Assembly: GCA_965649825.1 (NCBI GenBank)
Contig: OZ287708.1
Span: 13,001 to 77,000, forward strand
DNA: 64,000 bases
Origin: Penicillus capitatus
Taxonomy: Eukaryota; Plantae; Chlorophyta
Reading direction: 5' to 3'
Part shown: positions 1-64,000 of the stretch, piece after piece
Numbering within the stretch: position 1 is the first letter of the stretch
Layout of the letters: each line of letters opens with the position of its first letter
Translations under genes and position numbers: made by a program
The notes under the pieces: generated by a model
Seen by the model: only the letters and a program-made list of their open reading frames with translations
The model's database searches: none
Told to the model about the DNA's origin: nothing

Positions 1-715
1 GAAAAGAGGCCACGCCGAATTCTAGACGTTGCGCTGTGTAAAGAGCTTCGAAGAGGCGATCGTTCGTCTCGCGCACTTACCTTCGAATTACGTCGCCGGC
101 TGTCGGCGGCACGCAACGACTCTTTTTTTCCATCACGGGCAAACGTGCTGTAGCTTGTACTGAGCCATACCCGATCCGTGCCGTTTCGAATCGATTTGCA
201 AGATGGAACTGCGAGCTGAACTGTTTAAGAATCCGGCACATCGACGGGCCCTTGTCTCTCGATCAATAGCCACTTCGTCGACATAGCCGCCACGAGTCTA
301 TTCTCATCCATAGAATACTTACGAGATCTCAGGCGCTGCAAGGACACCCGGCACTCGCGTGCACCTCACGGACAGAAGCGCAATACCGTTGTGTTACAGA
401 CAGGAATCATTGCGGCACACGAGAAGCTCGGCAATTGTCCACCCGTGGTCATACGGCGTGATGTGCTTGCTGCGTTTCGGAACCTAAGTGATGGCGCCTG
501 GTCGGAGTAGCCGTCGACCTCCTTTTGTCGGCGAGAGCAAATGCAGCGAAGAGATCAGCGGATACTAGACATCTTCGGCCCAGAAGTGGCGACGAAGTTG
601 GCCATGGAATGCGTTCTGCAACGCCGACCACAATAGTCGAAAAGGAACCGCTGACTTAGCGTTCCTTCGTCGAATCGTAACTCGCACGCAACGCAGCGTA
701 ACGGGAAAAGAGACG
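1..715 (+). pseudogene. Decayed coding-like fragment ('gene X', part B), left flank of repeat unit Y; product unidentified
   Basis: Homologous by eye to 9990-10710 and 41680-42080. Broken frames give protein-like text (e.g. RDVPAEFLNLS...MRRRDLWMPDGFAELMATRL in the 41816 copy). Stops and frameshifts in all copies. Confidence 0.35.
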
Positions 716-974
716 AACAGCTTACAATGCTTGTAAAATGTCACTCTTTAGAAGAATGTGATTTTCAGCAAAAAAAGTGTTACATTTTTGGTGCAAGGAA
801 GCTATTAACTCGTCACTCTTCAGAAAGTGTGGCATCCAGTGAAAAGTGCAGGTTTGGAAAAATGTGACATCCAATGATAAGTGCAAGGTCGGTGGTGCGT
901 GGAGGAAGAGATGCCCACTCCGCCACAAAGTCTACAGAGAAGGAGTGAGAAAGTGTGAGTGTGTGACAAGAGGA

Positions 975-1165
975 CTTACGGTCGGCGAGCGGCGCCTCAC
1001 AGTGCGGCGCGGGCGGTCTCCCTGAACGAACACTGATACCGATTCCAGTCAGAGTGCGCGAGGAGAACGAAATGCAACTGAGGATCGACTACTAGGAAGC
1101 AGGTATGCCACTCTCGGTGCAGCGACGCGCAGCGCGGACATGCAGGAAAGGGGTCATGACATGAA
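975..1165. other. Near-invariant GC-rich block B of unit Y
   Basis: About 190 bp with only ~3 differences versus 10950-11140 and 42313-42500, while the flanks diverge heavily. Followed on the minus strand by a GTAAGT...CTGTAG ~47-bp intron-like segment. Confidence 0.8.
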
Positions 1166-1424
1166 GGAAGGGAAAAGGGACCCGACCGAGTAAACACAAT
1201 CACAACAGGAAACAGCAAAAACAAAGAGAAATAAACACATGCAGGTAGGCAAACAGGCAGGAAAAGGTAAAAGGAACAGTGAACACGTAGGGAAAACAGG
1301 AAGACATGCAAGCAGCAAAGGAGATAGACACAGGAAAGGAAAGGATGACAAAAACAACAGGGGGAGACAAAGAGAGACACCCAGGAGGGAGGAGAGAGGA
1401 AAAGGAACAGAAAAGACGGTCCTG

Positions 1425-1600
1425 GGTGTTGAGAGCAACACACCACCGCCGTTCATCGGCAGTGTACATCCGCCTGCCCCGTGTGCGCGACCCCGAAAGG
1501 CGGGCAGGTCGCCAAGGCCCTACCCGCTGGTGCCGCGAAGGGTGTGCGGCACCGCTGCCTCGGGGTGGGGTAGTGGATGCGTTTTGCTGGCGGCGGATTC
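1425..1600. other. Near-invariant GC-rich block A of unit Y with hairpin/pseudoknot potential
   Basis: Nearly identical to ~11390-11560 and ~42750-42920. Contains a GGTGCCGC/GCGGCACC stem and overlapping CCTGCCC/GGGCAGG and GCGACC/GGTCGC pairings. Confidence 0.75.
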
Positions 1601-1729
1601 GGTGCTCTGGATTCTGATTAACTCCAAGCTCGATGCATTCTCCATGTTCTTGGTCGCTGGCCATGAGGAGCGGATTCTCTAAGTGACCGGCCAGTTTTTC
1701 ATCCCGAATCTATTATTCAATCGCATCAA

Positions 1730-4330
1730 AAACATGAAAGGAGTTGGCAGGTAGCCTTACTCTTGATTCTTGGTATCAGCGAGAGGTCTCTGCGCTGTGG
1801 CAACGACAGAGGCGGAGATTGAGACCACTTCGCCTGGCCAAGAGTCCGCGGCATCAACAGAATGAAGCTGAGAATGTCTTCTATCCAGTGATGAACTTGA
1901 TCAGTCTTCAAGTTGTTGTCTCTCCAGTCAGTCTTCGGTAGCCAATGGCTTAGATGCTTCCTCTTCCCGTGCACCCAGAGAAGAACGCCTGAATCCGTGG
2001 GTGATGGGACTCCTGATGAGGGCTCTGTCTCCAGCCATGTCTGCTGGGACTCATCTCTTGTGCGGAGAAAGATGTTCCTCTTATCTCTGTAGACCGTCGC
2101 ACCGTTCAGAGAAGAGAGTGCAAAAGAATGGCAAACCTCTCGATTTCATCTTTCGAGTGGGTGCTGCTGATCTTTGTCTGTGGCAGACTAAAATCTGACT
2201 GCTTACTGCAGCTTCAGTCCAGAGCTGCTTCGCAAAGGCATCTCGTTTGCAAGACCGACTCTTCCCTTCCAGAGGTGTTGGTGGTCGGGAAATGAAGAAG
2301 TCCTGTCCGCTGCAGATTACAGTCCTTTGGACAAGACATTGACGCCTGATGGAGAACCCCGACCGGACTGGGACACATACATCACTCTTTCCAGCTGATG
2401 CGATGTGTTGCTCTACAACGAACATCCTTCCACTGCCTGGGACACCGTGATCAAACGCACTCTAAGACTTTAAGGCTGACCTTAATGTGGTGAGTCGTCT
2501 ACTGGGAGATTGAGCTTGAATGGATGGAGGTTGTGGATCCTGTCGATATATCTTTGAGGCCAGTCCTATCAGTTCGGAGTTCCACATGCCCCAGAGTGTC
2601 ACCGTGACCAGTCAGTCTTTCTTCGATGACCATGGACGCTTCCTTTGTCTGGACAAAGTCTGGTCATCTATTCAACAGCGTCCTCTACCTTCACAAGGGC
2701 CCGGAGGGATCATTTAAATGTGTGACTCCTTTCGGTGATCTCACCTGTGAGATGGAGCACTGTTGGCGTGCCTTTAGGCTTCTTGAGATATGCTTGCCAG
2801 ACGCATTCGGAAAGCACAGTATGCCAGTCGGCACATTGACTCTGGGAAGGTGAGGCATCTCCAGACTGGCGGCAACTTTACGCATAGTGATCACTCTCAC
2901 AGTCGATCCAGTTTTCTGATAGGTGCTATATACACTTGATGCGGAAGAAACTGCGTTTGTTTCCCTTGGATGGATGCTTCTATACATCAGCTGCATTCCT
3001 GAGAGTTTGGCAAATCTGACTGCTTCATCTTGGCACATCTTAGACGGATGAACTGTTGTTTTGTGTCTGACCTCTGAGAGACTAAGGATGATCCGGACCA
3101 GACTTGCCCGGACATGCGTTCCAGGATCTTTCGAGAGAACTTTCACTGTCAACCTCATAAAAGCTTCTGAGCAAGAGTGACATCTTCAAAATGACGAAAT
3201 GCTTGTGCTTCAAATCATATCTCCCAGTGGATACCCGCCTCCTCTGCTTGGTGCCGAATTCCATTGATGCTACTGTGCATCAGCTGCGTTCTGAGGATAG
3301 GCGAAATCGATTGCTTCATCTTGCCAGGTGTGGACGAACTGCACTTTGTTTTGCGTTCTCCGAGAGGAGAAGAGTGATCCATTAAACTTCCCCGAACAGT
3401 CTCTTCGGATTCTTTTGCTGTGCTTTAGAGCACAAGGCAACACGGCGGATTCTTCACAGGCGTGGCAGCTCATACTGGCAAGAGGCTAGCTCTTCCTGGC
3501 GGCTCCATCACTTTCGCGTTCTGTCAAATTTCTTCGTGAAATTCTGAGCATCCGCGTCACTGAAATATGCCAGATACCTACAGATGGATGTTTCGTACAT
3601 CTCAAGGTATCCAAAAAGACGTCGCCGAAACCTGCTCCGGTCTCATTCTGGAAAGACCGGTCATGTCTCTGTGGGATGCTCGCAAACCAACAAGACATCA
3701 CATCTCGTTGTGCTGTGCCGATGTAGGCACGCATCAGACACTCGACCGACTGGATCCTCTTGCATGAAGCTCCTCATCTCTTGAAAACACGCTGAGCGGT
3801 TCCTTCCTCGAAGCATTTCCTGCACAGTCTGGATCACAACGCATCTGGAAAACATGACAGGTCTTACAGTGGAGGATTGGATGAATGGTTGTCCATGCAA
3901 GCACTCTGGTGGCAAACGGCGTGTTCCAGAACAGAGAGTCTGTGTTCAAAGGACTGTCTATTTTCATCGCCATGGACCTTATCACTCTCCTTCGTCGTCA
4001 GATGCACTCCATGCACTTCTCTGTCACACTCAGTGCTCTTGGCCGCGGTGACTTCGCCGCTGTCCACTCACTGACAACGCAAACCGAGGTCCAGAATCTC
4101 AAAGAACGGCGAAAGACGATTCGTGGCTTCTCGACGAGCCGAGTCCATGCAAACTGGTTCGTTTCTGATGACGATTCTAGAACCACAGAGGAGTTAGGGT
4201 TCTGAAAATGGACTAAGATCGACTCACTCTCTTCATGTCATTGAACACAATTCATAGTGCGCTTTCTCGTCGCTGCCTTCAAGGCACCATCCGTTGTTCT
4301 TGCCTTGAAACGGACAACACAACTGGAACG
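1730..4330 (-). mobile_element. Decayed non-LTR (RTE-like) ORF2: AP endonuclease-RT-C-terminal Zn finger remnant
   Basis: Fragmented frames. Paralogous copies show LSQGVPW (GVPQG-like RT motif, 12691-12882), QVGFS (44280 ORF) and C-terminal CCRGLFTSRSGLNLRFCRHH (~11770-11850). An APE-like NTPF...WTTIHP segment is present. Confidence 0.6.
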
Positions 4331-4379
4331 AAAAAGCAGAACAGGGATATCTTGAGCAGCACATTCAAACTAAACGTGT

Positions 4380-5470
4380 CAGCCTCCATCCACGATAAAA
4401 TAAAGAGTAGGACACGGCAACTCCGGACAGCGAGACAGCAGGTAGGATCATCCGGACAGCGAGACAGCAGGTAGGATCATCCGGACAGCGAGACAGCAGG
4501 TAGGATCATCCGGACAGCGAGACAGCAGGTAGGATCATCCGGACAGCGAGACAGCAGGTAGGATCATCCGGACAGCGAGACAGCAGGTAGGATCATCCGG
4601 ACAGCGAGACAGACAGCAGCAGGCTGGGACAGTACAGCCTCTAGACAGGAAACCGGCAGGTAGAACACGGCAGAGCTCAGGGCAACAAAACAGCAAGTAG
4701 AACTCGGCAGTCTCCGTCCAAAGTAAAGAAAGAACTATGACATACAAGCCTCGCAACTGCAAAATACCGAGTAGGATGCGGTAGCCTCCATGCAGCAACA
4801 CATCTCCGTTGAGCAAAACAGAAATAAAACGATCATAGCCTCTCCACAGAGCACACCAAATAGGATGCGGTAGCCTCCGTGCAGCTAGACAGCAGGTACG
4901 AACAAGACAGTCCAGTGGAGTGAAACAGAAAACAAAATGACCACAAATTCAAGGCAACAAAACAGCAAATGAGACATGAGACCATCCGAGCAGTTTAGCA
5001 GCTGAAAAGACATGGCATCATGCAGGCAGCAAGAGAGCAACTGGGACATGCCAGCCTCCGTGCAACAGCTCAGAAATCAGAACGATGCTAGCCTCCAGGC
5101 AGCAGATCAGAAATCAAGACGATATCATCCTCAGGGTAACAAAACAGCAGGTAGAACGATGCCAGCCATCGTACAGCAGATCAGAAATCACAGCAACGCC
5201 AGCCTCCAGACAGCGAGAGATCAGGTAAGACAACGCCAGCCTCCGTGCAGCAGATCAGAAATCAAAGCAAGGCCAGCCTCCGTGCAGCGAGACAGTAGGT
5301 CGGATCATGGCAACCTCCGGACAGCAAAACAGCAAACATGACAACGACAGCCTCCCACAGCAAATGACAGCAGGTAGAACCATGATAGCCTCCGGGCAGC
5401 AAAACAGCTAAAACAAGGCCAATCACAACAAAGCGAAGGTTGATGGCCAGAAAACAGGAAAAAACAAGAA
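4380..5470. repeat. Degenerate ~30-bp minisatellite region (CAGCCTCC...CAGC motif), strongly T-poor on the + strand
   Basis: Recurrent gcagcctcc/cagcagatcagaaatc units. Equivalent regions at ~14310-15320, ~45700-46420 and ~52700-53850. Confidence 0.75.
4423..4612. repeat. Perfect 29-bp tandem repeat, ~6.5 copies
   Basis: CCGGACAGCGAGACAGCAGGTAGGATCAT starts at 4423, 4452, 4481, 4510, 4539, 4568 and 4597 (partial). Confidence 0.95.
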
Positions 5471-5509
5471 AACAGCACCCTTTGGATCTTTTTGTTTTTT
5501 TTATTTTTT

Positions 5510-5600
5510 GATGTCACACTTCTAAGTGTGATGTTATTTATTTTTTTATTTTTTTAAATTTTTTGACATCTCACACAAAAAAGTGTGAGATGTATGAGAA
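5510..5600. promoter_or_regulatory. Palindrome cluster in the AT-rich 3' region of gene Y
   Basis: TCACACT-tcta-AGTGTGA and CATCTCACAC-a7-GTGTGAGATG. Equivalents at ~15366, ~15428, ~46473, ~53980 and ~54060. Confidence 0.6.
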
Positions 5601-5684
5601 ATAAAAATTTTTTGTACTTTTAATTTTTTCTGCCCCCGCCAAAAAAACAGCTGTCGAAAGGGAGAAGACATTGGGCCCCTCAAT

Positions 5685-7011
5685 CTAATCCTGAATGAAA
5701 ACCTATACAAACAGTAGCAATAGATGAGAAAGGAAAAAAGAGTGACTTACGCATTCTCCAGAGAGGAAGAAGAGGCGCTCCGGGATGGCAGGACCGAGGC
5801 GTACACACTCTCCAGAAAGAAAATACGGCCGCGGAGGAATGCCCAACGGGCCGACCGAGAAGACAAAGGGGCGTGGGGGGATTGGTGGTGGGCAGTTGAG
5901 GGAAAAACGAGAGGTTCGTACCGGAAAGGGAGGGGGATAGAAAGGGAGTGAAAACTTCAAAGGGCGGGACGGGATGACCGGAGGAGGCGATGCGGGGATG
6001 CAAAAAACTCCCGGGCGTGGGGGGAAGAGAGGAGATTTTACAGGCTCTGGACAGGGAGGAGAAAGGGTGGGTTGTGGAGATGACGAGGGGGACCACTCCA
6101 TGGGAAAAGGGGGTGACGGCTGGAAAGGAGGAGGAGGCTGCTGAGGTTGCTGCGAAGCCGGAGGTGGGCACGGCGACTGATGCGCCTGGGACGGCGGCAC
6201 GGAAGCAGAAGGTCCAGAAGGCCAGAGAGAAGGCAGATCCTCCATTGGCTGAGGAGGCGATGGGGGCTCGGATGGCGGCATGGAGAGAGGAACCTCGGAT
6301 GGCTGCGTTGATTGAGGCTGGGACGGCGGCGGAGAACTCGGAGGCGGATTGCACGGAATATGCTGCTCAGGTGCCTGTGAGAACAAACCTGCTGAGTGAT
6401 CTTGGCCTGACGGCATCTTACCTCTCCGACTCCGGTCTCCATCTCAGACTGGCCCTGAGCCAGGCGTTCCCTCCTCTGTTCCGAGGAGAGAACCCTGGCT
6501 CGCCGTCCCCTGCGAGGCTGTTCGGTCTGGGCCCGCGGAGGCCCAAACCGAACAGGAGGGGCCTGTTGCTGCAGCAGCTCCTGGCCCCTCCGAGCAGTCG
6601 TCTGGGCCTTCAAGGCCCAGTACAACTGCTCGCGCTCGCCCTCCTCCATGTGCCTGAACGCTCTCGGAGGCCTGTTACCCAGGACCTCCTCGAGCGTTAC
6701 CTGGGAAAACCTAGTAGGAAACACACAAAGTCAGTAATGTCAGGAGCATGGCCAGAAAAGACGGTCAAGGTGCAGATATCCGAAAACAGGGAAAGAGAGA
6801 TGTGTCTGGAAGAACAGGACGGCGGATGCGTCGTTGTAAGCAAGTATGAGCGAACGAATGTGTCGGAATCGGTCGTATCCATGTGCATGGAGCGCGCCAT
6901 GCAACAGGCGGGTCGTTTTGAAGCGCGCGACGCGTCGAAACACGAGAACAGGACTTACGGTTTCCCAGGGTAGCCGTAGTCCTCTTCAGTCATCATTCGT
7001 ACGTCGGCCAT
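5685..7011 (-). CDS. Gene Y1: 4-exon Pro-rich orphan protein, 327 aa (exons 7011-6959, 6710-6422, 6374-5751, 5702-5685)
   Basis: GT-AG introns with conserved phases in three copies. Exon 1 is 53 nt and exon 2 is 289 nt in all copies; exon 3 indels are multiples of 3; the last exon is V[FL]I[QH]D-stop. Protein starts MADVRMMTEEDYGYPGKPFSQVTLEEV. Confidence 0.75.
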
Positions 7012-7086
7012 GGTCACTGAAGTCGGTCGCAGAAAGCAAACGGCAGGAACCCGAAACTCGAGTGCGGAAGGGTCAGCGACAGGACC

Positions 7087-7092
7087 TTTATA
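7087..7092 (-). promoter_or_regulatory. TATA box of gene Y1
   Basis: TATAAA ~75 bp upstream of the ATG, conserved at 16910-16915 and 47973-47978. Confidence 0.65.
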
Positions 7093-7689
7093 GGCCGCCT
7101 CGGTTGCGGCTCGCCGGCGGCCCGCGGAGGATGGGAACTGTGGCCGTTTGGCGGCGCCTGCATGCGCCGCCGGACAGAGATATGGCCGCCAGCGAGCCAG
7201 AATCGCAGGATTCTGTCGTCGGGACGCGCGACGCGGACGGGAGAGCGCTTTTGGATTCTAAGAATTGCGTTTTACAGGCAAGGCTGTCTGCAGTTTGTCG
7301 CTGTGCTCTCTCGTCTGAGTGTAACACGAGACGCATCTCATGCGGCTGTTGGACGCAAATCTCCGAACGGCGAACCGCTCGGAGGCAGCCCGGCGTTGCC
7401 TGAGCGGAGCGACGAGGAAGACGTTCTGTTTTGCACATGCGGCAAGGACTCGTCGTCGCGGCGGCCGTCTGTTTCGGACGTTTCCGCCACAGACGCCATC
7501 GAGACAGCGTTTCGCGAGGTGTAACCCGAGTCGGTTTGAGGAGTTGTCGGTGCCGCTAACTCCCTCGAACATGGAAGGCGCAACAGAACGGCCGGCCTCC
7601 TGTGACGACCAGACGACCACAGAGCCATTGTTCTAGTTTGTGTTCGCGCGAGGCGTCGCGTGTTTCGGAAGTCGCCGCTCATAGTCATT

Positions 7690-8290
7690 AACGAATCCGG
7701 TCGCTTTCTATGTCGGCTGTGCAGGCCTGCTGCCTTTTCTACGAAACCATCGATCGCACTGTATCGAGAACGAGTTGTGTGATGGAGCTGTCGATCACGA
7801 TCGGGCCAGTTTCGATCCCTGGCCATCGCCTACCTTCTTTCCGATATATTCTACTGCACGGCATGCGCCAAAGATTCAGATTGTCATAGGAACTGGCTGG
7901 AATACCGCTGGATTCTCATTGGAATCATCCTTGCAGTTCCATTCTTTGTGTCTCTGTGTTCTGAGACAATGAGAGGTCTGACGGAGAGCGTCCGTCTTCT
8001 GTTCGAAGGACACCTGTCGAAATTCGTTGCAACGAAACACGAGCAAATATCGCCAACTGCTCTGAGTGCGTGTGGCGTTCTATGACGATGTCGTCAGAGC
8101 TGGAGATGATCTCTTGTACGGCAAGAGCGTTGAGGAATGCATGTACAAGACCGTTGATCGTCGGCTCCTGTCTTTGCCGTTTGGACTGGCGATTCGGCAT
8201 TCCTCACCGAACACCGAGCGAGATACATGTCAATATCGACGTGCGGGACCGAGTCCAATAGATGCGTTGCATTCACAGAACTTGGCGCTT
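7690..8290 (+). pseudogene. Decayed 'gene X' part A (hydrophobic segment RWILIGIILAVPFFVSLC); unidentified
   Basis: Homologous to 17505-17943 plus 24896-25110 and partly to 41520-41680. In-frame stops present. Confidence 0.4.
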
Positions 8291-9989
8291 CCTTAGATGA
8301 TAGTGTGAGAAAACATACATTTGGTGATGAGCTCTGTGGACTGTAAAACGATTTCAGATGAGAGAGTGTGTCTGTTTACGATGAACGGGAGTGCCAACAG
8401 ACACTGGCTGTCGCGTATAGCACCTTTACCTGGCAGGCAAGGAACGCGTGGTTGTTGAGCCAGTGGTCACAGTCAATGAACCGTTGAGCAGGAAATCGAG
8501 GAGTTGCGGTGTACTGATGATGGCAGACACACAAGAAGACCGCATTAGAGGTCAGACAGAAGTGTCGAAATCTGGAATCCTAGATTCCTGACGAAAACGC
8601 AAGAGAGATGTCGAAACTCGTGCGTTGTCGGGGATGTGAGAAGCACTGAGATCGAGGTGATGCAAGGTACGGACTTAGGCAGAAGTGAAGCGTCACCGCC
8701 TGCTTCCGACGTGTGGATCAATGCGTGCGGGTGTCCACGCCTCGATGCTTCGGCTGACAAAGCGAAACGAGACACCAGCGGAGGATACCAGTCGTAAATT
8801 TGGTTGGCTACCGTACCAACGCTTCCACTTAAATAGCCTGCTCAAAGAACTGATGGGCGCATGGGTTCGATGCTCGAATACATCTCACGTACTCTGTTTT
8901 GCCACAATGTGTTCCTTTCTAGCTGTGGCCGTTGTCGTTGCCTTACCGTCGCATCGGTTTTGACGCTGTTTTCAGAAATCGATTCTATTTCTCTATCTAT
9001 TCATATATTGAGTGCGCTGTGCACTTGAATACTTTATGCATTGTATTCGTGCTTTTAATCTCCAACGAAATGTGGTTTCGCGGCTTTGTCTGTGGCCGTT
9101 GTTGAGAAAGCGGTTTCTTGTTCAGAGCGAACATGTAAATCTAACACTGTAGAATAGACGGTCGACGAGGAAAGACTCCTTGCGGCCACATTTTATTCAA
9201 ATCTCCATTCTCCAGAGATTTTTGAGTGGATCTGTTGATGGGATAGACGACTCAGGCAAAAACACTATTCTTATCTAGTATGCTTATCGTTGAATTGCTT
9301 TGAACCATTATTGTTTCCAGTTCTTAAGCTTTAGCACTCCGGGAATCACTGTTAACGTAAGACATCCTATCAAACCTACGAAAACAGAGTTGCCTGTATG
9401 TATGTAAAAGATGTAACTCCAATCATGTTCCCATGTCGACGACATCGGCTTTCGGATCGGCGTTGCCATTTAGCGAGCGTTCAAATCTATTGTCGACGAT
9501 CTTCTAGACATTGAATAAACGATACGCGGAGTCGCGTAGACCTCGCTGTCGCGTCAGGAGACGCTGAAAGACGAACAATTGTGCAGGCCTCGTAGAGGGA
9601 TTCGTCAAACACAATCAACGCGGACTGGAGAAAGGCAGATCGCCCAGATCAGAGAGAGGCCCAAGATGTGGGGCGGCAGGAATGTCGGTCGAAGCGCTGA
9701 ATGTCATAGCGCCAGTCCGCTGTCGCCATCTAAGCTGTTGAACACGCATTCCTGGAAGCCTGCGCTCTACGGCGTCTCGCGACTGCGTCCTCTCCAGAGT
9801 TCACACTCTTCTTACAACTATTCGCCTTTTATCGAAGTCTTCTGTGTTCTTCTGTTACCCTTTGCTTCAACTTCGACGTCGCCAAGGCGATAAAACGAAA
9901 AACAGCCCGTTCGTCGTGCCAATGCGTGCACGCTCTTCTTCGTCCCAAACAGCTGCACGGATTGTAGTGCGCTCACTCATCAACAGTGG

Positions 9990-10710
9990 AAAGAGTCTGC
10001 CTAGAATACTAGTAGATGCTCTGTGTAGATAGTTCGAAGAGGAGATCGTTTGTCTCGCGCACTTATCTTCGGATCACGTCGCCGGCTGTCGGAGACAAAC
10101 AACGACTCTCTGTGTTGCTACGGGCGAACGTGCCGTCGCTCGTACTGAGCAACGCCAGAGCTGTGCCGTTTCGAGTCGGCTGGCAAGATGACAGGGCGAG
10201 CTATATCTGCTCAAGAGTCCGGCACACCCACGAGGCTTTCGCCTCTTGCTCTCCCTTAACCATATCGTAGACGCAGCCACCACGAATCTATTCTCATCCT
10301 CAAGTACGCTTACGAGATCTCAGACGCTGAACGTACACGCGGCGCTCGAGTGTACTCCTTTCGAAGAGAGGAATGGCGCCGTAAGGTTTGTTACATACAG
10401 GCGACATATAACAGCTGAGCAATTGTCCACCCATGGTCACGCGGCGCGACATGTTTGGTCGGAACTTAAGTCGCCGTTGCTTGCTCGAAGCCGGCATCGT
10501 TCTTGTCTGGCAGCGGATTCGGACGCGGATGCGCCGAAGAGATCAGTAGATGCCAGACGCTTTCGCCTAGCTGATGGCGGCCAGGTTGACGTCGCATTGA
10601 GTCCTGTAACGAATTCAGAAAGTCGGGAATGGGGTCGATGTTTTGGTTTTCCGTCGTCAATGGTAACACGCAACGTAACGAGAAAAGAGACGAACAGTTT
10701 ACAATCCCTG
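9990..10710 (+). pseudogene. Decayed 'gene X' part B, second copy
   Basis: Collinear with 10-715, with heavy divergence. Confidence 0.35.
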
Positions 10711-11719
10711 TAAAATGTCACTCTTTGAAAAAGTATGATTTTCAGTTAAAAAAGTGTTACAATTTCAGTTGGCAAACGCTTATAACTTGTCACTCTTCAG
10801 AAAAGTGTGATATCTAGTGAAAAGTGAAGTTTAGAAAGGTGTGACATTCAGAAAAGTGTAAGGTTAGTAGAGCACAGAAGAAGAGATGCCCACCCCGCCA
10901 CATAGTCTACAGAAAAGGAGTGAGAAAGTGTGAGTGTGTAACAGGAGGACTTACGGTCGGCGAGCGGCGCCTCACAGTGCGGCGCGGGCGGTCTCCCTGA
11001 ACGAACACTGACACCGATTCCAGTCAGAGTGCGCGAGGAGAACGAAATGCAACTGAGGATCGACTACTAGGAAGCAGGTGTGCCTCTCTCGGTGCAGCGA
11101 CGCGCAGCGCGGACATGCAGGAAAGGGGTCATGACATGAAGGAAGGGAAAAGGACCCGAGAAAAGAACACAATCACAACAGGAAACAGTAAAGAAAGCAA
11201 ATCGACACAGTGCAGGTAGGAAACAGGCAGAAAAAGGTAAAAATCAACAGTGAATACACGCAAGGAAAATAGGAAAACAGGCAAGCAGCAAAGGAGATAG
11301 ACACAGGAAAGGAAAGGATGATAAAAAACAGGGGGAGACACAAGAGAGACACCCAGGAGGGAGGAGAGTGGAAAATGAACAGAAAAGACGGTCCTGGGTG
11401 TTGAGAGAAGCACACTACCGCCGTTCATCGGCAGTGTACATACGCCTGCCCCGTGTGCGCGACCCCAAAAGGCGGGCAGGTCGCCAAGGCCCTACCCGCT
11501 GGTGCCGCGAAGGGTGCGCGGCACCGCTGCCTCGGGGTGGGGAAGTGGATGCGTTTTGCTGGAGCGATGATGCGGTGCTCTCTGGTGCTCTGGATCTTGA
11601 CTCTGACAAGCTCCACGATGCTCCATGTTCTTGGTTGCTCTGGCCTCAGAGACCGGATTCTCTAAGTGCTCGACAAGTTTTTCATCCCGACTCTATTATT
11701 CAATCACATCACAAACAAG

Positions 11720-14290
11720 AAAGGAGTGGGTAGGTAGTCTTACTCTTGATTCTTGGTGTCAGCGAGATTTCTCTCCGCTGTGGTGACGACAGAAGCGGAG
11801 ATTGAGGCCACTTCGACTGGTGAAGAGTCCACGGCAGCAACAGAAGACAGTTGACAATGTCCTTCGTCCGGAGGTGGACTTGATCAGGCTTCTAGCTGTT
11901 GTCTCTGCAGTCAGTCCTTGGCGGCCAGTGGCTTCGATGCTTCTTGTCTTCGTGCACCCAGAAAAGAACGCCTGAATCCGTGGATGATCGGATTCTTGAC
12001 GGAGGCTCTTCTCCAGCTATATCTGCTCGGACTCATTCATCTCTTGAGCAGAGAAGTGATCACTGTCTCGATTCTGCGTAATGTGGCATCGTTCAGAGAG
12101 GAAAGAGTGTAAAAATGGCTAACCTGTCGATCACATCCTCTGATGCGGACTGTTTATCTTCGTCTGCAACGGACTCAAATTTGACTGCTCGCAGCAGACT
12201 CGGTCCAGAACTGCTTCCATCAGAAGCTCGGTCTAAAGACTGGCATCCCACTTTCAGTTGGATTGGAAGCCGGAGGAAATCCAGATCGCTGCAGACTGTG
12301 GTCCAAGTGGACAACACATTGACATCTGGCGGAGAAGCCACGACAGCGTTGGGCCAAGTCGCTTCCTTCCAGTCGAACATATTGCATCATCTTCGACATC
12401 CAACAATCCACGACCTGTCAGAGAATGACCAAACGAACTCTTTGTTTCCAAATGCCAGTTAAGATTTCAAGAGTGACCTAATTGAGTGTGAATCTTCCAA
12501 TGGCAGATCGATATGGACAGACGTGCACTGAGGATTCTGTCGATATGTCTTCGTGGACGCATCAAGTCAAAGTTCCACGCCCAGTTCACGGAGGTAGCAG
12601 ATGGTCACCGTGACCAGACACTTTTCTTCGATGCCTGATGGACCCTCATCTTGTCTTGACAGAGATCTAACTGTCTCTTCAACAGCACCCCTAGCACCGA
12701 AAGGGCCTGGAAACATCATCTAACCACGGGACTCCTTGCGACAACCTCGCCTGCGATGTGGAGTACTGATGTCCGTCCATCAGACTTCTGGAAGTACGCC
12801 TTCCAGGTGCATGAGAAATGAACTTTGCTCCAGTCAGCGCACTGGCCTCTAGGCAACTGCGGCATCCCAATACTGACAACATGCCTTCTCTTGTTGCAAG
12901 CGACCACTTCCAACGGCGATCCAGTTCTCTGCTTGGTGCTGAATGCCCGTCATGCGGAAGTTACTGCACTTTACCCTGAGTGCTCCCATGCATGAGATGG
13001 ATTTATGAAACTTCGTCCAAATCGACTGTTTCTTTCTTCTGGACTCTTCTTGCGCAGCTGGTTTTGTCTTTGTTTCACAAAACAAAGGATGATTCGACCA
13101 GACATCGCAGCGGCGCCTTCCAGAAACAGTCGAAGACATCGTTTGTGCCAGACAGCAGAACGGAACGGATTCTGGATCGTCGTGACATCCTCGAACCAGA
13201 GAAAAGCCTCTTCCTGCCGAGATCCCTCCAGAGGGTGATCCGGTTTCGCTGCCAAGCACTGAACGCCCTTGATGTCGAACAAACGATGCTCGTTATCCCA
13301 AGATGGATGCATCCACTCATGACGTTGGATTCCAGGCGTCCGGGCGAGATCAACTGCTTTGTCTGGTCTAATCTTGCGCAACTGCTTTCCGTTGTTTGAG
13401 GAGATCAACGGTGGCTCAGAACAGAGTTCTCAGATCACATGCTCTCCAGATACCTTCGTTCTACTTCAGCAAGATGCAGCACAAGGGATTCTTCGCACGT
13501 GAGGCACGTTCAAACTGATTGGCGGCTCCAACACTTTTGTAATGGATTGATCCAGGTTCTCTAAGCAATGCCGGGACTCCACGTCGCTGAAGACGCACCA
13601 GTTGCATATATGTAGACCGACGCTTCCGTAATCCTTGGTGGATCCAGAAAGCCATCAGTAAAAACTGCACCAGCTTCATGAAGGGATGACCCATTCTGTA
13701 TCTCAAGGATCGCAGAGAAGATCAGACATCTTCTTGTTCCATGCAGATGTGCGTTCGGTTGCTGGGTGGACCGGATTCTCTTGCACGAAGCAATCCTGCA
13801 AAGCACGATGACTGGATCACAACACATTGTGAGAACATGACTGGTCTCACAGTAGAGGATGCGATAGTGACTGTCTACGTCGGTCGGCCCGGCGGCAAAT
13901 GGTGTGTTCCAGCACATCATTGCTTGTTCGCGGATCACGATCTCTTCATCGTTATTGAGACATAAGCATCTTCGCCGTGCATTCCCTCGGCCATACTCAA
14001 TGCTCTAGGCCAGGGTGACTTCGCCGCAGCACATTCTCTGACAACACAGAACTAGGTTCAGAATCTCGCGGAGTGATGGTGGATGCTTCATCGCCTCCAA
14101 ATGAACTGAGTCCATGCAATCTGGTTCGCTGCTTATAACCATTCTAAAACCACAGAAGAGTCAGGTATCTGCAAAATGAACTGAGAGCGACCCACTCTCT
14201 TCATGTCACTGAACACAATCCACATAGCACTATCTCGGTGCAACCTTCAAGACGACATTATATTCATCTTGTCTTATAGCATATAATGAT
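11720..14290 (-). mobile_element. Decayed RTE-like LINE ORF2, copy 2
   Basis: LSQGVPW RT motif remnant and C2H2-like C-terminus ending HHSGEKSR-stop. Many stops. Confidence 0.6.
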
Positions 14291-15537
14291 GGAACCCAAA
14301 ATCCAGAGGAGATAAGGGATTTCTAGCCAGCAGCAGCAAATGCAAATAGGACGCGTTAGCAACCATCCAGGGAAAACAAGGAGTAGAACGCTCCAGCCTC
14401 CAGGTAGCAAAACGGCAGATCGGACACAGCAGCATCTGTCCATTGCAAGACAGCTGATAGTATACGGCAGCCTCCATGGAGGATGACAACAGATTGAACG
14501 CAGGGAGCCTCCATTCACGGACAGACAGTAAGCAGGACATAAACACCTTCCAGACAGCAACACGGCAAATAGAACATGAAAACACCAGCAGCCAGACAGC
14601 AGGTAGGTCTACCACAGCCTCCAGGCAGCCAAAGGGCAGATCAGACACGGCAGCTTCAGGCATCCAAAAGATAGGTAGGACATGGTATCATCCAGGCAGT
14701 AAATAACAGCAAGATGAGTAAGACAGCTCTCCAGCAGCACATAACAGCAAGTATGACCATGACAACTTCGGGCAGCAAGACAGCAACTTGGAGACGGCAG
14801 TCTCCAGGCAGCAGGCCAGCGAGGAAGAGATGCCAGCCTCTGGGTAACAAAACGGTAAGTAAAATGACGCCAGCCTCCATCCACGGCAGAAGAGTAAGAC
14901 ACAGCAGCTTCCATCAACGGCAGAAAAACACAAAGTAGCACGCCGCAGCCTCCACGCAGCAAGACAGCAGCAGACAGGACCAAGACAGACAGCTCAGTAG
15001 AGCAAAAAAGAAAATAAAACGATCACAGCCTCCAGGCCATAAAACAACAGATTTGACAAGAGATCCTCCATCCAGCAAGACAGCATGTAAGATACGGCAG
15101 CCTCTAGACAGCAGATTAGAATCAAAAACGATGCCAGCCTCCGAACAGCAAGACAGCAAGTGGGACACAGCAGCCTCTGGGCAGAAAGATTGCAGATCGT
15201 ATGAAGATACCTCAGCAGAGCAAAAAACAGATAAGATATGACAGCTTCCATGCACCGAAACAGCTAAAACAGGGCCAGCCACAGCAAAGCGAGGGTTGAC
15301 GGCCAGAAAACAGTACACAATAGAAAACAGCCCCCTTGGATCTTTTTTTATTTTTTTTATTTTTTTGTCACACTTTTAAGTGTGACCTTATTTATTTTTT
15401 TTTTGTTTTTTTATTTTTTAATCTAAACATCTCACACAAAAAGTGTGAAATGTGTAAGAAACGAAACTTTTTTTTTTAATTTTTGCCCCCACGAAAAACA
15501 GCATCCAAAATGGAGAAAATATAGGCCCTAACATAGA

Positions 15538-16834
15538 TCAATCTTGTATGAGAACCTACACCAAGAGCACAATAAAAGCGAAAAGAAAAAATGAGTAACT
15601 TACGCATTCTCCGGAGAGAAAGAAGAGTCGCTCTGGTATGGCAGAACTTAGCGGCACACACTCTCCGGAGAGAAAATATGGCCGCGGGGGAATACCTAGT
15701 GAGCCGACGGAGAAAATGAACGGGCGTACAGGAAAGAGGGGCGGGTGAGCGCGGAGGGAAAAGCGAGAAGTACGTGCAGGGAAGGGAGAGGGAGAGGCGG
15801 GGAGTGAAAACATTAATGGACGGGGAGGAATGATTGGTGGTGGGGATGCCGGGATGCAAAAAACTCCCGGGCGTGAAGGGAAGAGAGGATGCTGGATGGG
15901 CTGCAGGGAAGGAGGGGACATTGTCACGGTCGGCTGGGGCGAGGGACATGAGGACCACTCCATGCAGACCGGAGAAGAACACGGCGGCTGCTGAGTGCCC
16001 GGCATGGAAACAGAAGGCCCAGATGCCATGAAAGAAGGCAGATCCTCCATTGGCTGCGGAGGTGATGGAGGCCCTGATGGAGGCATGGAGAGAGGAACCT
16101 CGGATGACTGCGTTGATTGAGGCTGGGACGGCGGCGGAGAACACGGAGACGGATTGCACGGAATATGCTGCTCAGGTGCCTGTGAGAACAAACCTGCTGA
16201 GTGATCTTGGCCTGACGGCATCTTACCTCTCCGACTCCGGTCTCCATCTCCGACGGGCCCTGAGCCAGGCGTTCCCTCCTCTGTTCCGAGGAGAGAACCC
16301 TGGCTCGCCGTCCCCTGCGAGGCTGTTCGGTCTGGGCCCGCGGAGGCCCAAACCGAACAGGAGGGGCCTGTTGCTGCAACAGCTCCTGGCCCCTCCGAGC
16401 AGTTGTCTGGGATTTTAACTCCCAGTACAACCGCTCGCGCTCGCCACTCTCCATGTTCTGAAATGCCCTTGGAGGACTGCGGCCGAGGACTTCCTGTAAT
16501 GTTACCTGAGAAAACCTAGAACACACAGAAGAAAGTTAATACCACTGGCAGCTTGACAGACAACGGCCATAGAGGGTGTTCAAAGACAGATAGTCGAAAA
16601 CAGAGGAAGATAGATGTCTCTCGAAGAACAGGACGGCGGATGCGATGTCGCGAGCACCGAAGCGCGAACGAATAGGTCGGAATCGAACGCATCCATGTGC
16701 ATGGAGCGCGTCCATGCGGCAGGAGGAGCGTTCCGAAGCGCGAGACGGCGAGACGCGTCGAAACATGAGAACAGGACTCACGGCTTTCCAGGATATCCGT
16801 AGTCCTCCTCCGTTGTCATTCGCTCGTCGGCCAT
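15538..16834 (-). CDS. Gene Y2, 311 aa (exons 16834-16782, 16515-16227, 16179-15604, 15555-15538)
   Basis: Same splice phases as Y1, open frame throughout, ends VLIQD-TGA. Confidence 0.75.
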
Positions 16835-17943
16835 GGTCGCTAAAGTCGGTCGCAGAAAACAAAGCGGAGGAACCCGAAACTCGAGTGCGGAAGGGTCAGC
16901 GACAGGACCTTTATAGGCCGCCTCGGTTGCTGCTCGCCGGCGGCCCGCGGAGGATGGGAACTGTGGCCGTTTGGCGGCGCCTGCATGCGCCGCCGGACAG
17001 AGATATGGCCGCCAGCGAGCCAGAATCGCAGGATTCTGTCGTCGGGACGCGCGACGCGGACGGGAGAGCGCTTTTGGATTCTCCGAGACGAGTTTTACAG
17101 GCAAGCCTGTCTGCAGTTTGTCGCTATGCTCTCGTCTGAGTGTAACACGAGACGCATCTCATGCGGCTGTTCGACGCAAATCTCCGAACGGCGAACCGTT
17201 CGGAGTCAGCCCGAAGTTGCCTGGCCGGAGCGGCGAGTAAGGCGTTCTGTTTTGCACAGGCAGCAAGGACTCGTCGTCGCGGCGGCCGTCTGTTTCGGAC
17301 GTTTTCGCTGCAGACGCCGTCGGGAGAGCGTTTTGCGAGGTGTAACCCGAGTCGGTTTGAGGAGTTGTCGGTGCCGCTAACTCCCTCGAACATGGAAGGC
17401 GCAACAGAACGACCGGCCTTCCGCGACGAGCAGACGACCACAGAGCCATTGTTCTAGTTCGTGTTCGCGCGCGGCGTCGCGTGTTTCGGAAGTCGCCGTT
17501 CGCTGTCATTAACGAATCCGGTCGCTTTCTATGTCGGCTGTGTAGGCCTGCTGCCTTTTCTACAAAGCCATCGATCTTACTGTTTCGAGAACGACGTGTA
17601 TGATGGCGCTGTCGATCACCGTCTGGGCCAGTTTCGATCCGATGCCATCGCCTACCTTCTTTCCGGTGTGCTCTACTGCGCGGAGTGCGCCAAAGATTCA
17701 GATTGTCATAGGAACTGGCTGGAATACCGCTGGATTCTCATTGGAATCGTCCTTGCAGTTCCATTCTTTGTGTCTCTGTGTTCTGAGACAATGAGAGGTC
17801 TGACGGAGAGCGTCCGTCTTCTGTTCGAAGGACACCTGTTGGAATTCTTTACAGCGAAACACGAGCAAATATCGCCAACTGCTCTGAGTGCGTGTGGCGT
17901 TCTATGACGATGTTGTCAGAGCTGGCGATGATCTCTTGTACGG

Positions 17944-18250
17944 TGTCGCGTAGGGTTTTAGATGGGAACAATTTGAGTGGTGGGCGCACGTAAACCTTTT
18001 TGAAACGTAAAGCCTTACAAACGAAAGACGAGATCTGTACATCGACAACGCTTTTATAGGGTACTTTATTTAAGGAACAAAGAAGGAATATTCTGAGAAG
18101 ATTCCGGAATCTACTTGGAATCTGTGACGTAGAGCCGCGGGTCTATTTGTGGATGGGAAGCTATAGAGAACCTACGACCTGTCACTTGGAGATCGACACA
18201 AGTGTAAGTAGATGAGCGCATTATCGTGAGCGCTACGCCTTAACACGACA
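17944..18250 (-). repeat. 3' LTR of element 1
   Basis: Matches 24584-24890 with one substitution seen (agccttac vs agcctaac). Preceded on the minus strand by purine-rich GAAGATAGGTGGGCCCA (18251-18267). Confidence 0.97.
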
Positions 18251-18259
18251 TGGGCCCAC

Positions 18260-21258
18260 CTATCTTCTGCCTAATCTCCGAAGGAAGTCACGATGGACAT
18301 TGTGCAGCGTCGAACCATTGGGCATACGGATATCCCAACGGTGGTCACTATGTTCTTTCACTACCACACAAGGATAGACCCATTTGGAGTATAGTTTGGA
18401 GTCGAGGCGGTCGGCCAACTTTGAGTTGTACCACGAGACCTCTGCTCCCACTTCCATGGGACGGTTCTTGACTTTCTTGTGGTGTCTTGTCTTATTTTGC
18501 TGGTGTGCCTTGATTATTCGTTGATATGCTAGTCCTCGGTCGGTGTCTAACTGTTGTGGACTAGTTGTCGTGCCGTTCCGTTGTGTGCCAGTCAGAAGGT
18601 ATTGTGGACAGAACAGAGTCGTACTATGGATCGTCCGGTTGATCTCATGTACACTCGTGCTCACATGTGTCGTCCAATCACCCCCCTTTTCCGCCCATAT
18701 CCTCCGAAGTCGATTTACGAGGTTTCGGTTGAACGCCTCGACAGTGCCCGCACTTTTGTGGGAATAGGTTGGCGTATGTAGCAGATCTATTCCGTGCTGT
18801 GCGCAGGTACTCTCGAAGCTCCTGGCAATGAAGGCGCTTCCGTTGTCGCACAGGATCCTCTGTGGAGCCCCAAAGCTTCGTGCCCATTCGAGTACCAGCT
18901 TAATAGCCTGTGCTGCCGAGCACGTCTTACATGGGCGCCCCACGCCGAACTTAGTGAAAGCGTCGATCCCGGTAGCGATATACCGAAACCCATGGCTGCC
19001 ACGGTTCAGGGGTCCTATGAAGTCTAGACACAGTGTGTGGTTCGGGGATGGACTGTCAATCATACCCAAGTCCACCTCAGATCGTGGGTTGCGAAACATT
19101 TGGCACGTCTCGCAGTTATTGACGTAATCTCGCACGTCATTGAAGTCGTTCGTCCAGCGGGTTCCGTCGGACCGCAGGTTCAGGAATGTCTTCCTTACCC
19201 CGAAGTGGCCTGCATGAGCTTTCTTGATGAGCTCGGTCCGTTCTTCCGGAGCGTAGGATACGGCGTTCACTTGATATCCCTGTTGCTTCTTCTTGGTGTG
19301 AAATTCGACAGGTGCGTTGTCTCTCCATCGGCTGAGAAGATCCGCTATCACGTTGTCCTTCCCCTCTACAAAACAGAAGTGGAGACGATCGTGGGAAAAG
19401 TGGTGCCGGAGCCAGCAATGCTGTCTCTGGATCCGGAGGTCCTTGAACTTGTGCAGGAATGTCGGCTCCTTGAGCCAATTGACCGTAGCCATGTTGTCGG
19501 AGTAAACGAATACCTCCGTCTGCTTGATCACAAAGTAACATTCCTTCAAGGCCCGTACTATTCCCATCAATTCTCCCAGAAAACTTCCGACCCTCTGTTT
19601 CGTCGTAAAAGATCCAAAGAGAACAGGTTGCAAGGTCGAGTTAAGCAATACGTATCCGAACTGGTTGAGTGGGTTACCACACCAATCCGTATACAGATGG
19701 AATGGCCCCCTTCTTTCCAACGTCAATCGGTACGTACTGATGCACAGAGATTGAACTGCGTCCTTGTAGATCTCGTCAGCTTTGGTGTAGTCATTGTGTT
19801 CGCGTTTCAGGAATGGCTTGAGTTGCGTGACGATCGCGTCGTATTTGTAACAGTACTGTGCCAGTTGCTGGCACAGACCCATGGCCTTCTGAACGTCGTG
19901 ACGTGATGTGATTGTCGGCAGCTTCTGGAGTATTGCCTGGGCCCTGTGGTACGGGTTTAGCGTCCCACCACTGAGTTCGGTACCCAAAAAGCTTACCGAT
20001 GTCTCAAACCAGTCACACTTTTGGCAGTTGATCGTCAGGCCGTATTCGTCAAAACGTTTTAATAAAAGCTTGGTCTTGTCGAGGAGTTCCTCCTCCGTTT
20101 CGCCGCCGATAAGTATGTCATCGAAGTATCGGACCACATCCAACCCTTGTAGGATGTGTGGGTCATGCGGTTATTGAAAAGCTCCGGACTGACGTTGACG
20201 CCTTGCGGCAGTCTCCGAAAGCCGTACGTCACGCCGTTCCAATGTAGTGCAAAGAAAAGCGAGATATTGTCGTCGATGGGGATGGAGCCGTAGCCGTGAA
20301 CAATGTCCACGATGGTGTATACGGTCCACTTGGGATCCACCTTCTGGATGATGTTGGACACCGGAATGATGGTCCCCCCTTGCGTTCCTTCGAGGTACGT
20401 GTTGATGTCGCGGAAGTCAATGGTGGGCCGGATCTTGCCATTCGGTTTGCGTATGAAGTTTAAAGGTGCTACGACAGCGTGTATTGCTTCTGCAACAGAC
20501 AGCTGTCGTATAACACCTTCCATGTGTAGCGAGTCGATCTCTTTTGAGATTTCCTCATTGGTGAGATCTGAAACGTAGTTCTCCCTCCAGCATGGCTTAG
20601 GCTCGCCTTGCCAACAAAGATCTCTGCCGCGTACCCTGATGTCCCACAGCCTGTTGGTCGTCGGGCGAATTGTGTCCGAAAACACCCGAGGGAATTCTTC
20701 TCTCAACTGAGCTACTGTCGTATCCTTGTCCAGTGTTGTAAGGACGCTAACGTTATGCACGCGCTTGGTCTTCTCTCTCAGCGGGTATTCCGTTCCATCG
20801 ACGTCGGCGATGGAATCAATGTTTCCTTTAGCACAACACAGTCGCATCTTGCTGGTGACGTGTTGTGGGGTATCGGATTGATTGAAGATTACCACGCTGA
20901 TTTGACCATTTGCGTGTACCTTCACCTTGCAGAAGATGTTCTTGTTATGGGTACAGTCAAAGAATGCAGTCCAAATTGTTGTTTCCGAGAACTTGAAAGG
21001 TAAGATAATGCGGCGGCTCCGAAAGGGTCCCAGCACAAAACTTCTCCCTGCCATAAAGACGATCCAGCCGTTTTGTTTGAACGGGAATAGCTCCCGATCA
21101 ATGGATTCCGTGACTTGAAGTGCTAAAGATGTTGGTCTTTCTTTCTGTCTGTCTTGGGGTGTCTCGTCCTTCCAGTTCGCCTTTACTAGTACCAAGCGTT
21201 TTATTTGCGGTTTTTGCGAGTCGTCATCTGCCTGCTGAAAAACAGGCGTGCACCTTAG
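18260..21258 (-). CDS. pol: Pol of element 1 (dUTPase-like, RT, RNase H, integrase), entered by -1 frameshift; broken by a 2-nt insertion near 20157
   Basis: VDIVHGY, LPQG, YFDD; RNase H LYTDW...ELMGIVRAL...SDN...ADLLSR; integrase HAGH...CETC with D,D(35)E. ORFs 20059-21195 and 18260-20143 rejoin as MTHILQGLDVVRYFDD if 'AC' is removed. Confidence 0.93.
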
Positions 21259-24200
21259 TTTTTTGAAACTGAGACGTTGTGGATCAAGATTTTGTTGCCT
21301 TTGTCGTCGTAGACTGCGTCCTCCTCGCAGTTGAGCTGCAACTTGAATGCTTGAAGGGCCTGCATTCCCAGAATCGGGCGTTGGACACCTTCACAGACGA
21401 CAAATGGAATCTCAGCGCTCTGTTTCCCGAGGGTACACACCAAAGCGATCTCGCCACTTGGCCTGGTCGTCTGGTTGTTGAAGCTGGTTACATCTCTAAC
21501 CTTCGACGACCTGAGGACCAAGTTGTGTCTCCTTGCCAGCTTTGCCGGAAGTATATTGGTCTGCGCACCGGTGTCCAACAGGCACGAGATTTTTCCGGCA
21601 ATATTCTCCATGTTGAGTGGGACATTATACTGTATCATCCTCTGAGAATTCTGGCGCTGTACCGGATTCGCTTGTCCTAAAGTCCCCGATTCTGTCGTCT
21701 TTGGGGCTTTCGCGAGTACAGGACAGTCTCTACCGGAGTGGCCTTTTTTATTGCATCTCTCGCAGGTGTGTCCGTACTCTTGTCGCACGCCTTGCTTGTC
21801 GTTGTTGGGAGCGTTGCTTCGTGTATTCCGTCCTCCGTGTAAGCATTCGTCGATGATCCTTTGTACACGTGGCCAGTTGCCCGCATCTCCCCATGGCAGT
21901 CCACGCAGACGTGCCTGGATTTGTGCGTTCGCAATATTGAAGATTCTCTCCGTCGCCGTAGCGTACTTGACGGGGTCATCTATCAATTCGAGCAGCTTTG
22001 ACATTCTGCGTGTGAACTGCGAGAGATTCTCTTTACGTTTTGGCAACATCCTGTGTACGTTCTTTACGGTGGGACCATCTTTCTCGACGTGTCTAGTGGG
22101 AGTCTGGCTTTTTGGAGTGTGTGGAGTTGCAGCTTCACTAGGGCGACGCTTGTCTGAGTCCTGACGTATTTGTTGACTCTGTTTCCGTTCGGTTGTTCCT
22201 TGGGTCTCGTGCGATGGCTCAGGCTCGGGGTGATGTAACTCACATCCGACTTGCTGCACTCGCATCCGATCCTCAACCGCTTCTACTCGTTGCCCGATAG
22301 TAAGTATGCTGGCCTCCACAACCTCTTCCAATCTCCCTTGTCTATTGACAAGTCTGTCCTCGAGTTCTGCAGCGCGTCTCATAAGCCCATCTTGCATCGC
22401 TTGAACACTTTCCATCAAGGATTGTATCAAGCCACGTTGTTCAGTGTCTTGGCGGACTTCCGGCGATGGGTCTGGGTGGATTTCCGTCACTGTATTTTGT
22501 TGGTCTGCCCGTCGTGGTGCCGAATGTTGCGGTGGCGGAGGCGACTGAGATGGCGCGACAGGACGAGAAGGACTGGATGACGGCGTTGACTCCTGCGGCG
22601 GTGACTGGGATGGCGGCGGTGGCGACTGTTGTGTAGGCGTTGGTGGTGACTGCTCTTGTGACGACTGCTGAGTGGTCAGTTCTTGAGTCAGTTGCTGCGC
22701 CTGAGCCCTATGTCCCCGCATCAGATTCCACACGATTCTGAGTAACCAGCAAATCCCCTGGGTTATGGCTACGACTCGCATCACAACCTTGCGGATGTTC
22801 CTGAATACATTCAAGATCCATGCAGCGACCTTGTATAGAAGCATAGCAGCGCCTACCAACTGCCAGCCGTTCCCCGTCGCCAGGGCACTACGAATTGCTC
22901 TGAGTCCAAATTTATCCCAAAGCGTGCCTAACATCCACGTGACCGCGTTATCTCGGGCACCGGTTAGCCATTTTATGAAACGGTCGAGGAATGTTTCATT
23001 CTCATGACTGTTTCCCCAACCTGTAACTTGACTCTCGCATATGCACTCGTCGAGGGCCGTCTTCAGATTTCCCGTATGTTCGTTGATTCTATATATTGTC
23101 TTCCTAATCTCGTCCAGGGTGTCGTTGAGCCGTTTCCAATCATCATTTAAACCTTTCGGGCCCCATGCGTCTTGGGAGTCCTGTTGGCCTTGAGAGTTCG
23201 TTGATGAACCGCTCATCGAGATGTTCTCGAACTGGTTCAAATCGTACAATGACTCATTGAAGGCCTTCAGTTCTCCCTCGATTTTCGGCCTGGATGGAAG
23301 GTTGTTGATGACTGAAACTGTGACAGTCGTCAATAGATTAGTCGGATAGAAGACGGAGAGTACCCCTCTGTTTGCTACCCAATTGATGACTCCGTGAGTG
23401 GTAAGGCCCACGACGGCGCTAGTCATCATCTCCGTTACGTAGTCCGGCCATGTGATATCCAAGTCTCTCATCCAAACGGGGATCGCGGCCCAAGGTTCTC
23501 TAGCGTCGAGAGGTAGAGCATTCCCTAATCCGTGCATGTCAAATACATTCTCTGGGGGAAGCTCCTGTTCGGGTCCTTGGCCTTCCTCTGACTGCGTATC
23601 TTCAACTTCAGGCTCGGATTGTGGGGTAGCCGTGTCTTCGTACGTATCCTGCTGTGCTTCGGCTGGTATTGCGTACACGAAATCTAATGCTCCGGGCTCG
23701 GTCCCGACATACAGGTCATCATATTCATCTTCCAGATACGCATCGACTGATTCGACAATCTCATCAATTTCGTCCGAGTACGTCGCTTTAGATCTCTCTT
23801 CTGGTTGTTCCTTTCCGGTTGATATGCGCTCTCCGGCAGAGAGTCCACTTTGATCTTCGGGGTCGGCTACGGGTATAGCGTATCCGAAGCGTCTGCGCAG
23901 AGCTCTCGCCGACGACATTACGGTGAAATCGTTCTTGCCGTTTCGAGGGTCTCCGTATGTCAGATCGTATACTCTCTGTCTGGACGTGTCCAGAAGTTCC
24001 TTCTGGCCCCAATTCTCAGGATGGGGTTCACCTCGGACGAGTAGAAAAAGTGAGATGTCGGTCGTTGATATTGGTCGCCCGTCCCAGTAGATCCTGGCGC
24101 CTTCGCTCAGAACCTTGATCAGCATGTTGGTTTCGCCCATGGATAGTCCCCCTGCCGCATCATAAAAGATAATGCCTTTGGGGCAACCGATGACGAATTC

Positions 24201-24560
24201 TGCGATCTCCTTCTGTATCATTCCGGCGTCGACCGAATAGTCACCCGGGGTTTTGATGTACAGAAGGCAACCTCCCTTGTGCAGATCTGGTTCCTTCCTG
24301 ATTTCGTTAGTCAGCGAGTCACATTTCCCTGTGGTACAGTATAGAATTGTGGACGTCGCTTTTTCTTGAAACAGGACAGGTTCCTTTGTATTCAAGTCGT
24401 GGGCGAGGTTAACGATGTATCCATCAATCCAGTCTTCGCCACTGCGGACGTTGTTCTGGATGCTTGTTAGAGTTTTATTCCGTAACTCTACTATTCCATC
24501 CTTCCAGCCGAACCATGCGCCGTGCGTGACGGCGGCATAGCATAGAACCCACAACAGCAT
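21255..24560 (-). CDS. gag: ORF1 of element 1: signal peptide, AAA+/torsin-like domain, coiled coil, membrane segment, Gag-like region, CCHC knuckle, aspartic protease
   Basis: MLLWVLCYAAVTHGA leader; hydrophobic W-rich region ~22710-22995; MHR-like KENLSQFTRRM; CERCNKKGHSGRDC; LLDTGA; ends in A-AAA-AAC-TAA. Confidence 0.88.
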   Translation of the reverse strand: MLLWVLCYAAVTHGAWFGWKDGIVELRNKTLTSIQNNVRSGEDWIDGYIVNLAHDLNTKEPVLFQEKATSTILYCTTGKCDSLTNEIRKEPDLHKGGCLLYIKTPGDYSVDAGMIQKEIAEFVIGCPKGIIFYDAAGGLSMGETNMLIKVLSEGARIYWDGRPISTTDISLFLLVRGEPHPENWGQKELLDTSRQRVYDLTYGDPRNGKNDFTVMSSARALRRRFGYAIPVADPEDQSGLSAGERISTGKEQPEERSKATYSDEIDEIVESVDAYLEDEYDDLYVGTEPGALDFVYAIPAEAQQDTYEDTATPQSEPEVEDTQSEEGQGPEQELPPENVFDMHGLGNALPLDAREPWAAIPVWMRDLDITWPDYVTEMMTSAVVGLTTHGVINWVANRGVLSVFYPTNLLTTVTVSVINNLPSRPKIEGELKAFNESLYDLNQFENISMSGSSTNSQGQQDSQDAWGPKGLNDDWKRLNDTLDEIRKTIYRINEHTGNLKTALDECICESQVTGWGNSHENETFLDRFIKWLTGARDNAVTWMLGTLWDKFGLRAIRSALATGNGWQLVGAAMLLYKVAAWILNVFRNIRKVVMRVVAITQGICWLLRIVWNLMRGHRAQAQQLTQELTTQQSSQEQSPPTPTQQSPPPPSQSPPQESTPSSSPSRPVAPSQSPPPPQHSAPRRADQQNTVTEIHPDPSPEVRQDTEQRGLIQSLMESVQAMQDGLMRRAAELEDRLVNRQGRLEEVVEASILTIGQRVEAVEDRMRVQQVGCELHHPEPEPSHETQGTTERKQSQQIRQDSDKRRPSEAATPHTPKSQTPTRHVEKDGPTVKNVHRMLPKRKENLSQFTRRMSKLLELIDDPVKYATATERIFNIANAQIQARLRGLPWGDAGNWPRVQRIIDECLHGGRNTRSNAPNNDKQGVRQEYGHTCERCNKKGHSGRDCPVLAKAPKTTESGTLGQANPVQRQNSQRMIQYNVPLNMENIAGKISCLLDTGAQTNILPAKLARRHNLVLRSSKVRDVTSFNNQTTRPSGEIALVCTLGKQSAEIPFVVCEGVQRPILGMQALQAFKLQLNCEEDAVYDDKGNKILIHNVSVSKN

Positions 24561-24568
24561 TGGGAGCA

Positions 24569-24583
24569 CTCGCTCCGAAACCA
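24569..24583 (-). promoter_or_regulatory. Primer-binding site of element 1
   Basis: TGGTTTCGGAGCGAG directly after the 5' LTR; a variant of the iMet-type TGGTATCAGAGC. Confidence 0.85.
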
Positions 24584-24895
24584 TGTCGCGTAGGGTTTTA
24601 GATGGGAACAATTTGAGTGGTGGGCGCACGTAAACCTTTTTGAAACGTAAAGCCTAACAAACGAAAGACGAGATCTGTACATCGACAACGCTTTTATAGG
24701 GTACTTTATTTAAGGAACAAAGAAGGAATATTCTGAGAAGATTCCGGAATCTACTTGGAATCTGTGACGTAGAGCCGCGGGTCTATTTGTGGATGGGAAG
24801 CTATAGAGAACCTACGACCTGTCACTTGGAGATCGACACAAGTGTAAGTAGATGAGCGCATTATCGTGAGCGCTACGCCTTAACACGACACGACA
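24584..24895 (-). repeat. 5' LTR of element 1, with an extra terminal 5-nt duplication (CGACA, 24891-24895)
   Basis: ...TAACACGACA CGACA then the ACGG target duplication. Confidence 0.95.
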
Positions 24896-25539
24896 ACGGT
24901 AAGCGCGTTGAGGAATGCATGTACGAGACCGTTGATCGTCGGCTCCTGGCTTTGCCAGTTGGACTGGCGATTTGGCATTCCTCACCGAACACCGAGTGAG
25001 ATACATGTCAACATCGACGTGCGGGACCGAGTCCAATAGATGCATTGCATTCACAGAACAAGGCATTCTTAGATGATAGTGTGAGAAAACATACATTGGG
25101 TGATGAGCTCTGTGGACTGTAAAACGATCTCAGATGAGCGAGAATGTGTCTGTTCACGATGAATTGGAGTGTCAGCAGACACTGTCTGTCGCGTATGGCA
25201 ACTTTACCTGGCAGGCAAGGAGTGATTGCAGAGCTGATGGCCACAATCAATGAACCGTTGAGTGGAAAATCGAAGAGTTGCGGCATACTCTACGATGGTA
25301 GGCACACAAGACGTCATAGCAGGTCGTACAGTAAGTGCTTAGTATGTTAATCCTTGATTCCCGACGAAAACACTGCAGTGTGTGCGGATGCCAGACGGGT
25401 GTCATCGCTGTCGGTTACAGGGTAACAGACGACCAGCTTCTTCAAACGATGAGTGCCTGCGTCGGTTGGCGATGTATCATACCGTCGTACGGTGAAGGGC
25501 AATGAAAAGTAAGTGATAGGCAGCTTCCTACACGAATGC

Positions 25540-25546
25540 TATAAAA
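25540..25546 (+). promoter_or_regulatory. TATA box of the VWA gene
   Basis: TATAAAA ~60 bp upstream of ATG 25602. Confidence 0.5.
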
Positions 25547-25601
25547 CCCTGCGGTCGCCTTCTCTTTAGCGTAACAACTGTCCATCGCTCGACACTCGAA
25601 G

Positions 25602-27821
25602 ATGTGTCCGACCCACCGTCTACTCTATGTGCTTTTCATTGCGCTAACGGCTTGGTTTCCGGCTCGGGCACAGCCAAGCACAAACATACCACGCTCAATC
25701 CAGGAAGTCATCGCGGAGAAAGAGAATTTCATTCGCGGCTTCGCGAAGTACGCAGAAAGCCTCTACGCGCAGAGAGAGGAGGTCGTCGAGACATGTCAGT
25801 GCGCAAAGCACGCTTGTTCGGACGATTTTGGCGACGTCGAATGCGTCGATTTCTTTGGACAGCATCCCGAGTGCGACTTACCGCACCGCCATATCGACCG
25901 CACGAAGTCGGTCTGTCGAACTCCGCCGAACATCCCAATGGACGAACTGGGTCCGTGGCTTAAAGAGAGCATCTGCGTTTACCAGAATATCACGGGATAC
26001 GTGCAAGAAGCGTGTGGACCGGAATGCAAGTCGATGTACGTCGGTATGTCTCACTCTCCGCCGCGCCGAGGTCACTCTTTTGTCTTAGGCACGAAAGATG
26101 GACACTTTACCATATATCCCGGAAGGGCCCGCGAACGCTACCCCAAAAGCAAATGGAGTGACACGCACGTCTGCGAGGAATACGACCCGCGCAAGCGTCC
26201 GTGGTATGTGGGGGCAAGCACCGGTCCAAAAGACATTGTTCTCGTTCTCGATGTCTCAGGATCCATGGGTGAGCCCATTGACCTGGAAAACAACCCCAAA
26301 TGGGATCTGGTAAAGAGAGCAGCGAGCGAAACGCTTGACACCTTGACCGTGGCTGACCATGTGAATGTGGTGCTCTTCTCCGACGACGCCAAGGTCCTCT
26401 GGACAGAATCTGGACTCGCCAGAGCCCTTTCGGAGAACATCGATAAAATCAAGATGCAGCTGGAGGAAGTGCAGCCAGCGAACAACACGAATTTCACGGC
26501 GGCATTCGAAGCAGCTTTCCCTCTGTTGTGGCGCAACTGTGACGAGGAACCTCCTCCGTGCTCAAAGTGTGAGAAGATTGTGCTCTTCCTGACGGATGGG
26601 CGAGACACGTCCAGAAGACGCGATGAGAGTATCAAACCATCAAAGATGGCTGAAGTGATCGAGGGACTGCAGACGAAACTGGAGAAAGAGACGGGCAAAA
26701 GATCGGCCATCTTCACGTTCTCCATGTCAGAAGACGCCGACGATGCCATTCCACGCCAAATCGCCTGCGCCAACAGCGGAGCGTGGGCATACGTCGGTCC
26801 CAGAACAAACCCGCTGGATTCTCTGCTTTCGTACTACCTGTACACATCCGCCGGGCTGCGCGGCATCTCCCCCGTATGGATTGAGCCTTACGAAGACGCA
26901 AGCGGTTTGGGGATCGTGACGACGGTGGCCCTGCCGATATACGCACGAGGAACAGAGCAGGAACACGACGTCTTCTTGGGCGTCGTCGGGCACCAGGTCC
27001 TCTTGGACGAACTCGTCGGAGAGCACGTCAGTCTGGATGATGTTCTTCACGAACTGATTAAAAGGACAAGAGATTGCCCGTACTCAGTCGAAACGCCATG
27101 CGAGCTCCAAGTCTACCGACACGCTCGCGACGACCGAGCACTCTGTACAGACGCTTTACCCGCGAACGAGACCATTGAAGCCGAGGATGACGAAGTGCGT
27201 TCGGATGAGGATGATGCGACTCGGAATAGTTGCTACGTGTTTAGAAACGACTACTACAGAAGGTCACTCGAAAAGGTTTCATGGAAAGAGGCCGTTTCCA
27301 AATGCGAGGATCATGGAGGTGAGTTGGTCAGCATTGACGATGTCGAAGAGCTTGGCTTCGTCAGTCGAGTCGCATCGATCGACGGATCGTGGGTCGGTGC
27401 TAATAAGGACGGCTATGAAGTTTTTTCTTGGATCGATGATCGACTGCCCCTCCTCGGAAACAATTCCAGTTACTGGGGCGTTCAGGAGCCGATCTTTCAG
27501 ATGGGAAACGAAGAGTGTGCTGCCATCGACACAAGAGGCATTGTTGGAAACATGCACGCCAAGAGTTGTGACAAGAGACTGTCCTACATCTGCAAGTTCA
27601 GATCGGAGGGGCCCTGTGGAGAGAATATTGGCACTATGCCAGACACAGGCTACTTCACAATCCCGCATCTCGGCGCCTGCATTGATATCTCCAACGCGCT
27701 GGAATCGACGCGTCCGCTTTCTCAAGCAAAGAACCTCAGGTCCAGAGAAGTCGTGTGCAGGTTTGGACCCTCAGGAGCAGGAAACGAAGAGGTTATTTGC
27801 TGCGACGGCACTGGCAAGTAG
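25602..27821 (+). CDS. Secreted alpha2-delta/CACHD-like protein (VWA_N, VWA, Cache-like) with C-terminal C-type lectin domain; intronless, 739 aa
   Basis: Signal peptide; YDPRKRPWY; MIDAS DVSGS in DIVLVLDVSGSM; FLTDG; PYEDASGLG; CTL motifs SWKEAVSKC, WVGA, ECAAID, KSCDKRLSYICK. Confidence 0.88.
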   Translation: MCPTHRLLYVLFIALTAWFPARAQPSTNIPRSIQEVIAEKENFIRGFAKYAESLYAQREEVVETCQCAKHACSDDFGDVECVDFFGQHPECDLPHRHIDRTKSVCRTPPNIPMDELGPWLKESICVYQNITGYVQEACGPECKSMYVGMSHSPPRRGHSFVLGTKDGHFTIYPGRARERYPKSKWSDTHVCEEYDPRKRPWYVGASTGPKDIVLVLDVSGSMGEPIDLENNPKWDLVKRAASETLDTLTVADHVNVVLFSDDAKVLWTESGLARALSENIDKIKMQLEEVQPANNTNFTAAFEAAFPLLWRNCDEEPPPCSKCEKIVLFLTDGRDTSRRRDESIKPSKMAEVIEGLQTKLEKETGKRSAIFTFSMSEDADDAIPRQIACANSGAWAYVGPRTNPLDSLLSYYLYTSAGLRGISPVWIEPYEDASGLGIVTTVALPIYARGTEQEHDVFLGVVGHQVLLDELVGEHVSLDDVLHELIKRTRDCPYSVETPCELQVYRHARDDRALCTDALPANETIEAEDDEVRSDEDDATRNSCYVFRNDYYRRSLEKVSWKEAVSKCEDHGGELVSIDDVEELGFVSRVASIDGSWVGANKDGYEVFSWIDDRLPLLGNNSSYWGVQEPIFQMGNEECAAIDTRGIVGNMHAKSCDKRLSYICKFRSEGPCGENIGTMPDTGYFTIPHLGACIDISNALESTRPLSQAKNLRSREVVCRFGPSGAGNEEVICCDGTGK

Positions 27822-28153
27822 CTGACTGATTTCATTCCGTTTTGCAAGGACGTCACGCTAGTGTGACCACACAAAGATACTATTGAAGTTCCCATTGAGG
27901 GAACCGACATTAAGTTTGAATCGACAAGTACCTAGACTAGCAGTCCTGTTCCTTGTGCTTACGACTCGTTGAACGTGCGAAATCTGCGCGAAGTCGAGCG
28001 AAGAGTGTCGAATTCCTCTGCAGTCAGGTGGATTGCAAGGAAGAGAGTGTGTCTCCGCGCAGAATCTCCTCGCTTTCTGCGTCGTTCTTTGGAAGAACGA
28101 ACGTGCATGGGCGCACACCACCGCGAACGTCACATCACGCTTGGCTAGCGAGG

Positions 28154-28449
28154 ATGGCATCCATCCTTCGATATCTCCTGCTGCTCTTCCTCTTCGGCGC
28201 ATTCTACTTCGCCCTGGTCACAAGGGCGAACTCCAAAGCGGCAACTGAGACGTGCCCTGCCGTCGACGATGACTGTGTCGTCGACGATGATGATGAGAAC
28301 GAATGCGTCCCCAGAGTGAAGAGGCACTGATCTCTGTGCTCGTAGTGAAATGCCTGAGTGCATTCTAGGAATGTCCGTGCACGAATGATCGAGAGTGCTG
28401 CAGCAGAATCTGCTGCAGTTCGTTAGGGGGACTGCCTGTCTGCTGCTAA
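28154..28449 (+). CDS. Small secreted Cys-rich peptide, 80 aa (exons 28154-28315, 28369-28449)
   Basis: Signal peptide, acidic spacer, tail ECPCTNDRECCSRICCSSLGGLPVCC. The paralog at 63098 has a 1-bp indel only in the intron and TGA instead of TAA. Confidence 0.75.
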
Positions 28450-29369
28450 CAGCATCGTTTTCAGAGAAGAATGCCTCTTCGACGCTCCTCAAAGGAAATG
28501 CCGAGGCCGCCTTGACATGACACACTTTTTCCTAAGCTATCTAAGAGTGCAAAGCTGGATGCCATATAAGTTGGAAAGGCCCTTCGAGATAGGACATGTT
28601 CTGAAACATTGCCAGATTTGTTTTTAATGGAACATCTTCGGGAACAAACACATGACGCTCTCTGCCTGTGTGAGATACAGAGTCAAAATGTGTTGTGAAG
28701 CATCGCGTCGCAGAGCGGAAGAATCGATTTCGGCGCATGGGAAGTTGAAGGGTGTGTCTGTCATAGCTGTTAGTCAAAAGACGGAATCTGAGATCCGTGT
28801 GGAGGTCTCATGAACTGGGATGCAACAGAGGGAGTCCATGACTCAGGTTCAACGCAGAAGAGTGAGTTGACATAAAACTCCTTGTTTTCTCTTACATCCA
28901 CTAACGAATGCACGCGTCTCGTCCAGTCGCCGAAAGAGAAAAAGGATCTTGCTCATTCCATGAGAAGCTGCAGATATAGAATATTGAAGCAGGAGCGTGA
29001 CCCAACGTCCAAAATGGATGGATGGCTAGATCCGCAATGTTGCCTGCTATTTAACGAGCTGTGTATGACTCAGCGTTGTGAAGTCACTCGATGGAGCAGT
29101 CTCTCATCGTTTCTCTCCCTTGATCTTTACCTCTTGCGTGACGACAGCAAACGCATCGACCACTTTCTCGCCGAACGGCTTCTCCCTCAATAGCCGCGGG
29201 AGATTCCAACCGATAGATACGTCACGCCGTCCTTTCAATTTGGCGGCGCACTGGACCGGCCAATTGACGGTTCATTTCGCCAGGCTTGCCTCAGGGCCGC
29301 CGTTCAAAGGCTACGAAAAGCCTCATTCGTTCGCCACAGCACCCATTCGCTCGGATACGTTCAGACGCC

Positions 29370-30517
29370 ATGCATTGGCCTTCGCTCTTGGCTCTTGCTC
29401 TTGTCGCATGCGCTTTCCATTCGGCCAACGGTGTCGGCTCATTCGGCAGCGACTACGACAGGAATGCCCGTCTGTCTAACGGGCCTCTCTACGGCGTCAC
29501 TTACTCTCCCTTTGCCCTGGACCTCGGCTCGATGCGCCTGCCGGTATATCAAGTCAATCAGGACATGCAGATTATACGGGAAGTTGCGGACCACGTCCGT
29601 CTTTACAACATCGCGGTGTGTCCCGACGTCACCCAAGTACGGACGGAACCACAAGCGACGCCGGAACCGAACGCACCAACGATGGGATGTCCATGTGTAG
29701 GCGATTCTCAGTTTTTGTCAGAGTAATGGGATGCGCGCCATCATCGGCCCCTATCTCTCCGGAAACGAGGCGATGAATGACCAGGAGGTCGCAGCAGTGG
29801 GACCCATTCTCGCCGAACATGGCAACATTATCGACGCCATCATTGTCGGAAACGAAGTGCGTCTCCCTCACGCCCTCCATCCACGATGACCATCCCATCT
29901 CTGCATTAGGTCCTCTTCAGTGAGACCCTATCCCTGAATGATCTGCTTTCCTACATCCGTCAAGTGAAGAGGATCGTTTCGAACGGTGGATACCAGACGC
30001 CAGTCACGACGGCGGATGTCTGGCCTGTGTATGAATCTGCGATCGGTCCAGAACTCGTCGGTGAGACAGACTTCATCTGCATGAACATGCAGCCGTTCTG
30101 GGAGGGGTGGGATATCGTCTGTCCCACGGGCGTAGACTATGACTGTCTGTCGGCGGGGAGTTATGTCCATGCCAAAGCCAATGGACTCGCTCAGTACTTT
30201 AGCAAACCGGTGTGGATCTGCGAATCGGGATGGCCGACAGAAGGGGAGCGATGCTGCGAAGGCTGAGCCCAGTTTCGAGAATCTAACCATTTTCCTTAAG
30301 GAACTAGTGAGCGGCGGGAAACAGGTGAATCGCCCAACGTTATATCCACGTCATTTTTGACGAAGACTGGAAACGCATCTGGTCACCCTGCGGTACCTGC
30401 GAGGGACTGAGTACAGGAGTGAACGATCCCTCCTGCAATTCGTGTGAACTGGATTATCATTTCGGTATCTATGAGTCTGATCGCACTCCGAAGAAGGGAG
30501 TCACTCTTCCTGCTTGA
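29370..30517 (+). pseudogene. GH17 (Scw4/Bgl2-like) beta-1,3-glucanase/transglucosylase with 2 introns and two apparent frameshifts near the 3' end
   Basis: Signal peptide, GVTYSPF, VRLY, IIVGNE, VTTAD, QPFWEG, ICESGWP, FDEDWK, HFGIY. The frame breaks after CCEG (~30265) and at ~30337. Confidence 0.75.
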
Positions 30518-33500
30518 CGCACTCAAACAAACGACGCTTCTTTATGAACGTCAAAGAACGCTGATCCTTTTTGGAAGGACCTGCGAAACCAGATGATGAT
30601 TTTTATTTTTTGTTTTGTAACCGTGGAGAGAAGATGTCTCTTGTGACAAACGATCGTGTCCATGTCGACACGGCGATGAACCTCCATGTAACCTCAAGCA
30701 AACGAAATGTAACAAAGACACTCTTAGCCAACAACAGATCTTGAAAACGCGAATCGTATCTCGCCATCTCCTTCTATGGCAAAGGAAAAAGCGTTCTTTA
30801 CCTCGTTAGCATGAAGTGACCGATGCCAGCTAGAGCATCGCGCGTTGTGTTTGGAGCGATTGTCTAACTGTTAGCTGATCCGAATTCGAAAAGGTACTGA
30901 CTGGAGACAACTTCTCTGTCTGATGCTGCTTCGGAGTCCGTTTCGAGATATTCGCTTGTGCGTGATATGACAGGCAGTGTCTTGACAGACAACACAAGGA
31001 AGTGACGTTTTGCCATCGGAGCTGTACGTAACGATGACTTACTCTGCCTTTTCAAAGACGCAAGCCTACATACACGATGTCCATAACAGTCACTGTCTTT
31101 CATTACTCTCGAGCGATTCAGCTGCTCAAGAGCACAAGCACAACAACCCATCCTTAGTCAGAACACAGCACGCCTGTTTGTTAAACACGCAGAAAAGACA
31201 GAATCGGAAAAGACAGAACACTCCTCAAGGCTTCCAGGATTCAGGTCGAATTCAACCAAGCATGTCTACGCGATTTGGAAGAGATTGTTTCGAGGTGTCG
31301 TGTTCACACATCGACCATTCTCGGAACTCTACAGCTACAAATAACACGGAACTGCAGTTGCCATGCAACAAAGGACGCTTCGCTTGAATCGGTCATCGGA
31401 ATTGAGACTCAGAAAAGGCGTCAGCTGGACATAAGCTTCGGACTAAGCAGACTTCGATTTCTGCGATCTACGAGACGGATCGGCAATCACAGGGATCCTG
31501 CCTTGCGGTTCCAATGAGACACGCGACGTCTCATTTCTTGAGGCCGCTCCGTTGTTGTTCTCTTCGAGCGGCTCTGTCGGTGGACGCTCAGCCTCGCGCC
31601 CGTGTTCATCTATGGTGTTCAGCGGCACGGTTTCTGGGTGCATTTGTGCCGCCTGCAGTGCGGTCTGCAGTTTCTTCTTGCTTCGTAGACGCGACAGGCG
31701 GAACTTCGAAACGCCGATGGCCACCGTCGCGGCCGTGGTGAGCCTGGTCTCGGCGGCGGAGTGATGAAAGGGATGAGAACCGTTTGCGATGTGCTGCAGG
31801 GCAGTCTTCCCTCTCCGATTGACGCCCTGTTTGCTCCGGCGGCGCTGCAAGTGCGGATCCGGGCCGCCGGTCCTGGACCTCTGGCGCAGCGCATCCGCCT
31901 CCGCCTTCATGTCGGCGGTCTCGATCAGCTCGCTCACGAAGCTCAGGAAGAACTCGCGTTCCTCCGACGTCGCCATCGCCAGCCACTGAGCGAGCGGCGC
32001 GTAGTCCCTCCAGTTCACCACGTGCATGAGAGGCAGCGGCTCGACCTTCTTCGAGAGGTAGAAGTTTCGGTAGAGATTCGTGGCGAAGTCGTTGAACGCG
32101 TCCCGACTGTCCTGATCGGCCACGGCGAGGAAATCGACCAGCTGGGGGAACTGGTCGACCAGTCTCCTCCAGAACCTAGCCACGGGATCCGTGGACAGGT
32201 ACGACGTCTCTGAGTTGTCCGCCACGTAGTCCTTGAGCATGTCGGTCAGGCGATCCCAGTCCTTGATGTGTTCCGGATTCCTCTGCAGGCAGCGGTAGAC
32301 GAACCCGGGCCTGAACTTGTCCAGAAGCTCGAAGCTGACGGTCTTGTCCGCGTCCCTCGACCGGACCGTCTCCAGCACGACCTGCGTGACGGCGTTGTTG
32401 ATGACGGTCGAGACCAGCTGCGATCCGATGCCGTCGCCTTCCTTCTTTCCGGCGAAGCACCGATGGCGCTTCTTCAGGGACACGGTGTAGCACTTGTTGG
32501 TGATCTCGGCGGCGAAGATCATGGCGAAGACGACGACCAGCATCAGAGACGTGATCAGGACCAGCCATTCGAGAATCTCCCGGTTCGCATCCGGAAGGTT
32601 CTCGCTGTAGAACATCAGTCCGCCGAACGCCTCGAACAGCAGCGCCACCAGCAGGAAACTGAAGAGGACGTCGAGGTAGGTGTTGACGTAGGGCGCCGTG
32701 TAGATGTGGACCATCAGAGAGGCGTTGATGATCACCGAGATCGCTCCCACCTGGAAGGCGGGATTGTTGACGTAGACCAGCACCAAGACGAAGAGCAGCT
32801 TTCTGAGGATGTCGATGGCCGGAGTGAAGTAGTAATCCAGCTCGTACTTCTCGTAGATGAATCCGTACCTGCGGAGCTGCACGGGATCCACGAAGCCGCC
32901 CTGGGAACGCAGACAGTAGAGCTTCCAGCCGACGAACGCCGGGTAGCCGACGACGAAGACGAGGATGCCCACGATTGCCAGGACGACGGTCTTCATGTGC
33001 TCCTCGTCGCAGACGACGCTCGGATCCGCCCGCAGCACGGAGACGGACGCGACGTTCGTGCACTTGAACACGTCGAAGCAGTACTTGGCGACGGTGATGT
33101 AGGTGGTGTCCACCGATGCCAGCAGCGTCGCGATGGTCGCGTCCCACTTCTGCACGAGCTGCGCGTCGTCCTCGGGGAGGTGCACGAAGAAAGACACCAG
33201 CCGCCTCTTCCGCCCCTCCAGTTTGACCCACCGGTGCTTGTGCAGCACGTAGGCGAGAGCCGATCCCAGATAGCCGCTGCAGCCCATGATCGTCATCAGG
33301 AAGGGAAGCCCCAGCTGCAGCAGGAATCTCTGCCTGAATCCCCACCGAGCGCTGCAGGACGGCTGCATGATGTCCACATCGAAGTCCAGAAGACTGGCCA
33401 GGCCGAACAGCGTGACCACCATGTCCGTCCACTTCAGGTGGATGTCGCCGATGACGTTGGCCAGCTGCGCCCAGTGCAGGACGATCTCGAGCGACGCCAC

Positions 33501-34161
33501 GTTTCGCGACACGACGACGTTGATCATGTACCACACCAGCAGCAGGAAGGTGAAGGCGGCTGCAACGCCTGCCGAGTTTCGGCACGGATAGCACTTCTGA
33601 ATGACGCGGAAGTAGCCGTCGGCGCACTCCGAACACAACCTACAGCGCGGATCCGGACGACGGACGGAAACCGTGTGCTGCCCCACCTGCCCATGTGCCC
33701 CTCCTGACAGTCTCTGCCCGGTCCTCCGACGCAGCTGCTGGGAGGATCGCAGCTGTACACTTCGTTTCGCTGGAGATCTCCGGTCCAGTAACCTTCCTGC
33801 GGAACCGGCAGCCGCATTCCGCCTTCGCACGTCGCTCCCTCGGGACACGGCTCGCACGCCGTGCCCGGTTTCGTCTGGCGGTTCACGTAACCCTGCCTGC
33901 ACACACATTCCTCTACGTCCCTGGCTCCGCGGACGGTTGTCGTCGTTCCCTCCGGACAAGGCCTGCACGCCTTCTGCGCCAGCTGATCCGACCACGTCCC
34001 GATCGGGCAGTTGTCGCAGTGATCGGCGTCGACCTGATCCGAAAACTCTCCCCGCGTGCAGGCCTCGCAGGGGTCGAACGGATCCGGGCCGACATACGAG
34101 CCTGGCATGCACTTCTCCCTGTAGCGGTTCCTCGCCGGATAGTTCAGCAACTCGGTGGCGT

Positions 34162-34547
34162 TGTCGCCAAGATCTGGCTTGGCGATGTGACTGCCCAGAG
34201 GGTCACATCGCTTAAAACGGAGAAAAACCCTGGGTCTGTGAACCTTTGTAAGCCTTTTGCGTTCTGCGTTACGTGCGTGTGTAAGCGAAATCCATCCTGG
34301 ATAACGACGAAGCGCAACCGCCTTCGCGTGCAGTTGTTCCTTACCCTCCTTTGTACCAAAACACGCCATATCTGTCGGCGCTAGCGTTCTTCAGACAAGC
34401 GGAACGTGGGAGCTCTGACGTGACCGAGTCCATAGCGCAGGACGGTACCCAAGTCGACGATCGACTGGTCCATCCTGTGGAGGCAGGACCAACCGACGCA
34501 GAAGCCGACGAAGAAGCACCACGAAGGGAATTATCCCAAGAGCGACA
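34162..34547 (+). repeat. 5' LTR of element 2
   Basis: TGTCGCC...GAGCGACA; no difference seen versus 39414-39799. Confidence 0.98.
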
Positions 34548-34549
34548 AG

Positions 34550-34564
34550 TGGTTTCGGAGCGAG
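34550..34564 (+). promoter_or_regulatory. Primer-binding site of element 2
   Basis: TGGTTTCGGAGCGAG, 2 nt after the LTR; identical to the element 1 PBS. Confidence 0.88.
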
Positions 34565-34593
34565 GCTACGGCGAAGTAGAAGGGGTAGACAAG

Positions 34594-36411
34594 ATGCAGC
34601 AAAAAGCCTGGCTGTGTCTCTTTGCGTTGTTTTACCTTCTTGTCTCTGCGGCAATAATCGCGGGACACGCGGAGAATTCAACAGAGAAGGAAAGGTCGGA
34701 GAAGGAGCTCCAAGATGAGTTTAAGGAATCAGGGGCAACATTGGCTGACTTGTTACAAAGGATCAAAGCCTTAGAAAAGGAAGCGGCCGAGTTCAGGGCA
34801 GAAGCTCGGAGGGAGAGGGCCGCACGGATACAGCTGAATGAGGAGGTGCAAATACTTAGGAAGGAAAATGAGCGCCTTCGAGATCGGATGGAAGCGGAGA
34901 TTATTAACGAGGTGCTTGAGGAGGGGCAAAAATTACGTTTGGAGGCCACGAGGACATGGTGGGAGTGGCTGACGGGGACGGCTCCCCCGGGCGTGGAGGT
35001 GGAGAGAACGACCACGATCGAGGGTTGCCAAGATTTGAAGTGTTGCTTTGGAATGTGGTGGACGACCGTGGGAGAACTATTCCATCAAACAACGGATCTT
35101 ATTTATCGATTCGTGTGGGATCCATATGGCACTGGAGGCCACTGGGCATCGGGTCTGTTTAGCGCCGGCTTCTGGGGACCGGTGCTCGGAATAACGATCC
35201 TAGTGGTGGTGGTGAATCTCCTACTGCTGGCTGTCTTCCGAGCGGCTGATATATGGAAGGGAATGAAGGGGCTGGCCAGTAGGTTGGGAGGGCTGCCCAT
35301 GTTTAAGCTCGTGGGTATGGCCTTCTCGAAGCTGCGAAGGGGAGAGGGGCCAGAGGGGACCTCCCCTGAACTCCAGGAGATGCGAAGGACCGTAGAAAAG
35401 CTTCAGAAGACCGTGGAGACGAGTCAGCGGAAGGGAAAGGAGCAACGGGAGATGAGGGAGCTCCGTGGGCAGGTGGAGAACCTCATGGCCAAGTGCGAGC
35501 AACAGGCGCCTCCAGGAGAGGATGTGCAGACGAAGACCGTGAGAGAGATGCAGGCATTTTTCCAGCAGCAACTCGATCAGCTACGAAGGGAGTTCATACA
35601 TACGGGGAAGCAACCAGGACCTGCACCGATCCCGGTGGATATGTCTCCCCGTCGGAGGCAGAATCCTGGTTCAATGCCACCAGGGGGGAGGCAACGCTAC
35701 TGTGAGCGCTGCAAGAAATGGCATCCGGGACTTGAGTGCTGGGATTGCACCAAGTGCAGAACGTGTGGTGCAACAGGAATGTGCGAACACCGGGCAAAGA
35801 TCGTGGAGAACAACCGAAGACGATCCCCTACTCCCAGGCCGGAGAGGACGAGAGCTGTGGCGGTATGTGAGCGGGAGGAGTCTGAAGCGATGTGGGATTG
35901 GGACGCGAGGTTAGTGGAGGAGGCATCGCAAACGGGATCTTCAATCTCCTTCTCGACGAAAGGGGAGGGAAGTGGAGAACCGGGCACACAAGAGTCGGTC
36001 GTTGCGGTGGTGGACAAAGAGGCTAAGGGATACCGTCTGCGAGGACACTTGGCTGTGGGAGGAGGGGTAGCTCCTTGCACGTTCCTTATCGACACTGGCT
36101 CGGAAGTGAATTTGCTGAGTGAGAAGACGTGCACGCGCCTAGGAGTGGGTATTCAGTCGGCAGGACCTGACAAGCCAAACTTGGCAGGGGTGTCCGGAGA
36201 GCGGTTAGAGGTGACGGGGCAGGCGATCTTAGAGACTCGGTTTGGTCAAGAGGAGGGGAAGGCGATTCGTTATTGGGTCGCGAAGAACGTAAGAGACATA
36301 ATTGGGATTCCTGGAATAGGGCAGCTGGGGATTTCATTGACGAACCCGGGTCACATGGCAGTGTTTCCCTCGGGGCAGAAACTTTTTTGTCAGGTGGTGC
36401 AAAAAAACTAA
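34594..36411 (+). CDS. ORF1 of element 2 (605 aa): signal peptide, coiled coil, W-rich segment, TM helix, coiled coil, Cys/His Zn-binding cluster, aspartic protease; no capsid recognised
   Basis: MQQKAWLCLFALFYLLVSAAIIAG leader; GPVLGITILVVVVNLLLLAVF; CERCKKWHPGLECWDCTKCRTC; FLIDTGS; ends A-AAA-AAC-TAA. Confidence 0.88.
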   Translation: MQQKAWLCLFALFYLLVSAAIIAGHAENSTEKERSEKELQDEFKESGATLADLLQRIKALEKEAAEFRAEARRERAARIQLNEEVQILRKENERLRDRMEAEIINEVLEEGQKLRLEATRTWWEWLTGTAPPGVEVERTTTIEGCQDLKCCFGMWWTTVGELFHQTTDLIYRFVWDPYGTGGHWASGLFSAGFWGPVLGITILVVVVNLLLLAVFRAADIWKGMKGLASRLGGLPMFKLVGMAFSKLRRGEGPEGTSPELQEMRRTVEKLQKTVETSQRKGKEQREMRELRGQVENLMAKCEQQAPPGEDVQTKTVREMQAFFQQQLDQLRREFIHTGKQPGPAPIPVDMSPRRRQNPGSMPPGGRQRYCERCKKWHPGLECWDCTKCRTCGATGMCEHRAKIVENNRRRSPTPRPERTRAVAVCEREESEAMWDWDARLVEEASQTGSSISFSTKGEGSGEPGTQESVVAVVDKEAKGYRLRGHLAVGGGVAPCTFLIDTGSEVNLLSEKTCTRLGVGIQSAGPDKPNLAGVSGERLEVTGQAILETRFGQEEGKAIRYWVAKNVRDIIGIPGIGQLGISLTNPGHMAVFPSGQKLFCQVVQKN

Positions 36412-36437
36412 AGGGCTCTCCCGCGCAGACGGGAGAG
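36402..36437 (+). promoter_or_regulatory. -1 programmed frameshift signal
   Basis: Slippery AAAAAAC (36402-36408), 7-nt spacer, 8-bp stem CTCTCCCG/CGGGAGAG. The -1 frame is the pol ORF. Confidence 0.85.
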
Positions 36438-39383
36438 GGGGGTGGTACTTTGAAAAGGGATAAAAGAAAACAAAAAGAGGGGGAAATCAGCACGCTCTGT
36501 TGTAAGAGCGTTTCATTAAAGCAACTGTGGGTATATGAGCCGAAGTGGCGCATTTTATGCAGGGGGAACGTGCTGCAACTGCCATTGGGCAAGACCACAT
36601 ACATCCCACCCAGGGAATCAATGCGGGTTTGTTTGCCCTGGGAGGTCAGGGGCGCAGATTTGACCGGTTTTTTCTCTCTACTGCATCGTAAGGAGGTATC
36701 GGTATCAAGCCAGTTTAGCGCAAAGTCGGGACGGATCCATGTGTTGTTGCTTAATTTCGGATCGGAGGTGGCTGTCATAGCTGCCAAAACGTTTGTCCTG
36801 GGTGTGGGGTCGCAAGGGTCGTTCTTTCATGTGTGCACGGCCGATGGGCGAGAACATCAGTTGTCTAATGGTATGGGGGTTGAGTGTGGGGCGAAGGGAT
36901 GGGCGGTTGCGAGCGTTAGCTCGGAGCCAAAATTTTTTGCCCAGTTCCCTCAGTTGTTTTGTGAAGATACGTGTCGGATTCCGGAGCACATGCAAAGGTT
37001 TCGGGTCCGGAAGGACGACATTTCTTGGGTGGGGGACATGATCTATCGGGGGAAGTGTGCGGTCAATGTGGAAAATCTGGTCCCGGCGCGGGCCATAGAT
37101 GAGACGGTTGAATCGATGCTGCGTGATGGCTATGTGGAGGAGGTGGGGGACAGTTCGTCGCTCATGTTGCATCCGTTGATCTTCCTCCCGAAGCCAGACG
37201 GGCGTACGCGCTTAGTCATCGATTTACGACGTATCAATGGTCATACACGACACACGAGGGGGGGACTACCAGCGATACATACTGTGTTTCGCCAAGTGCC
37301 GACCACATGGCGTTTTTTTTGTAAAATTGATATTAAGAATGGTTACCATAGGGTACCAGTGGAACGTTCATTGGGGGATTTATTTGCATTTGGTATACGC
37401 CGCCGTTTCTTTCGATACAAGGTATTGCCTCAGGGATGGGCGGCTAGTCCGCATATTTTCCATGCTGTCATGATGGAAATATGCTCTGGCCATGAGGCAA
37501 TACATTATATTGATGACATAATACTGGGGGCGTCGACCCTAAATGAATTGACTGCGCGGGTTTCTGCTCTGTTAGCCACCCTACAGAAATACGGATTGCA
37601 GATACAGCAGAAGAAGTTTCTTTTTGGAAAGGAATCTGTAGAGTTCTTGGGTTTTGAGCTCCGGAGTGGGGGGCGTGTGAGTGCTGAAAGCTATTTACAG
37701 AAGCGAAGGGAGGCACTGGAAGGTCGAATAGAAACAAAAAGAGACCTGCAGAGTCTGCTGGGGACATTGAACGTCGCTCGGCACTTCGTACCAGGGCTCA
37801 GCCAAAAGACGGCTGGGTTGCAGAAGTTGTTGCTGGCTATGGCGAGCAGTAGCTTGGGGACGGAAGAAAAGGAGCAGGCTCACGAGTTGGCGAAGAAGGC
37901 CTGGGGGGAGGTGTTGGAATCCTGTGTAACAGTGCAGATGGCGATGCCAGAGAAGGCCAGATTTGAGTTGTACACGGATTGGTCAACGGAGGCGATGGGA
38001 TACGTCCTTTTTGCTGAAGGGGAGGACGGGCGTCATATCACAGACATCAACTCCACAAGGGCAGTCGAGCGGACAGCCGTGAGCAGCTTCCTGGGGGAGC
38101 TGCGGGGAATTGTGTGGGCACTGAAGAAGACGCGACATATCGTCTGGACCTCGGCAATCAAGGTCTGCTGTGACAATCAAGGCACAGTAGCTCGCTTGCA
38201 GAAGGGGGATGTCATGGGGGATGATGTTCGATGTTCTCGACTCATGGGATGGCTGTGGGGAAACTTCCCCCAAGTACAGTTTGAGTATGTACCTGGCGCA
38301 ATCAACCAAGTGGCAGATTACCTGAGTCGGAGAAAAGGCCAGCAGAAGGAGGGGAAGGTGGTAGGAGCAGTTATGCTTCAGCAGCGGCCTCTCGTTGACG
38401 TGGTAAGGAGCCGTCTGGAAAAGGCACATCAGGGTCACTGGCACGCAGAAAGGACGTGGCAACATCTGAAACGGGATGGCCCGGTTTGGCCGGGAGCAAG
38501 GAAGGAGGTGTTCCAGTATGTGGAGCAGTGCCCCAATTGCCAACATTTTCGTGGCTTAGAGCACCGGGAACCATGGACGGGGATGGAGATAACTCACCCA
38601 AACGATGTTGTTTTCGGAGATTTTCTGGGGCCTATTACTTTGAGTCGGGGGCGAGGAAAACGAGTCCTTCTGGTGTTGGTCGACGGTTTCAGTCGCATCA
38701 CGCACTTACACGTGGCTAAGACTCCCACGGAAAGAACGGTCCTGCGAGGATTGAAGCGATGGGAACAAGCTTTATCATGGAAACATGGACATATTCGTAT
38801 GTTCATGGCAGATAGAGGAGCGGCATTCATCGGCGGAGGGGTTCGAGCATTCTGTGAGGAGCATGGGATCAAGCAACGGTGGTCGCCAAGTCATGCACCT
38901 TGGTGCAATGGTGCAGCAGAGCGACAGGTGGGAAACGTGAAGACAAGATTGGCCAAGATACTCTGGAAGTCTGCCGAGGACATCTCTATCCATACGTTGG
39001 AGGAGATTTTGAACCAAGGGATTTGCGAGACCACGGGTTTCACACCCATGGAATTGTGCTGGGGAAGACGACGTGACGGCAGCTTGATGACGGACATGGA
39101 GTGGGAGCAGGCCATGCACCTCGCTCAACAGAAAAGAGCGGCTGGGCGACAGAGGGACAGGGAAGCATACCTTCGAAAATTTTCGAGCAAGCCGCCGCTA
39201 CAGACAGGACAATGGGTTCTGGCGTATGAACCTCATAGAAAGCGCCATGCACTCCATTCGCCGTGGACAGGTCCTCACCTAACTGCGGAGCCGCGGGGGT
39301 CGAGATTATGGATGGTGTGGAAAAATGGAAGTTCTCGAAGAGTGGGACCATTTCATGCAGAACATTTGCGGTTATATTGCTAG
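36408..39383 (+). CDS. pol: Pol of element 2 (dUTPase-like, RT, RNase H, integrase)
   Basis: KIDIKNGY, LPQG, YIDD; LYTDW...ELRGIVWAL...CDN...ADYLSR; HQGH...CPNC; GDF, ADRG, AAER; no stops. Confidence 0.95.
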   Translation, partial: LKGSPAQTGEGGGTLKRDKRKQKEGEISTLCCKSVSLKQLWVYEPKWRILCRGNVLQLPLGKTTYIPPRESMRVCLPWEVRGADLTGFFSLLHRKEVSVSSQFSAKSGRIHVLLLNFGSEVAVIAAKTFVLGVGSQGSFFHVCTADGREHQLSNGMGVECGAKGWAVASVSSEPKFFAQFPQLFCEDTCRIPEHMQRFRVRKDDISWVGDMIYRGKCAVNVENLVPARAIDETVESMLRDGYVEEVGDSSSLMLHPLIFLPKPDGRTRLVIDLRRINGHTRHTRGGLPAIHTVFRQVPTTWRFFCKIDIKNGYHRVPVERSLGDLFAFGIRRRFFRYKVLPQGWAASPHIFHAVMMEICSGHEAIHYIDDIILGASTLNELTARVSALLATLQKYGLQIQQKKFLFGKESVEFLGFELRSGGRVSAESYLQKRREALEGRIETKRDLQSLLGTLNVARHFVPGLSQKTAGLQKLLLAMASSSLGTEEKEQAHELAKKAWGEVLESCVTVQMAMPEKARFELYTDWSTEAMGYVLFAEGEDGRHITDINSTRAVERTAVSSFLGELRGIVWALKKTRHIVWTSAIKVCCDNQGTVARLQKGDVMGDDVRCSRLMGWLWGNFPQVQFEYVPGAINQVADYLSRRKGQQKEGKVVGAVMLQQRPLVDVVRSRLEKAHQGHWHAERTWQHLKRDGPVWPGARKEVFQYVEQCPNCQHFRGLEHREPWTGMEITHPNDVVFGDFLGPITLSRGRGKRVLLVLVDGFSRITHLHVAKTPTERTVLRGLKRWEQALSWKHGHIRMFMADRGAAFIGGGVRAFCEEHGIKQRWSPSHAPWCNGAAERQVGNVKTRLAKILWKSAEDISIHTLEEILNQGICETTGFTPMELCWGRRRDGSLMTDMEWEQAMHLAQQKRAAGRQRDREAYLRKFSSKPPLQTGQWVLAYEPHRKRHALHSPWTGPHLTAEPRGSRLWMVWKNGSSRRVGPFHAEHLRLYC

Positions 39384-39413
39384 GGTGATCGTCAGAGTTG
39401 GCGGGAAGCGTGG

Positions 39414-39799
39414 TGTCGCCAAGATCTGGCTTGGCGATGTGACTGCCCAGAGGGTCACATCGCTTAAAACGGAGAAAAACCCTGGGTCTGTGAACCTTTG
39501 TAAGCCTTTTGCGTTCTGCGTTACGTGCGTGTGTAAGCGAAATCCATCCTGGATAACGACGAAGCGCAACCGCCTTCGCGTGCAGTTGTTCCTTACCCTC
39601 CTTTGTACCAAAACACGCCATATCTGTCGGCGCTAGCGTTCTTCAGACAAGCGGAACGTGGGAGCTCTGACGTGACCGAGTCCATAGCGCAGGACGGTAC
39701 CCAAGTCGACGATCGACTGGTCCATCCTGTGGAGGCAGGACCAACCGACGCAGAAGCCGACGAAGAAGCACCACGAAGGGAATTATCCCAAGAGCGACA
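39414..39799 (+). repeat. 3' LTR of element 2
   Basis: Identical to the 5' LTR; preceded by purine-rich AGAGTTGGCGGGAAGCGTGG. Confidence 0.98.
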
Positions 39800-41519
39800 G
39801 GCGTGTCCGACCGGCAAGACGGGAACGATCTTTCGGCACGTCCTCCCGCTATCGTCCTCGGACACGACCACCTGCGTCGTCACCGGATCCAGGAGTACGT
39901 TGCGTCGATACTCGTTGAACTCGACGCCGCCGAAGAAGGTCTCCTCCATCTCCAGGGCGGCCAGAGCGTCGAGCACGCGTTGATATCCGTTGCCGCCCCC
40001 ATCTCCGTCGCACTGGATCGCGCTCTCGTCGTAAAGCAGCGCGTCGACGTCTCCCAGAGTCGCCGAGATATCGCAGTCGACGAAGGCCTCTCGAATGGCC
40101 TGCGTCAGCGTCAGCCCGACAGCAGAGGCTCCGGCCGCCACGTACGTCGGCGTCTGGCCGTCGAACCTCTCCCGGTATCTCTGCGCATAACCCTGCGCCG
40201 AACCGAAGAAGGCGTCCTGGTAGTTCAGTCCGTGGTGCCACTGCGCGGCGCTGAGCAGGTCGTCTGCCACATAGGGCGGCTCGAAGGCGTCCACCCATTC
40301 CTGCTTCGTCGGGCCCACCGTCAGGAAGAAGCCCTTCAGGGGATACCGGATCCGGTGAAAGGCTTCGACCAGAGCCTTGCCGTCGTCCGGAAAGACGCAC
40401 GCCACGACGACTTCGATCTCGTTGTCCCGGACATCTTTGGCGATCTCCAGAGCTGCGTCATCCGTCAGGGTCTGGTTGAAGGCGTACATCACGCGGATGC
40501 CGCTCTCCATCATCCACACGCCGTTCGAGTCACGGTAGAAACCGCTGGCCGCTTCGCACGTCGTGCGCGTGAACGGATCGTCCTGCTGGGAAACGAACAC
40601 CATGGTGCGGACGTCGGCCACTTGCATGGTCCGAATGACCAGCTTCGTGTACTGCAAGTTGGAGACCTGGATGCCGTAGACGGTGCGGTGATTCTGCCGG
40701 TAGAGGTAGTCGGGCCCAACACAGCAGTGGTAGTTCAGGACATCAGCTTCACTGGCCAGACGCATCTGCGTTTCGGCAAAGGCTGGATGGGACCCTCCGA
40801 GGAAGTGCACTCTCTCCTTTCCGATGAGCTTCTGCACTTGTCGCCGATGCAGCTCCGCATCGCTGCGGTCCTCGCGGGCGAGAAAACGGAACTGGAAATG
40901 GAATCCCCCTGTGGCGTTCTTTCCTTTGAGCCAGAATCCGCGGTTGTCGTTTTCCGCGTTGACGGTCTCGAAGTACAGCTGGTAGCCATTCCTCGCCTCG
41001 ACGAAGTCCCTCTTTGCGCCAATCGTGCTGAAGACGCCGCCGAAACGGAAGGCCGAATCGGCTGCGACGCCAATCGCGAACAGGAGACAGAGAAAAAGCT
41101 TCATGCAATAGCGCAGGGACAGGAAACGCATTGAAGGTGTGGTTGTCTGTCTGTTAGTAAATCTGCCTCGTAATGATTGCGTACTCCAGTCGTACACGTG
41201 CAGACCTTCGGCCATCTTTCGTAGACTCGGCTAACAATCCACCTCGGATGACAGTGTCCAATCGTTTTCAGTACAGCGCAAGTCAACGACGGTCTCGTAG
41301 ACAGCAGATGACTGAGCTTTAGACAGTGAAGCACGGCTTCTGATCGAAGGTCGGTTTGCGAAGACGGGACCCGAGCTTAGGAGTGAGATGGACAGCTGAT
41401 GATTGAGGGCGTCGACAGTGCTTTGCGTCCCACCGTCCGGAGTGCGCCAGGGCGGCAGATTGTCGTTGGAACGGGCCGGTGTGCCGCTGCATCCTTATCG
41501 AAATCGTCCATGCCGTTGC

Positions 41520-42080
41520 ATTTCTAGTGTCTGGTGAGTTCTGAGACAATGAGGGCTGCGACGGAGAGCGTCCGTCTTCTGTAAGAGACCACTTGTCAAA
41601 ATTCCTTGCAGCGAGAGACGAACAGTTACCGCCGACTGCTCTGAGTGCGTATGGCGTTCTGGGACGATGCCGTCAACGCTTCCGAGATCTCGGGCATCGC
41701 AAGGACCGCCGGCACTCGAGTGCACGCCTCTCGGACAGAGGCATAGCGCCTTAGCGTTATCAACAGGCAATAGTGCTTCGCATAGAGAGGGCTGAGCAGT
41801 TGTCCAACCACGGACATGCTACGCGAGGTGCCAGCTGAGTTCCTGAACTTAAGCACATATCGGATGCTCGGATTAGCCGTTGTCCTTGTCTGCCGGCGGA
41901 AGACGATGCGCCGAAGAGATCTGTGGATGCCGGACGGCTTCGCCGAACTGATGGCGACGAGATTGACGACGCATTGCTTCCTGCAACCCCTTCAGCACAG
42001 TCGGGAAGGGGTCGATGTTATAGTTTTCCGTCGTCGCTTCGTAACTCGCTCGCGATAAATAGCGTCAAGACATTGGAATT
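41520..42080 (+). pseudogene. 'Gene X' fragment with part A joined directly to part B
   Basis: 41520-41680 matches ~7930-8100 and 41680-42080 matches ~325-715. Confidence 0.4.
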
Positions 42081-43079
42081 CAATTGCTTACAATGCTTGT
42101 ACAGTGTCACTCTTTTTAAAAAAGGTGTGATTTCGAGTAAAAAAGTGTTACAATTCTGGTTAAAGGACGCCAGCTTATACCTCGTCACTCGTTTGAAAAG
42201 TGTGACATACAGAAAAGAGTGTCACAATGGTAGTTCACGCAAAATAAAATGTCCACCCCGCCACAAAGTCTGCAGAGAAAGAGTGAGAAGGTGTGAATGT
42301 GCGATGAGAGAACTTACGGTCGGCGAGCGGCGCCTCACAGTGCGGCGCGGGCGGTCTCCCTGAACGAACACTGACACCGATTCCAGTCAGAGTGCGCGAG
42401 GAGAACGAAATGCAACTGAGGATCGACTACTAGGAAGCAGGTGTGCCTCTCTCGGTGCAGCGACGCGCAGCGCGGACATGCAGGAAAGGGGTCATGACAT
42501 GGAAGAGGAAAAAAAGACCCGAGTAAACACAGGCACAGCAGGAAAACAGCAAAGAAAGCAAACTGACACATGCAAGTAGTAAACAGGCAGGAAAAGGTAA
42601 AAAGCAACAGTAAACACAAAAGGAAAATAAGGTAACAGGCAAGCAGGAAAGGAAAAAGACACAGGAAAGGAAAGGAAAGAACAACAAAACAAGCAGGGAG
42701 AATCACAAGAGAGACACCCAGGAGGGAGCAGAGAGGAAAAAGAACAGAAAAGACGGTCCTGGGTGTTTGAGAGAAGCACACCACCGCCGTTCATCGGCAG
42801 TGTACATCCGCCTGCCCCGTGTGCGCGACCCCAAAAGGCGGGCAGGTCGCCAAGGCCCTACCCGCTGGTGCCGCGAAGGGTGCGCGGCACCGCTGCCTCG
42901 GGGTGGGGAAGTGGATGCGGTTCGCTGGGTGATGCTGATGTGCTCTCCGATGTTCTGGAGCTCCAGATGTCGAGTCTGACTTGCTCCATGTTCAAGTTCT
43001 TAGTTACTTGCCACAAAGCTTAGATTCTCTGAGTGTTCGGTCAGTTTTTCATCATGAGTCTGTCATCCAACCACATGTC

Positions 43080-45700
43080 AAGAGAAGAAAGAGGTGTGTA
43101 GGTAGTCTTACTCTTGATTGTTGGTGTCAGTGAGAGGTCCCTTCGCTGAGACGAAGACAGAGGCGGGAACTGAGACCAGGTTGACTAACCAATTCTCGAT
43201 GACACCACCAGAAGGCTGCTGCTGACAATGCCTTCTGTCCACTGATCAACTTGGGCAGGCTTCTAATCCAGATGTCTCTGCAATCCATGGTGGCACTGGA
43301 TTTGATGCTTCTAATCCCATCCAGAGAAGAATGCTTGAATCGGTGGATGACTGAAGTCCGCATAGCAGGCTCCTCCTCCAGCCATGTCTGCTTTGACGCT
43401 TCTCTTGAGCACAGAATGATGATTCTGTCTCCTCTCTGTGTACCTGCGGCCTCGCTAAGAGAGGAGAGAGTGTTAAGAATGCTAACCTGTCGATTGCGTT
43501 CTTCGTGTGTGGACTGTTGATCTCTGTCAGGAGCGGAGTTGAATGTGACTGTTTGCATCAGCTTCAGTCGAGACTTCTTCCTTCCATTGACAGCTCGCTC
43601 AGTGGACTGTCATGCCTCTCCAGTGGTATTAGCAGTCGATGACAGAGGTCCCGTCCGCTGAAGACTGTGATCGAGCGAACAACACATCGATGCCCGGTTG
43701 AGAAGACCCGATCCGGCTTGGGACACACACATCACTTCTTTCCAGCTGAATGTGATGTGCTGCTCATCGACAGACATCCTTCCACTACCTGACATAACAT
43801 GATCAAACGCACTCTAAGACTTCAAGGATGACCTTAATATGTGTGTCTTCCAGTGGGATGTCGAGCATGGGCAGATGGGTGCTGTAGATTCTGTCGATAG
43901 TTGTTCGTGGTTGTATTCATACAAAACTCCAGAAGCCATCCATGGAGGTACCAGAGTGTCACGTGCCCAGTCACTCGATGATTGACGGACACATTTTCTT
44001 GTCTTGGCAGAGATCAAGCCATTTCCTCGATAACACCCCTATTTCAAATGGGCCTAGAGAAAAACATCTAAGCATGGTAGTCGTTTCGATGACCTCACCT
44101 ATTGGGTAATGGATTGTAGCTAGTCATTCTATCAGACTTCTTGAACCATGCTTTCTGTTGCACTGGAAAAGTTCTTTATGACACCAGTCATCACACATTG
44201 GATTTTGAACAAGCTCGGCGTCTCCAGACTGGCGAAATGTATCTCTTGTAGTGATCGCTTCACGAGTTCCAATCCTCTGTTAGATGCCGAATGCCTGCGA
44301 TGCGGAAAACCCGACTTGCTTCCCTTGGATGGATGCTTCCTTGCAGCAGCTGGATTCTTCAGACTCCGTGGAAACCAATCGGTCCATCTTGGCATCTTCG
44401 ACAGAAAGGTTGTCTCTGTGAACCTTCTTCTGAGGGATTGAGAGTGGTTGAGACCAGAATTCTCCGGACGTGCTTGTCGGAGTCTTTCGTTGAGAGGTTT
44501 CATGGAAATCACACGACGGATTCTTCAGACCAACAGGCGGCATGTCTGTTCTTGCGAAGATAACTTGCTCCAAAGGCAAACAGATTCTGTGTGTGCTGAA
44601 TGCCTTTTGGGTTGATGAGACTGTTCTCAGTGTCCTTAGGTGGATGTCTCCACACTGTATATTAGATTCTGGAGCTCCAGCGAGACCGAATGATTCATCT
44701 GGACTCTTCTTGAGCAGCTGGTTTTCGTTCGCTGTGTTCCAGGAGACAAAGGATGATCGATCCATGTAGACTTCGGTGCTTTCCAGGATCTCTTGTTGTA
44801 CTTCAGCACGATTCAGCGCGACAGATTCCTCACAGACTACCAGCTTCAGACTGACACGAGGCTTCCTCTTCCAGGTGGCTCCATTGCCTCTGTCATCGTC
44901 CCAATCTCTCCGAGCAATGCTGCACCTCCACGCGGCCGAAGATGCGGCAGTTGTTCATAGACGAACGTCTTCATGCACAGGGTGGATTCCAAAACGCATC
45001 AACGAAATCTGCTTCAGTCTCGTGCAGGGAAGAAAGATTCCGCTTCTCCGGAAGATCACTCGTTAGGATCGGGTATCCAGTTGTCTTGAGCGGATATGCG
45101 ATCGGAGACTTGGTCGACTGGATCCTCTTGCACGACGAAGCTCTGCATCTCTTGAAAACACGCTGAGCGGATCCTACCCTGAAACAATCCCTGTTCTGGC
45201 CAGATCACAATGCGTCTGAAAAAAAACCTGACAGGTCTTACAGTGGAGGATTGGATGAATGGTTGTCCATACAGGCACTCTGGCAGCAAACAGTGCGTTC
45301 CAGAACTGAGGGTATGCACTCGAAAGACCATCTCTCCATTGCCATTGAGGCACGAGCATCTTCAGTCTTTGTCGTCGTCACGTAGACCATGCATTCCCTG
45401 GGCACACTCAATGCTCCAGACCATAATGACTTCGCCACAGCACATTCCCCGATGACACAGAACGAGGCCAGACTCTGACAAAACAACGAAGGTTGGTGCG
45501 TGGCTTCAAAAGGAACTGAGTTGATGCAACCTGGTTGCCTCTAGCAACCCTTCTAGAACCACAGAGGAGTAAGATCTGAAAAGTGAACTAAGAGTGACTC
45601 ACTCTTCTCGTATCATTGATCGATCCAAATAACTTTTCCTGGATGCAACTCTCATGATGTCACCAAATGGGCCTTGTCTGAAACAGGTGACACAATCGGG
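43080..45700 (-). mobile_element. Decayed RTE-like LINE ORF2, copy 3
   Basis: Collinear with 1730-4330; QVGFS remnant; many stops. Confidence 0.55.
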
Positions 45701-46571
45701 ACGAAACACTAAGCAAAAAAGGAATGTTATGCAGCAGCACGTGTAAACTGAACACAGCATCTCCAGGCGACAAATCCTCAGATCGGACATGACGGCCTCC
45801 AGACAGAAAAACGGCAGGTAGAACACGGCAGCTCAGGGCAGCAAAACAGCGAGTAGAACTCGACAGTCTACATCCAGAATAAGGAAACAACTATGACATG
45901 CAAGCCTCTCCACGCAGCAAAACACCAAAAGGACGCAGCAGAACTCCATGCAGCTAGATAGCAAGTACGAACAAGACAGCTTAGTGGAGTAAAACAGAAA
46001 ACAAAATGACCACAGCTTTCAGGCAACAAAAGAGCAAATGAGGAATGAGATCATCATAGCAGTTTAGCAGCTGATATGACATGGCATCATCTGGGCAGCA
46101 AAACAGCAACTAGGACATGCCAGCCTCCGTACAGCAGATCAGAAATCAAGACGACGCCAGCCTCCAGGCAGAAAACAGCAGGTAAGACAACGCCAGCCTC
46201 CGTGCAACAGCTCAGAAATCAGAACGATGCTAGCCTCCAGGCAGCAGATCAGAAATCAAGACAACGCCAGCCTCCCTCCAGGCAGAAAGATTGCAGATCG
46301 GACCAAGATACTTCAACAGAAAAAAACAGATAAGATACGACAGCTTTCATGCACCAAAACAGCTAAAACAAGGCCAGCCACAACAAAGCGAGGGTTGCCG
46401 GCCAGAAAACAGCACACAATGAAAAACAGCCCCCTTGGATCTTTTTGTTTTTTTTTTTTTTAAAAATTTTTATGTCACACTTTTAAGTGTGACTCTATTT
46501 GTTTTTTTTATTTTTTCTAACCCACACAAAAAACAGCATCTGTATAGGAGGAGAACAGGCCCTTAGGCAGA

Positions 46572-47898
46572 TCAATCATGTATCAAAACCTACAGCAAAA
46601 GCACACTAGGAGAGAGAAGGAAAATGGAGTGACTTACGCATTGGCCCGATAGAAAGAATAATCGCTCCGGAATGGCAGTACCCACAGGCACACATTCGCC
46701 GGAGAGGAAATAGGGCCGAGGAGGGATGCCAAGTGGGCCAACAGAGAAGATAAACGGGCGTGGGGGAAAGGGGGGTGGATGGGCGCGGAGGGAAAAGCGG
46801 GAGGTACGTGCAGGGAAAGGAGGGGGACAGGCGGGGACTGAAAACATTAGTGGACGGGACGGAATGATTGGTGGTTGGGATGCCGGGATGCAAAAAACTC
46901 CCGGACGAGAAGGAAAGAGAGGATGCTGGCTATTCTGCACGGAAGGAGGAGACATTGTCACGGTCGGTGGCAGAGAACACTCGGACCACTCCATGATGGA
47001 AGGAGGACACTGGGTCTGTGAGGCCAGAGATGACTGAGGCGGGCCCTGTGGAATCGGAGGAGGACTCGGCGTCTGTGCCGGCTGAGTACACGGCATCTGC
47101 GCTGCCGGATGTGGGCACGGCGTCGTCTGCGCTGCCTGCGACGGCTGGGTACATGGAGGCGGGCACGGCGTCTGCGCCTGTGGAGACGATTGCTGCCGAG
47201 CCTGGGACGGCTGAGGACACGGAGGAGGATTGCACGGAACGTGCTGTTCGTGTGCCTGTAAACAAACCTGTCATGTGATCCTGAGTGAGGAGATCTTACC
47301 TCTCCGCCTCCGATGTCCATCTCAGACTGGCCCTGAGCCAGGCGTTCCCTTCTCTGGTCCGAGGTGAGAACCCTGGCTCGCCGTCCCCTGCGAGGCTGTT
47401 CGGCCTGGGCCCGCGGAGGCCCAAACCGAACAGGAGGGGCCTGCTGCCTCTGCAGCTCGACGCCCCTCCGAGCGGTTGTCTGGGCCTTCATGTCCCAGTA
47501 CAACCGCTCGCGCTCGCTCGGCTCCAGATCGCGGAAGGCCCTGGGCGGTCCGCTACCCTTGACCTCCCGGAGCGTCACCTGCGCGAATCTGAAAAACACA
47601 GAAGGTAAGCATAGCTAGCAACATGGCCGATCGAGGCCAGGGAAGACAGTGGTGGCCGCTGGAAAACAGAACAGAGAAACGTCGATGTGTCGCCGAGAAC
47701 AGGACGGAGGATACGTCGTCGCGAGCAGGGAAGCGCGAACGAACAGGTCGGATTCGGACGCATCCATTTGCATGGAGAGCGTCCGCGGGGCAGGCGGGAG
47801 CTAAAAAGCGCGCGCGAAGCGTCGAAATGTGAACGCAGGACTTACGGCTTTCCGGGGTATCCGTAGTCCTCCTCGGTCATCATTCTCGCGTCAGTCAT
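46572..47898 (-). CDS. Gene Y3, 325 aa (exons 47898-47846, 47588-47300, 47255-46638, 46589-46572)
   Basis: Same phases, open frame, ends VLIHD-TGA. Confidence 0.75.
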
Positions 47899-50800
47899 CG
47901 TCGTCGAAGTAGTCGCAGCAAACAAACGGCAGGAACCGGAAACTCGAGTGCGGAGCGGTCAGCGACAGGACCTTTATAGGCCGCCTCGGTTGCTGCTCGC
48001 CGGCGGCCCGCGGAGGATGGGAACTGCGGCCGTTTGGCGGCGCATGCATGCGCCGCCGGGCAAAGATATGGCCGCCAGCGAGCCAGATTCGCAGGATTCT
48101 GTCGTCGGGACGCGCGACGCGGACGGTAGAGCGCTTTTGGATTCTGTAAATTGCGTTTTACAGGCAAGGCTGTCTGCAGTTTGTCGCTGTGCTCTCTCGT
48201 CTGAGTGTAACGCGAGACGCATCTCATGCGGCTGTTCGACGCAAATCTCCGAACGGCGAACCGTTCGCAGTCAGCCCGGCGTTGCCTGGGCACAGCGGAG
48301 AGGAAGGCGTTCTGTTTTGCACAGGCAGCAAGGACTCGTCGTCGCGGCGGCCGTCTGTTTCTTACGTTTCCGCTGCAGACGCCGTCGGGAGAGCGTTTTG
48401 CGAGGTGTAACCCGAGTCGGTTTGAGGAGTTGCCGGTGCCACTAACTCCCTCGAACATGGAAGGCGCAACAGAACGGCCGGCCTTCTGCGACGAGCAGAC
48501 GGCCACGGAGCCATTGTTCGAGTTCGTGTTCGCTCGCGGCGTCGCGTGTTTCGGAAGTCGCCGCTCGCACAGGCAAATGAACTTCTATCGCGTATTAAAC
48601 CAGCCGCGCAGAATCGTCTGTCTGTGAAGCAGTTGACGACTTCTTTGAACAAACCGGTAGGAGAGAGCTCCGGAGTTCTGAAAACAGTACTTCTAGGGAT
48701 CTGTATCTCGCTGTGGTGCTGCAGCAAGCGAATTGCATTGAATGCAAGCCGGATGACGGAGAGGGTGGACGATTACGATCGTCTGACGACTGCGTGCAGG
48801 TAGATCGGTCAGGTGTCTTTCTCTGGCCGAAAGGACGTGTTCGACGTTGTCATGATAGGCCAGATGGAGTCTGTTCTCGACTGCAGTCGATGTTGCGTTG
48901 CTCGGATCGGCAGCCGCGTTTGCAGGAAGATTCTCTGGCATCTTGCATGCGCTGTTCTCTGCCGGACGCGATCGCCTCAACCAAGGATGCACTGTCACGT
49001 GACGAAAGCTACTGTCATCGGAGTTGTGTTTCTCATGGAGCTCTACGACTGTATACTGGATTCGACGCTGTTGGCAGAAGAGGGTTATTGGCTCGTCGCT
49101 TTTCTGCTAAGATAAGAGAGCCATGTAATGGTGTGTTTACACGGAACGACGACTCTTGTCAGAAGGCACATCCATTCGCGGTCGCGATCGCACAGCGCTG
49201 TAGGAAGATTCTCCGACTATTAATCCTGGCTCCGGTATCGTTCGAGAAGCTGTTTTAGAATAGAAAACGACGACGGTGCCGGATGATGATTCAGTGCCTG
49301 AATTCGCAAAGGCAGCTAACTTGATTGCGGAGACCGAAGACGCGATACATCGAGATGCGGCGGCGGAGGACAGAGCCACAGAACGTCCAGCTAGAAACGC
49401 TGACGACGGTGAAGCATCAGAAGATTCGGTCTCCGATAGTGAGGAAGACATCTCGGTCCAGCGGGTTTCCTCAGATTGCCTTGGAAACAAAAGCAGCAAA
49501 GAAAAGTGCCGTTTCATGACGGCTCTGCTCACCAGTCAAAGTCTTTACGCAGTGCTCTAGTCTGACGTCCCTGCCGGCGACTCGACTCACCTGAAGGACG
49601 CACACGATCCTTATCGTCCTTCGCCTAAAGCGCGTTCTTTCGAGGACATTGTGCACGGTTCGTCGGAGACAGCAAGGGACAACGACGCAGCCGTAAGCGA
49701 TAGGACTGAGTCGAAAGGACTCAGTAGACATCGGTGGTCTGTTGAAGAAGTGGAACGTCGAGCGGCCTTGTAGATGGTGGAGATCTCTGACGCCAGGGAC
49801 CCCGTCAACAGAGAAGGCCAAATGAGAGTCGAACAAAGGCGTTGTCTGCTGTCAGACACTACTTCCTTGTATAACACTTGTCGCAAGACGACGTTTCGTT
49901 CTTGTCTCGGTACAGCAGTATCTCTGACGCGCAGACTTCGCGAGCACGTCTTCAACGAGTTCTAGCAGGTCGTCGCTCTCGTCGTCGCTTTTCGAGCCTT
50001 TGAGGCGTCCTCGAGTCGCAGAAGTCGCGCGGGATTCGCACGTCTCTCGATCCGCAGGTGGTCGAAGACCCGTTATAGCTGAATTCTCTCTTTCTGATCG
50101 ATGCACGGAAGCTGAACACGCATGGATAGATATCCGTATGTCTCGCGGATGGAACGCGCCTTGAGATCAGACCTTTACCGTCCGCAATGACTTGGGGTTC
50201 CTGCGGAGAGCGAGTGTCGATTTTGCGAATTCTGCGGTGTGCCTACTGGGGAGTGTGATCTGCATGTAGAGTCGGATGACAAACGAGGCTGCATTCAACC
50301 TTGACTGGATCTCCATCTCACCTTGCACTTAGCTGACACTCGACCCTGTGTGTTGCCACCGCCACGTGCTGCTTGCTTGTAAACTGAAAGCGGCACAGAC
50401 TTATTAAGAAGACGACCTCTCTTCTACGGACCATCTCTAGGATAGGATGAACTTGGGTTTGTGTTTCTGAGCGATTCAGATATGGCCGAACTTGTCTTCG
50501 GCCAGCGGTGTTATCACTACTGTCTCCTTGGGGGGCGGTAGTCCGTCCGAATCTCCCGCGTCGCGTCGAGACGCTTTCTGCAGCGCCACAGACGACTCTG
50601 GAGGCGTTCGGGACGCAGAGCGGATCCGAATGGCAGTTGCCGAAAAACGGATTGTTCTGTGGCGGCGTGGCGCTCGTCGCCTTCTAGGATCGCTGCGCAG
50701 CGCCCTCGTTTTCTGTTTCGGTCGCCTCGTCGCATGAGATGGAGACGATGACTTCCAAGCTACCAACCAAACGACAGAGGAAGAACGGGCAGATATCCCG

Positions 50801-52249
50801 AGCGTCTGGAATTCGGCCTGCGGCGAAGGCGACAAGATAGAACGCAGCGAAATAGATCGAAGCAGTGAACACAAAGTAACCATATCCTAGTCCATATTAC
50901 CGCATCGCCTCGTCGACCTCGCGCCCTTCGAGCTTCGGTGACGAATGAAGACGCGGGGAAGTAAAAAGTGCCGCTAAACTGGATCGATCTGCCAGAGACT
51001 CAAGGCGGCATCGATGGAGTCGTCCACCATGCGAATGCCCTGGTGGTCCCGAGGTTCTGGTTGGCGCGCTCTCGGGAGCGGAGCGGATCACACGACTGGC
51101 AGCAGGATTTCATCAAACAATGTGTTACAAGTCAAGATTTGTTAGACACTCGGGTGTGTGTATAGAAAGAGTGCGAAGCGTCGTGCAACATCGCATTCGA
51201 CCTCAAGATCGACCTTTCTTCAAGTGCTTGTCTGTCTGTCTCGCCGTGTTTCTCTTTTCTCTTTGCCATAGTGATACAGATTCGGATTTGTTCGATGCGA
51301 AGCTAGTACGCGAATTGCCCCCTACTCCAGTGGAAACGCCTGCTTCAGTCTCGAACACATTTGTGGTCGATCGCAGAGAGCATTTGCTGCCTCTAAAGCT
51401 GCGCATCTCGGTAGAAAACCATCTATGTAACGTCGAGACGAAAAAATGGACGAAAAGGAACTGTCGGCGTAATGCTTGCCCAGCGACGTTTTCATTCTCG
51501 CATTCGTGAACAGAGATCGCGTGAGGATTGTGAGAGTATCAGTACGTGTAGGTAAACTCTCTCAGTGACGATTCTCGCCCAACGCCAGCAAGCACCACAT
51601 AGGGACACGTAAACAAAAGTCATGCATTCTTTGGCACGTGGACGCCGGATGAAGACTGCCTTCGTTTAATGGCGCATGTCACACGATGCCGTAACCAGAC
51701 CGTCAAAGTTGTCGCCCGGAAAGAGTGTCAACACACATGGAGCTTTTCATCAGTGGACGTCGATCTGCTGGAAGATTTGCACCGAGAAGCGTGTTAGAGA
51801 CGTCTCGGATTGATCTCTTGGGCAGAAACAGACCGTACAATTTGCAGAGCTCCCTTCGAGGAGCCATTGCGGCACTGCCATCGGACGCCCTGAACGCTCG
51901 CGCTTCCGTCGCGCGATGTGGTGCAGAAGCTCGCGCGCCGTCTTGACTCTCTTTCCTTTCATCCACCTCTCTCGCCGCATTCATTTCGCTATACTGAGCT
52001 GAGGTGGCCAGCATTCTTGTCGCGCACGACGAGGCTGATACGGAACTCCGCCGTTTTCCAGAAGGACTTTGGCAGTTCCCTGAGGAGAAAGATGCAAACA
52101 TATTCAGCTCAAGAGGAGAGATTTTCAGGCTTACGCGGAAGATCCACTCTGCATCGTCTTCGGGGATGTTCTTTGATTCTTATGTCTGTTATCTGACTTG
52201 CCGACAAAGAGCAGAATTGCATTGTGGAGGCGCTCTCTGTCGAGATCAT

Positions 52250-54230
52250 TTTCCCATGTCGGCACTCTGGCAGCAAACGGTATCTTTCAGAACAGAGAGT
52301 CTGCAATCGAACAACCATCTCTTCATCGCCACTGTAGCATGAGCCTCTTCAGTCTTCTTCGTCGTCGTGCTTACATCATGCATTCCCTCAGCCATACTCA
52401 ATGCTCTCGGCCAGGGTTACTTCGCCGCAGCCGATTCTCTGACAACACAGAACTAGGTTCAGAATCGCGCGAAATAACGATGGATGCTTTACTGCCTCCA
52501 AATGAACTGAGTCCATGCAATATGGTTCGCTGCTGATGACCATTCTAGAACCACAGAGGAGTTAGAGATCCGAACAAAGAGCAAAGAGCGACTCACTCTC
52601 CTCATGTCACTGAACACAATCCATATAGCACTTTCTTGGTGCAGCATTCAAGATGACATTCCATTTGTCTTGTCTTAGGGCATGTAATGATGGAGCCTAA
52701 AATCCAGAGGAGAGAGAAATTTCTAGCCAGCAGCAGCAAATGCAAGTAGGACACGTTAGCAGCCATCCACGGGAAAACAGAGAGTAGAACACTCCAGTCT
52801 CCGGGTAAGCAAAACAGCAGATTAGGAAGTGGCAGCCTCCAGATAGCAAATGCCAGTAAGTCGGACATGGCAGCCTCCATTTACGGCAAGACAGCTGATA
52901 GTATACGGCAGCCTCCAGGGAGAAGGACGACAGATTGAACGCAGGGAGCCTCCATTCACGGACAGACAGTAAGTGGGACATAACATCTTCCAGACAGCAA
53001 AACGGCAAATCGAACAAGGAAGCACCAGCAGCCAGACAGTAGGTAGGCCTACCACAGCCTCCAGGCAGCCAAAAGGCAGATCGGACACCGCAGCTCCAGG
53101 AATAAAAGGTAAGTAGGATTTGGTAGCCTCCAGACAGTAAGAAAACAGGTAGGATAGCGACAGCCTTCCAACAACAAATAGCAGCAAGAATGACTATGAC
53201 AACATCGGGCAGCAAGACAGCAACTTGGACACGGCAGTCTCCTGGCAGCAGGCCAGCGAGTTAGAGATGCCAGCCTCCGGGCAGAAAAACGGTAAGTAGA
53301 ATGACGCCAGCTTCCATCCATGACAAAAGAGTACGACACGGTAGGTTTGGGCAGCAAGGCAGCAGGTGGGATCAAGACAGCTTAGTCGAGCAAAAACATA
53401 AAATACAACGACGACAGCTTCCAGACAATAAAACAGCAGATTTGACAAGATATCATCCAAGCAACTTAGCAGCTTTAAGGACATGCCAGCCTCCGGGCAG
53501 CAGATCAGAAATCACGACAAGGCCAACCTCAGGGTACAGATCAGAACAGCAAGGTGAGTAAGACAGCCTTCCGGCAGCATATAACACCGAGTATGACCAT
53601 GACAGCATCATGGCAGCCTCCAGGCAGCAAGTAGGATCATGGCAGCAGATAACTAAACGACAGCCTCCAGGCAGCAAATGACAGTAAGTCGGACCACGCC
53701 AGCGTCCGGGCAGAAAAACAGCAAATAGGTCAACCAAGGCCCCTAGGCAGCAAGACAATCGAAAACATGCCCAATCACAACAAAGAGAATGTCTACAGCC
53801 GAAAAATAGCACAGAAAGAAAACAGCCTCCACAGTCTTTTTGTTCCTTTTTCTGGTTTAAAATCACACTGAAAAAATGTGTGACGCTATTGAGTATGAAC
53901 ACAGCCAACCACTACAGAGCGAAGGTGGAATGGCAAAACAGCAAAAAAGAAAACAGCCAATCGGATATTTGTTTTTTTATGTCACACTTTTTGAAGTGTG
54001 ACTTTTTTGACTCTTTTGTTTTTTTTTTCCAAATTTTTGAAATTTTTAATTTTATTCAAACATCTCACACAACAAAAGTGTGAGATGTACAAAAAAGTTT
54101 CTGCTTCTAATTATACTTCCAAAAAACAGCTTCCGACAGGGTAAGAATGGGGGCCTTGGGACGGATCAATGTTGGATATGGACCTAGAAAAGAAACAAAA
54201 CATAGAAAAGATTAGGGAAGAGTGGTCAAG
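52250..54230 (-). repeat. Truncated unit Y, copy 4 (last exon of gene Y at 54183-54166, palindromes, minisatellite, APE part of the LINE)
   Basis: TTCTAG|GTC CAT ATC CAA CAT TGA; TCACAC/GTGTGA palindromes; 52250-52690 matches ~3890-4330. Confidence 0.75.
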
Positions 54231-54347
54231 AATGGTGTTTGAGTCTCAAGAGCGCGCGCATAAATGCCGAATTCGGAAATTGCGTCGGGAGCAATGTACA
54301 AACCGACACGTCTCTTCGCAGATGGAGTGGAGCCATGTGAAACCACA

Positions 54348-56360
54348 TTAAGTCTTGGACGACGATACAAGGTGTCCCTTTTCTCGAGCTGTTCGATAGT
54401 CATTGAGTCCCTTGCATCCCACCAGGCGCACAGCCAAGGTGATGTTATGGAGGACAGGCATGTCGATAGAGACTGTTCCTTGGCGCGATGAGAATTCTGC
54501 CAGGACACGATCCCATAACAGAAAATCATGCATGGCGCTCTTGGACCAGCCGAGCAATAGGATGGACATCTGTAATGGCGTTAATGATTTCAGCGTCTCT
54601 CGCCGTACAGCTTCGAGGGCAATGCGCTTCACAATGTCGCTGGATTGGTATCCCAATTTTCCCAAGGCCCAAGAAGTGGCGGCGATTTCTTGTGGCTTCA
54701 GCTCCGTCAGCTTCTCTCCATGAAACTGTTGGGCGACAAGGTGCACAGCAGACAGGTCGCGGAATCGACCATGTGCCCATCCCACGAGAATATTGGCCAG
54801 TGCTTGTGGGGTAAAGGCTCCCAGGGTTTTCTCCTGTAGCATGTGGTTTGCCAAACGCCTATAGAGATTGGTAGAGTGGATTCCGAGTCTTCCAAAGCTC
54901 CAGCAGAGATTTGCCAGTTCTTGCGCGTTGTACTGCTTCAATCGATCTTCCTTCATAACTTCTCTCAGCACCACGTTGCCGTCCTCTTTTCTAGAGAATC
55001 TCCCATGTGCCCATCCAAGGACGACGCTCGCCAGTCCCTGAGCAGAAAACTGATCGAAGACATCTCGTCGTTTTACCAGTTCAGCAGCCAGACTCTTTTG
55101 GCACTCGACACTCTGCACGGACATTCTTCCTGATGCCCAGATGAGATTACAGAGTTCCTGTGGATTGTACTGACGGAGACGAAACGGCTTCATGATCTCT
55201 TTGTGCAGCTCCAGACAGAGATCGAGATCTCGGAAATCGATTCTCGCGATGCCCAGCGTCACAGAACAAAGCTCCTGCGATGTGTACTTTTCTAAGCGCG
55301 ATACCTTCAGGGATTCCACAATGCAGATCGTCACAGATGCATTATCATCGGATAGCTGAATTTTTCCGAGCGACCAGATGATGTTTGCCAGAATGGAATT
55401 GCTGAACAGTATGTGCTCTTTTGGCTCGACCACATGGCGAAGTATGACGCGACAGCTGTCATCGTTTTGGTGTTCAATTCGGGCACATGCGATAAAAAGG
55501 AGAGCGATGCCTTGGGGCATCAGCTCTCGACGTCGACGTTGAATTTCCTCCAACACGGGTGTCCAGTGTTCGGGAGATCGATGGCCCAGGGAGCTCCATG
55601 ACCACAATATGTTCGTGAGTTCTTGTGCATTTGCTTCCTGTCTCTGTTGAATCGCCATTTCTGAGAGTATCTCTAGGTGTGATGCATCCACGTAATCCAG
55701 TTTTGCCCATGACCACAATACATTAGCCAGACATTGTGTTGTAAACGTCTCTCTGCGATGTTCGCTGCAAATCTGGGCAGAGTAGGTAGAAACGAGGGGA
55801 TGACCTCGCAACTGTAGTACGGCAAAAGAGTAGAGACACTGTGACAAAGAAACAGTGCTGAAGCGATGAAGATCGTTCCGTTCGAGCGCTCGCCTTAGAA
55901 CGCTTTTCATGAATGGCTCCGAAAGAACCCTTCCCTTTCTCAGCTGTCGAGACTGGTTCAGCAGCGCGAGGGAGTGCAAAATAGAAGCGAGATCGGATCC
56001 CTTTGCCTCGGAGAGTGGACCAGTCCAGTGAACCGTCGTGAGGTTGTGCCATATATCCTGTGGCATGAGACCTCTTTTAGCACAGACATACAGCATTCCT
56101 CGAATCTGTTCGATCCTCAGTTTGTGAAACTGTTTCAGAAAAGATTTCCATTTGGAATACCAACCCTGATTCGCTTTGTAAGTGCCATCGAGAATTTGAT
56201 CGAGTCTCTGGAGAGGAAAGTAGAAACGCGTTTTGTGTTCCGGTGTCAAAGACAGGGACTGCCATCGCACACGGTACACTTGCGACCATACGACATGGCG
56301 AAACGAACGAAAGTCAGAGAACTGAAAAAATCGTCGCAGCATGATGCTGGTTGATGACAA
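54348..56360 (-). CDS. Octotricopeptide-repeat (OPR)/FASTK-like helical-repeat RNA-binding protein, probably organelle-targeted
   Basis: 670-aa ORF with ~38-aa repeats (FTTQCLANVLWSWAKL, NAQELTNILWSWSSLG, YNPQELCNLIWASGRM, FTPQALANILVGWAHG). R/F/S-rich N-terminus. Confidence 0.8.
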   Translation of the reverse strand: MSSTSIMLRRFFQFSDFRSFRHVVWSQVYRVRWQSLSLTPEHKTRFYFPLQRLDQILDGTYKANQGWYSKWKSFLKQFHKLRIEQIRGMLYVCAKRGLMPQDIWHNLTTVHWTGPLSEAKGSDLASILHSLALLNQSRQLRKGRVLSEPFMKSVLRRALERNDLHRFSTVSLSQCLYSFAVLQLRGHPLVSTYSAQICSEHRRETFTTQCLANVLWSWAKLDYVDASHLEILSEMAIQQRQEANAQELTNILWSWSSLGHRSPEHWTPVLEEIQRRRRELMPQGIALLFIACARIEHQNDDSCRVILRHVVEPKEHILFSNSILANIIWSLGKIQLSDDNASVTICIVESLKVSRLEKYTSQELCSVTLGIARIDFRDLDLCLELHKEIMKPFRLRQYNPQELCNLIWASGRMSVQSVECQKSLAAELVKRRDVFDQFSAQGLASVVLGWAHGRFSRKEDGNVVLREVMKEDRLKQYNAQELANLCWSFGRLGIHSTNLYRRLANHMLQEKTLGAFTPQALANILVGWAHGRFRDLSAVHLVAQQFHGEKLTELKPQEIAATSWALGKLGYQSSDIVKRIALEAVRRETLKSLTPLQMSILLLGWSKSAMHDFLLWDRVLAEFSSRQGTVSIDMPVLHNITLAVRLVGCKGLNDYRTAREKGHLVSSSKT

Positions 56361-56919
56361 AACACGATAAGACGTTCAGGAACTTCCGCTTTGGTGCTTG
56401 ACGATTGTCTGGGAAAGGGTTCTCATAAGAGACCCTTTCTTCAGAAATTCGCTGCGTTCCGAAGAACGTAGCGGGGCATTGGATATAGTTTTCAACCAGC
56501 AATAGTCGCACCTCAGCTTAGCCTCATTGGTTGCGACATTGCCCCAAGCGCAAGGATGACACAACACGAGCAGGCAGATTAGATAGTCTGACCCCCTAAC
56601 TTCCGCTTCTGTTATGCCAGATCTGTAAAGACGGCGCAAAGCGCCTTCAAAAATTGCGAATACGGCTTTGTTGGGGACGGAGCTCGGTATTCTTTAGTAA
56701 AAGGCGAAAGAATAGCACGCCACCAGACCCGACCCCGCCGCACAACACGCTCCGCAACGGAAGATTTATCGATACAAAACGAAATTCCGCTTAGTCTTTT
56801 CGTTCTCCGAGGCAGGATGACTCGACTGACGCGACTGAATCGATAACACTTATACTTAAAATAACAGCGATCCTGCGATGTCTGTGTGTCCTAGTCGCCC
56901 TTAAAATGCAAAAAAAACT

Positions 56920-57580
56920 AACAATCGAGGCTGGAGTCCATCAGGTATGCTGCTCTTTAGATGCCAAAAAACCGACAGTCGAGGATATAGATCTTCATGT
57001 CTGCTGCTCTTCAGATGTCAGATCAACTGGAGTCCTTGAGGTATGCTGCCTTCAGATGCCAAATCAACTGGAGTCCTTGAGGTATGCTGCCTTCAGATGC
57101 CAAATCAACTGGAGTCCTTGAGGTATGCTGCCTTCAGATGCCAAATCAACTGGAGTCCTTGAGGTATACTGCCTTCAGATGCCAAAAAACCGACAGTCGA
57201 GGATAGAGTTCTTCAGGTATGCTGCCTTCAGATGCCAAATCAACCAGAGTTCTTCACAGATGCCGCCCTCAGATGTCTTCAGGTAAGCCGCTCTTCAGAT
57301 GTCTTCACAGATGCCGCCTTCAGATGTCTTCAGGTAAGCTGCTCTTCGGATGTCTTCGCAGATGCCGCATTCAGATGTCGACTTCATGTTTGCCGCCCTC
57401 AGATGTCTTCAGGTAAGCCGCTCTTCAGATGTCAAATCAGCTGGAGTCCTTCACAGATGCCGCATTCAGATGTCTTCATGTTTGCCGCCTTCGGATGTCT
57501 TCACAGATGCCGCATTCAGATGTCGTCTTCATGTTTGCCGCCCTCAGATGTCTTCAGGTAAGCTGCTCTTCAGATGTCAT
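56920..57580. repeat. Minisatellite: 41-bp units (AATCAACTGGAGTCCTTGAGGTATGCTGCCTTCAGATGCCA) grading into shorter CAGATGTCTTC-based units
   Basis: Direct tandem repetition visible at 57020-57180 and degenerate derivatives to ~57580. Confidence 0.85.
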
Positions 57581-57607
57581 ACAACCGATAATCGAGGATG
57601 GAGTTCT

Positions 57608-59370
57608 TCAGATACAAAATGGTAGTCGTGCGTATGTCTTGGTGGAATAGTCTTTGTCTGTATCGGGTTTTTTAAGAATATTGGCACTCAGTCCTAGCAG
57701 GTTCTTTGTCAGCGGATCCTCCTGTGTAATCTTCTCTTCCATTTCACACAACCGATTTTCCAGTCTATGAACAGACAAAGGAATTTACACTTCATCTGAA
57801 TGTCTCTTCGTGTTGTTTTATTTGCTTTACAGGCAAATGGCATTACCTTGTGTGTTCTTGGTCAATCGATGCCTCCGAAAGCAGGGGTGCTGGCTGACTT
57901 CCCTGTTGCAACGTCTGCTTCAGCAAATCCAGTTTTATACGCGCTTCTTGGTCGACATCTCCCGCCGCCTTATCTAACTGAACAATAAAACATAGAAAGC
58001 GGGCGGCGTTCGGCAGAAAGTACCGCAGACAGAGTGGTCTCTAAAAAGGACAGGAGGTTTTCCGAGTTGTAAGGGAGAAGTCGCGGACATGACGGTTCGA
58101 AGAGTTCTTCTGAGTGGGGTAACCAGGTAGAATACAATTCATAGATGCTCTGGATCTGAGTATTAGCTTCCCGCATGTAAGACCCCGCAGGACCAAGACT
58201 GTGGCCGCAACAGATTTCAGGGACATGAGATGGCCCAGGGGTGAAATGAGGCAGCAGGTTTACTGCAGAAGCGTCTGTCAATCTCCATCGAGACTCGAGA
58301 TCTGTCCGTGCCAACTCTGCCAGTTTCCTCAAAGTCGAACCTGTGCGACATAAAACAGAAAAACAACAGGAGACATCACTTCCAATCTTCTGTGTCGTGA
58401 TTCATGTTGGAGCAATTAGGCAGGGATCAGATAGGCGGATTGTCCGTTCTCGCGACAGGCAGTGGGGTGCCCCCCTGGCCATACGACGCCTCGGGTAAAG
58501 TATAACGCCAGCCGCCGCCCGCAGAAAGCGGGGGCAACCCGACCCACAGCCTAAAGACAAAGGCAAATTAGACAAGGCACATGAAGGAGAGAAAGGGAGC
58601 TTACCTGGGGGTGGCAGCAGCTTGCAGAGCTCGCTTCTGTCGCCATCCACAACCGAGACATTGGCCCGTACAATGCCTCGCCCTACACTGTCACTGTGCG
58701 TTCCCCCTTCAGCGCTGACCAAGGAGTCGAACGCACGCGCGCGCTAATAGAAAAAACAGAAAAAAAAAGAACAGAAAAAATGAAAAACACAAAAACAGAA
58801 AACACACATGCATGCAAATGACAACATGAATAAACAATTAGAAAGAGCAGGGGGCCGGCCTCAAGCCCAGACAACACATAAACAAAAAAACAAACAAACA
58901 TACACATGCAAAAAAATGAAAAAAACAATTAAAGAATTCCTACCCTCTACACATGAAAAGGAAGAATACTACCAAAGTAAAAAAAATCTATCCCCCTAAA
59001 CGCAGAAATTTAAAAACCACCCGGGACAGAAAAAAAAACTAACAAAGACCCTTATAGAAAAAATAAAATTCGGGTCCCGGGTGGGGTCTCCAAGGTCGGC
59101 TGCCTCCGGAGTACTTACTACAACTCCAGATGCAGGGGGCTTGGACCAGCCCGGCGCTTCAGAGCAACGCCGCGTCCCACGCATATGCTCCGCCTGGTCC
59201 CCGCAGAGCTGCATCAGCCAGGTCACCCCCTTCAGGCGACGGCTGCATCTAGAACACAAACACAGTTAGCAACTAGGTCAACATGAGAGTTCGAGTACTT
59301 ACGTGGATTTCCCGAGGACGTCGCTGGCCGGGGAGGTTGGAGGGCGCTCTGTATCCGTTTCTGCCACCAT
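57608..59370 (-). CDS. Putative 7-exon orphan gene ('gene Z') with a coiled-coil-like C-terminus
   Basis: Consensus donors and acceptors give a phase-consistent open frame from MVAETDTERPP to ...YARLPFCI-stop. The 3' exons (STLRKLAELARTDLESRW..., LDKAAGDVDQEARIKLDLL..., LENRLCEMEEK) are the most protein-like. Confidence 0.45.
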
Positions 59371-61741
59371 AAGCTGTCGCCGTTGCCCGGTTCGTTTTGA
59401 TCTGCAGCAACAGACACGTCGTCAAAGAAAGGCGAAGTCGAAAAACTGGCTTACTTGGACCGAAGGCTGCGATTCATGCGCGCAGCCTGTGTGCGTTGCA
59501 TCGTCAGGGTTCGTCAGGCTTGTTTTTCGGCCGCGCGATTTTTGTATCTGCCGACGCCGTTCATGCGTCGACGGTGACCCTGTCTGGCCAATCTCGCTGC
59601 AGCTGTTCTTCAAGGGATGTGGGATCTGCATGGCAACGAAGTAAAACGCAAGACGGCCAAACCTGCGTGTTCGTCCGCCTTCCGCCTTCGAGCATTCGAA
59701 ATGGGGCCGGAAGGACGTTTGCTCTGCCGTTTGGAAAGACGACGGAACAAGCAGCAGACGGCGATAGAGTTCAGACCATGAGGACGTAGACGCCCAGTCG
59801 AAGAAACAAAAGCGGATACAAAATACGACTTCTGCTGTTCGTCGGGGCTTTAAATCCGTGCGGCGGTTCGCAATCCGTCGTCGGCGAAGACGCTGAGCCA
59901 GAGATCAGAGTTCTACTACTGCTAACCTCCCCGCTCACGGATCATCTTGGAAACGACAAGCCGCTGCTGCAGCACTACCACTACGGGGACGGTTCAGCGT
60001 GAATTTGGAGGTATCGCGTCACACAGGCCGACGTCGGGCGATATGTCCGCATGGTGTGCTTGTAGAGAACTGATATCTTTGTCCGAGGGGTTGACGACCT
60101 GGCCGATCACCTGCGTTGAGCTTTGGGACTGGTTAGATCGCACCGAGCTCCTTACGGAGCAATGAATTGCTTTTCTCGACCAAAAAGACCCACACGATGT
60201 GGAACCGTCGAAGGCAGAGACGACATGAAAACACCGACCGGCAGCTTTTCTTCGACAGCGACGAAACACGAAAATGGAAAACCTCACCGAAGTAGGTTTG
60301 TCAAGTCAACTGCTAGACTTCTCGATGTCTAACCGTCGGATAGGAAGGAACTCTCAATTCACTGCAGTGACAATTGCACTGGATGGAATGTGATTGTCTC
60401 CTGTTTACTGATGACCTTTTTCCTTGATTGAACCGTCAGACCTACAATGCTTTCTTCTGAAGGTAAAAGATGGCTCTTTCTGATGGGAGGATCCATTCCT
60501 GAGATAAAGGCATCTCAGTTCGATGGGAAATGGCAGTTCAATCGTTTTCATCTGTCGAAAACGCAATGGGATGAAGGCCTGAGTGGTCATACAAGAAGAA
60601 AACTGTCAGACTGCAGGTAAGTCCTCAACGATCGTTCCAAAGTCACATCAACCATTCAACGCGATTTTGCCCTGAAACAGACGAAAAGTGCACCAGACTG
60701 TTCTATCCGTTCGCATGGACTGAAAGACGAACGACGAGATACGCGTAGCAAGTCCCCGATTTCGTGTCCATTCGAGAGAAGTGGAACGTCATTCGTTGAA
60801 CGAAAGCACATTGGCATCCGGCCTGGTCAAGCCAATGTGTGTCCTTTTTCAATGACAGTAGACCGAAGTGCATGTCGAAACTATTAGCTCTAATTCGAGT
60901 CAGGGTGCCTCATCTCAGCGAATGATTTCGGTAAGAAACGCCTCACTTTAGAACTGAATGTTCAGGGTGTTACACAGACGAATCGGTCGACATTCTTCCC
61001 AGTACCCGTTCCGTTTCGAAGAGTTTTGAAGAACGACTTGATGAAGGTGAAGGTTTCTTTGTCCCAGACACTTCTGAAGCAGAATGCAACACGGCCTGTT
61101 AAACTAGTACATTCCAAAAAACACCTTTGCTTTTGGATGATCGTGCATCGAGTAACTTGTCGGCGATCTGTTTCGTTCAATAAGGCTAAATCTCTGTCGT
61201 TCTCGTTTGACCTGCGGAGCTGATCGTAGAACAGAATAGAATGCTACAACAACTATGCACTTAACAACACGATCATGCCAATACATGACATCCGCTTTGT
61301 GTCGTACGTATACACACATATTCAGATTCTCAGAATGAAATTAAAGCGTCGCTTTGGAGAGCATTACCTAGTTAATGTTATTATTCCGACGCCTGTTTCC
61401 AACAACTTAAAAACTTCAAAAGACGTATGAAGGCAAGAGCTTGTCACTCTTCCTGCGAAAACTGGGTGTTAGGACTTCCGACAAAGTTATCTCGCTTGCC
61501 TTGTTTTTAGACATCAACCGCATTTGGTACACAAACACAAGTTTACTGTGTTTCAAGTCGACCAGAAAAATTCAGCACACTGCATAAATTTTTCGTCTCA
61601 GCGCGTTTTCCTTCTCCTTTAGCTGCAAGAACGCAGATCTCTTCTTCGGTTTTCCTAGACATTGGCAGATAATTGCGGTCGCGAACGTGGCAAGCACTCG
61701 TCGACGCTGTTCCTTTATCAACCGTCGTTTTTCATCTGGTC

Positions 61742-62773
61742 ATGTTGTCTACTACGAAGTGGGCTCTTATCATCATACTTCTCTTTGTTCATGCGTCCGA
61801 CGAGGCTACGGATACAATAACCCTGTTTCAGACATGGACTCCGCGCATCAAAGAAATAGAGGAAGAAATTACGGCGCGTCTTATTGCTCCCGAGGGAAGA
61901 AGATGCGCCTGCAGTCATTTTGCTTGTGGTAAACGGCGAAATGGAGAATTAATGGAATGTCTACACTCTGGCCACAACGAGGACCTGCAATGTGCTTACA
62001 ATGACTGTGGACACATGGCTGTACGTTGTTTCTCCGTGGGTCAGTGTTGCAGCAATTTGCTTTTTGTGCTGTGCAGCTCAGCCTAAACCAGTCATACGTC
62101 ATAACATCACCCTTCGCAGCAGGGGGCAGTTATGTGGATGAAATTAAGAGAGACATCTGTCTGACACAGGTGTTCCTCCACGAGATCGTTGCTTTGCAGA
62201 CTTCTTCTTAGGGACTGGAAAGTGCATTTCAAAGAGCAAGGGGAGAAAATCCGAAAGGATTTGTACCCTGGACTTACTTCGGTGGTTCAGAATCTGGAAT
62301 CCATGTGTAATGTGCTTTTTGCCTTAAGATTTACTAATGCAGAGCATTCATTGGTTTCTAGAGGTTGGCCAGGGAAGCCACGAGAAGAGATTTCACCTGG
62401 AAAGTGTAAAGACTATGATCCAGTCAGCCATCCGAACTCCTGCTACGGATCTCTGTAGATGGATATATGTGTGATTAGAGAATTCGTCCTTGGTGGAGGA
62501 AACATGCTTGCCAAGAGTTGCGACAAGAGACTGTCCTACATCTGCAAGTTCAGATCGGAGGGGCCCTGTGGAGAGAATATTGGCACTATGCCAGACACAG
62601 GCTACTTCACAATCCCGCATCTTGGCGCCTGCATCAATATTTCCAACGCGCTGGAATCGACGCGTCCGCTTCCTCAAGCAAAGAACCTCAGGTCCAGAGA
62701 AGTCGTGTGCAGGTTTGGAACCCCGATGTCAGGCAACGAAGAGGTTATTTGCTGCGACGGCGATGGCAAGTAG
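61742..62773 (+). pseudogene. Chimeric alpha2-delta-like pseudogene: intron-containing N-terminal exons fused to the 3' end of the VWA/C-lectin gene
   Basis: Spliced exons give a signal peptide, ...RDICLTQ, WTYFGG, WPG...CKDYDP|RIRPW. From ~62498 the sequence matches 27546 onward, out of frame. Confidence 0.65.
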
Positions 62774-63835
62774 CTGACTGATTTCATTCTGTTTTGCAAG
62801 GACGTCACGCTAGTGTGACCGCACAACGATACTGTTGAAGTTCCCATTGAAGGAACCGACATTGATTTTGAATCGACTAGTACCAAGACTAGCAGATCTG
62901 TTCCTTGCGCTTACGACTCGTTGAACGTGCAATGTCTCCGCAAAGTCCGGCGAAGAGTCCCGAAGTCCAGTCGACTGGATTGGAAGGCAGAGAGCGCGTC
63001 TCCGCGCAGAATCTCCTCTAGCTTCTGCATCGTTCTGCGGAAAAACGAACGTGCATGGGCGCCACCGCGAACGTCACATCACGCTTGGCTAGCGAGGATG
63101 GCATCCATCCTTCGATATCTCCTGCTGCTCTTCCTCTTCGGCGCATTCTACTTCGCCCTGGTCACAAGGGCGAACTCCAAAGCGGCAACTGAGACGTGCC
63201 CTGCCGTCGACGATGACTGTGCCGTCGACGATGATGAGAACGAATGCGTGCCAAAAGTGAAGAAGCACTGATCTCTGTGCTTGTAGTGAAAATGCCTGAA
63301 TGCACTCTAGGAATGTCCGTGCACGAATGATCGAGAGTGCTGCAGCAGAATCTGCTGCAGTTCGTTAGGGGGACTGCCTGTCTGCTGCTGACACGTCGTT
63401 TTCAGAGAAGAATGCCTCTTCGACGCTCCTCAAAGGAAATGCGAAGGCCGCCTTGACATGACACACTTTTTCCTAAGCTATCTAAGAGTGCAAAGCTGGA
63501 TGTCATATAAGTTGGAAAGGCACTTCTGATCTGAAACATTGCTAGATTTGTTAAGGGAACATTTTCTGGAACAAACACATGACGCTCTCTGCCTGTCTCG
63601 TATACAGAGTCAAAATGTGTTGTGAAGCATCGCGTCGCAGAGCGGAGGAATCGATTTCGGCGCATGGGAAGTTGAAGGGTGTGTCATAGCTGTTAGTCAA
63701 AAGACGGAATCTGAGATCCGTGTGGAGGTTTCTGGAAGTGGTACGCAACAGAGGGAGTCCATGACTCAGGTTCAACGCAGAAGAGTGAGTTGACATAAAA
63801 CTCCTAGTCTCTCTCCTCTTGCATCCACTAACGAA
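62498..63835 (+). repeat. Segmental duplicate of ~27546-28930
   Basis: High collinear similarity covering the lectin gene tail, the Cys-rich peptide gene and the downstream region. Confidence 0.9.
63098..63391 (+). CDS. Small secreted Cys-rich peptide, second copy, 79 aa (exons 63098-63256, 63311-63391)
   Basis: Intact paralog of 28154-28449 with an identical Cys-rich exon. Confidence 0.75.
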
Positions 63836-64000
63836 TGCACGTACGCATTGTATCCAAGAAAACGCATTCGATGCTACCTGCCATCCGACAATGATTACCT
63901 AATAACCAACCAGAACGACGAAACGAGTCACACGGCTATAATTATCCTTAGATTCTGCCCAATGACGCTTAAGTGAGGGAGGGCGCTGGTCAAAAGGAAC

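What the first reader, a model, noticed from the sequence alone, without database searches (positions are those of the whole stretch)
34162..39799. Two elements define an apparently distinct 'membrane-Gag' Ty3/gypsy lineage, one potentially active
Shared characters: TGTCG/CGACA termini, the same PBS, a signal-peptide/TM ORF1 with a coiled coil ending in a W-L-T-G motif (KWLTG / EWLTG), PR in ORF1, A-AAA-AAC shift, pseudo-dUTPase, RNase H LYTDW...SFLGEL.GIV.AL, and no chromodomain. Their ORF1 ectodomains differ entirely, suggesting modular ectodomain swapping. Element 2 has identical LTRs and open ORFs.
Basis: partly seen in the sequence, partly recalled or inferred. Interest (0 to 1): 0.85.

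Follow-up and report, generated by a model that had tools for sequence, protein, structure and literature searches.

The report
Retrotransposons with a membrane-anchored Gag substitute
Two LTR retrotransposons in this window belong to a much larger, undescribed Ty3/gypsy-like lineage, found in metagenomes and in the green seaweed Caulerpa, whose first gene appears to encode a membrane-spanning protein joined to an RNA-binding knuckle and a protease in place of a normal capsid-forming Gag, which points to a capsid-free, membrane-based way of building a retroelement particle.

Summary
Both elements are real. E2 (34162-39799, +) has identical 386-bp LTRs, a 5-bp target duplication, open ORF1 and pol, and a 99.6% identical second copy at another locus. 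E1 (17944-24890, -) has 307-bp LTRs with one mismatch; its pol carries one frameshift. They share TGTCG/CGACA ends, an identical 15-nt primer-binding site, protease inside ORF1, an in-phase A AAA AAC slip site abutting the ORF1 stop, and no chromodomain or env ORF.

Both ORF1s read: N-terminal hydrophobic signal, helical ectodomain, strong transmembrane segment, long cytosolic helices, Cys-His knuckle, retropepsin. No capsid domain was detected by Pfam, PDB profiles or profile-profile comparison.

The plan is not limited to two elements. A profile search found 1811 relatives. Of 56 near-complete ORF1s among the best 150, 41 have a transmembrane-like segment upstream of the protease and 22 of those end in ..KN. 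The only named host is Caulerpa lentillifera.

Two shared characters did not hold up. The 'W-L-T-G' motif is at chance level. The 'pseudo-dUTPase' has no support from sequence or profile tests. Placement among named Ty3/gypsy clades could not be tested. I found no published description. Verdict: a new variant of a known kind, known only from computation.

The parts
34157..34161 (.). E2 target-site duplication, left copy (GGCGT)
   Evidence: the same 5 nt lie at 39800-39804
34162..34547 (+). E2 5' LTR, 386 bp, TGTCG...CGACA
   Evidence: 386/386 identical to the 3' LTR
34550..34565 (+). E2 primer-binding site, 2 nt after the LTR; read in frame as V-S-E-R-G
   Evidence: translation
34594..36411 (+). 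E2 ORF1 (605 aa + stop). Hydrophobic signal aa 5-23 (34606-34662); N-x-T sequon aa 28; long helix aa 50-127; Cys loop aa 145-151; aromatic-rich juxtamembrane aa 150-196; TM aa 197-215 (35182-35238); cytosolic helices aa 258-337; Cys-His cluster aa 370-399 (35701-35790); retropepsin aa 490-570 (36061-36303)
   Evidence: The frame is also open upstream into the LTR, with an in-frame ATG at 34420
36402..36408 (+). E2 slippery heptamer A AAA AAC, in X XXY YYZ phase, directly before the ORF1 stop
36416..36437 (+). E2 8-bp G+C-rich hairpin 7 nt after the heptamer (probable frameshift stimulator)
   Evidence: -18.3 kcal/mol, z -2.5, 4/200 shuffles fold as well
36408..39383 (+). E2 pol in the -1 frame (991 codons after the slip). 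Conserved pre-RT domain of unknown fold; RT 37188-37661; RNase H 37944-38195; integrase Zn + core 38415-38897; no chromodomain
   Evidence: best solved relative: Ty3 Gag-Pol, E 2.5e-30
39397..39413 (+). E2 purine-rich tract directly before the 3' LTR (probable PPT)
   Evidence: read from the sequence
39414..39799 (+). E2 3' LTR
39800..39804 (.). E2 target-site duplication, right copy (GGCGT)
24584..24890 (-). E1 5' LTR (element orientation), 307 bp; its last base is the A of the ORF1 ATG
   Evidence: 306/307 identical to the other LTR
24569..24583 (-). E1 primer-binding site, directly after the LTR; identical to that of E2; encodes (M)VSER
21255..24584 (-). E1 ORF1 (1109 aa + stop). Signal peptide; about 570-aa ectodomain with 5 N-glycosylation sequons; hydrophobic stretch aa ~385-425; helices aa 478-570; TM aa 576-594 followed by an amphipathic hydrophobic helix aa 600-618; Pro-rich linker; 74-residue helix; CCHC knuckle aa 941-954; retropepsin aa ~990-1085
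21258..21264 (-). E1 slippery heptamer A AAA AAC, in phase, directly before the ORF1 stop
18260..21264 (-). E1 pol (pre-RT domain, RT, RNase H, integrase). Broken: one frameshift, no premature stop
   Evidence: A relative with 89% identical ORF1 has an uninterrupted pol
17944..18250 (-). E1 3' LTR (element orientation), preceded by a PPT-like tract ending GGTGGGCCCA
   Evidence: The same 10-nt tract end is seen in relative L002

Best explanation
E2 and E1 are autonomous LTR retrotransposons of a deep, undescribed branch of the Ty3/gypsy (Metaviridae-like) group. In this branch the structural gene does not encode a capsid-forming Gag. It encodes an integral membrane polyprotein.

Shown by sequence:
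- LTR/PBS/PPT/TSD anatomy.
- The order PR-(pre-RT domain)-RT-RNase H-IN, with PR in the ORF1 frame.
- Pol reached by a -1 shift at A AAA AAC lying directly before the ORF1 stop.
- ORF1 laid out as hydrophobic N-terminus, helical ectodomain with a Cys loop and an aromatic-rich juxtamembrane stretch, a very hydrophobic 19-23-residue segment followed by basic residues, then long helices, a Cys-His knuckle and a retropepsin.
- An ORF1 start codon that in E1 and most relatives is made of the last LTR base plus the first two PBS bases. The first residues (M-V-S-E-R) are therefore PBS-encoded and identical across divergent elements.

Inferred mechanism:
- The protein is inserted co-translationally as a type I membrane glycoprotein.
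- Its cytosolic tail binds the element's RNA through the knuckle and oligomerises through the long helices. This replaces a capsid lattice, much as the coiled coil plus nucleic-acid-binding module of LINE ORF1p does.
- About one ribosome in some tens frameshifts and adds RT-RH-IN to the same membrane anchor.
- The protease then releases the enzymes.
- Reverse transcription would thus take place in a membrane-attached or membrane-wrapped assembly.
- The ectodomain is short and stalk-like in E2 and large with glycosylation sequons in E1. It is the exchangeable outward-facing module and may act in membrane bending or fusion.

E2 is structurally intact and young. E1 has a broken pol.
For: - Anatomy.
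- Domains: PR, RT, RNase H, IN by Pfam; nearest solved pol is Ty3, E 2.5e-30; the only confident fold match of the ORF1 model is retropepsin.
- Membrane features: one search gives KD means up to 3.0. One search shows that the TM block and the stretch before it contain the densest run of invariant columns in the ectodomain/TM half, and that an N-x-T sequon directly after the N-terminal hydrophobic segment is conserved. Basic residues follow the TM.
- The same plan occurs in relatives with 31-34% pol identity: L002 and Caulerpa lentillifera P0017.
- Breadth: 1811 proteins match at E<=1e-3, 95 at E<=1e-10 and 9 at E<=1e-30. In one search, 88, of 56 near-complete ORF1 hits among the best 150, 41 have a TM-like segment upstream of PR. 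Of those 41, 22 end in KN, against 1 of the 15 without a TM-like segment. Fifteen carry a C-x4-CC loop within 110 residues upstream of a TM-like segment.
- No capsid: Pfam gag families absent in both window ORF1s and in 10/10 TM-type relatives. PDB profile searches hit only retropepsins and generic coiled coils. hhalign against conventional Gag-PR proteins aligns only knuckle+PR (E 1e-21) or PR alone (E 5e-13), and nothing in their capsid region.
- Purifying selection on ORF1 among relatives: dN/dS 0.08-0.36 wherever synonymous sites are not saturated.
- Youth and copy number of E2: identical LTRs, a TSD, and a second copy at 99.6% identity in a different flank.
Against: - Membrane insertion rests on hydropathy and helix prediction only; no dedicated topology predictor was available.
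- Both AlphaFold models are poor (mean pLDDT 49.6 and 32.1). Neither the fold of the ectodomain nor the absence of a small capsid-like bundle is therefore established. E1 has three short helices at aa 853-915 that could be a remnant.
- Pfam found a gag domain in only 2 of 10 conventional controls, so its silence is weak evidence.
- Heptad periodicity is not significant for the E2 helices.
- In four relatives a conserved, selected reading frame extends 105-145 codons upstream into the LTR. If translated, the 'signal peptide' would be an internal signal-anchor and the protein a two-pass hairpin.
- E1 has a second marginal hydrophobic segment after its TM (KD 1.8).
- There are no expression or protein data of any kind.
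Confidence: 0.55

Rival explanations
1. Env-first endogenous-retrovirus reading. The N-terminal half of ORF1 is a genuine viral-type fusion glycoprotein of class I style: hydrophobic peptide, long helix, disulfide loop, second helix, aromatic juxtamembrane region, TM. It was acquired upstream of, and fused to, a capsid-less Gag remnant. The element would spread between cells or individuals as an enveloped particle whose envelope protein and nucleocapsid are one chain until cleaved.
For: - The order of features in the E2-type ectodomain.
- E1 adds a large N-terminal domain with glycosylation sequons and an internal hydrophobic stretch before the helices, like a receptor-binding subunit followed by a fusion subunit.
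- The juxtamembrane region is 26% W/F/Y, against 7% for the whole protein.
- Ectodomains are exchanged between families, as env genes are.
- ENV-GAG-POL gene order exists in mite Ty3/gypsy elements (PMC13524379).
Against: - No sequence or profile match to any solved fusion protein.
- The fold search is uninformative outside the protease.
- The models are low-confidence.
- Heptad signal is weak in E2.
- No cleavage site between putative subunits was identified.
- E2-type ectodomains (about 170 aa) have no receptor-binding part.
Confidence: 0.25
2. Ordinary but very divergent Gag. The hydrophobic segments are buried helices or membrane-peripheral anchors of a cytosolic Gag, whose capsid domain has diverged beyond detection. 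The element would then assemble conventional cytosolic virus-like particles.
For: - Capsid domains of Ty3/gypsy elements are notoriously hard to detect. Only 2/10 conventional controls hit Pfam Retrotrans_gag.
- E1 has a short three-helix region before its knuckle.
Against: - 19-residue windows with KD 2.4-3.0 made almost only of L/V/I/A/F are not typical of soluble helices.
- The N-terminal segment has signal-peptide form and is followed by a conserved N-x-T sequon.
- The E2 cytosolic region between TM and knuckle is about 150 aa, mostly two long helices and a Pro/Arg linker. This is too short and of the wrong shape for a two-domain capsid.
- hhalign finds nothing against the capsid part of conventional Gag-PR proteins.
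Confidence: 0.12
3. Chimeric or annotation artefact. ORF1 is an accidental read-through of a host membrane-protein gene fragment into a Gag-less retroelement, peculiar to these copies.
For: Ectodomains have no homologues outside the family, and they differ between E1 and E2.
Against: - The same continuous ORF plan recurs in dozens of 50%-identity clusters from different samples and sources, and in Caulerpa.
- It lies between the PBS and the slip site inside intact LTR pairs with TSDs.
- It evolves under purifying selection.
Confidence: 0.03

Closest known systems
Ty3/gypsy (Metaviridae) LTR retrotransposons, e.g. yeast Ty3
   Same: LTRs with TG..CA ends and a 5-bp TSD; PBS next to the 5' LTR and a purine tract before the 3' LTR; PR-RT-RNase H-IN order; Cys-His knuckle before PR. 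The best solved relative of the pol is Ty3 Gag-Pol.
   Different: ORF1 has a signal-like N-terminus and a TM segment and no detectable capsid domain. PR is in the ORF1 frame. A conserved extra domain precedes RT. Pol is only 22-27% identical to the conventional Ty3/gypsy pols retrieved.
Envelope-carrying Ty3/gypsy elements of animals (errantiviruses; GAG-POL-ENV, GAG-ENV-POL, and ENV-GAG-POL in oribatid mites; PMC13524379)
   Same: A Ty3/gypsy-type element that encodes a membrane glycoprotein-like module, in some cases upstream of gag.
   Different: In those elements env is a separate ORF of a recognisable viral type (F-type or gB-type) and a separate capsid-bearing Gag is kept. Here there is one chain, no recognisable env family and no capsid domain, and the hosts are not animals as far as can be told.
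sORF2 of Drosophila MDG1-group retrotransposons (FAST-like small transmembrane protein; PMC11952523)
   Same: An env-less LTR retrotransposon encoding a small single-pass membrane protein with a short ectodomain, proposed to act on membranes for transfer.
   Different: sORF2 is a separate protein, compared by its describers with 100-200-residue FAST proteins, and the element keeps a normal capsid. There is no covalent link to nucleocapsid or protease.
Glycosylated Gag of gammaretroviruses (from general knowledge, not tested here)
   Same: A membrane-inserted form of the structural polyprotein, produced by an N-terminal extension that starts upstream of the normal start codon. This may parallel the conserved ATG-less LTR-encoded extension seen in relatives L003-L005.
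   Different: It is an accessory isoform with the opposite orientation (Gag outside), and the capsid domain is present.
ORF1p of non-LTR retrotransposons (coiled coil plus RNA-binding module or CCHC knuckles; PMC5940361, PMC4120745)
   Same: A capsid-less structural protein: long helices for oligomerisation followed by a nucleic-acid-binding module. This is what the cytosolic tail of the algal ORF1 looks like.
   Different: It is not membrane-anchored and carries no protease, and it belongs to a different retroelement class. A generic coiled-coil match to L1 ORF1p at E 0.5 is not homology.
Ty1/copia-type arrangement in which the gag ORF starts before the PBS (from general knowledge, not tested here)
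   Same: The PBS lies inside the coding sequence of the first ORF.
   Different: Here the start codon itself straddles the LTR/PBS junction, and the PBS encodes the residues directly preceding a signal sequence.

Membership tests
Ty3/gypsy-type LTR retrotransposon | Direct LTRs with TG...CA termini flanked by a 4-6 bp target-site duplication | tested here: met
   E2: 386-bp identical LTRs, TSD GGCGT. E1: 307-bp LTRs, TSD only 4 nt (or 5 with a mismatch) once an extra terminal pentamer is allowed for. L002: 549-bp identical LTRs, TSD CGACG.
Ty3/gypsy-type LTR retrotransposon | PBS next to the 5' LTR and polypurine tract before the 3' LTR | tested here: met
   An identical 15-nt TGG-initiated PBS in E1, E2, L002-L006. 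Purine-rich tracts before the 3' LTRs. The priming tRNA was not identified.
Ty3/gypsy-type LTR retrotransposon | Pol domain order PR-RT-RNase H-IN (integrase last) | tested here: met
   Pfam coordinates. Nearest solved structures are Ty3 Gag-Pol and Ty3 RT.
Ty3/gypsy-type LTR retrotransposon | Gag with capsid domain plus nucleocapsid knuckle | tested here: not met
   The knuckle is present. No capsid domain by Pfam, PDB profile searches or hhalign against conventional Gag-PR proteins. The sensitivity of these tests is limited.
Named Ty3/gypsy clades (GyDB / REXdb) | RT/RH/IN phylogenetic placement within a reference clade | not testable with these tools
   No reference clade sequences are available. 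The only result is that E1 and the E2 clade group apart from five unnamed conventional pols.
Chromoviruses | Chromodomain at the integrase C-terminus | tested here: not met
   No chromodomain hit in either pol at E<=0.1.
Env-carrying Ty3/gypsy (errantivirus-like) | Separate env ORF in addition to gag and pol | tested here: not met
   Only two ORFs. E2 pol stops 30 nt before the 3' LTR. The membrane module is part of ORF1.
Class I viral fusion glycoprotein | Trimeric helical hairpin fold with fusion peptide, two heptad regions and TM anchor | tested here: inconclusive
   The linear order of features fits. But the models are low-confidence, the fold search hits only the protease, there are no sequence matches, and heptad periodicity is significant in one E1 helix only.
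dUTPase (trimeric, as inserted in some retroelement pols) | dUTPase fold and conserved motifs | tested here: not met
   No hit by phmmer or profile against PDB, or by Pfam or PHROGs at E<=10. hhalign against E. coli Dut gives probability 0.16% over 18 columns.
Programmed -1 ribosomal frameshift site | X XXY YYZ heptamer in the zero frame, open -1 frame, downstream structure after a 5-9 nt spacer | tested here: met
   Heptamer phase and open frames in E2, E1, L002 and L006. In L002 the -1 frame opens only 12 nt before the site. An 8-bp hairpin lies after a 7-nt spacer in E2 (z -2.5). Downstream structure is weak in E1 and L002.

The most novel reading that the evidence does not exclude
A whole lineage of retroelements, spread through marine and other metagenomes and present in siphonous green algae, has dispensed with the capsid. 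One membrane-spanning polyprotein would carry an outward-facing, exchangeable (possibly fusogenic) ectodomain and an inward-facing nucleocapsid-protease(-polymerase) tail. Envelope and core functions would then be one chain, and particles (or membrane-bound replication compartments) would be built without a Gag lattice. In some members an N-terminal extension encoded in the LTR without an ATG would add a second, cytosolic domain.
Probability: 0.3. Interest if true: 0.9.

Novelty: new variant of a known kind. Interest (0 to 1): 0.72.

Why it matters
All well-studied LTR retroelements and retroviruses build a protein shell from a capsid domain of Gag. Membrane proteins, where present, are separate env or accessory genes. 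A large lineage in which the only structural protein is an integral membrane protein fused to the nucleocapsid knuckle and protease would be a third solution to retroelement assembly, besides capsid-based Gag and the capsid-less ribonucleoprotein of LINEs. It would also bear on how envelope functions are gained and exchanged.

It would add an unrecognised retroelement group to green-algal, and probably other protist, genomes. Such elements are easily mis-binned: one member is deposited as a protein of a bacterial MAG.

The start codon built across the LTR/PBS junction is a neat oddity. The first residues of the protein lie within the primer-binding site, which is identical across otherwise divergent elements.

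Tried and rejected
- **Fold assignment of ORF1.** AlphaFold2 on the family alignments gave mean pLDDT 49.6 (E2) and 32.1 (E1). Foldseek against the PDB matched only retropepsins, so no conclusion was drawn on the ectodomain or capsid from folds. The other two fold-search jobs were not spent on such models.
- **dUTPase.** Five sequence or profile tests were negative.
- **W-L-T-G as a synapomorphy.** Rejected by a shuffle test.
- **Simple heptad test.** Not significant for the E2 helices, so 'coiled coil' is downgraded to 'long predicted helices'.
- **Host identification.** There are no tRNA genes, and Rfam found only U4 and U5. Cluster look-ups of host and element proteins gave unnamed ENA/Logan/JGI entries, apart from one EukProt Caulerpa entry and one mis-binned bacterial MAG.
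- **Empty-site test of whether E2 splits one host ORF.** The upstream host ORF does run across the joined site, but the two host ORFs are in different frames, so the result is left open.
- **Literature.** Six full-text searches found no description of an LTR element with a transmembrane Gag-protease ORF. The nearest items are ENV-GAG-POL mite elements and sORF2.
- **Self-priming.** The PBS or its complement is not repeated inside the LTRs at up to 2 mismatches.

Full report
**1. What is at the coordinates**

The finding's interval 34162-39799 is exactly one LTR retrotransposon, here called E2.
- Its two LTRs are 386 bp and identical at every base (34162-34547 and 39414-39799).
- They begin TGTCG and end CGACA.
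- The element is flanked by a perfect 5-bp duplication, GGCGT.

The 'other element' of the finding, E1, lies at 17944-24890 on the minus strand.
- Its LTRs are 307 bp with one mismatch and have the same terminal pentamers.
- One extra tandem copy of the terminal pentamer lies just outside its 5' LTR. Allowing for it, the target duplication is 4 nt, or 5 nt with one mismatch.

**2. Shared non-coding signals**

The 15-mer TGGTTTCGGAGCGAG occurs exactly twice in the 64-kb window, once per element. It lies directly after the 5' LTR in E1 and 2 nt after it in E2. Chance expectation is 0.14 matches even with two mismatches allowed. The same PBS is found in five related loci from two metagenome assemblies. 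No tRNA gene is present in the window, and I did not identify the primer.

Both elements carry A AAA AAC in X XXY YYZ phase directly before the ORF1 stop, with the -1 frame open across it.
- In E2 an 8-bp G+C-rich hairpin starts 7 nt downstream (-18.3 kcal/mol, z = -2.5).
- In E1 and in relative L002 the downstream structure is weak.
- In L002 the -1 frame opens only 12 nt before the heptamer, which pins the shift to this site.

**3. Coding content**

ORF2 has RT, RNase H, the integrase zinc domain and the integrase core, in that order, with no chromodomain. Its best solved relative is the Ty3 Gag-Pol polyprotein (E 2.5e-30), followed by foamy-virus, caulimovirus and gammaretrovirus enzymes.

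E2 pol is open for 991 codons after the slip site and stops 30 nt before the 3' LTR, so there is no third ORF. E1 pol carries one frameshift and no premature stop. A relative from the same assembly with an 89% identical ORF1 has an uninterrupted pol of 1010 codons, so intact copies of the E1 type exist.

A conserved stretch of about 100-200 residues precedes RT in both families (alignment A3). Five tests give no support:
- phmmer and a family profile against all PDB sequences;
- Pfam and PHROGs at E<=10;
- hhalign against E. coli Dut, probability 0.16%.

The fold was not predicted. The claim stays open but unsupported.

**4. ORF1, the heart of the finding**

E2 ORF1 (605 aa counted from the ATG at 34594) reads as follows:
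- a 19-residue hydrophobic N-terminus (KD mean 2.4), then an N-x-T sequon that is conserved in relatives;
- a predicted 78-residue helix;
- a Cys loop (C-x4-CC);
- a stretch with 26% aromatic residues;
- a 19-residue segment of KD 3.0, followed by basic residues;
- two long helices;
- a Cys-His cluster;
- a D-T-G retropepsin.

E1 ORF1 (1109 aa) has the same order but a far larger ectodomain:
- a classical signal-peptide-like start;
- about 570 aa of ectodomain with five N-glycosylation sequons, an acidic linker, an internal hydrophobic stretch and helices;
- a TM segment plus an amphipathic hydrophobic helix;
- a proline-rich linker and a 74-residue helix;
- a CCHC knuckle and the retropepsin.

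The two ORF1s align only at the knuckle and protease. The 'W-L-T-G' motif they share is what chance gives. Shuffled ectodomains share on average 1.25 four-mers, and 70% of shuffles share at least one. The motif also varies within the E2 family.

**5. No capsid domain was detected**
- Pfam finds no gag family in either ORF1 or in ten TM-type relatives.
- Family profiles against the PDB hit only retropepsin-like proteases and generic coiled coils.
- hhalign against an alignment of conventional Gag-PR proteins aligns knuckle+protease for the E2 family (E 1e-21) and protease for the E1 family (E 5e-13). Nothing aligns in the 195 profile columns that hold their capsid region.

Caveats:
- Pfam recognised gag in only 2 of 10 conventional controls.
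- Both structure models are poor (pLDDT 49.6 and 32.1).
- E1 has a short three-helix region before its knuckle.

In E2 the whole space between TM and knuckle is about 150 residues of long helices and a Pro/Arg linker, which is not the shape of a two-domain capsid.

**6. The start codon**

In E1, L002-L006 and their proteins, the ORF1 ATG is the last base of the LTR plus the TG of the PBS. The PBS is therefore read as (M)-V-S-E-R-(G/V). These residues are identical in elements whose pols are about 30% identical.

E2 has two extra bases between LTR and PBS, which removes this ATG. Its next ATG lies 15 codons downstream of that position, directly before the hydrophobic segment.

Unexplained: in four relatives (L002-L005) the same frame stays open 105-145 codons upstream into the LTR. 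It is the only open frame there and evolves with dN/dS 0.11-0.36. Yet three of the four have no upstream ATG. If translated, for instance from a non-AUG codon, the 'signal peptide' would be an internal signal-anchor.

**7. How far the plan extends**

Word-indexed searches found only 5 and 4 relatives of the two ORF1s, all from ENA metagenome assemblies. The pol search added a locus with 31-32% pol identity whose upstream ORF has the same plan. It also added EukProt protein EP00210_Caulerpa_lentillifera_P008353. This is a fused gene model with signal-like start, helix, C-x4-CC loop, TM, knuckle, protease and pol.

A profile of the E2-type ORF1 plus the Caulerpa protein, run against 1.84 billion representatives, matched 1811 proteins at E<=1e-3, 95 at E<=1e-10 and 9 at E<=1e-30. 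Among the best 150:
- 56 are near-complete ORF1s;
- 41 of these have a TM-like segment upstream of the protease;
- 22 of those 41 end in ..KN (the slip site at the stop), against 1 of the 15 without a TM-like segment;
- 15 have the C-x4-CC loop within 110 residues upstream of a TM-like segment.

Ectodomain sizes run from about 150 to more than 700 residues. The twenty clusters I looked up come from ENA, Logan and JGI assemblies. One member is deposited as a hypothetical protein of a 'Spirochaetales bacterium' MAG, evidently mis-binned. The lineage is therefore real, sizeable and essentially unannotated.

**8. Are E1 and E2 one lineage?**

Their pols are 26% identical over 640 residues.
- E1 scores 175-207 bits against E2-clade pols, but 47-92 bits against the five conventional Ty3/gypsy pols retrieved.
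- E2 scores 187 bits against E1, but 90-112 bits against those five.
- A neighbour-joining tree puts E1 (with its relative) next to the E2/L002/Caulerpa clade. The five conventional pols fall on the other side, with bootstrap 100 and 97.

Together with the identical PBS, the slip site at the stop and the ORF1 plan, this favours common descent.

**9. Age and activity**

E2 has identical LTRs, a perfect TSD and open reading frames with catalytic motifs in place. It also has a second copy, 99.6% identical (21 mismatches, no gaps over 5251 nt), in a different flank on a 777-kb contig. That is the signature of a recently amplified family. It is not proof of activity.

E2 sits between two host ORFs on the minus strand:
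- a periplasmic-binding/ANF-receptor-type ORF that now reads into the 3' LTR;
- a TRP-like membrane ORF that starts 50 nt from the 5' LTR.

In the joined empty site the former ORF runs across the junction, so a host gene or its intron is probably interrupted.

**10. Host**

The window shows 46-62% G+C in 2-kb windows, mostly 48-56%. It has long intron-free ORFs (VWA + C-type lectin, receptor-type proteins, FAST-kinase-like) and U4 and U5 snRNA genes. The contigs have the naming style of long-read metagenome assemblies. The only named carrier of the lineage is the siphonous green alga Caulerpa lentillifera. 'Algal' is thus a reasonable but unproven guess for the window itself.

**11. Mechanism**

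Shown:
- the anatomy;
- the frameshift signal;
- the domain order;
- conservation of, and purifying selection on, the membrane-type ORF1.

Inferred:
- ORF1 is inserted as a type I membrane glycoprotein.
- Its cytosolic tail (long helices plus knuckle) oligomerises and binds the RNA, in the manner of a LINE ORF1p rather than a capsid.
- Frameshifting tethers RT-RH-IN to the same anchor, and the protease releases them.
- The ectodomain is an exchangeable outward module that may bend or fuse membranes.

I put about 0.55 on the membrane-anchored, capsid-less structural protein. I put about 0.25 on the stronger reading that the ectodomain is a true fusogen of an enveloped, transmissible particle, and about 0.12 on a merely divergent cytosolic Gag.

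**12. Comparison with what is known**

The elements work like Ty3/gypsy retrotransposons for everything downstream of the protease. They pass the LTR, PBS/PPT and domain-order tests, but fail the 'Gag with capsid' test as far as it could be applied. They are not chromoviruses, and they are not env-carrying elements in the usual sense, because there is no separate env ORF.

The nearest published ideas are these:
- ENV-GAG-POL and GAG-ENV-POL orders in animal Ty3/gypsy elements (PMC13524379);
- the FAST-like small TM protein sORF2 of Drosophila MDG1-group elements (PMC11952523);
- from general knowledge, the N-terminally extended membrane isoform of gammaretroviral Gag.

None of these has the membrane module, knuckle and protease in one chain without a capsid. 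Six full-text searches found no description of such an architecture. Subscription journals and Repbase are not covered by these searches.

**13. Verdict**

The thing is a new variant of a known kind, and of real interest to retroelement biology. All evidence so far is computational.

Noticed in passing
window 56427-56557 (-) and 56629-56742 (-): U4 and U5 spliceosomal snRNA genes side by side (Rfam 106.7 and 69.4 bits), directly downstream of a FAST-kinase-like ORF at 54348-56360 (-).
   Followed up: no
window about 876-8100, 10851-17930, 42214-48500: A unit of about 7-10 kb is present three times at 72-96% identity (a local gene-family or segmental repeat). E1 is inserted directly at the end of the second copy.
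   Followed up: no
window 31443-34112 (-) and 39593-41215 (-): E2 lies between a TRP-like membrane ORF and a periplasmic-binding/ANF-receptor-type ORF that now reads into the 3' LTR. In the joined empty site the latter ORF crosses the junction, so E2 probably interrupts a receptor-type host gene or its intron.
   Followed up: partly
window 25602-27821 (+); L001 1-886: An intron-free 739-aa ORF with VWA and C-type lectin domains. A gene with the same domains lies next to the second E2 copy on another contig.
   Followed up: no
L002 830-1264, L003 1201-1563, L004 1201-1539, L005 1201-1515: A conserved reading frame inside the 5' LTR, in frame with ORF1 and upstream of the PBS-borne ATG (105-145 codons, dN/dS 0.11-0.36). 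It lacks an ATG in three of the four elements. It may be a non-AUG-initiated N-terminal extension.
   Followed up: partly
window 24891-24895: An extra tandem copy of the 5-nt LTR terminus just outside the E1 LTR. With it, the target duplication is 4 nt (ACGG), or 5 nt with one mismatch.
   Followed up: partly
window 18251-18260 (-) and L002 5874-5883: E1 and the distant relative L002 share the same 10-nt end of the tract before the 3' LTR (GGTGGGCCCA). E2 has a different purine-rich tract.
   Followed up: no
protein cluster P0032 (member P0173, NCBI MCG8453617.1): A member of this eukaryotic retroelement ORF1 family is deposited as a hypothetical protein of a 'Spirochaetales bacterium' MAG, which points to a mis-binned eukaryotic contig.
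   Followed up: no
protein cluster P0081 (12 members, one on the 776749-bp contig that also holds L001): A third family of large (about 1000 aa) ORF1s in the same assembly, with a very hydrophobic TM (KD 3.1), a knuckle and a protease. It ends in ..PN rather than ..KN, so its recoding signal may differ.
   Followed up: no

Follow-up and report, generated by a model that had tools for sequence, protein, structure and literature searches.

To our knowledge, all well-studied LTR retrotransposons and retroviruses carry out reverse transcription within a shell built from the conserved capsid (CA) fold. Arc, PEG10 and other domesticated genes are based on the same fold. In retroviral class I TM subunits, a heptad-repeat helix is followed by a Cys turn, a second helix, an aromatic membrane-proximal region and the TM segment. 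Errantivirus-type elements encode an Env in its own ORF after pol; this Env adopts the F-type or gB-type fusogen fold, and a capsid-forming Gag is encoded alongside it (PMC13524379). The sORF2/FAST-like proteins of MDG1-group LTR retrotransposons are reported to be short stand-alone accessory proteins of elements that retain their capsids (10.1101/2025.03.14.642691). RNPs without a capsid are formed by LINE-1 type ORF1p, a coiled-coil RNA-binding protein (PMC5940361). No published account of a membrane-anchored or capsid-less LTR element was found in our literature search.

The analyzed window is a stretch of 64,000 nucleotides of Penicillus capitatus DNA, and it contains an LTR retrotransposon of 5.6 kb (34162-39799; all features described here lie on the forward strand). 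The 5' LTR (34162..34547) and the 3' LTR (39414..39799) are 386 nt each and 100% identical, have TG..CA ends within a 6-bp terminal inverted repeat (TGTCGC/GCGACA), and are flanked by the 5-bp target-site duplication (TSD) GGCGT (34157..34161 and 39800..39804). The primer-binding site (PBS) TGGTTTCGGAGCGAGG (34550..34565) starts 2 nt past the 5' LTR and is conserved across all relatives; it occurs in L001-L004, in a second element in the same window (element 2) and, as its core, in L008; no tRNA genes that could be candidates for the primer were found in the window or in the loci of the relatives. A polypurine-rich tract (39400..39413), which is kept in relatives, lies upstream of the 3' LTR. 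The initial annotation had described the element as just transposed with an intact pol, and this holds, as the LTRs are identical, pol is intact, and an independent second insertion was found elsewhere: the copy in L002 differs from the window copy by 0.4%, the two occupy different insertion sites, and both are intact. Identical LTRs and TSDs are likewise present in L001, L002 and L003. Besides ORF1 and pol, only two sense ORFs of at least 80 aa were found in the element (82 and 87 aa), both within pol in other frames. The 3' LTR begins 30 nt after pol, and a separate env ORF downstream of pol is absent. It was also considered that the element might interrupt one long host ORF, and this was rejected, since on joining the flanks the ANF-receptor-like and TRP-like host ORFs of the same strand were found to be in different frames.

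The intact pol (36411..39383) is in the -1 frame relative to ORF1. The frameshift heptamer A AAA AAC (36402..36408) is located immediately 5' of the ORF1 stop codon and is identical in L001, L003 and L004; a stimulatory hairpin is predicted downstream (36417..36436), for which RNAalifold analysis of four sequences gave 7 pairs, 2 of them with compensatory changes. These signals indicate that Pol would be produced as an ORF1-Pol fusion through -1 frameshifting, and the fact that the programmed frameshift has been kept suggests that the role of ORF1 is stoichiometric and structural. The Pfam and PDB profile matches follow the Ty3-like order PR-RT-RNaseH-IN, with RT at 37188-37661, RNase H at 37944-38333, the IN zinc domain at 38415-38549 and the IN core at 38592-38897, and the closest PDB matches of pol are Ty3 Gag-Pol (E=1.5e-30) and Ty3 RT (9.6e-24) (7q5b, 4ol8). 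The element is best read as an autonomous Ty3/Metaviridae-type LTR retrotransposon whose gag-equivalent is without MA-CA.

This gag-equivalent, ORF1 (34594..36411; first ATG at 34594, TAA at 36409-36411), encodes 605 aa that comprise a membrane module, a nucleocapsid (NC) region and a protease, and the earlier description of a membrane protein fused to a Zn cluster and a protease is thus borne out by hydropathy, by the alignment of the zinc knuckles and by the retropepsin fold. Kyte-Doolittle (KD) means in a 19-aa window show two TM-grade peaks only, at aa 3-27 (mean 2.44) and aa ~193-218 (3.0). The first belongs to an N-terminal hydrophobic signal peptide or signal anchor (aa 1-27; 34594..34674). 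Of the signal peptide proposed previously, the N-terminal hydrophobic stretch stands; in the clade of the window element it is long (18-19 aa) and may be an uncleaved anchor and not a cleaved signal peptide. In relatives, small-x-small motifs follow the h-region. The start codon of the relatives is assembled from the LTR end and the PBS, and because their start is the ATG at this junction, the first hydrophobic segment is truly N-terminal. Extensions of ~90-110 aa in P0002, P0003 and P0005, with which the first hydrophobic helix would no longer be terminal, lie inside the LTR and have no in-frame ATG, and were rejected. Such false N-terminal extensions of database relatives are a product of a bacterial-type gene caller.

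The structure of ORF1 was modeled with AlphaFold as a monomer from a 14-sequence alignment (mean pLDDT 70, pTM 0.24), which gave helices at aa 2-46, 50-110 (pLDDT 84-94), 148-175, 194-232, 235-248, 258-304 and 310-337, followed by zinc-knuckle hairpins. Heptad-like periodicity was found in the coil segments, in agreement with the long ectodomain coil and the two short coils proposed from the first inspection of the sequence. The ectodomain, ~165 aa in total, begins with the coiled coil (aa 28-127; 34675..34974), in which a conserved N-x-T/S sequon is present at aa 28 and for which PDB profile matches are of the coiled-coil type only. It continues with a Trp/Cys-rich membrane-proximal segment (aa 128-192; 34975..35169) that carries a DP-x-G motif and the motif C145-x4-C150-C151 (nt 35026-35046) and has the lowest non-synonymous divergence in ORF1; the Trp/Cys richness noted earlier was recovered, as aa 119-196 contain 8 Trp along with 3 Cys that are conserved. 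The transmembrane helix (aa 193-218; KD 3.0), with an invariant Asn208, lies where it had been placed before (35170..35247). The adjoining stretch, previously called amphipathic, is better described as a conserved, moderately hydrophobic juxtamembrane helix with an invariant Pro235 (aa 226-250; 35269..35343; KD19 0.7-2.2), which may be in-plane or spanning. A spanning arrangement would leave NC-PR-Pol on the wrong face of the membrane.

Two coiled-coil helices (aa 258-337; 35365..35604), predicted to be on the cytoplasmic side, are indicated by the AlphaFold model, by heptads and by coiled-coil PDB matches; the distance from the TM helix to the Zn cluster is about 150 aa and not the ~120 aa given originally. 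In hhalign, the Cys/His cluster at aa 370-399 aligns, with a probability of 96.9%, with the pair of CCHC knuckles found in conventional gypsy Gags, and two NC-like zinc knuckles were assigned to aa 368-400 (35695..35793); canonical CCHC knuckles are present in distant family members. The linker that follows (aa 401-485; 35794..36048) had been taken for low-complexity sequence; it contains a conserved Cys425-Glu and a conserved S-x-I/V-S-F/L motif. The C-terminal domain (aa 486-605; 36049..36408) is a retropepsin with a DTG active site, as found with Pfam and with Foldseek, which matches it to retroviral and DDI1 proteases at a probability of 1.00, and it aligns with the element 2 protease in hhalign (98.5%). 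Conserved late-domain motifs of the types P(T/S)AP, PPxY and YPxL were not found in the ORF1 family. On the basis of hydropathy and charge, ORF1 is best read as a type-I membrane protein standing in for MA-CA.

No CA domain was detectable in ORF1 by Pfam, PDB profiles, AlphaFold with Foldseek, or profile-profile comparison. None of the 14 family members matched a gag or CA family of Pfam, the PDB profile search with ORF1 gave coiled-coil noise only and no CA, and in hhalign comparisons with conventional gypsy Gags the zinc knuckles alone aligned. Foldseek with the ORF1 monomer model gave 0 matches at E<=1e-3 in PDB and BFVD, a search that a novel shell built from the cytoplasmic helices would escape. 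The methods have power, because the positive controls worked: conventional Gags retrieved with the same profile match Retrotrans_gag/Ty3_capsid, and Foldseek recovers the protease fold of ORF1. For CA, the absence of a CA/MHR motif noted at the outset was upheld by structure-based and profile-based comparison. A CA in another ORF of the element was rejected, the other sense ORFs being the two short ones inside pol, nor is there support for a CA concealed in the stretch of ~250 aa that separates the frameshift site from RT, since this region looks beta-rich, has no Pfam or PDB match and is absent from P0016. The ectodomain, compared as part of the same monomer model with PDB and BFVD, gave no Foldseek match to known fusogen folds (F-type, gB-type or class I) or to scaffold folds.

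The family gave 26 matches among 1.84 billion representative proteins. Approximately 14 homologues, with 17-53% identity to the window ORF1, share the full ORF1 architecture, and because the whole layout is conserved among them the architecture is not a chance arrangement. The cysteines C150 and C151, N208 and P235 are invariant in 14 sequences, and C145 and P177 are nearly so. The TM helix has a KD value of at least 1.98 in all 14 members and is followed by net positive charge in each of them, and the second hydrophobic helix, that of Pro235, attains TM-grade hydropathy in 5 of the 14. Constraint within ORF1 is strongest in the ectodomain, where non-synonymous divergence (pN) is 0.09-0.28 versus 0.34-0.47 in PR, a comparison made with synonymous sites saturated. 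In P0016, the membrane module is linked to a pol that is 36% identical to the window pol. No relatives emerged when JGI metagenomes and IMG/VR were scanned with the family alignment, and a word-indexed protein search with the same alignment gave nothing further. Exact matches to the 19-mer formed by the LTR end and the PBS were found in JGI metagenomes only in two bacterial rsmE-like genes and were regarded as chance. The family is thus extremely rare in present databases, and it comes from poorly sampled eukaryotes.

The best explanation of this anatomy is that the gag-equivalent lost MA-CA, or never had it, and that a type-I (or hairpin) membrane module is there instead; with such a module in place of the capsid, the element RNA may be packaged against a membrane and not in a protein shell. 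Judging from the anatomy of ORF1, we give an even chance to the proposal that membrane-anchored ORF1 replaces MA-CA and that a membrane-bounded compartment does the job of the capsid shell. ORF1 would be inserted co-translationally into the ER membrane and would oligomerise via its coiled coils and the TM Asn, while the knuckles would bind element RNA on the cytosolic face. RNA, PR, RT and IN would thereby be concentrated on or in a membrane-bounded compartment, which, whether bud, vesicle or invagination, would act as the capsid shell. The conserved ectodomain, directed toward the lumen or the outside, might scaffold and curve the membrane, or drive membrane fusion to release the contents, and the frameshift would preserve the usual surplus of structural protein over Pol. 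A general precedent is the reported sufficiency of membrane anchoring combined with higher-order oligomerisation for sorting into vesicles (PMC1885833). A stronger form of the proposal, which we regard as possible and put forward tentatively, is that the protein capsid is wholly dispensed with and that one type-I membrane protein, whose ectodomain would be a fusogen-like coiled coil and whose tail is NC-PR(-RT-IN), would serve as both Env and Gag. The particle would then be a vesicle lined by RNA-bound tails, and the sister lineage of element 2, with its large, glycosylated ectodomain, would take the design further.

Alternatively, a capsid could be supplied in trans: the family would be non-autonomous for the shell, a different resident LTR element would provide the Gag that packages its RNA and ORF1-Pol, and the membrane module would have another use, such as Env-like or FAST-like cell-to-cell transfer. 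An element that itself has no detectable CA fits such a dependence, other LTR elements are also present in the genomes holding the family, and conventional gypsy Gags whose zinc knuckles closely resemble those of ORF1 are present in the databases; moreover, short membrane proteins that promote capsid transfer are reported from the MDG1 group (10.1101/2025.03.14.642691). Element 2 has the same PBS and LTR termini as the first element and an ORF1 composed of a signal peptide, a large ectodomain, membrane helices and NC-PR. No CA was detectable in this ORF1 either. In hhalign the protease alone aligns between the two elements, so that homology between their membrane modules was rejected. The initial annotation had raised a dependence of all copies on a capsid-encoding partner with matching LTR/PBS; the sole matching element seen is element 2, and to that extent such a partner is disfavoured. 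Furthermore, NC and PR are tethered to a membrane protein, and cleavage would be needed before they could enter the capsid of another element. That ORF1 is itself the abundant structural protein is suggested by the frameshift ratio together with the strong constraint, and several diverged lineages carry identical LTRs, each having been recently active. Because the strongest constraint in ORF1 falls on the membrane module, which has been kept together with the frameshift through deep divergence, and because no CA is detectable in the membrane-type ORF1 of element 2 either, we consider packaging in trans unlikely.

It is likewise improbable, in our estimation, that the element builds a shell of an unrecognisable kind, in which the helices of aa 219-340, perhaps together with the beta-looking domain of pol, would form a non-CA lattice and the TM helix would be an MA-like anchor only. 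The conserved helices that separate the membrane from NC, ~120 aa in all, could contribute to such a lattice, as could a conserved ~150-aa domain of unassigned function after the frameshift site (~36516-36950), and in element 2 a helical domain of ~75 aa, likewise conserved, lies immediately N-terminal to the knuckle. However, the helices are long, single and heptad-like and do not form a compact bundle, the pol domain is conserved in the close clade only and is missing from P0016, no fold or profile match was obtained, and the top conservation of the ectodomain would be left unexplained. Finally, an artefact or dead element, with an N-terminal module that is not translated with NC-PR or hydrophobic segments that are not membrane helices, and with copies that are decaying relics, could be suggested by the bacterial-type gene calls in the databases, some of them falsely extended, but is highly improbable given a single uninterrupted frame under purifying selection across 40-55% protein divergence, a hydropathy of 2-3 kept in all members, and two intact copies at different sites with identical LTRs and TSDs.

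If replacement of the shell by a membrane is true, the capsid would be shown to be replaceable in the LTR-element class, and the element would be a natural case of membrane-scaffolded packaging of a retroelement genome and a possible intermediate for the merging or exchange of envelope and core functions. Compared with known systems, the element shares with Ty3/gypsy (Metaviridae) the TG..CA LTRs, 5-bp TSD, tRNA-type PBS, PPT, -1 frameshift between gag and pol, and PR-RT-RNaseH-IN order, as well as an RT that is nearest to that of Ty3 and NC knuckles homologous to those of conventional gypsy Gags. In contrast to Ty3/gypsy, it is devoid of a CA/Retrotrans_gag/Ty3_capsid domain, NC is preceded by a signal peptide, an ectodomain and a TM helix, PR is in the gag frame, and the start codon of its relatives comes from the LTR end and the PBS. 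With the Env-carrying errantiviruses it has in common a signal-peptide/TM ectodomain protein encoded by a retroelement, whereas here the membrane protein makes up the N-terminal portion of the gag-equivalent, no fold match was obtained for it, and a separate env ORF is absent. The sORF2 proteins are similarly reported to be non-Env membrane proteins of LTR retrotransposons with a proposed membrane role in transmission, whereas the module described here, of ~250 aa and with a long ectodomain coil, is fused covalently to NC-PR(-Pol) within a 605-aa ORF1. The resemblance to class I TM subunits is limited to a superficial order of motifs, including C-x4-CC, with no sequence or fold similarity found; ORF1 also differs from them in being strongly hydrophilic after the signal sequence, with no fusion peptide, in lacking an SU partner, in its Cys spacing and in having NC-PR as its cytoplasmic tail. 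The ORF1p of LINEs is non-homologous (coiled-coil noise, E=0.43), soluble and from a non-LTR element, and it offers a functional analogy for the cytoplasmic half of ORF1, in that both have a coiled-coil oligomerisation domain adjoining a nucleic-acid-binding domain.

The element under study (element 1) is a compact LTR retrotransposon at positions 34162-39799 (+), recognized by its LTRs, target duplication, primer-binding site (PBS) and pol. Its two LTRs, of 386 nt each, are identical, start with TG, end with CA and carry a 6-bp terminal inverted repeat, and the 5-bp target duplication GGCGT is present on both flanks. The PBS, TGGTTTCGGAGCGAGG, is located 2 bases 3' of the 5' LTR, and a purine-rich tract lies upstream of the 3' LTR. 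ORF1 (34594-36411, +; 605 aa), the gag equivalent, ends in the heptamer A AAA AAC immediately 5' of the stop codon, and a hairpin starts 8 nt past it. Three diverged relatives keep both heptamer and hairpin, and two pairs are compensatory; pol is therefore considered to be translated through a -1 frameshift, which gives an ORF1-Pol fusion. Pol encodes, without interruption, RT, RNase H, the integrase zinc domain and the integrase core, and the closest solved structures are Ty3 Gag-Pol and Ty3 RT. The only further sense ORFs of at least 80 aa in element 1 are two (82 and 87 aa), both within pol in other frames. Identical LTRs, target duplication and uninterrupted pol bear out the recent transposition with an intact pol proposed in the initial annotation.

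The window represents eukaryotic nuclear DNA, as it contains adjoining U4 and U5 spliceosomal snRNA genes (56427-56557 and 56629-56742, -; Rfam 106.7 and 69.4 bits). Three copies of a unit of about 10 kb share 72-96% identity (about 1-10000, 10000-28000 and 41300-52700), and a second LTR element (element 2) sits in the second of them. Other ORFs include one with VWA and C-type lectin domains (25602-27821) and one of 670 aa with weak FAST-kinase-like (FAST_1) matches (54348-56360, -). Element 1 is flanked by host ORFs, TRP-channel-like and ANF-receptor/periplasmic-binding-like, at 31443-34112 and 39593-41215 (-). The possibility that it splits one host ORF was rejected because the flanks, once joined, are not in one frame; element 1 thus lies between two same-strand ORFs or exons.

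Among 1.84 billion representative proteins, a profile search retrieved only 26 matches at E ≤ 1e-3, and 13 of these share the entire design with the window protein: a signal sequence, a coil, (V/I)-E-G-C-x4-C-C, D-P-x-G, a TM helix in which one Asn is invariant, an L-P helix, another coil and zinc knuckles. The protease (PR) follows in the same frame in some of these 14 family members, and others stop ahead of it; the relative P0016 continues into a pol with 36% identity to that of element 1. Hydropathy analysis of ORF1 detected two TM-grade peaks, at aa 3-27 and about 193-218. The AlphaFold model, built from the 14-sequence alignment (mean pLDDT 70), is an extended, all-helical chain with a long confident helix at 50-110, further helices at 148-175, 194-232 (the TM helix), 235-248, 258-304 and 310-337, and then two small zinc-knuckle hairpins. 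Eight Trp residues and the motif C145-x4-C150-C151 are found within aa 119-196. The zinc cluster matches both CCHC knuckles of conventional gypsy Gags (hhalign probability 96.9%), and the last 120 aa form a retropepsin fold with DTG. The view of ORF1 as a membrane protein joined to a zinc cluster and a protease is supported. The net charge is positive past the TM helix in all 14 members and mostly zero or negative ahead of it; this bias predicts a luminal or external ectodomain, with the zinc-knuckle part (NC), PR and Pol on the cytoplasmic side. In 5 of the 14 members, the hydropathy of a Pro-containing helix that follows the TM helix is TM-grade, and the side predicted for NC, PR and Pol depends on how this helix is disposed.

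A hydrophobic stretch occupies the extreme N-terminus of ORF1 in all cases. In the database loci L001 (8364-8385) and L003 (8340-8361), the A of the first ATG is the final base of the 5' LTR and its TG belongs to the PBS, which thereby encodes the first residues, MVSERG. In the window copy (34548-34593) this junction reads GTG, and the ORF starts 15 codons further on, at the next ATG. The same PBS core was also found in a distant relative, P0014 (locus L008, about 283-296). In distant members the hydrophobic stretch is short, with small-x-small motifs after it, like cleaved signal peptides; in the clade of the window copy it spans 18-19 residues and might be retained as an anchor, the rest of the topology being the same either way. 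An extension of about 90-110 aa ahead of this helix in database relatives was rejected, as it falls in the LTR, lacks an in-frame ATG and stems from a bacterial-type gene caller. In the ORF1 frame, the 120-140 codons that precede the ATG within the LTR are open and ATG-free (L001 7941-8363, L003 7977-8339); their translation appears conserved between lineages, for which coding or LTR nucleotide conservation are both possible sources.

No gag or CA family was detected in any of the 14 members (Pfam, E ≤ 1), and the family profile gave coiled-coil noise only against all PDB sequences. In the structural check foreseen in the initial annotation, Foldseek returned no match for the ORF1 model at E ≤ 1e-3 in PDB or BFVD. 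Profile-profile comparison with conventional gypsy Gags aligned the zinc knuckles alone. Two controls were positive: Foldseek recovered retroviral proteases from the ORF1 model, and conventional Gags caught by the same profile via their knuckles do match Retrotrans_gag and Ty3_capsid. The reported absence of a visible CA thus holds. A conserved, beta-looking domain of about 150 aa (about 36516-36950, +) is encoded past the frameshift site and ahead of RT, also in L001, L003 and L004; it is missing from P0016 and has no match in Pfam or PDB. Since CA is all-helical, this domain is probably not one. A capsid provided in trans is a minor possibility, and we give a similarly low chance to a shell non-homologous to CA that the cytoplasmic helices would build.

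Comparison of the window copy with two relatives showed saturation at synonymous sites; the ectodomain has the lowest non-synonymous divergence (0.09-0.28), and the protease exceeds it (0.34-0.47). Each of three diverged lineages from one sample, and a near-identical copy from another, has identical LTRs and its own target duplication; the window and L002 copies, both intact and each at a site of its own, differ at 0.4% of positions. That the element is an artefact or dead is highly improbable. JGI metagenome and IMG/VR scans gave no relatives. Two database proteins, P0009 and P0011, combine signal sequence, coil, C-x4-CC and TM module but lack zinc knuckle and protease; they are possibly truncated copies, or derivatives retained by the host.

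Element 2 (17944-24889, -) has LTRs of about 306 nt with one mismatch, and its LTR termini and PBS are the same as those of element 1. Its ORF1 (21255-24584, -) opens with MVSER and a signal peptide, followed by an ectodomain of about 550 aa (five N-x-S/T sequons), two hydrophobic helices, a Pro/Gln-rich linker, a coiled coil, a conserved helical domain of about 75 aa, a CCHC knuckle and a protease; no CA was detectable in this element. It has four database relatives, and its pol frame is broken once, by a frame change within RT. The two ORF1 proteins show detectable homology in the protease only, and the pol sequences are 26% identical. Given this membrane-type ORF1 with NC-PR, the same PBS and the distant pol, a membrane protein fused to NC-PR is, judging from sequence, a design common to two distant lineages with the same primer.

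The interpretation in the initial annotation, packaging in a membrane vesicle or ER-bound compartment or with a capsid in trans, is partly supported. As the most likely mechanism, we infer that the ORF1 protein would insert into the ER membrane and that its coiled coils would drive oligomerization, to which the invariant Asn probably adds, because polar residues in TM helices drive helix association. The knuckles would bind RNA at the cytosolic face, frameshifting would yield a minority of membrane-tethered ORF1-Pol, and the membrane (as bud, vesicle or invagination) would substitute for the CA shell. According to PMC1885833, membrane anchoring and higher-order oligomerization suffice to sort proteins into vesicles. 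The strongly constrained, Trp-rich and disulfide-capable ectodomain would have a specific task, either to scaffold or curve the membrane from its opposite side or to act in membrane fusion. Against this mechanism count the lack of a conserved late-domain motif, the lack of a Foldseek match to a fusogen fold for the ectodomain (PDB, BFVD) and the second hydrophobic helix, which may span the membrane.

The literature searched yielded no account of an LTR element that is membrane-anchored and CA-less. Element 1 agrees with the Ty3/gypsy type in LTRs, PBS, polypurine tract, frameshift, pol order and RT similarity, but departs from it in having no gag with a detectable CA. It differs from the errantivirus type in having neither a separate env nor a known Env fold, and from the sORF2/FAST type, which is described as a short accessory protein beside a capsid (10.1101/2025.03.14.642691). 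The likeness of the ectodomain to a class I TM subunit is confined to motif order, and the cytoplasmic half, a coiled coil with a nucleic-acid binder, is alike on paper, though not homologous, to LINE ORF1p.
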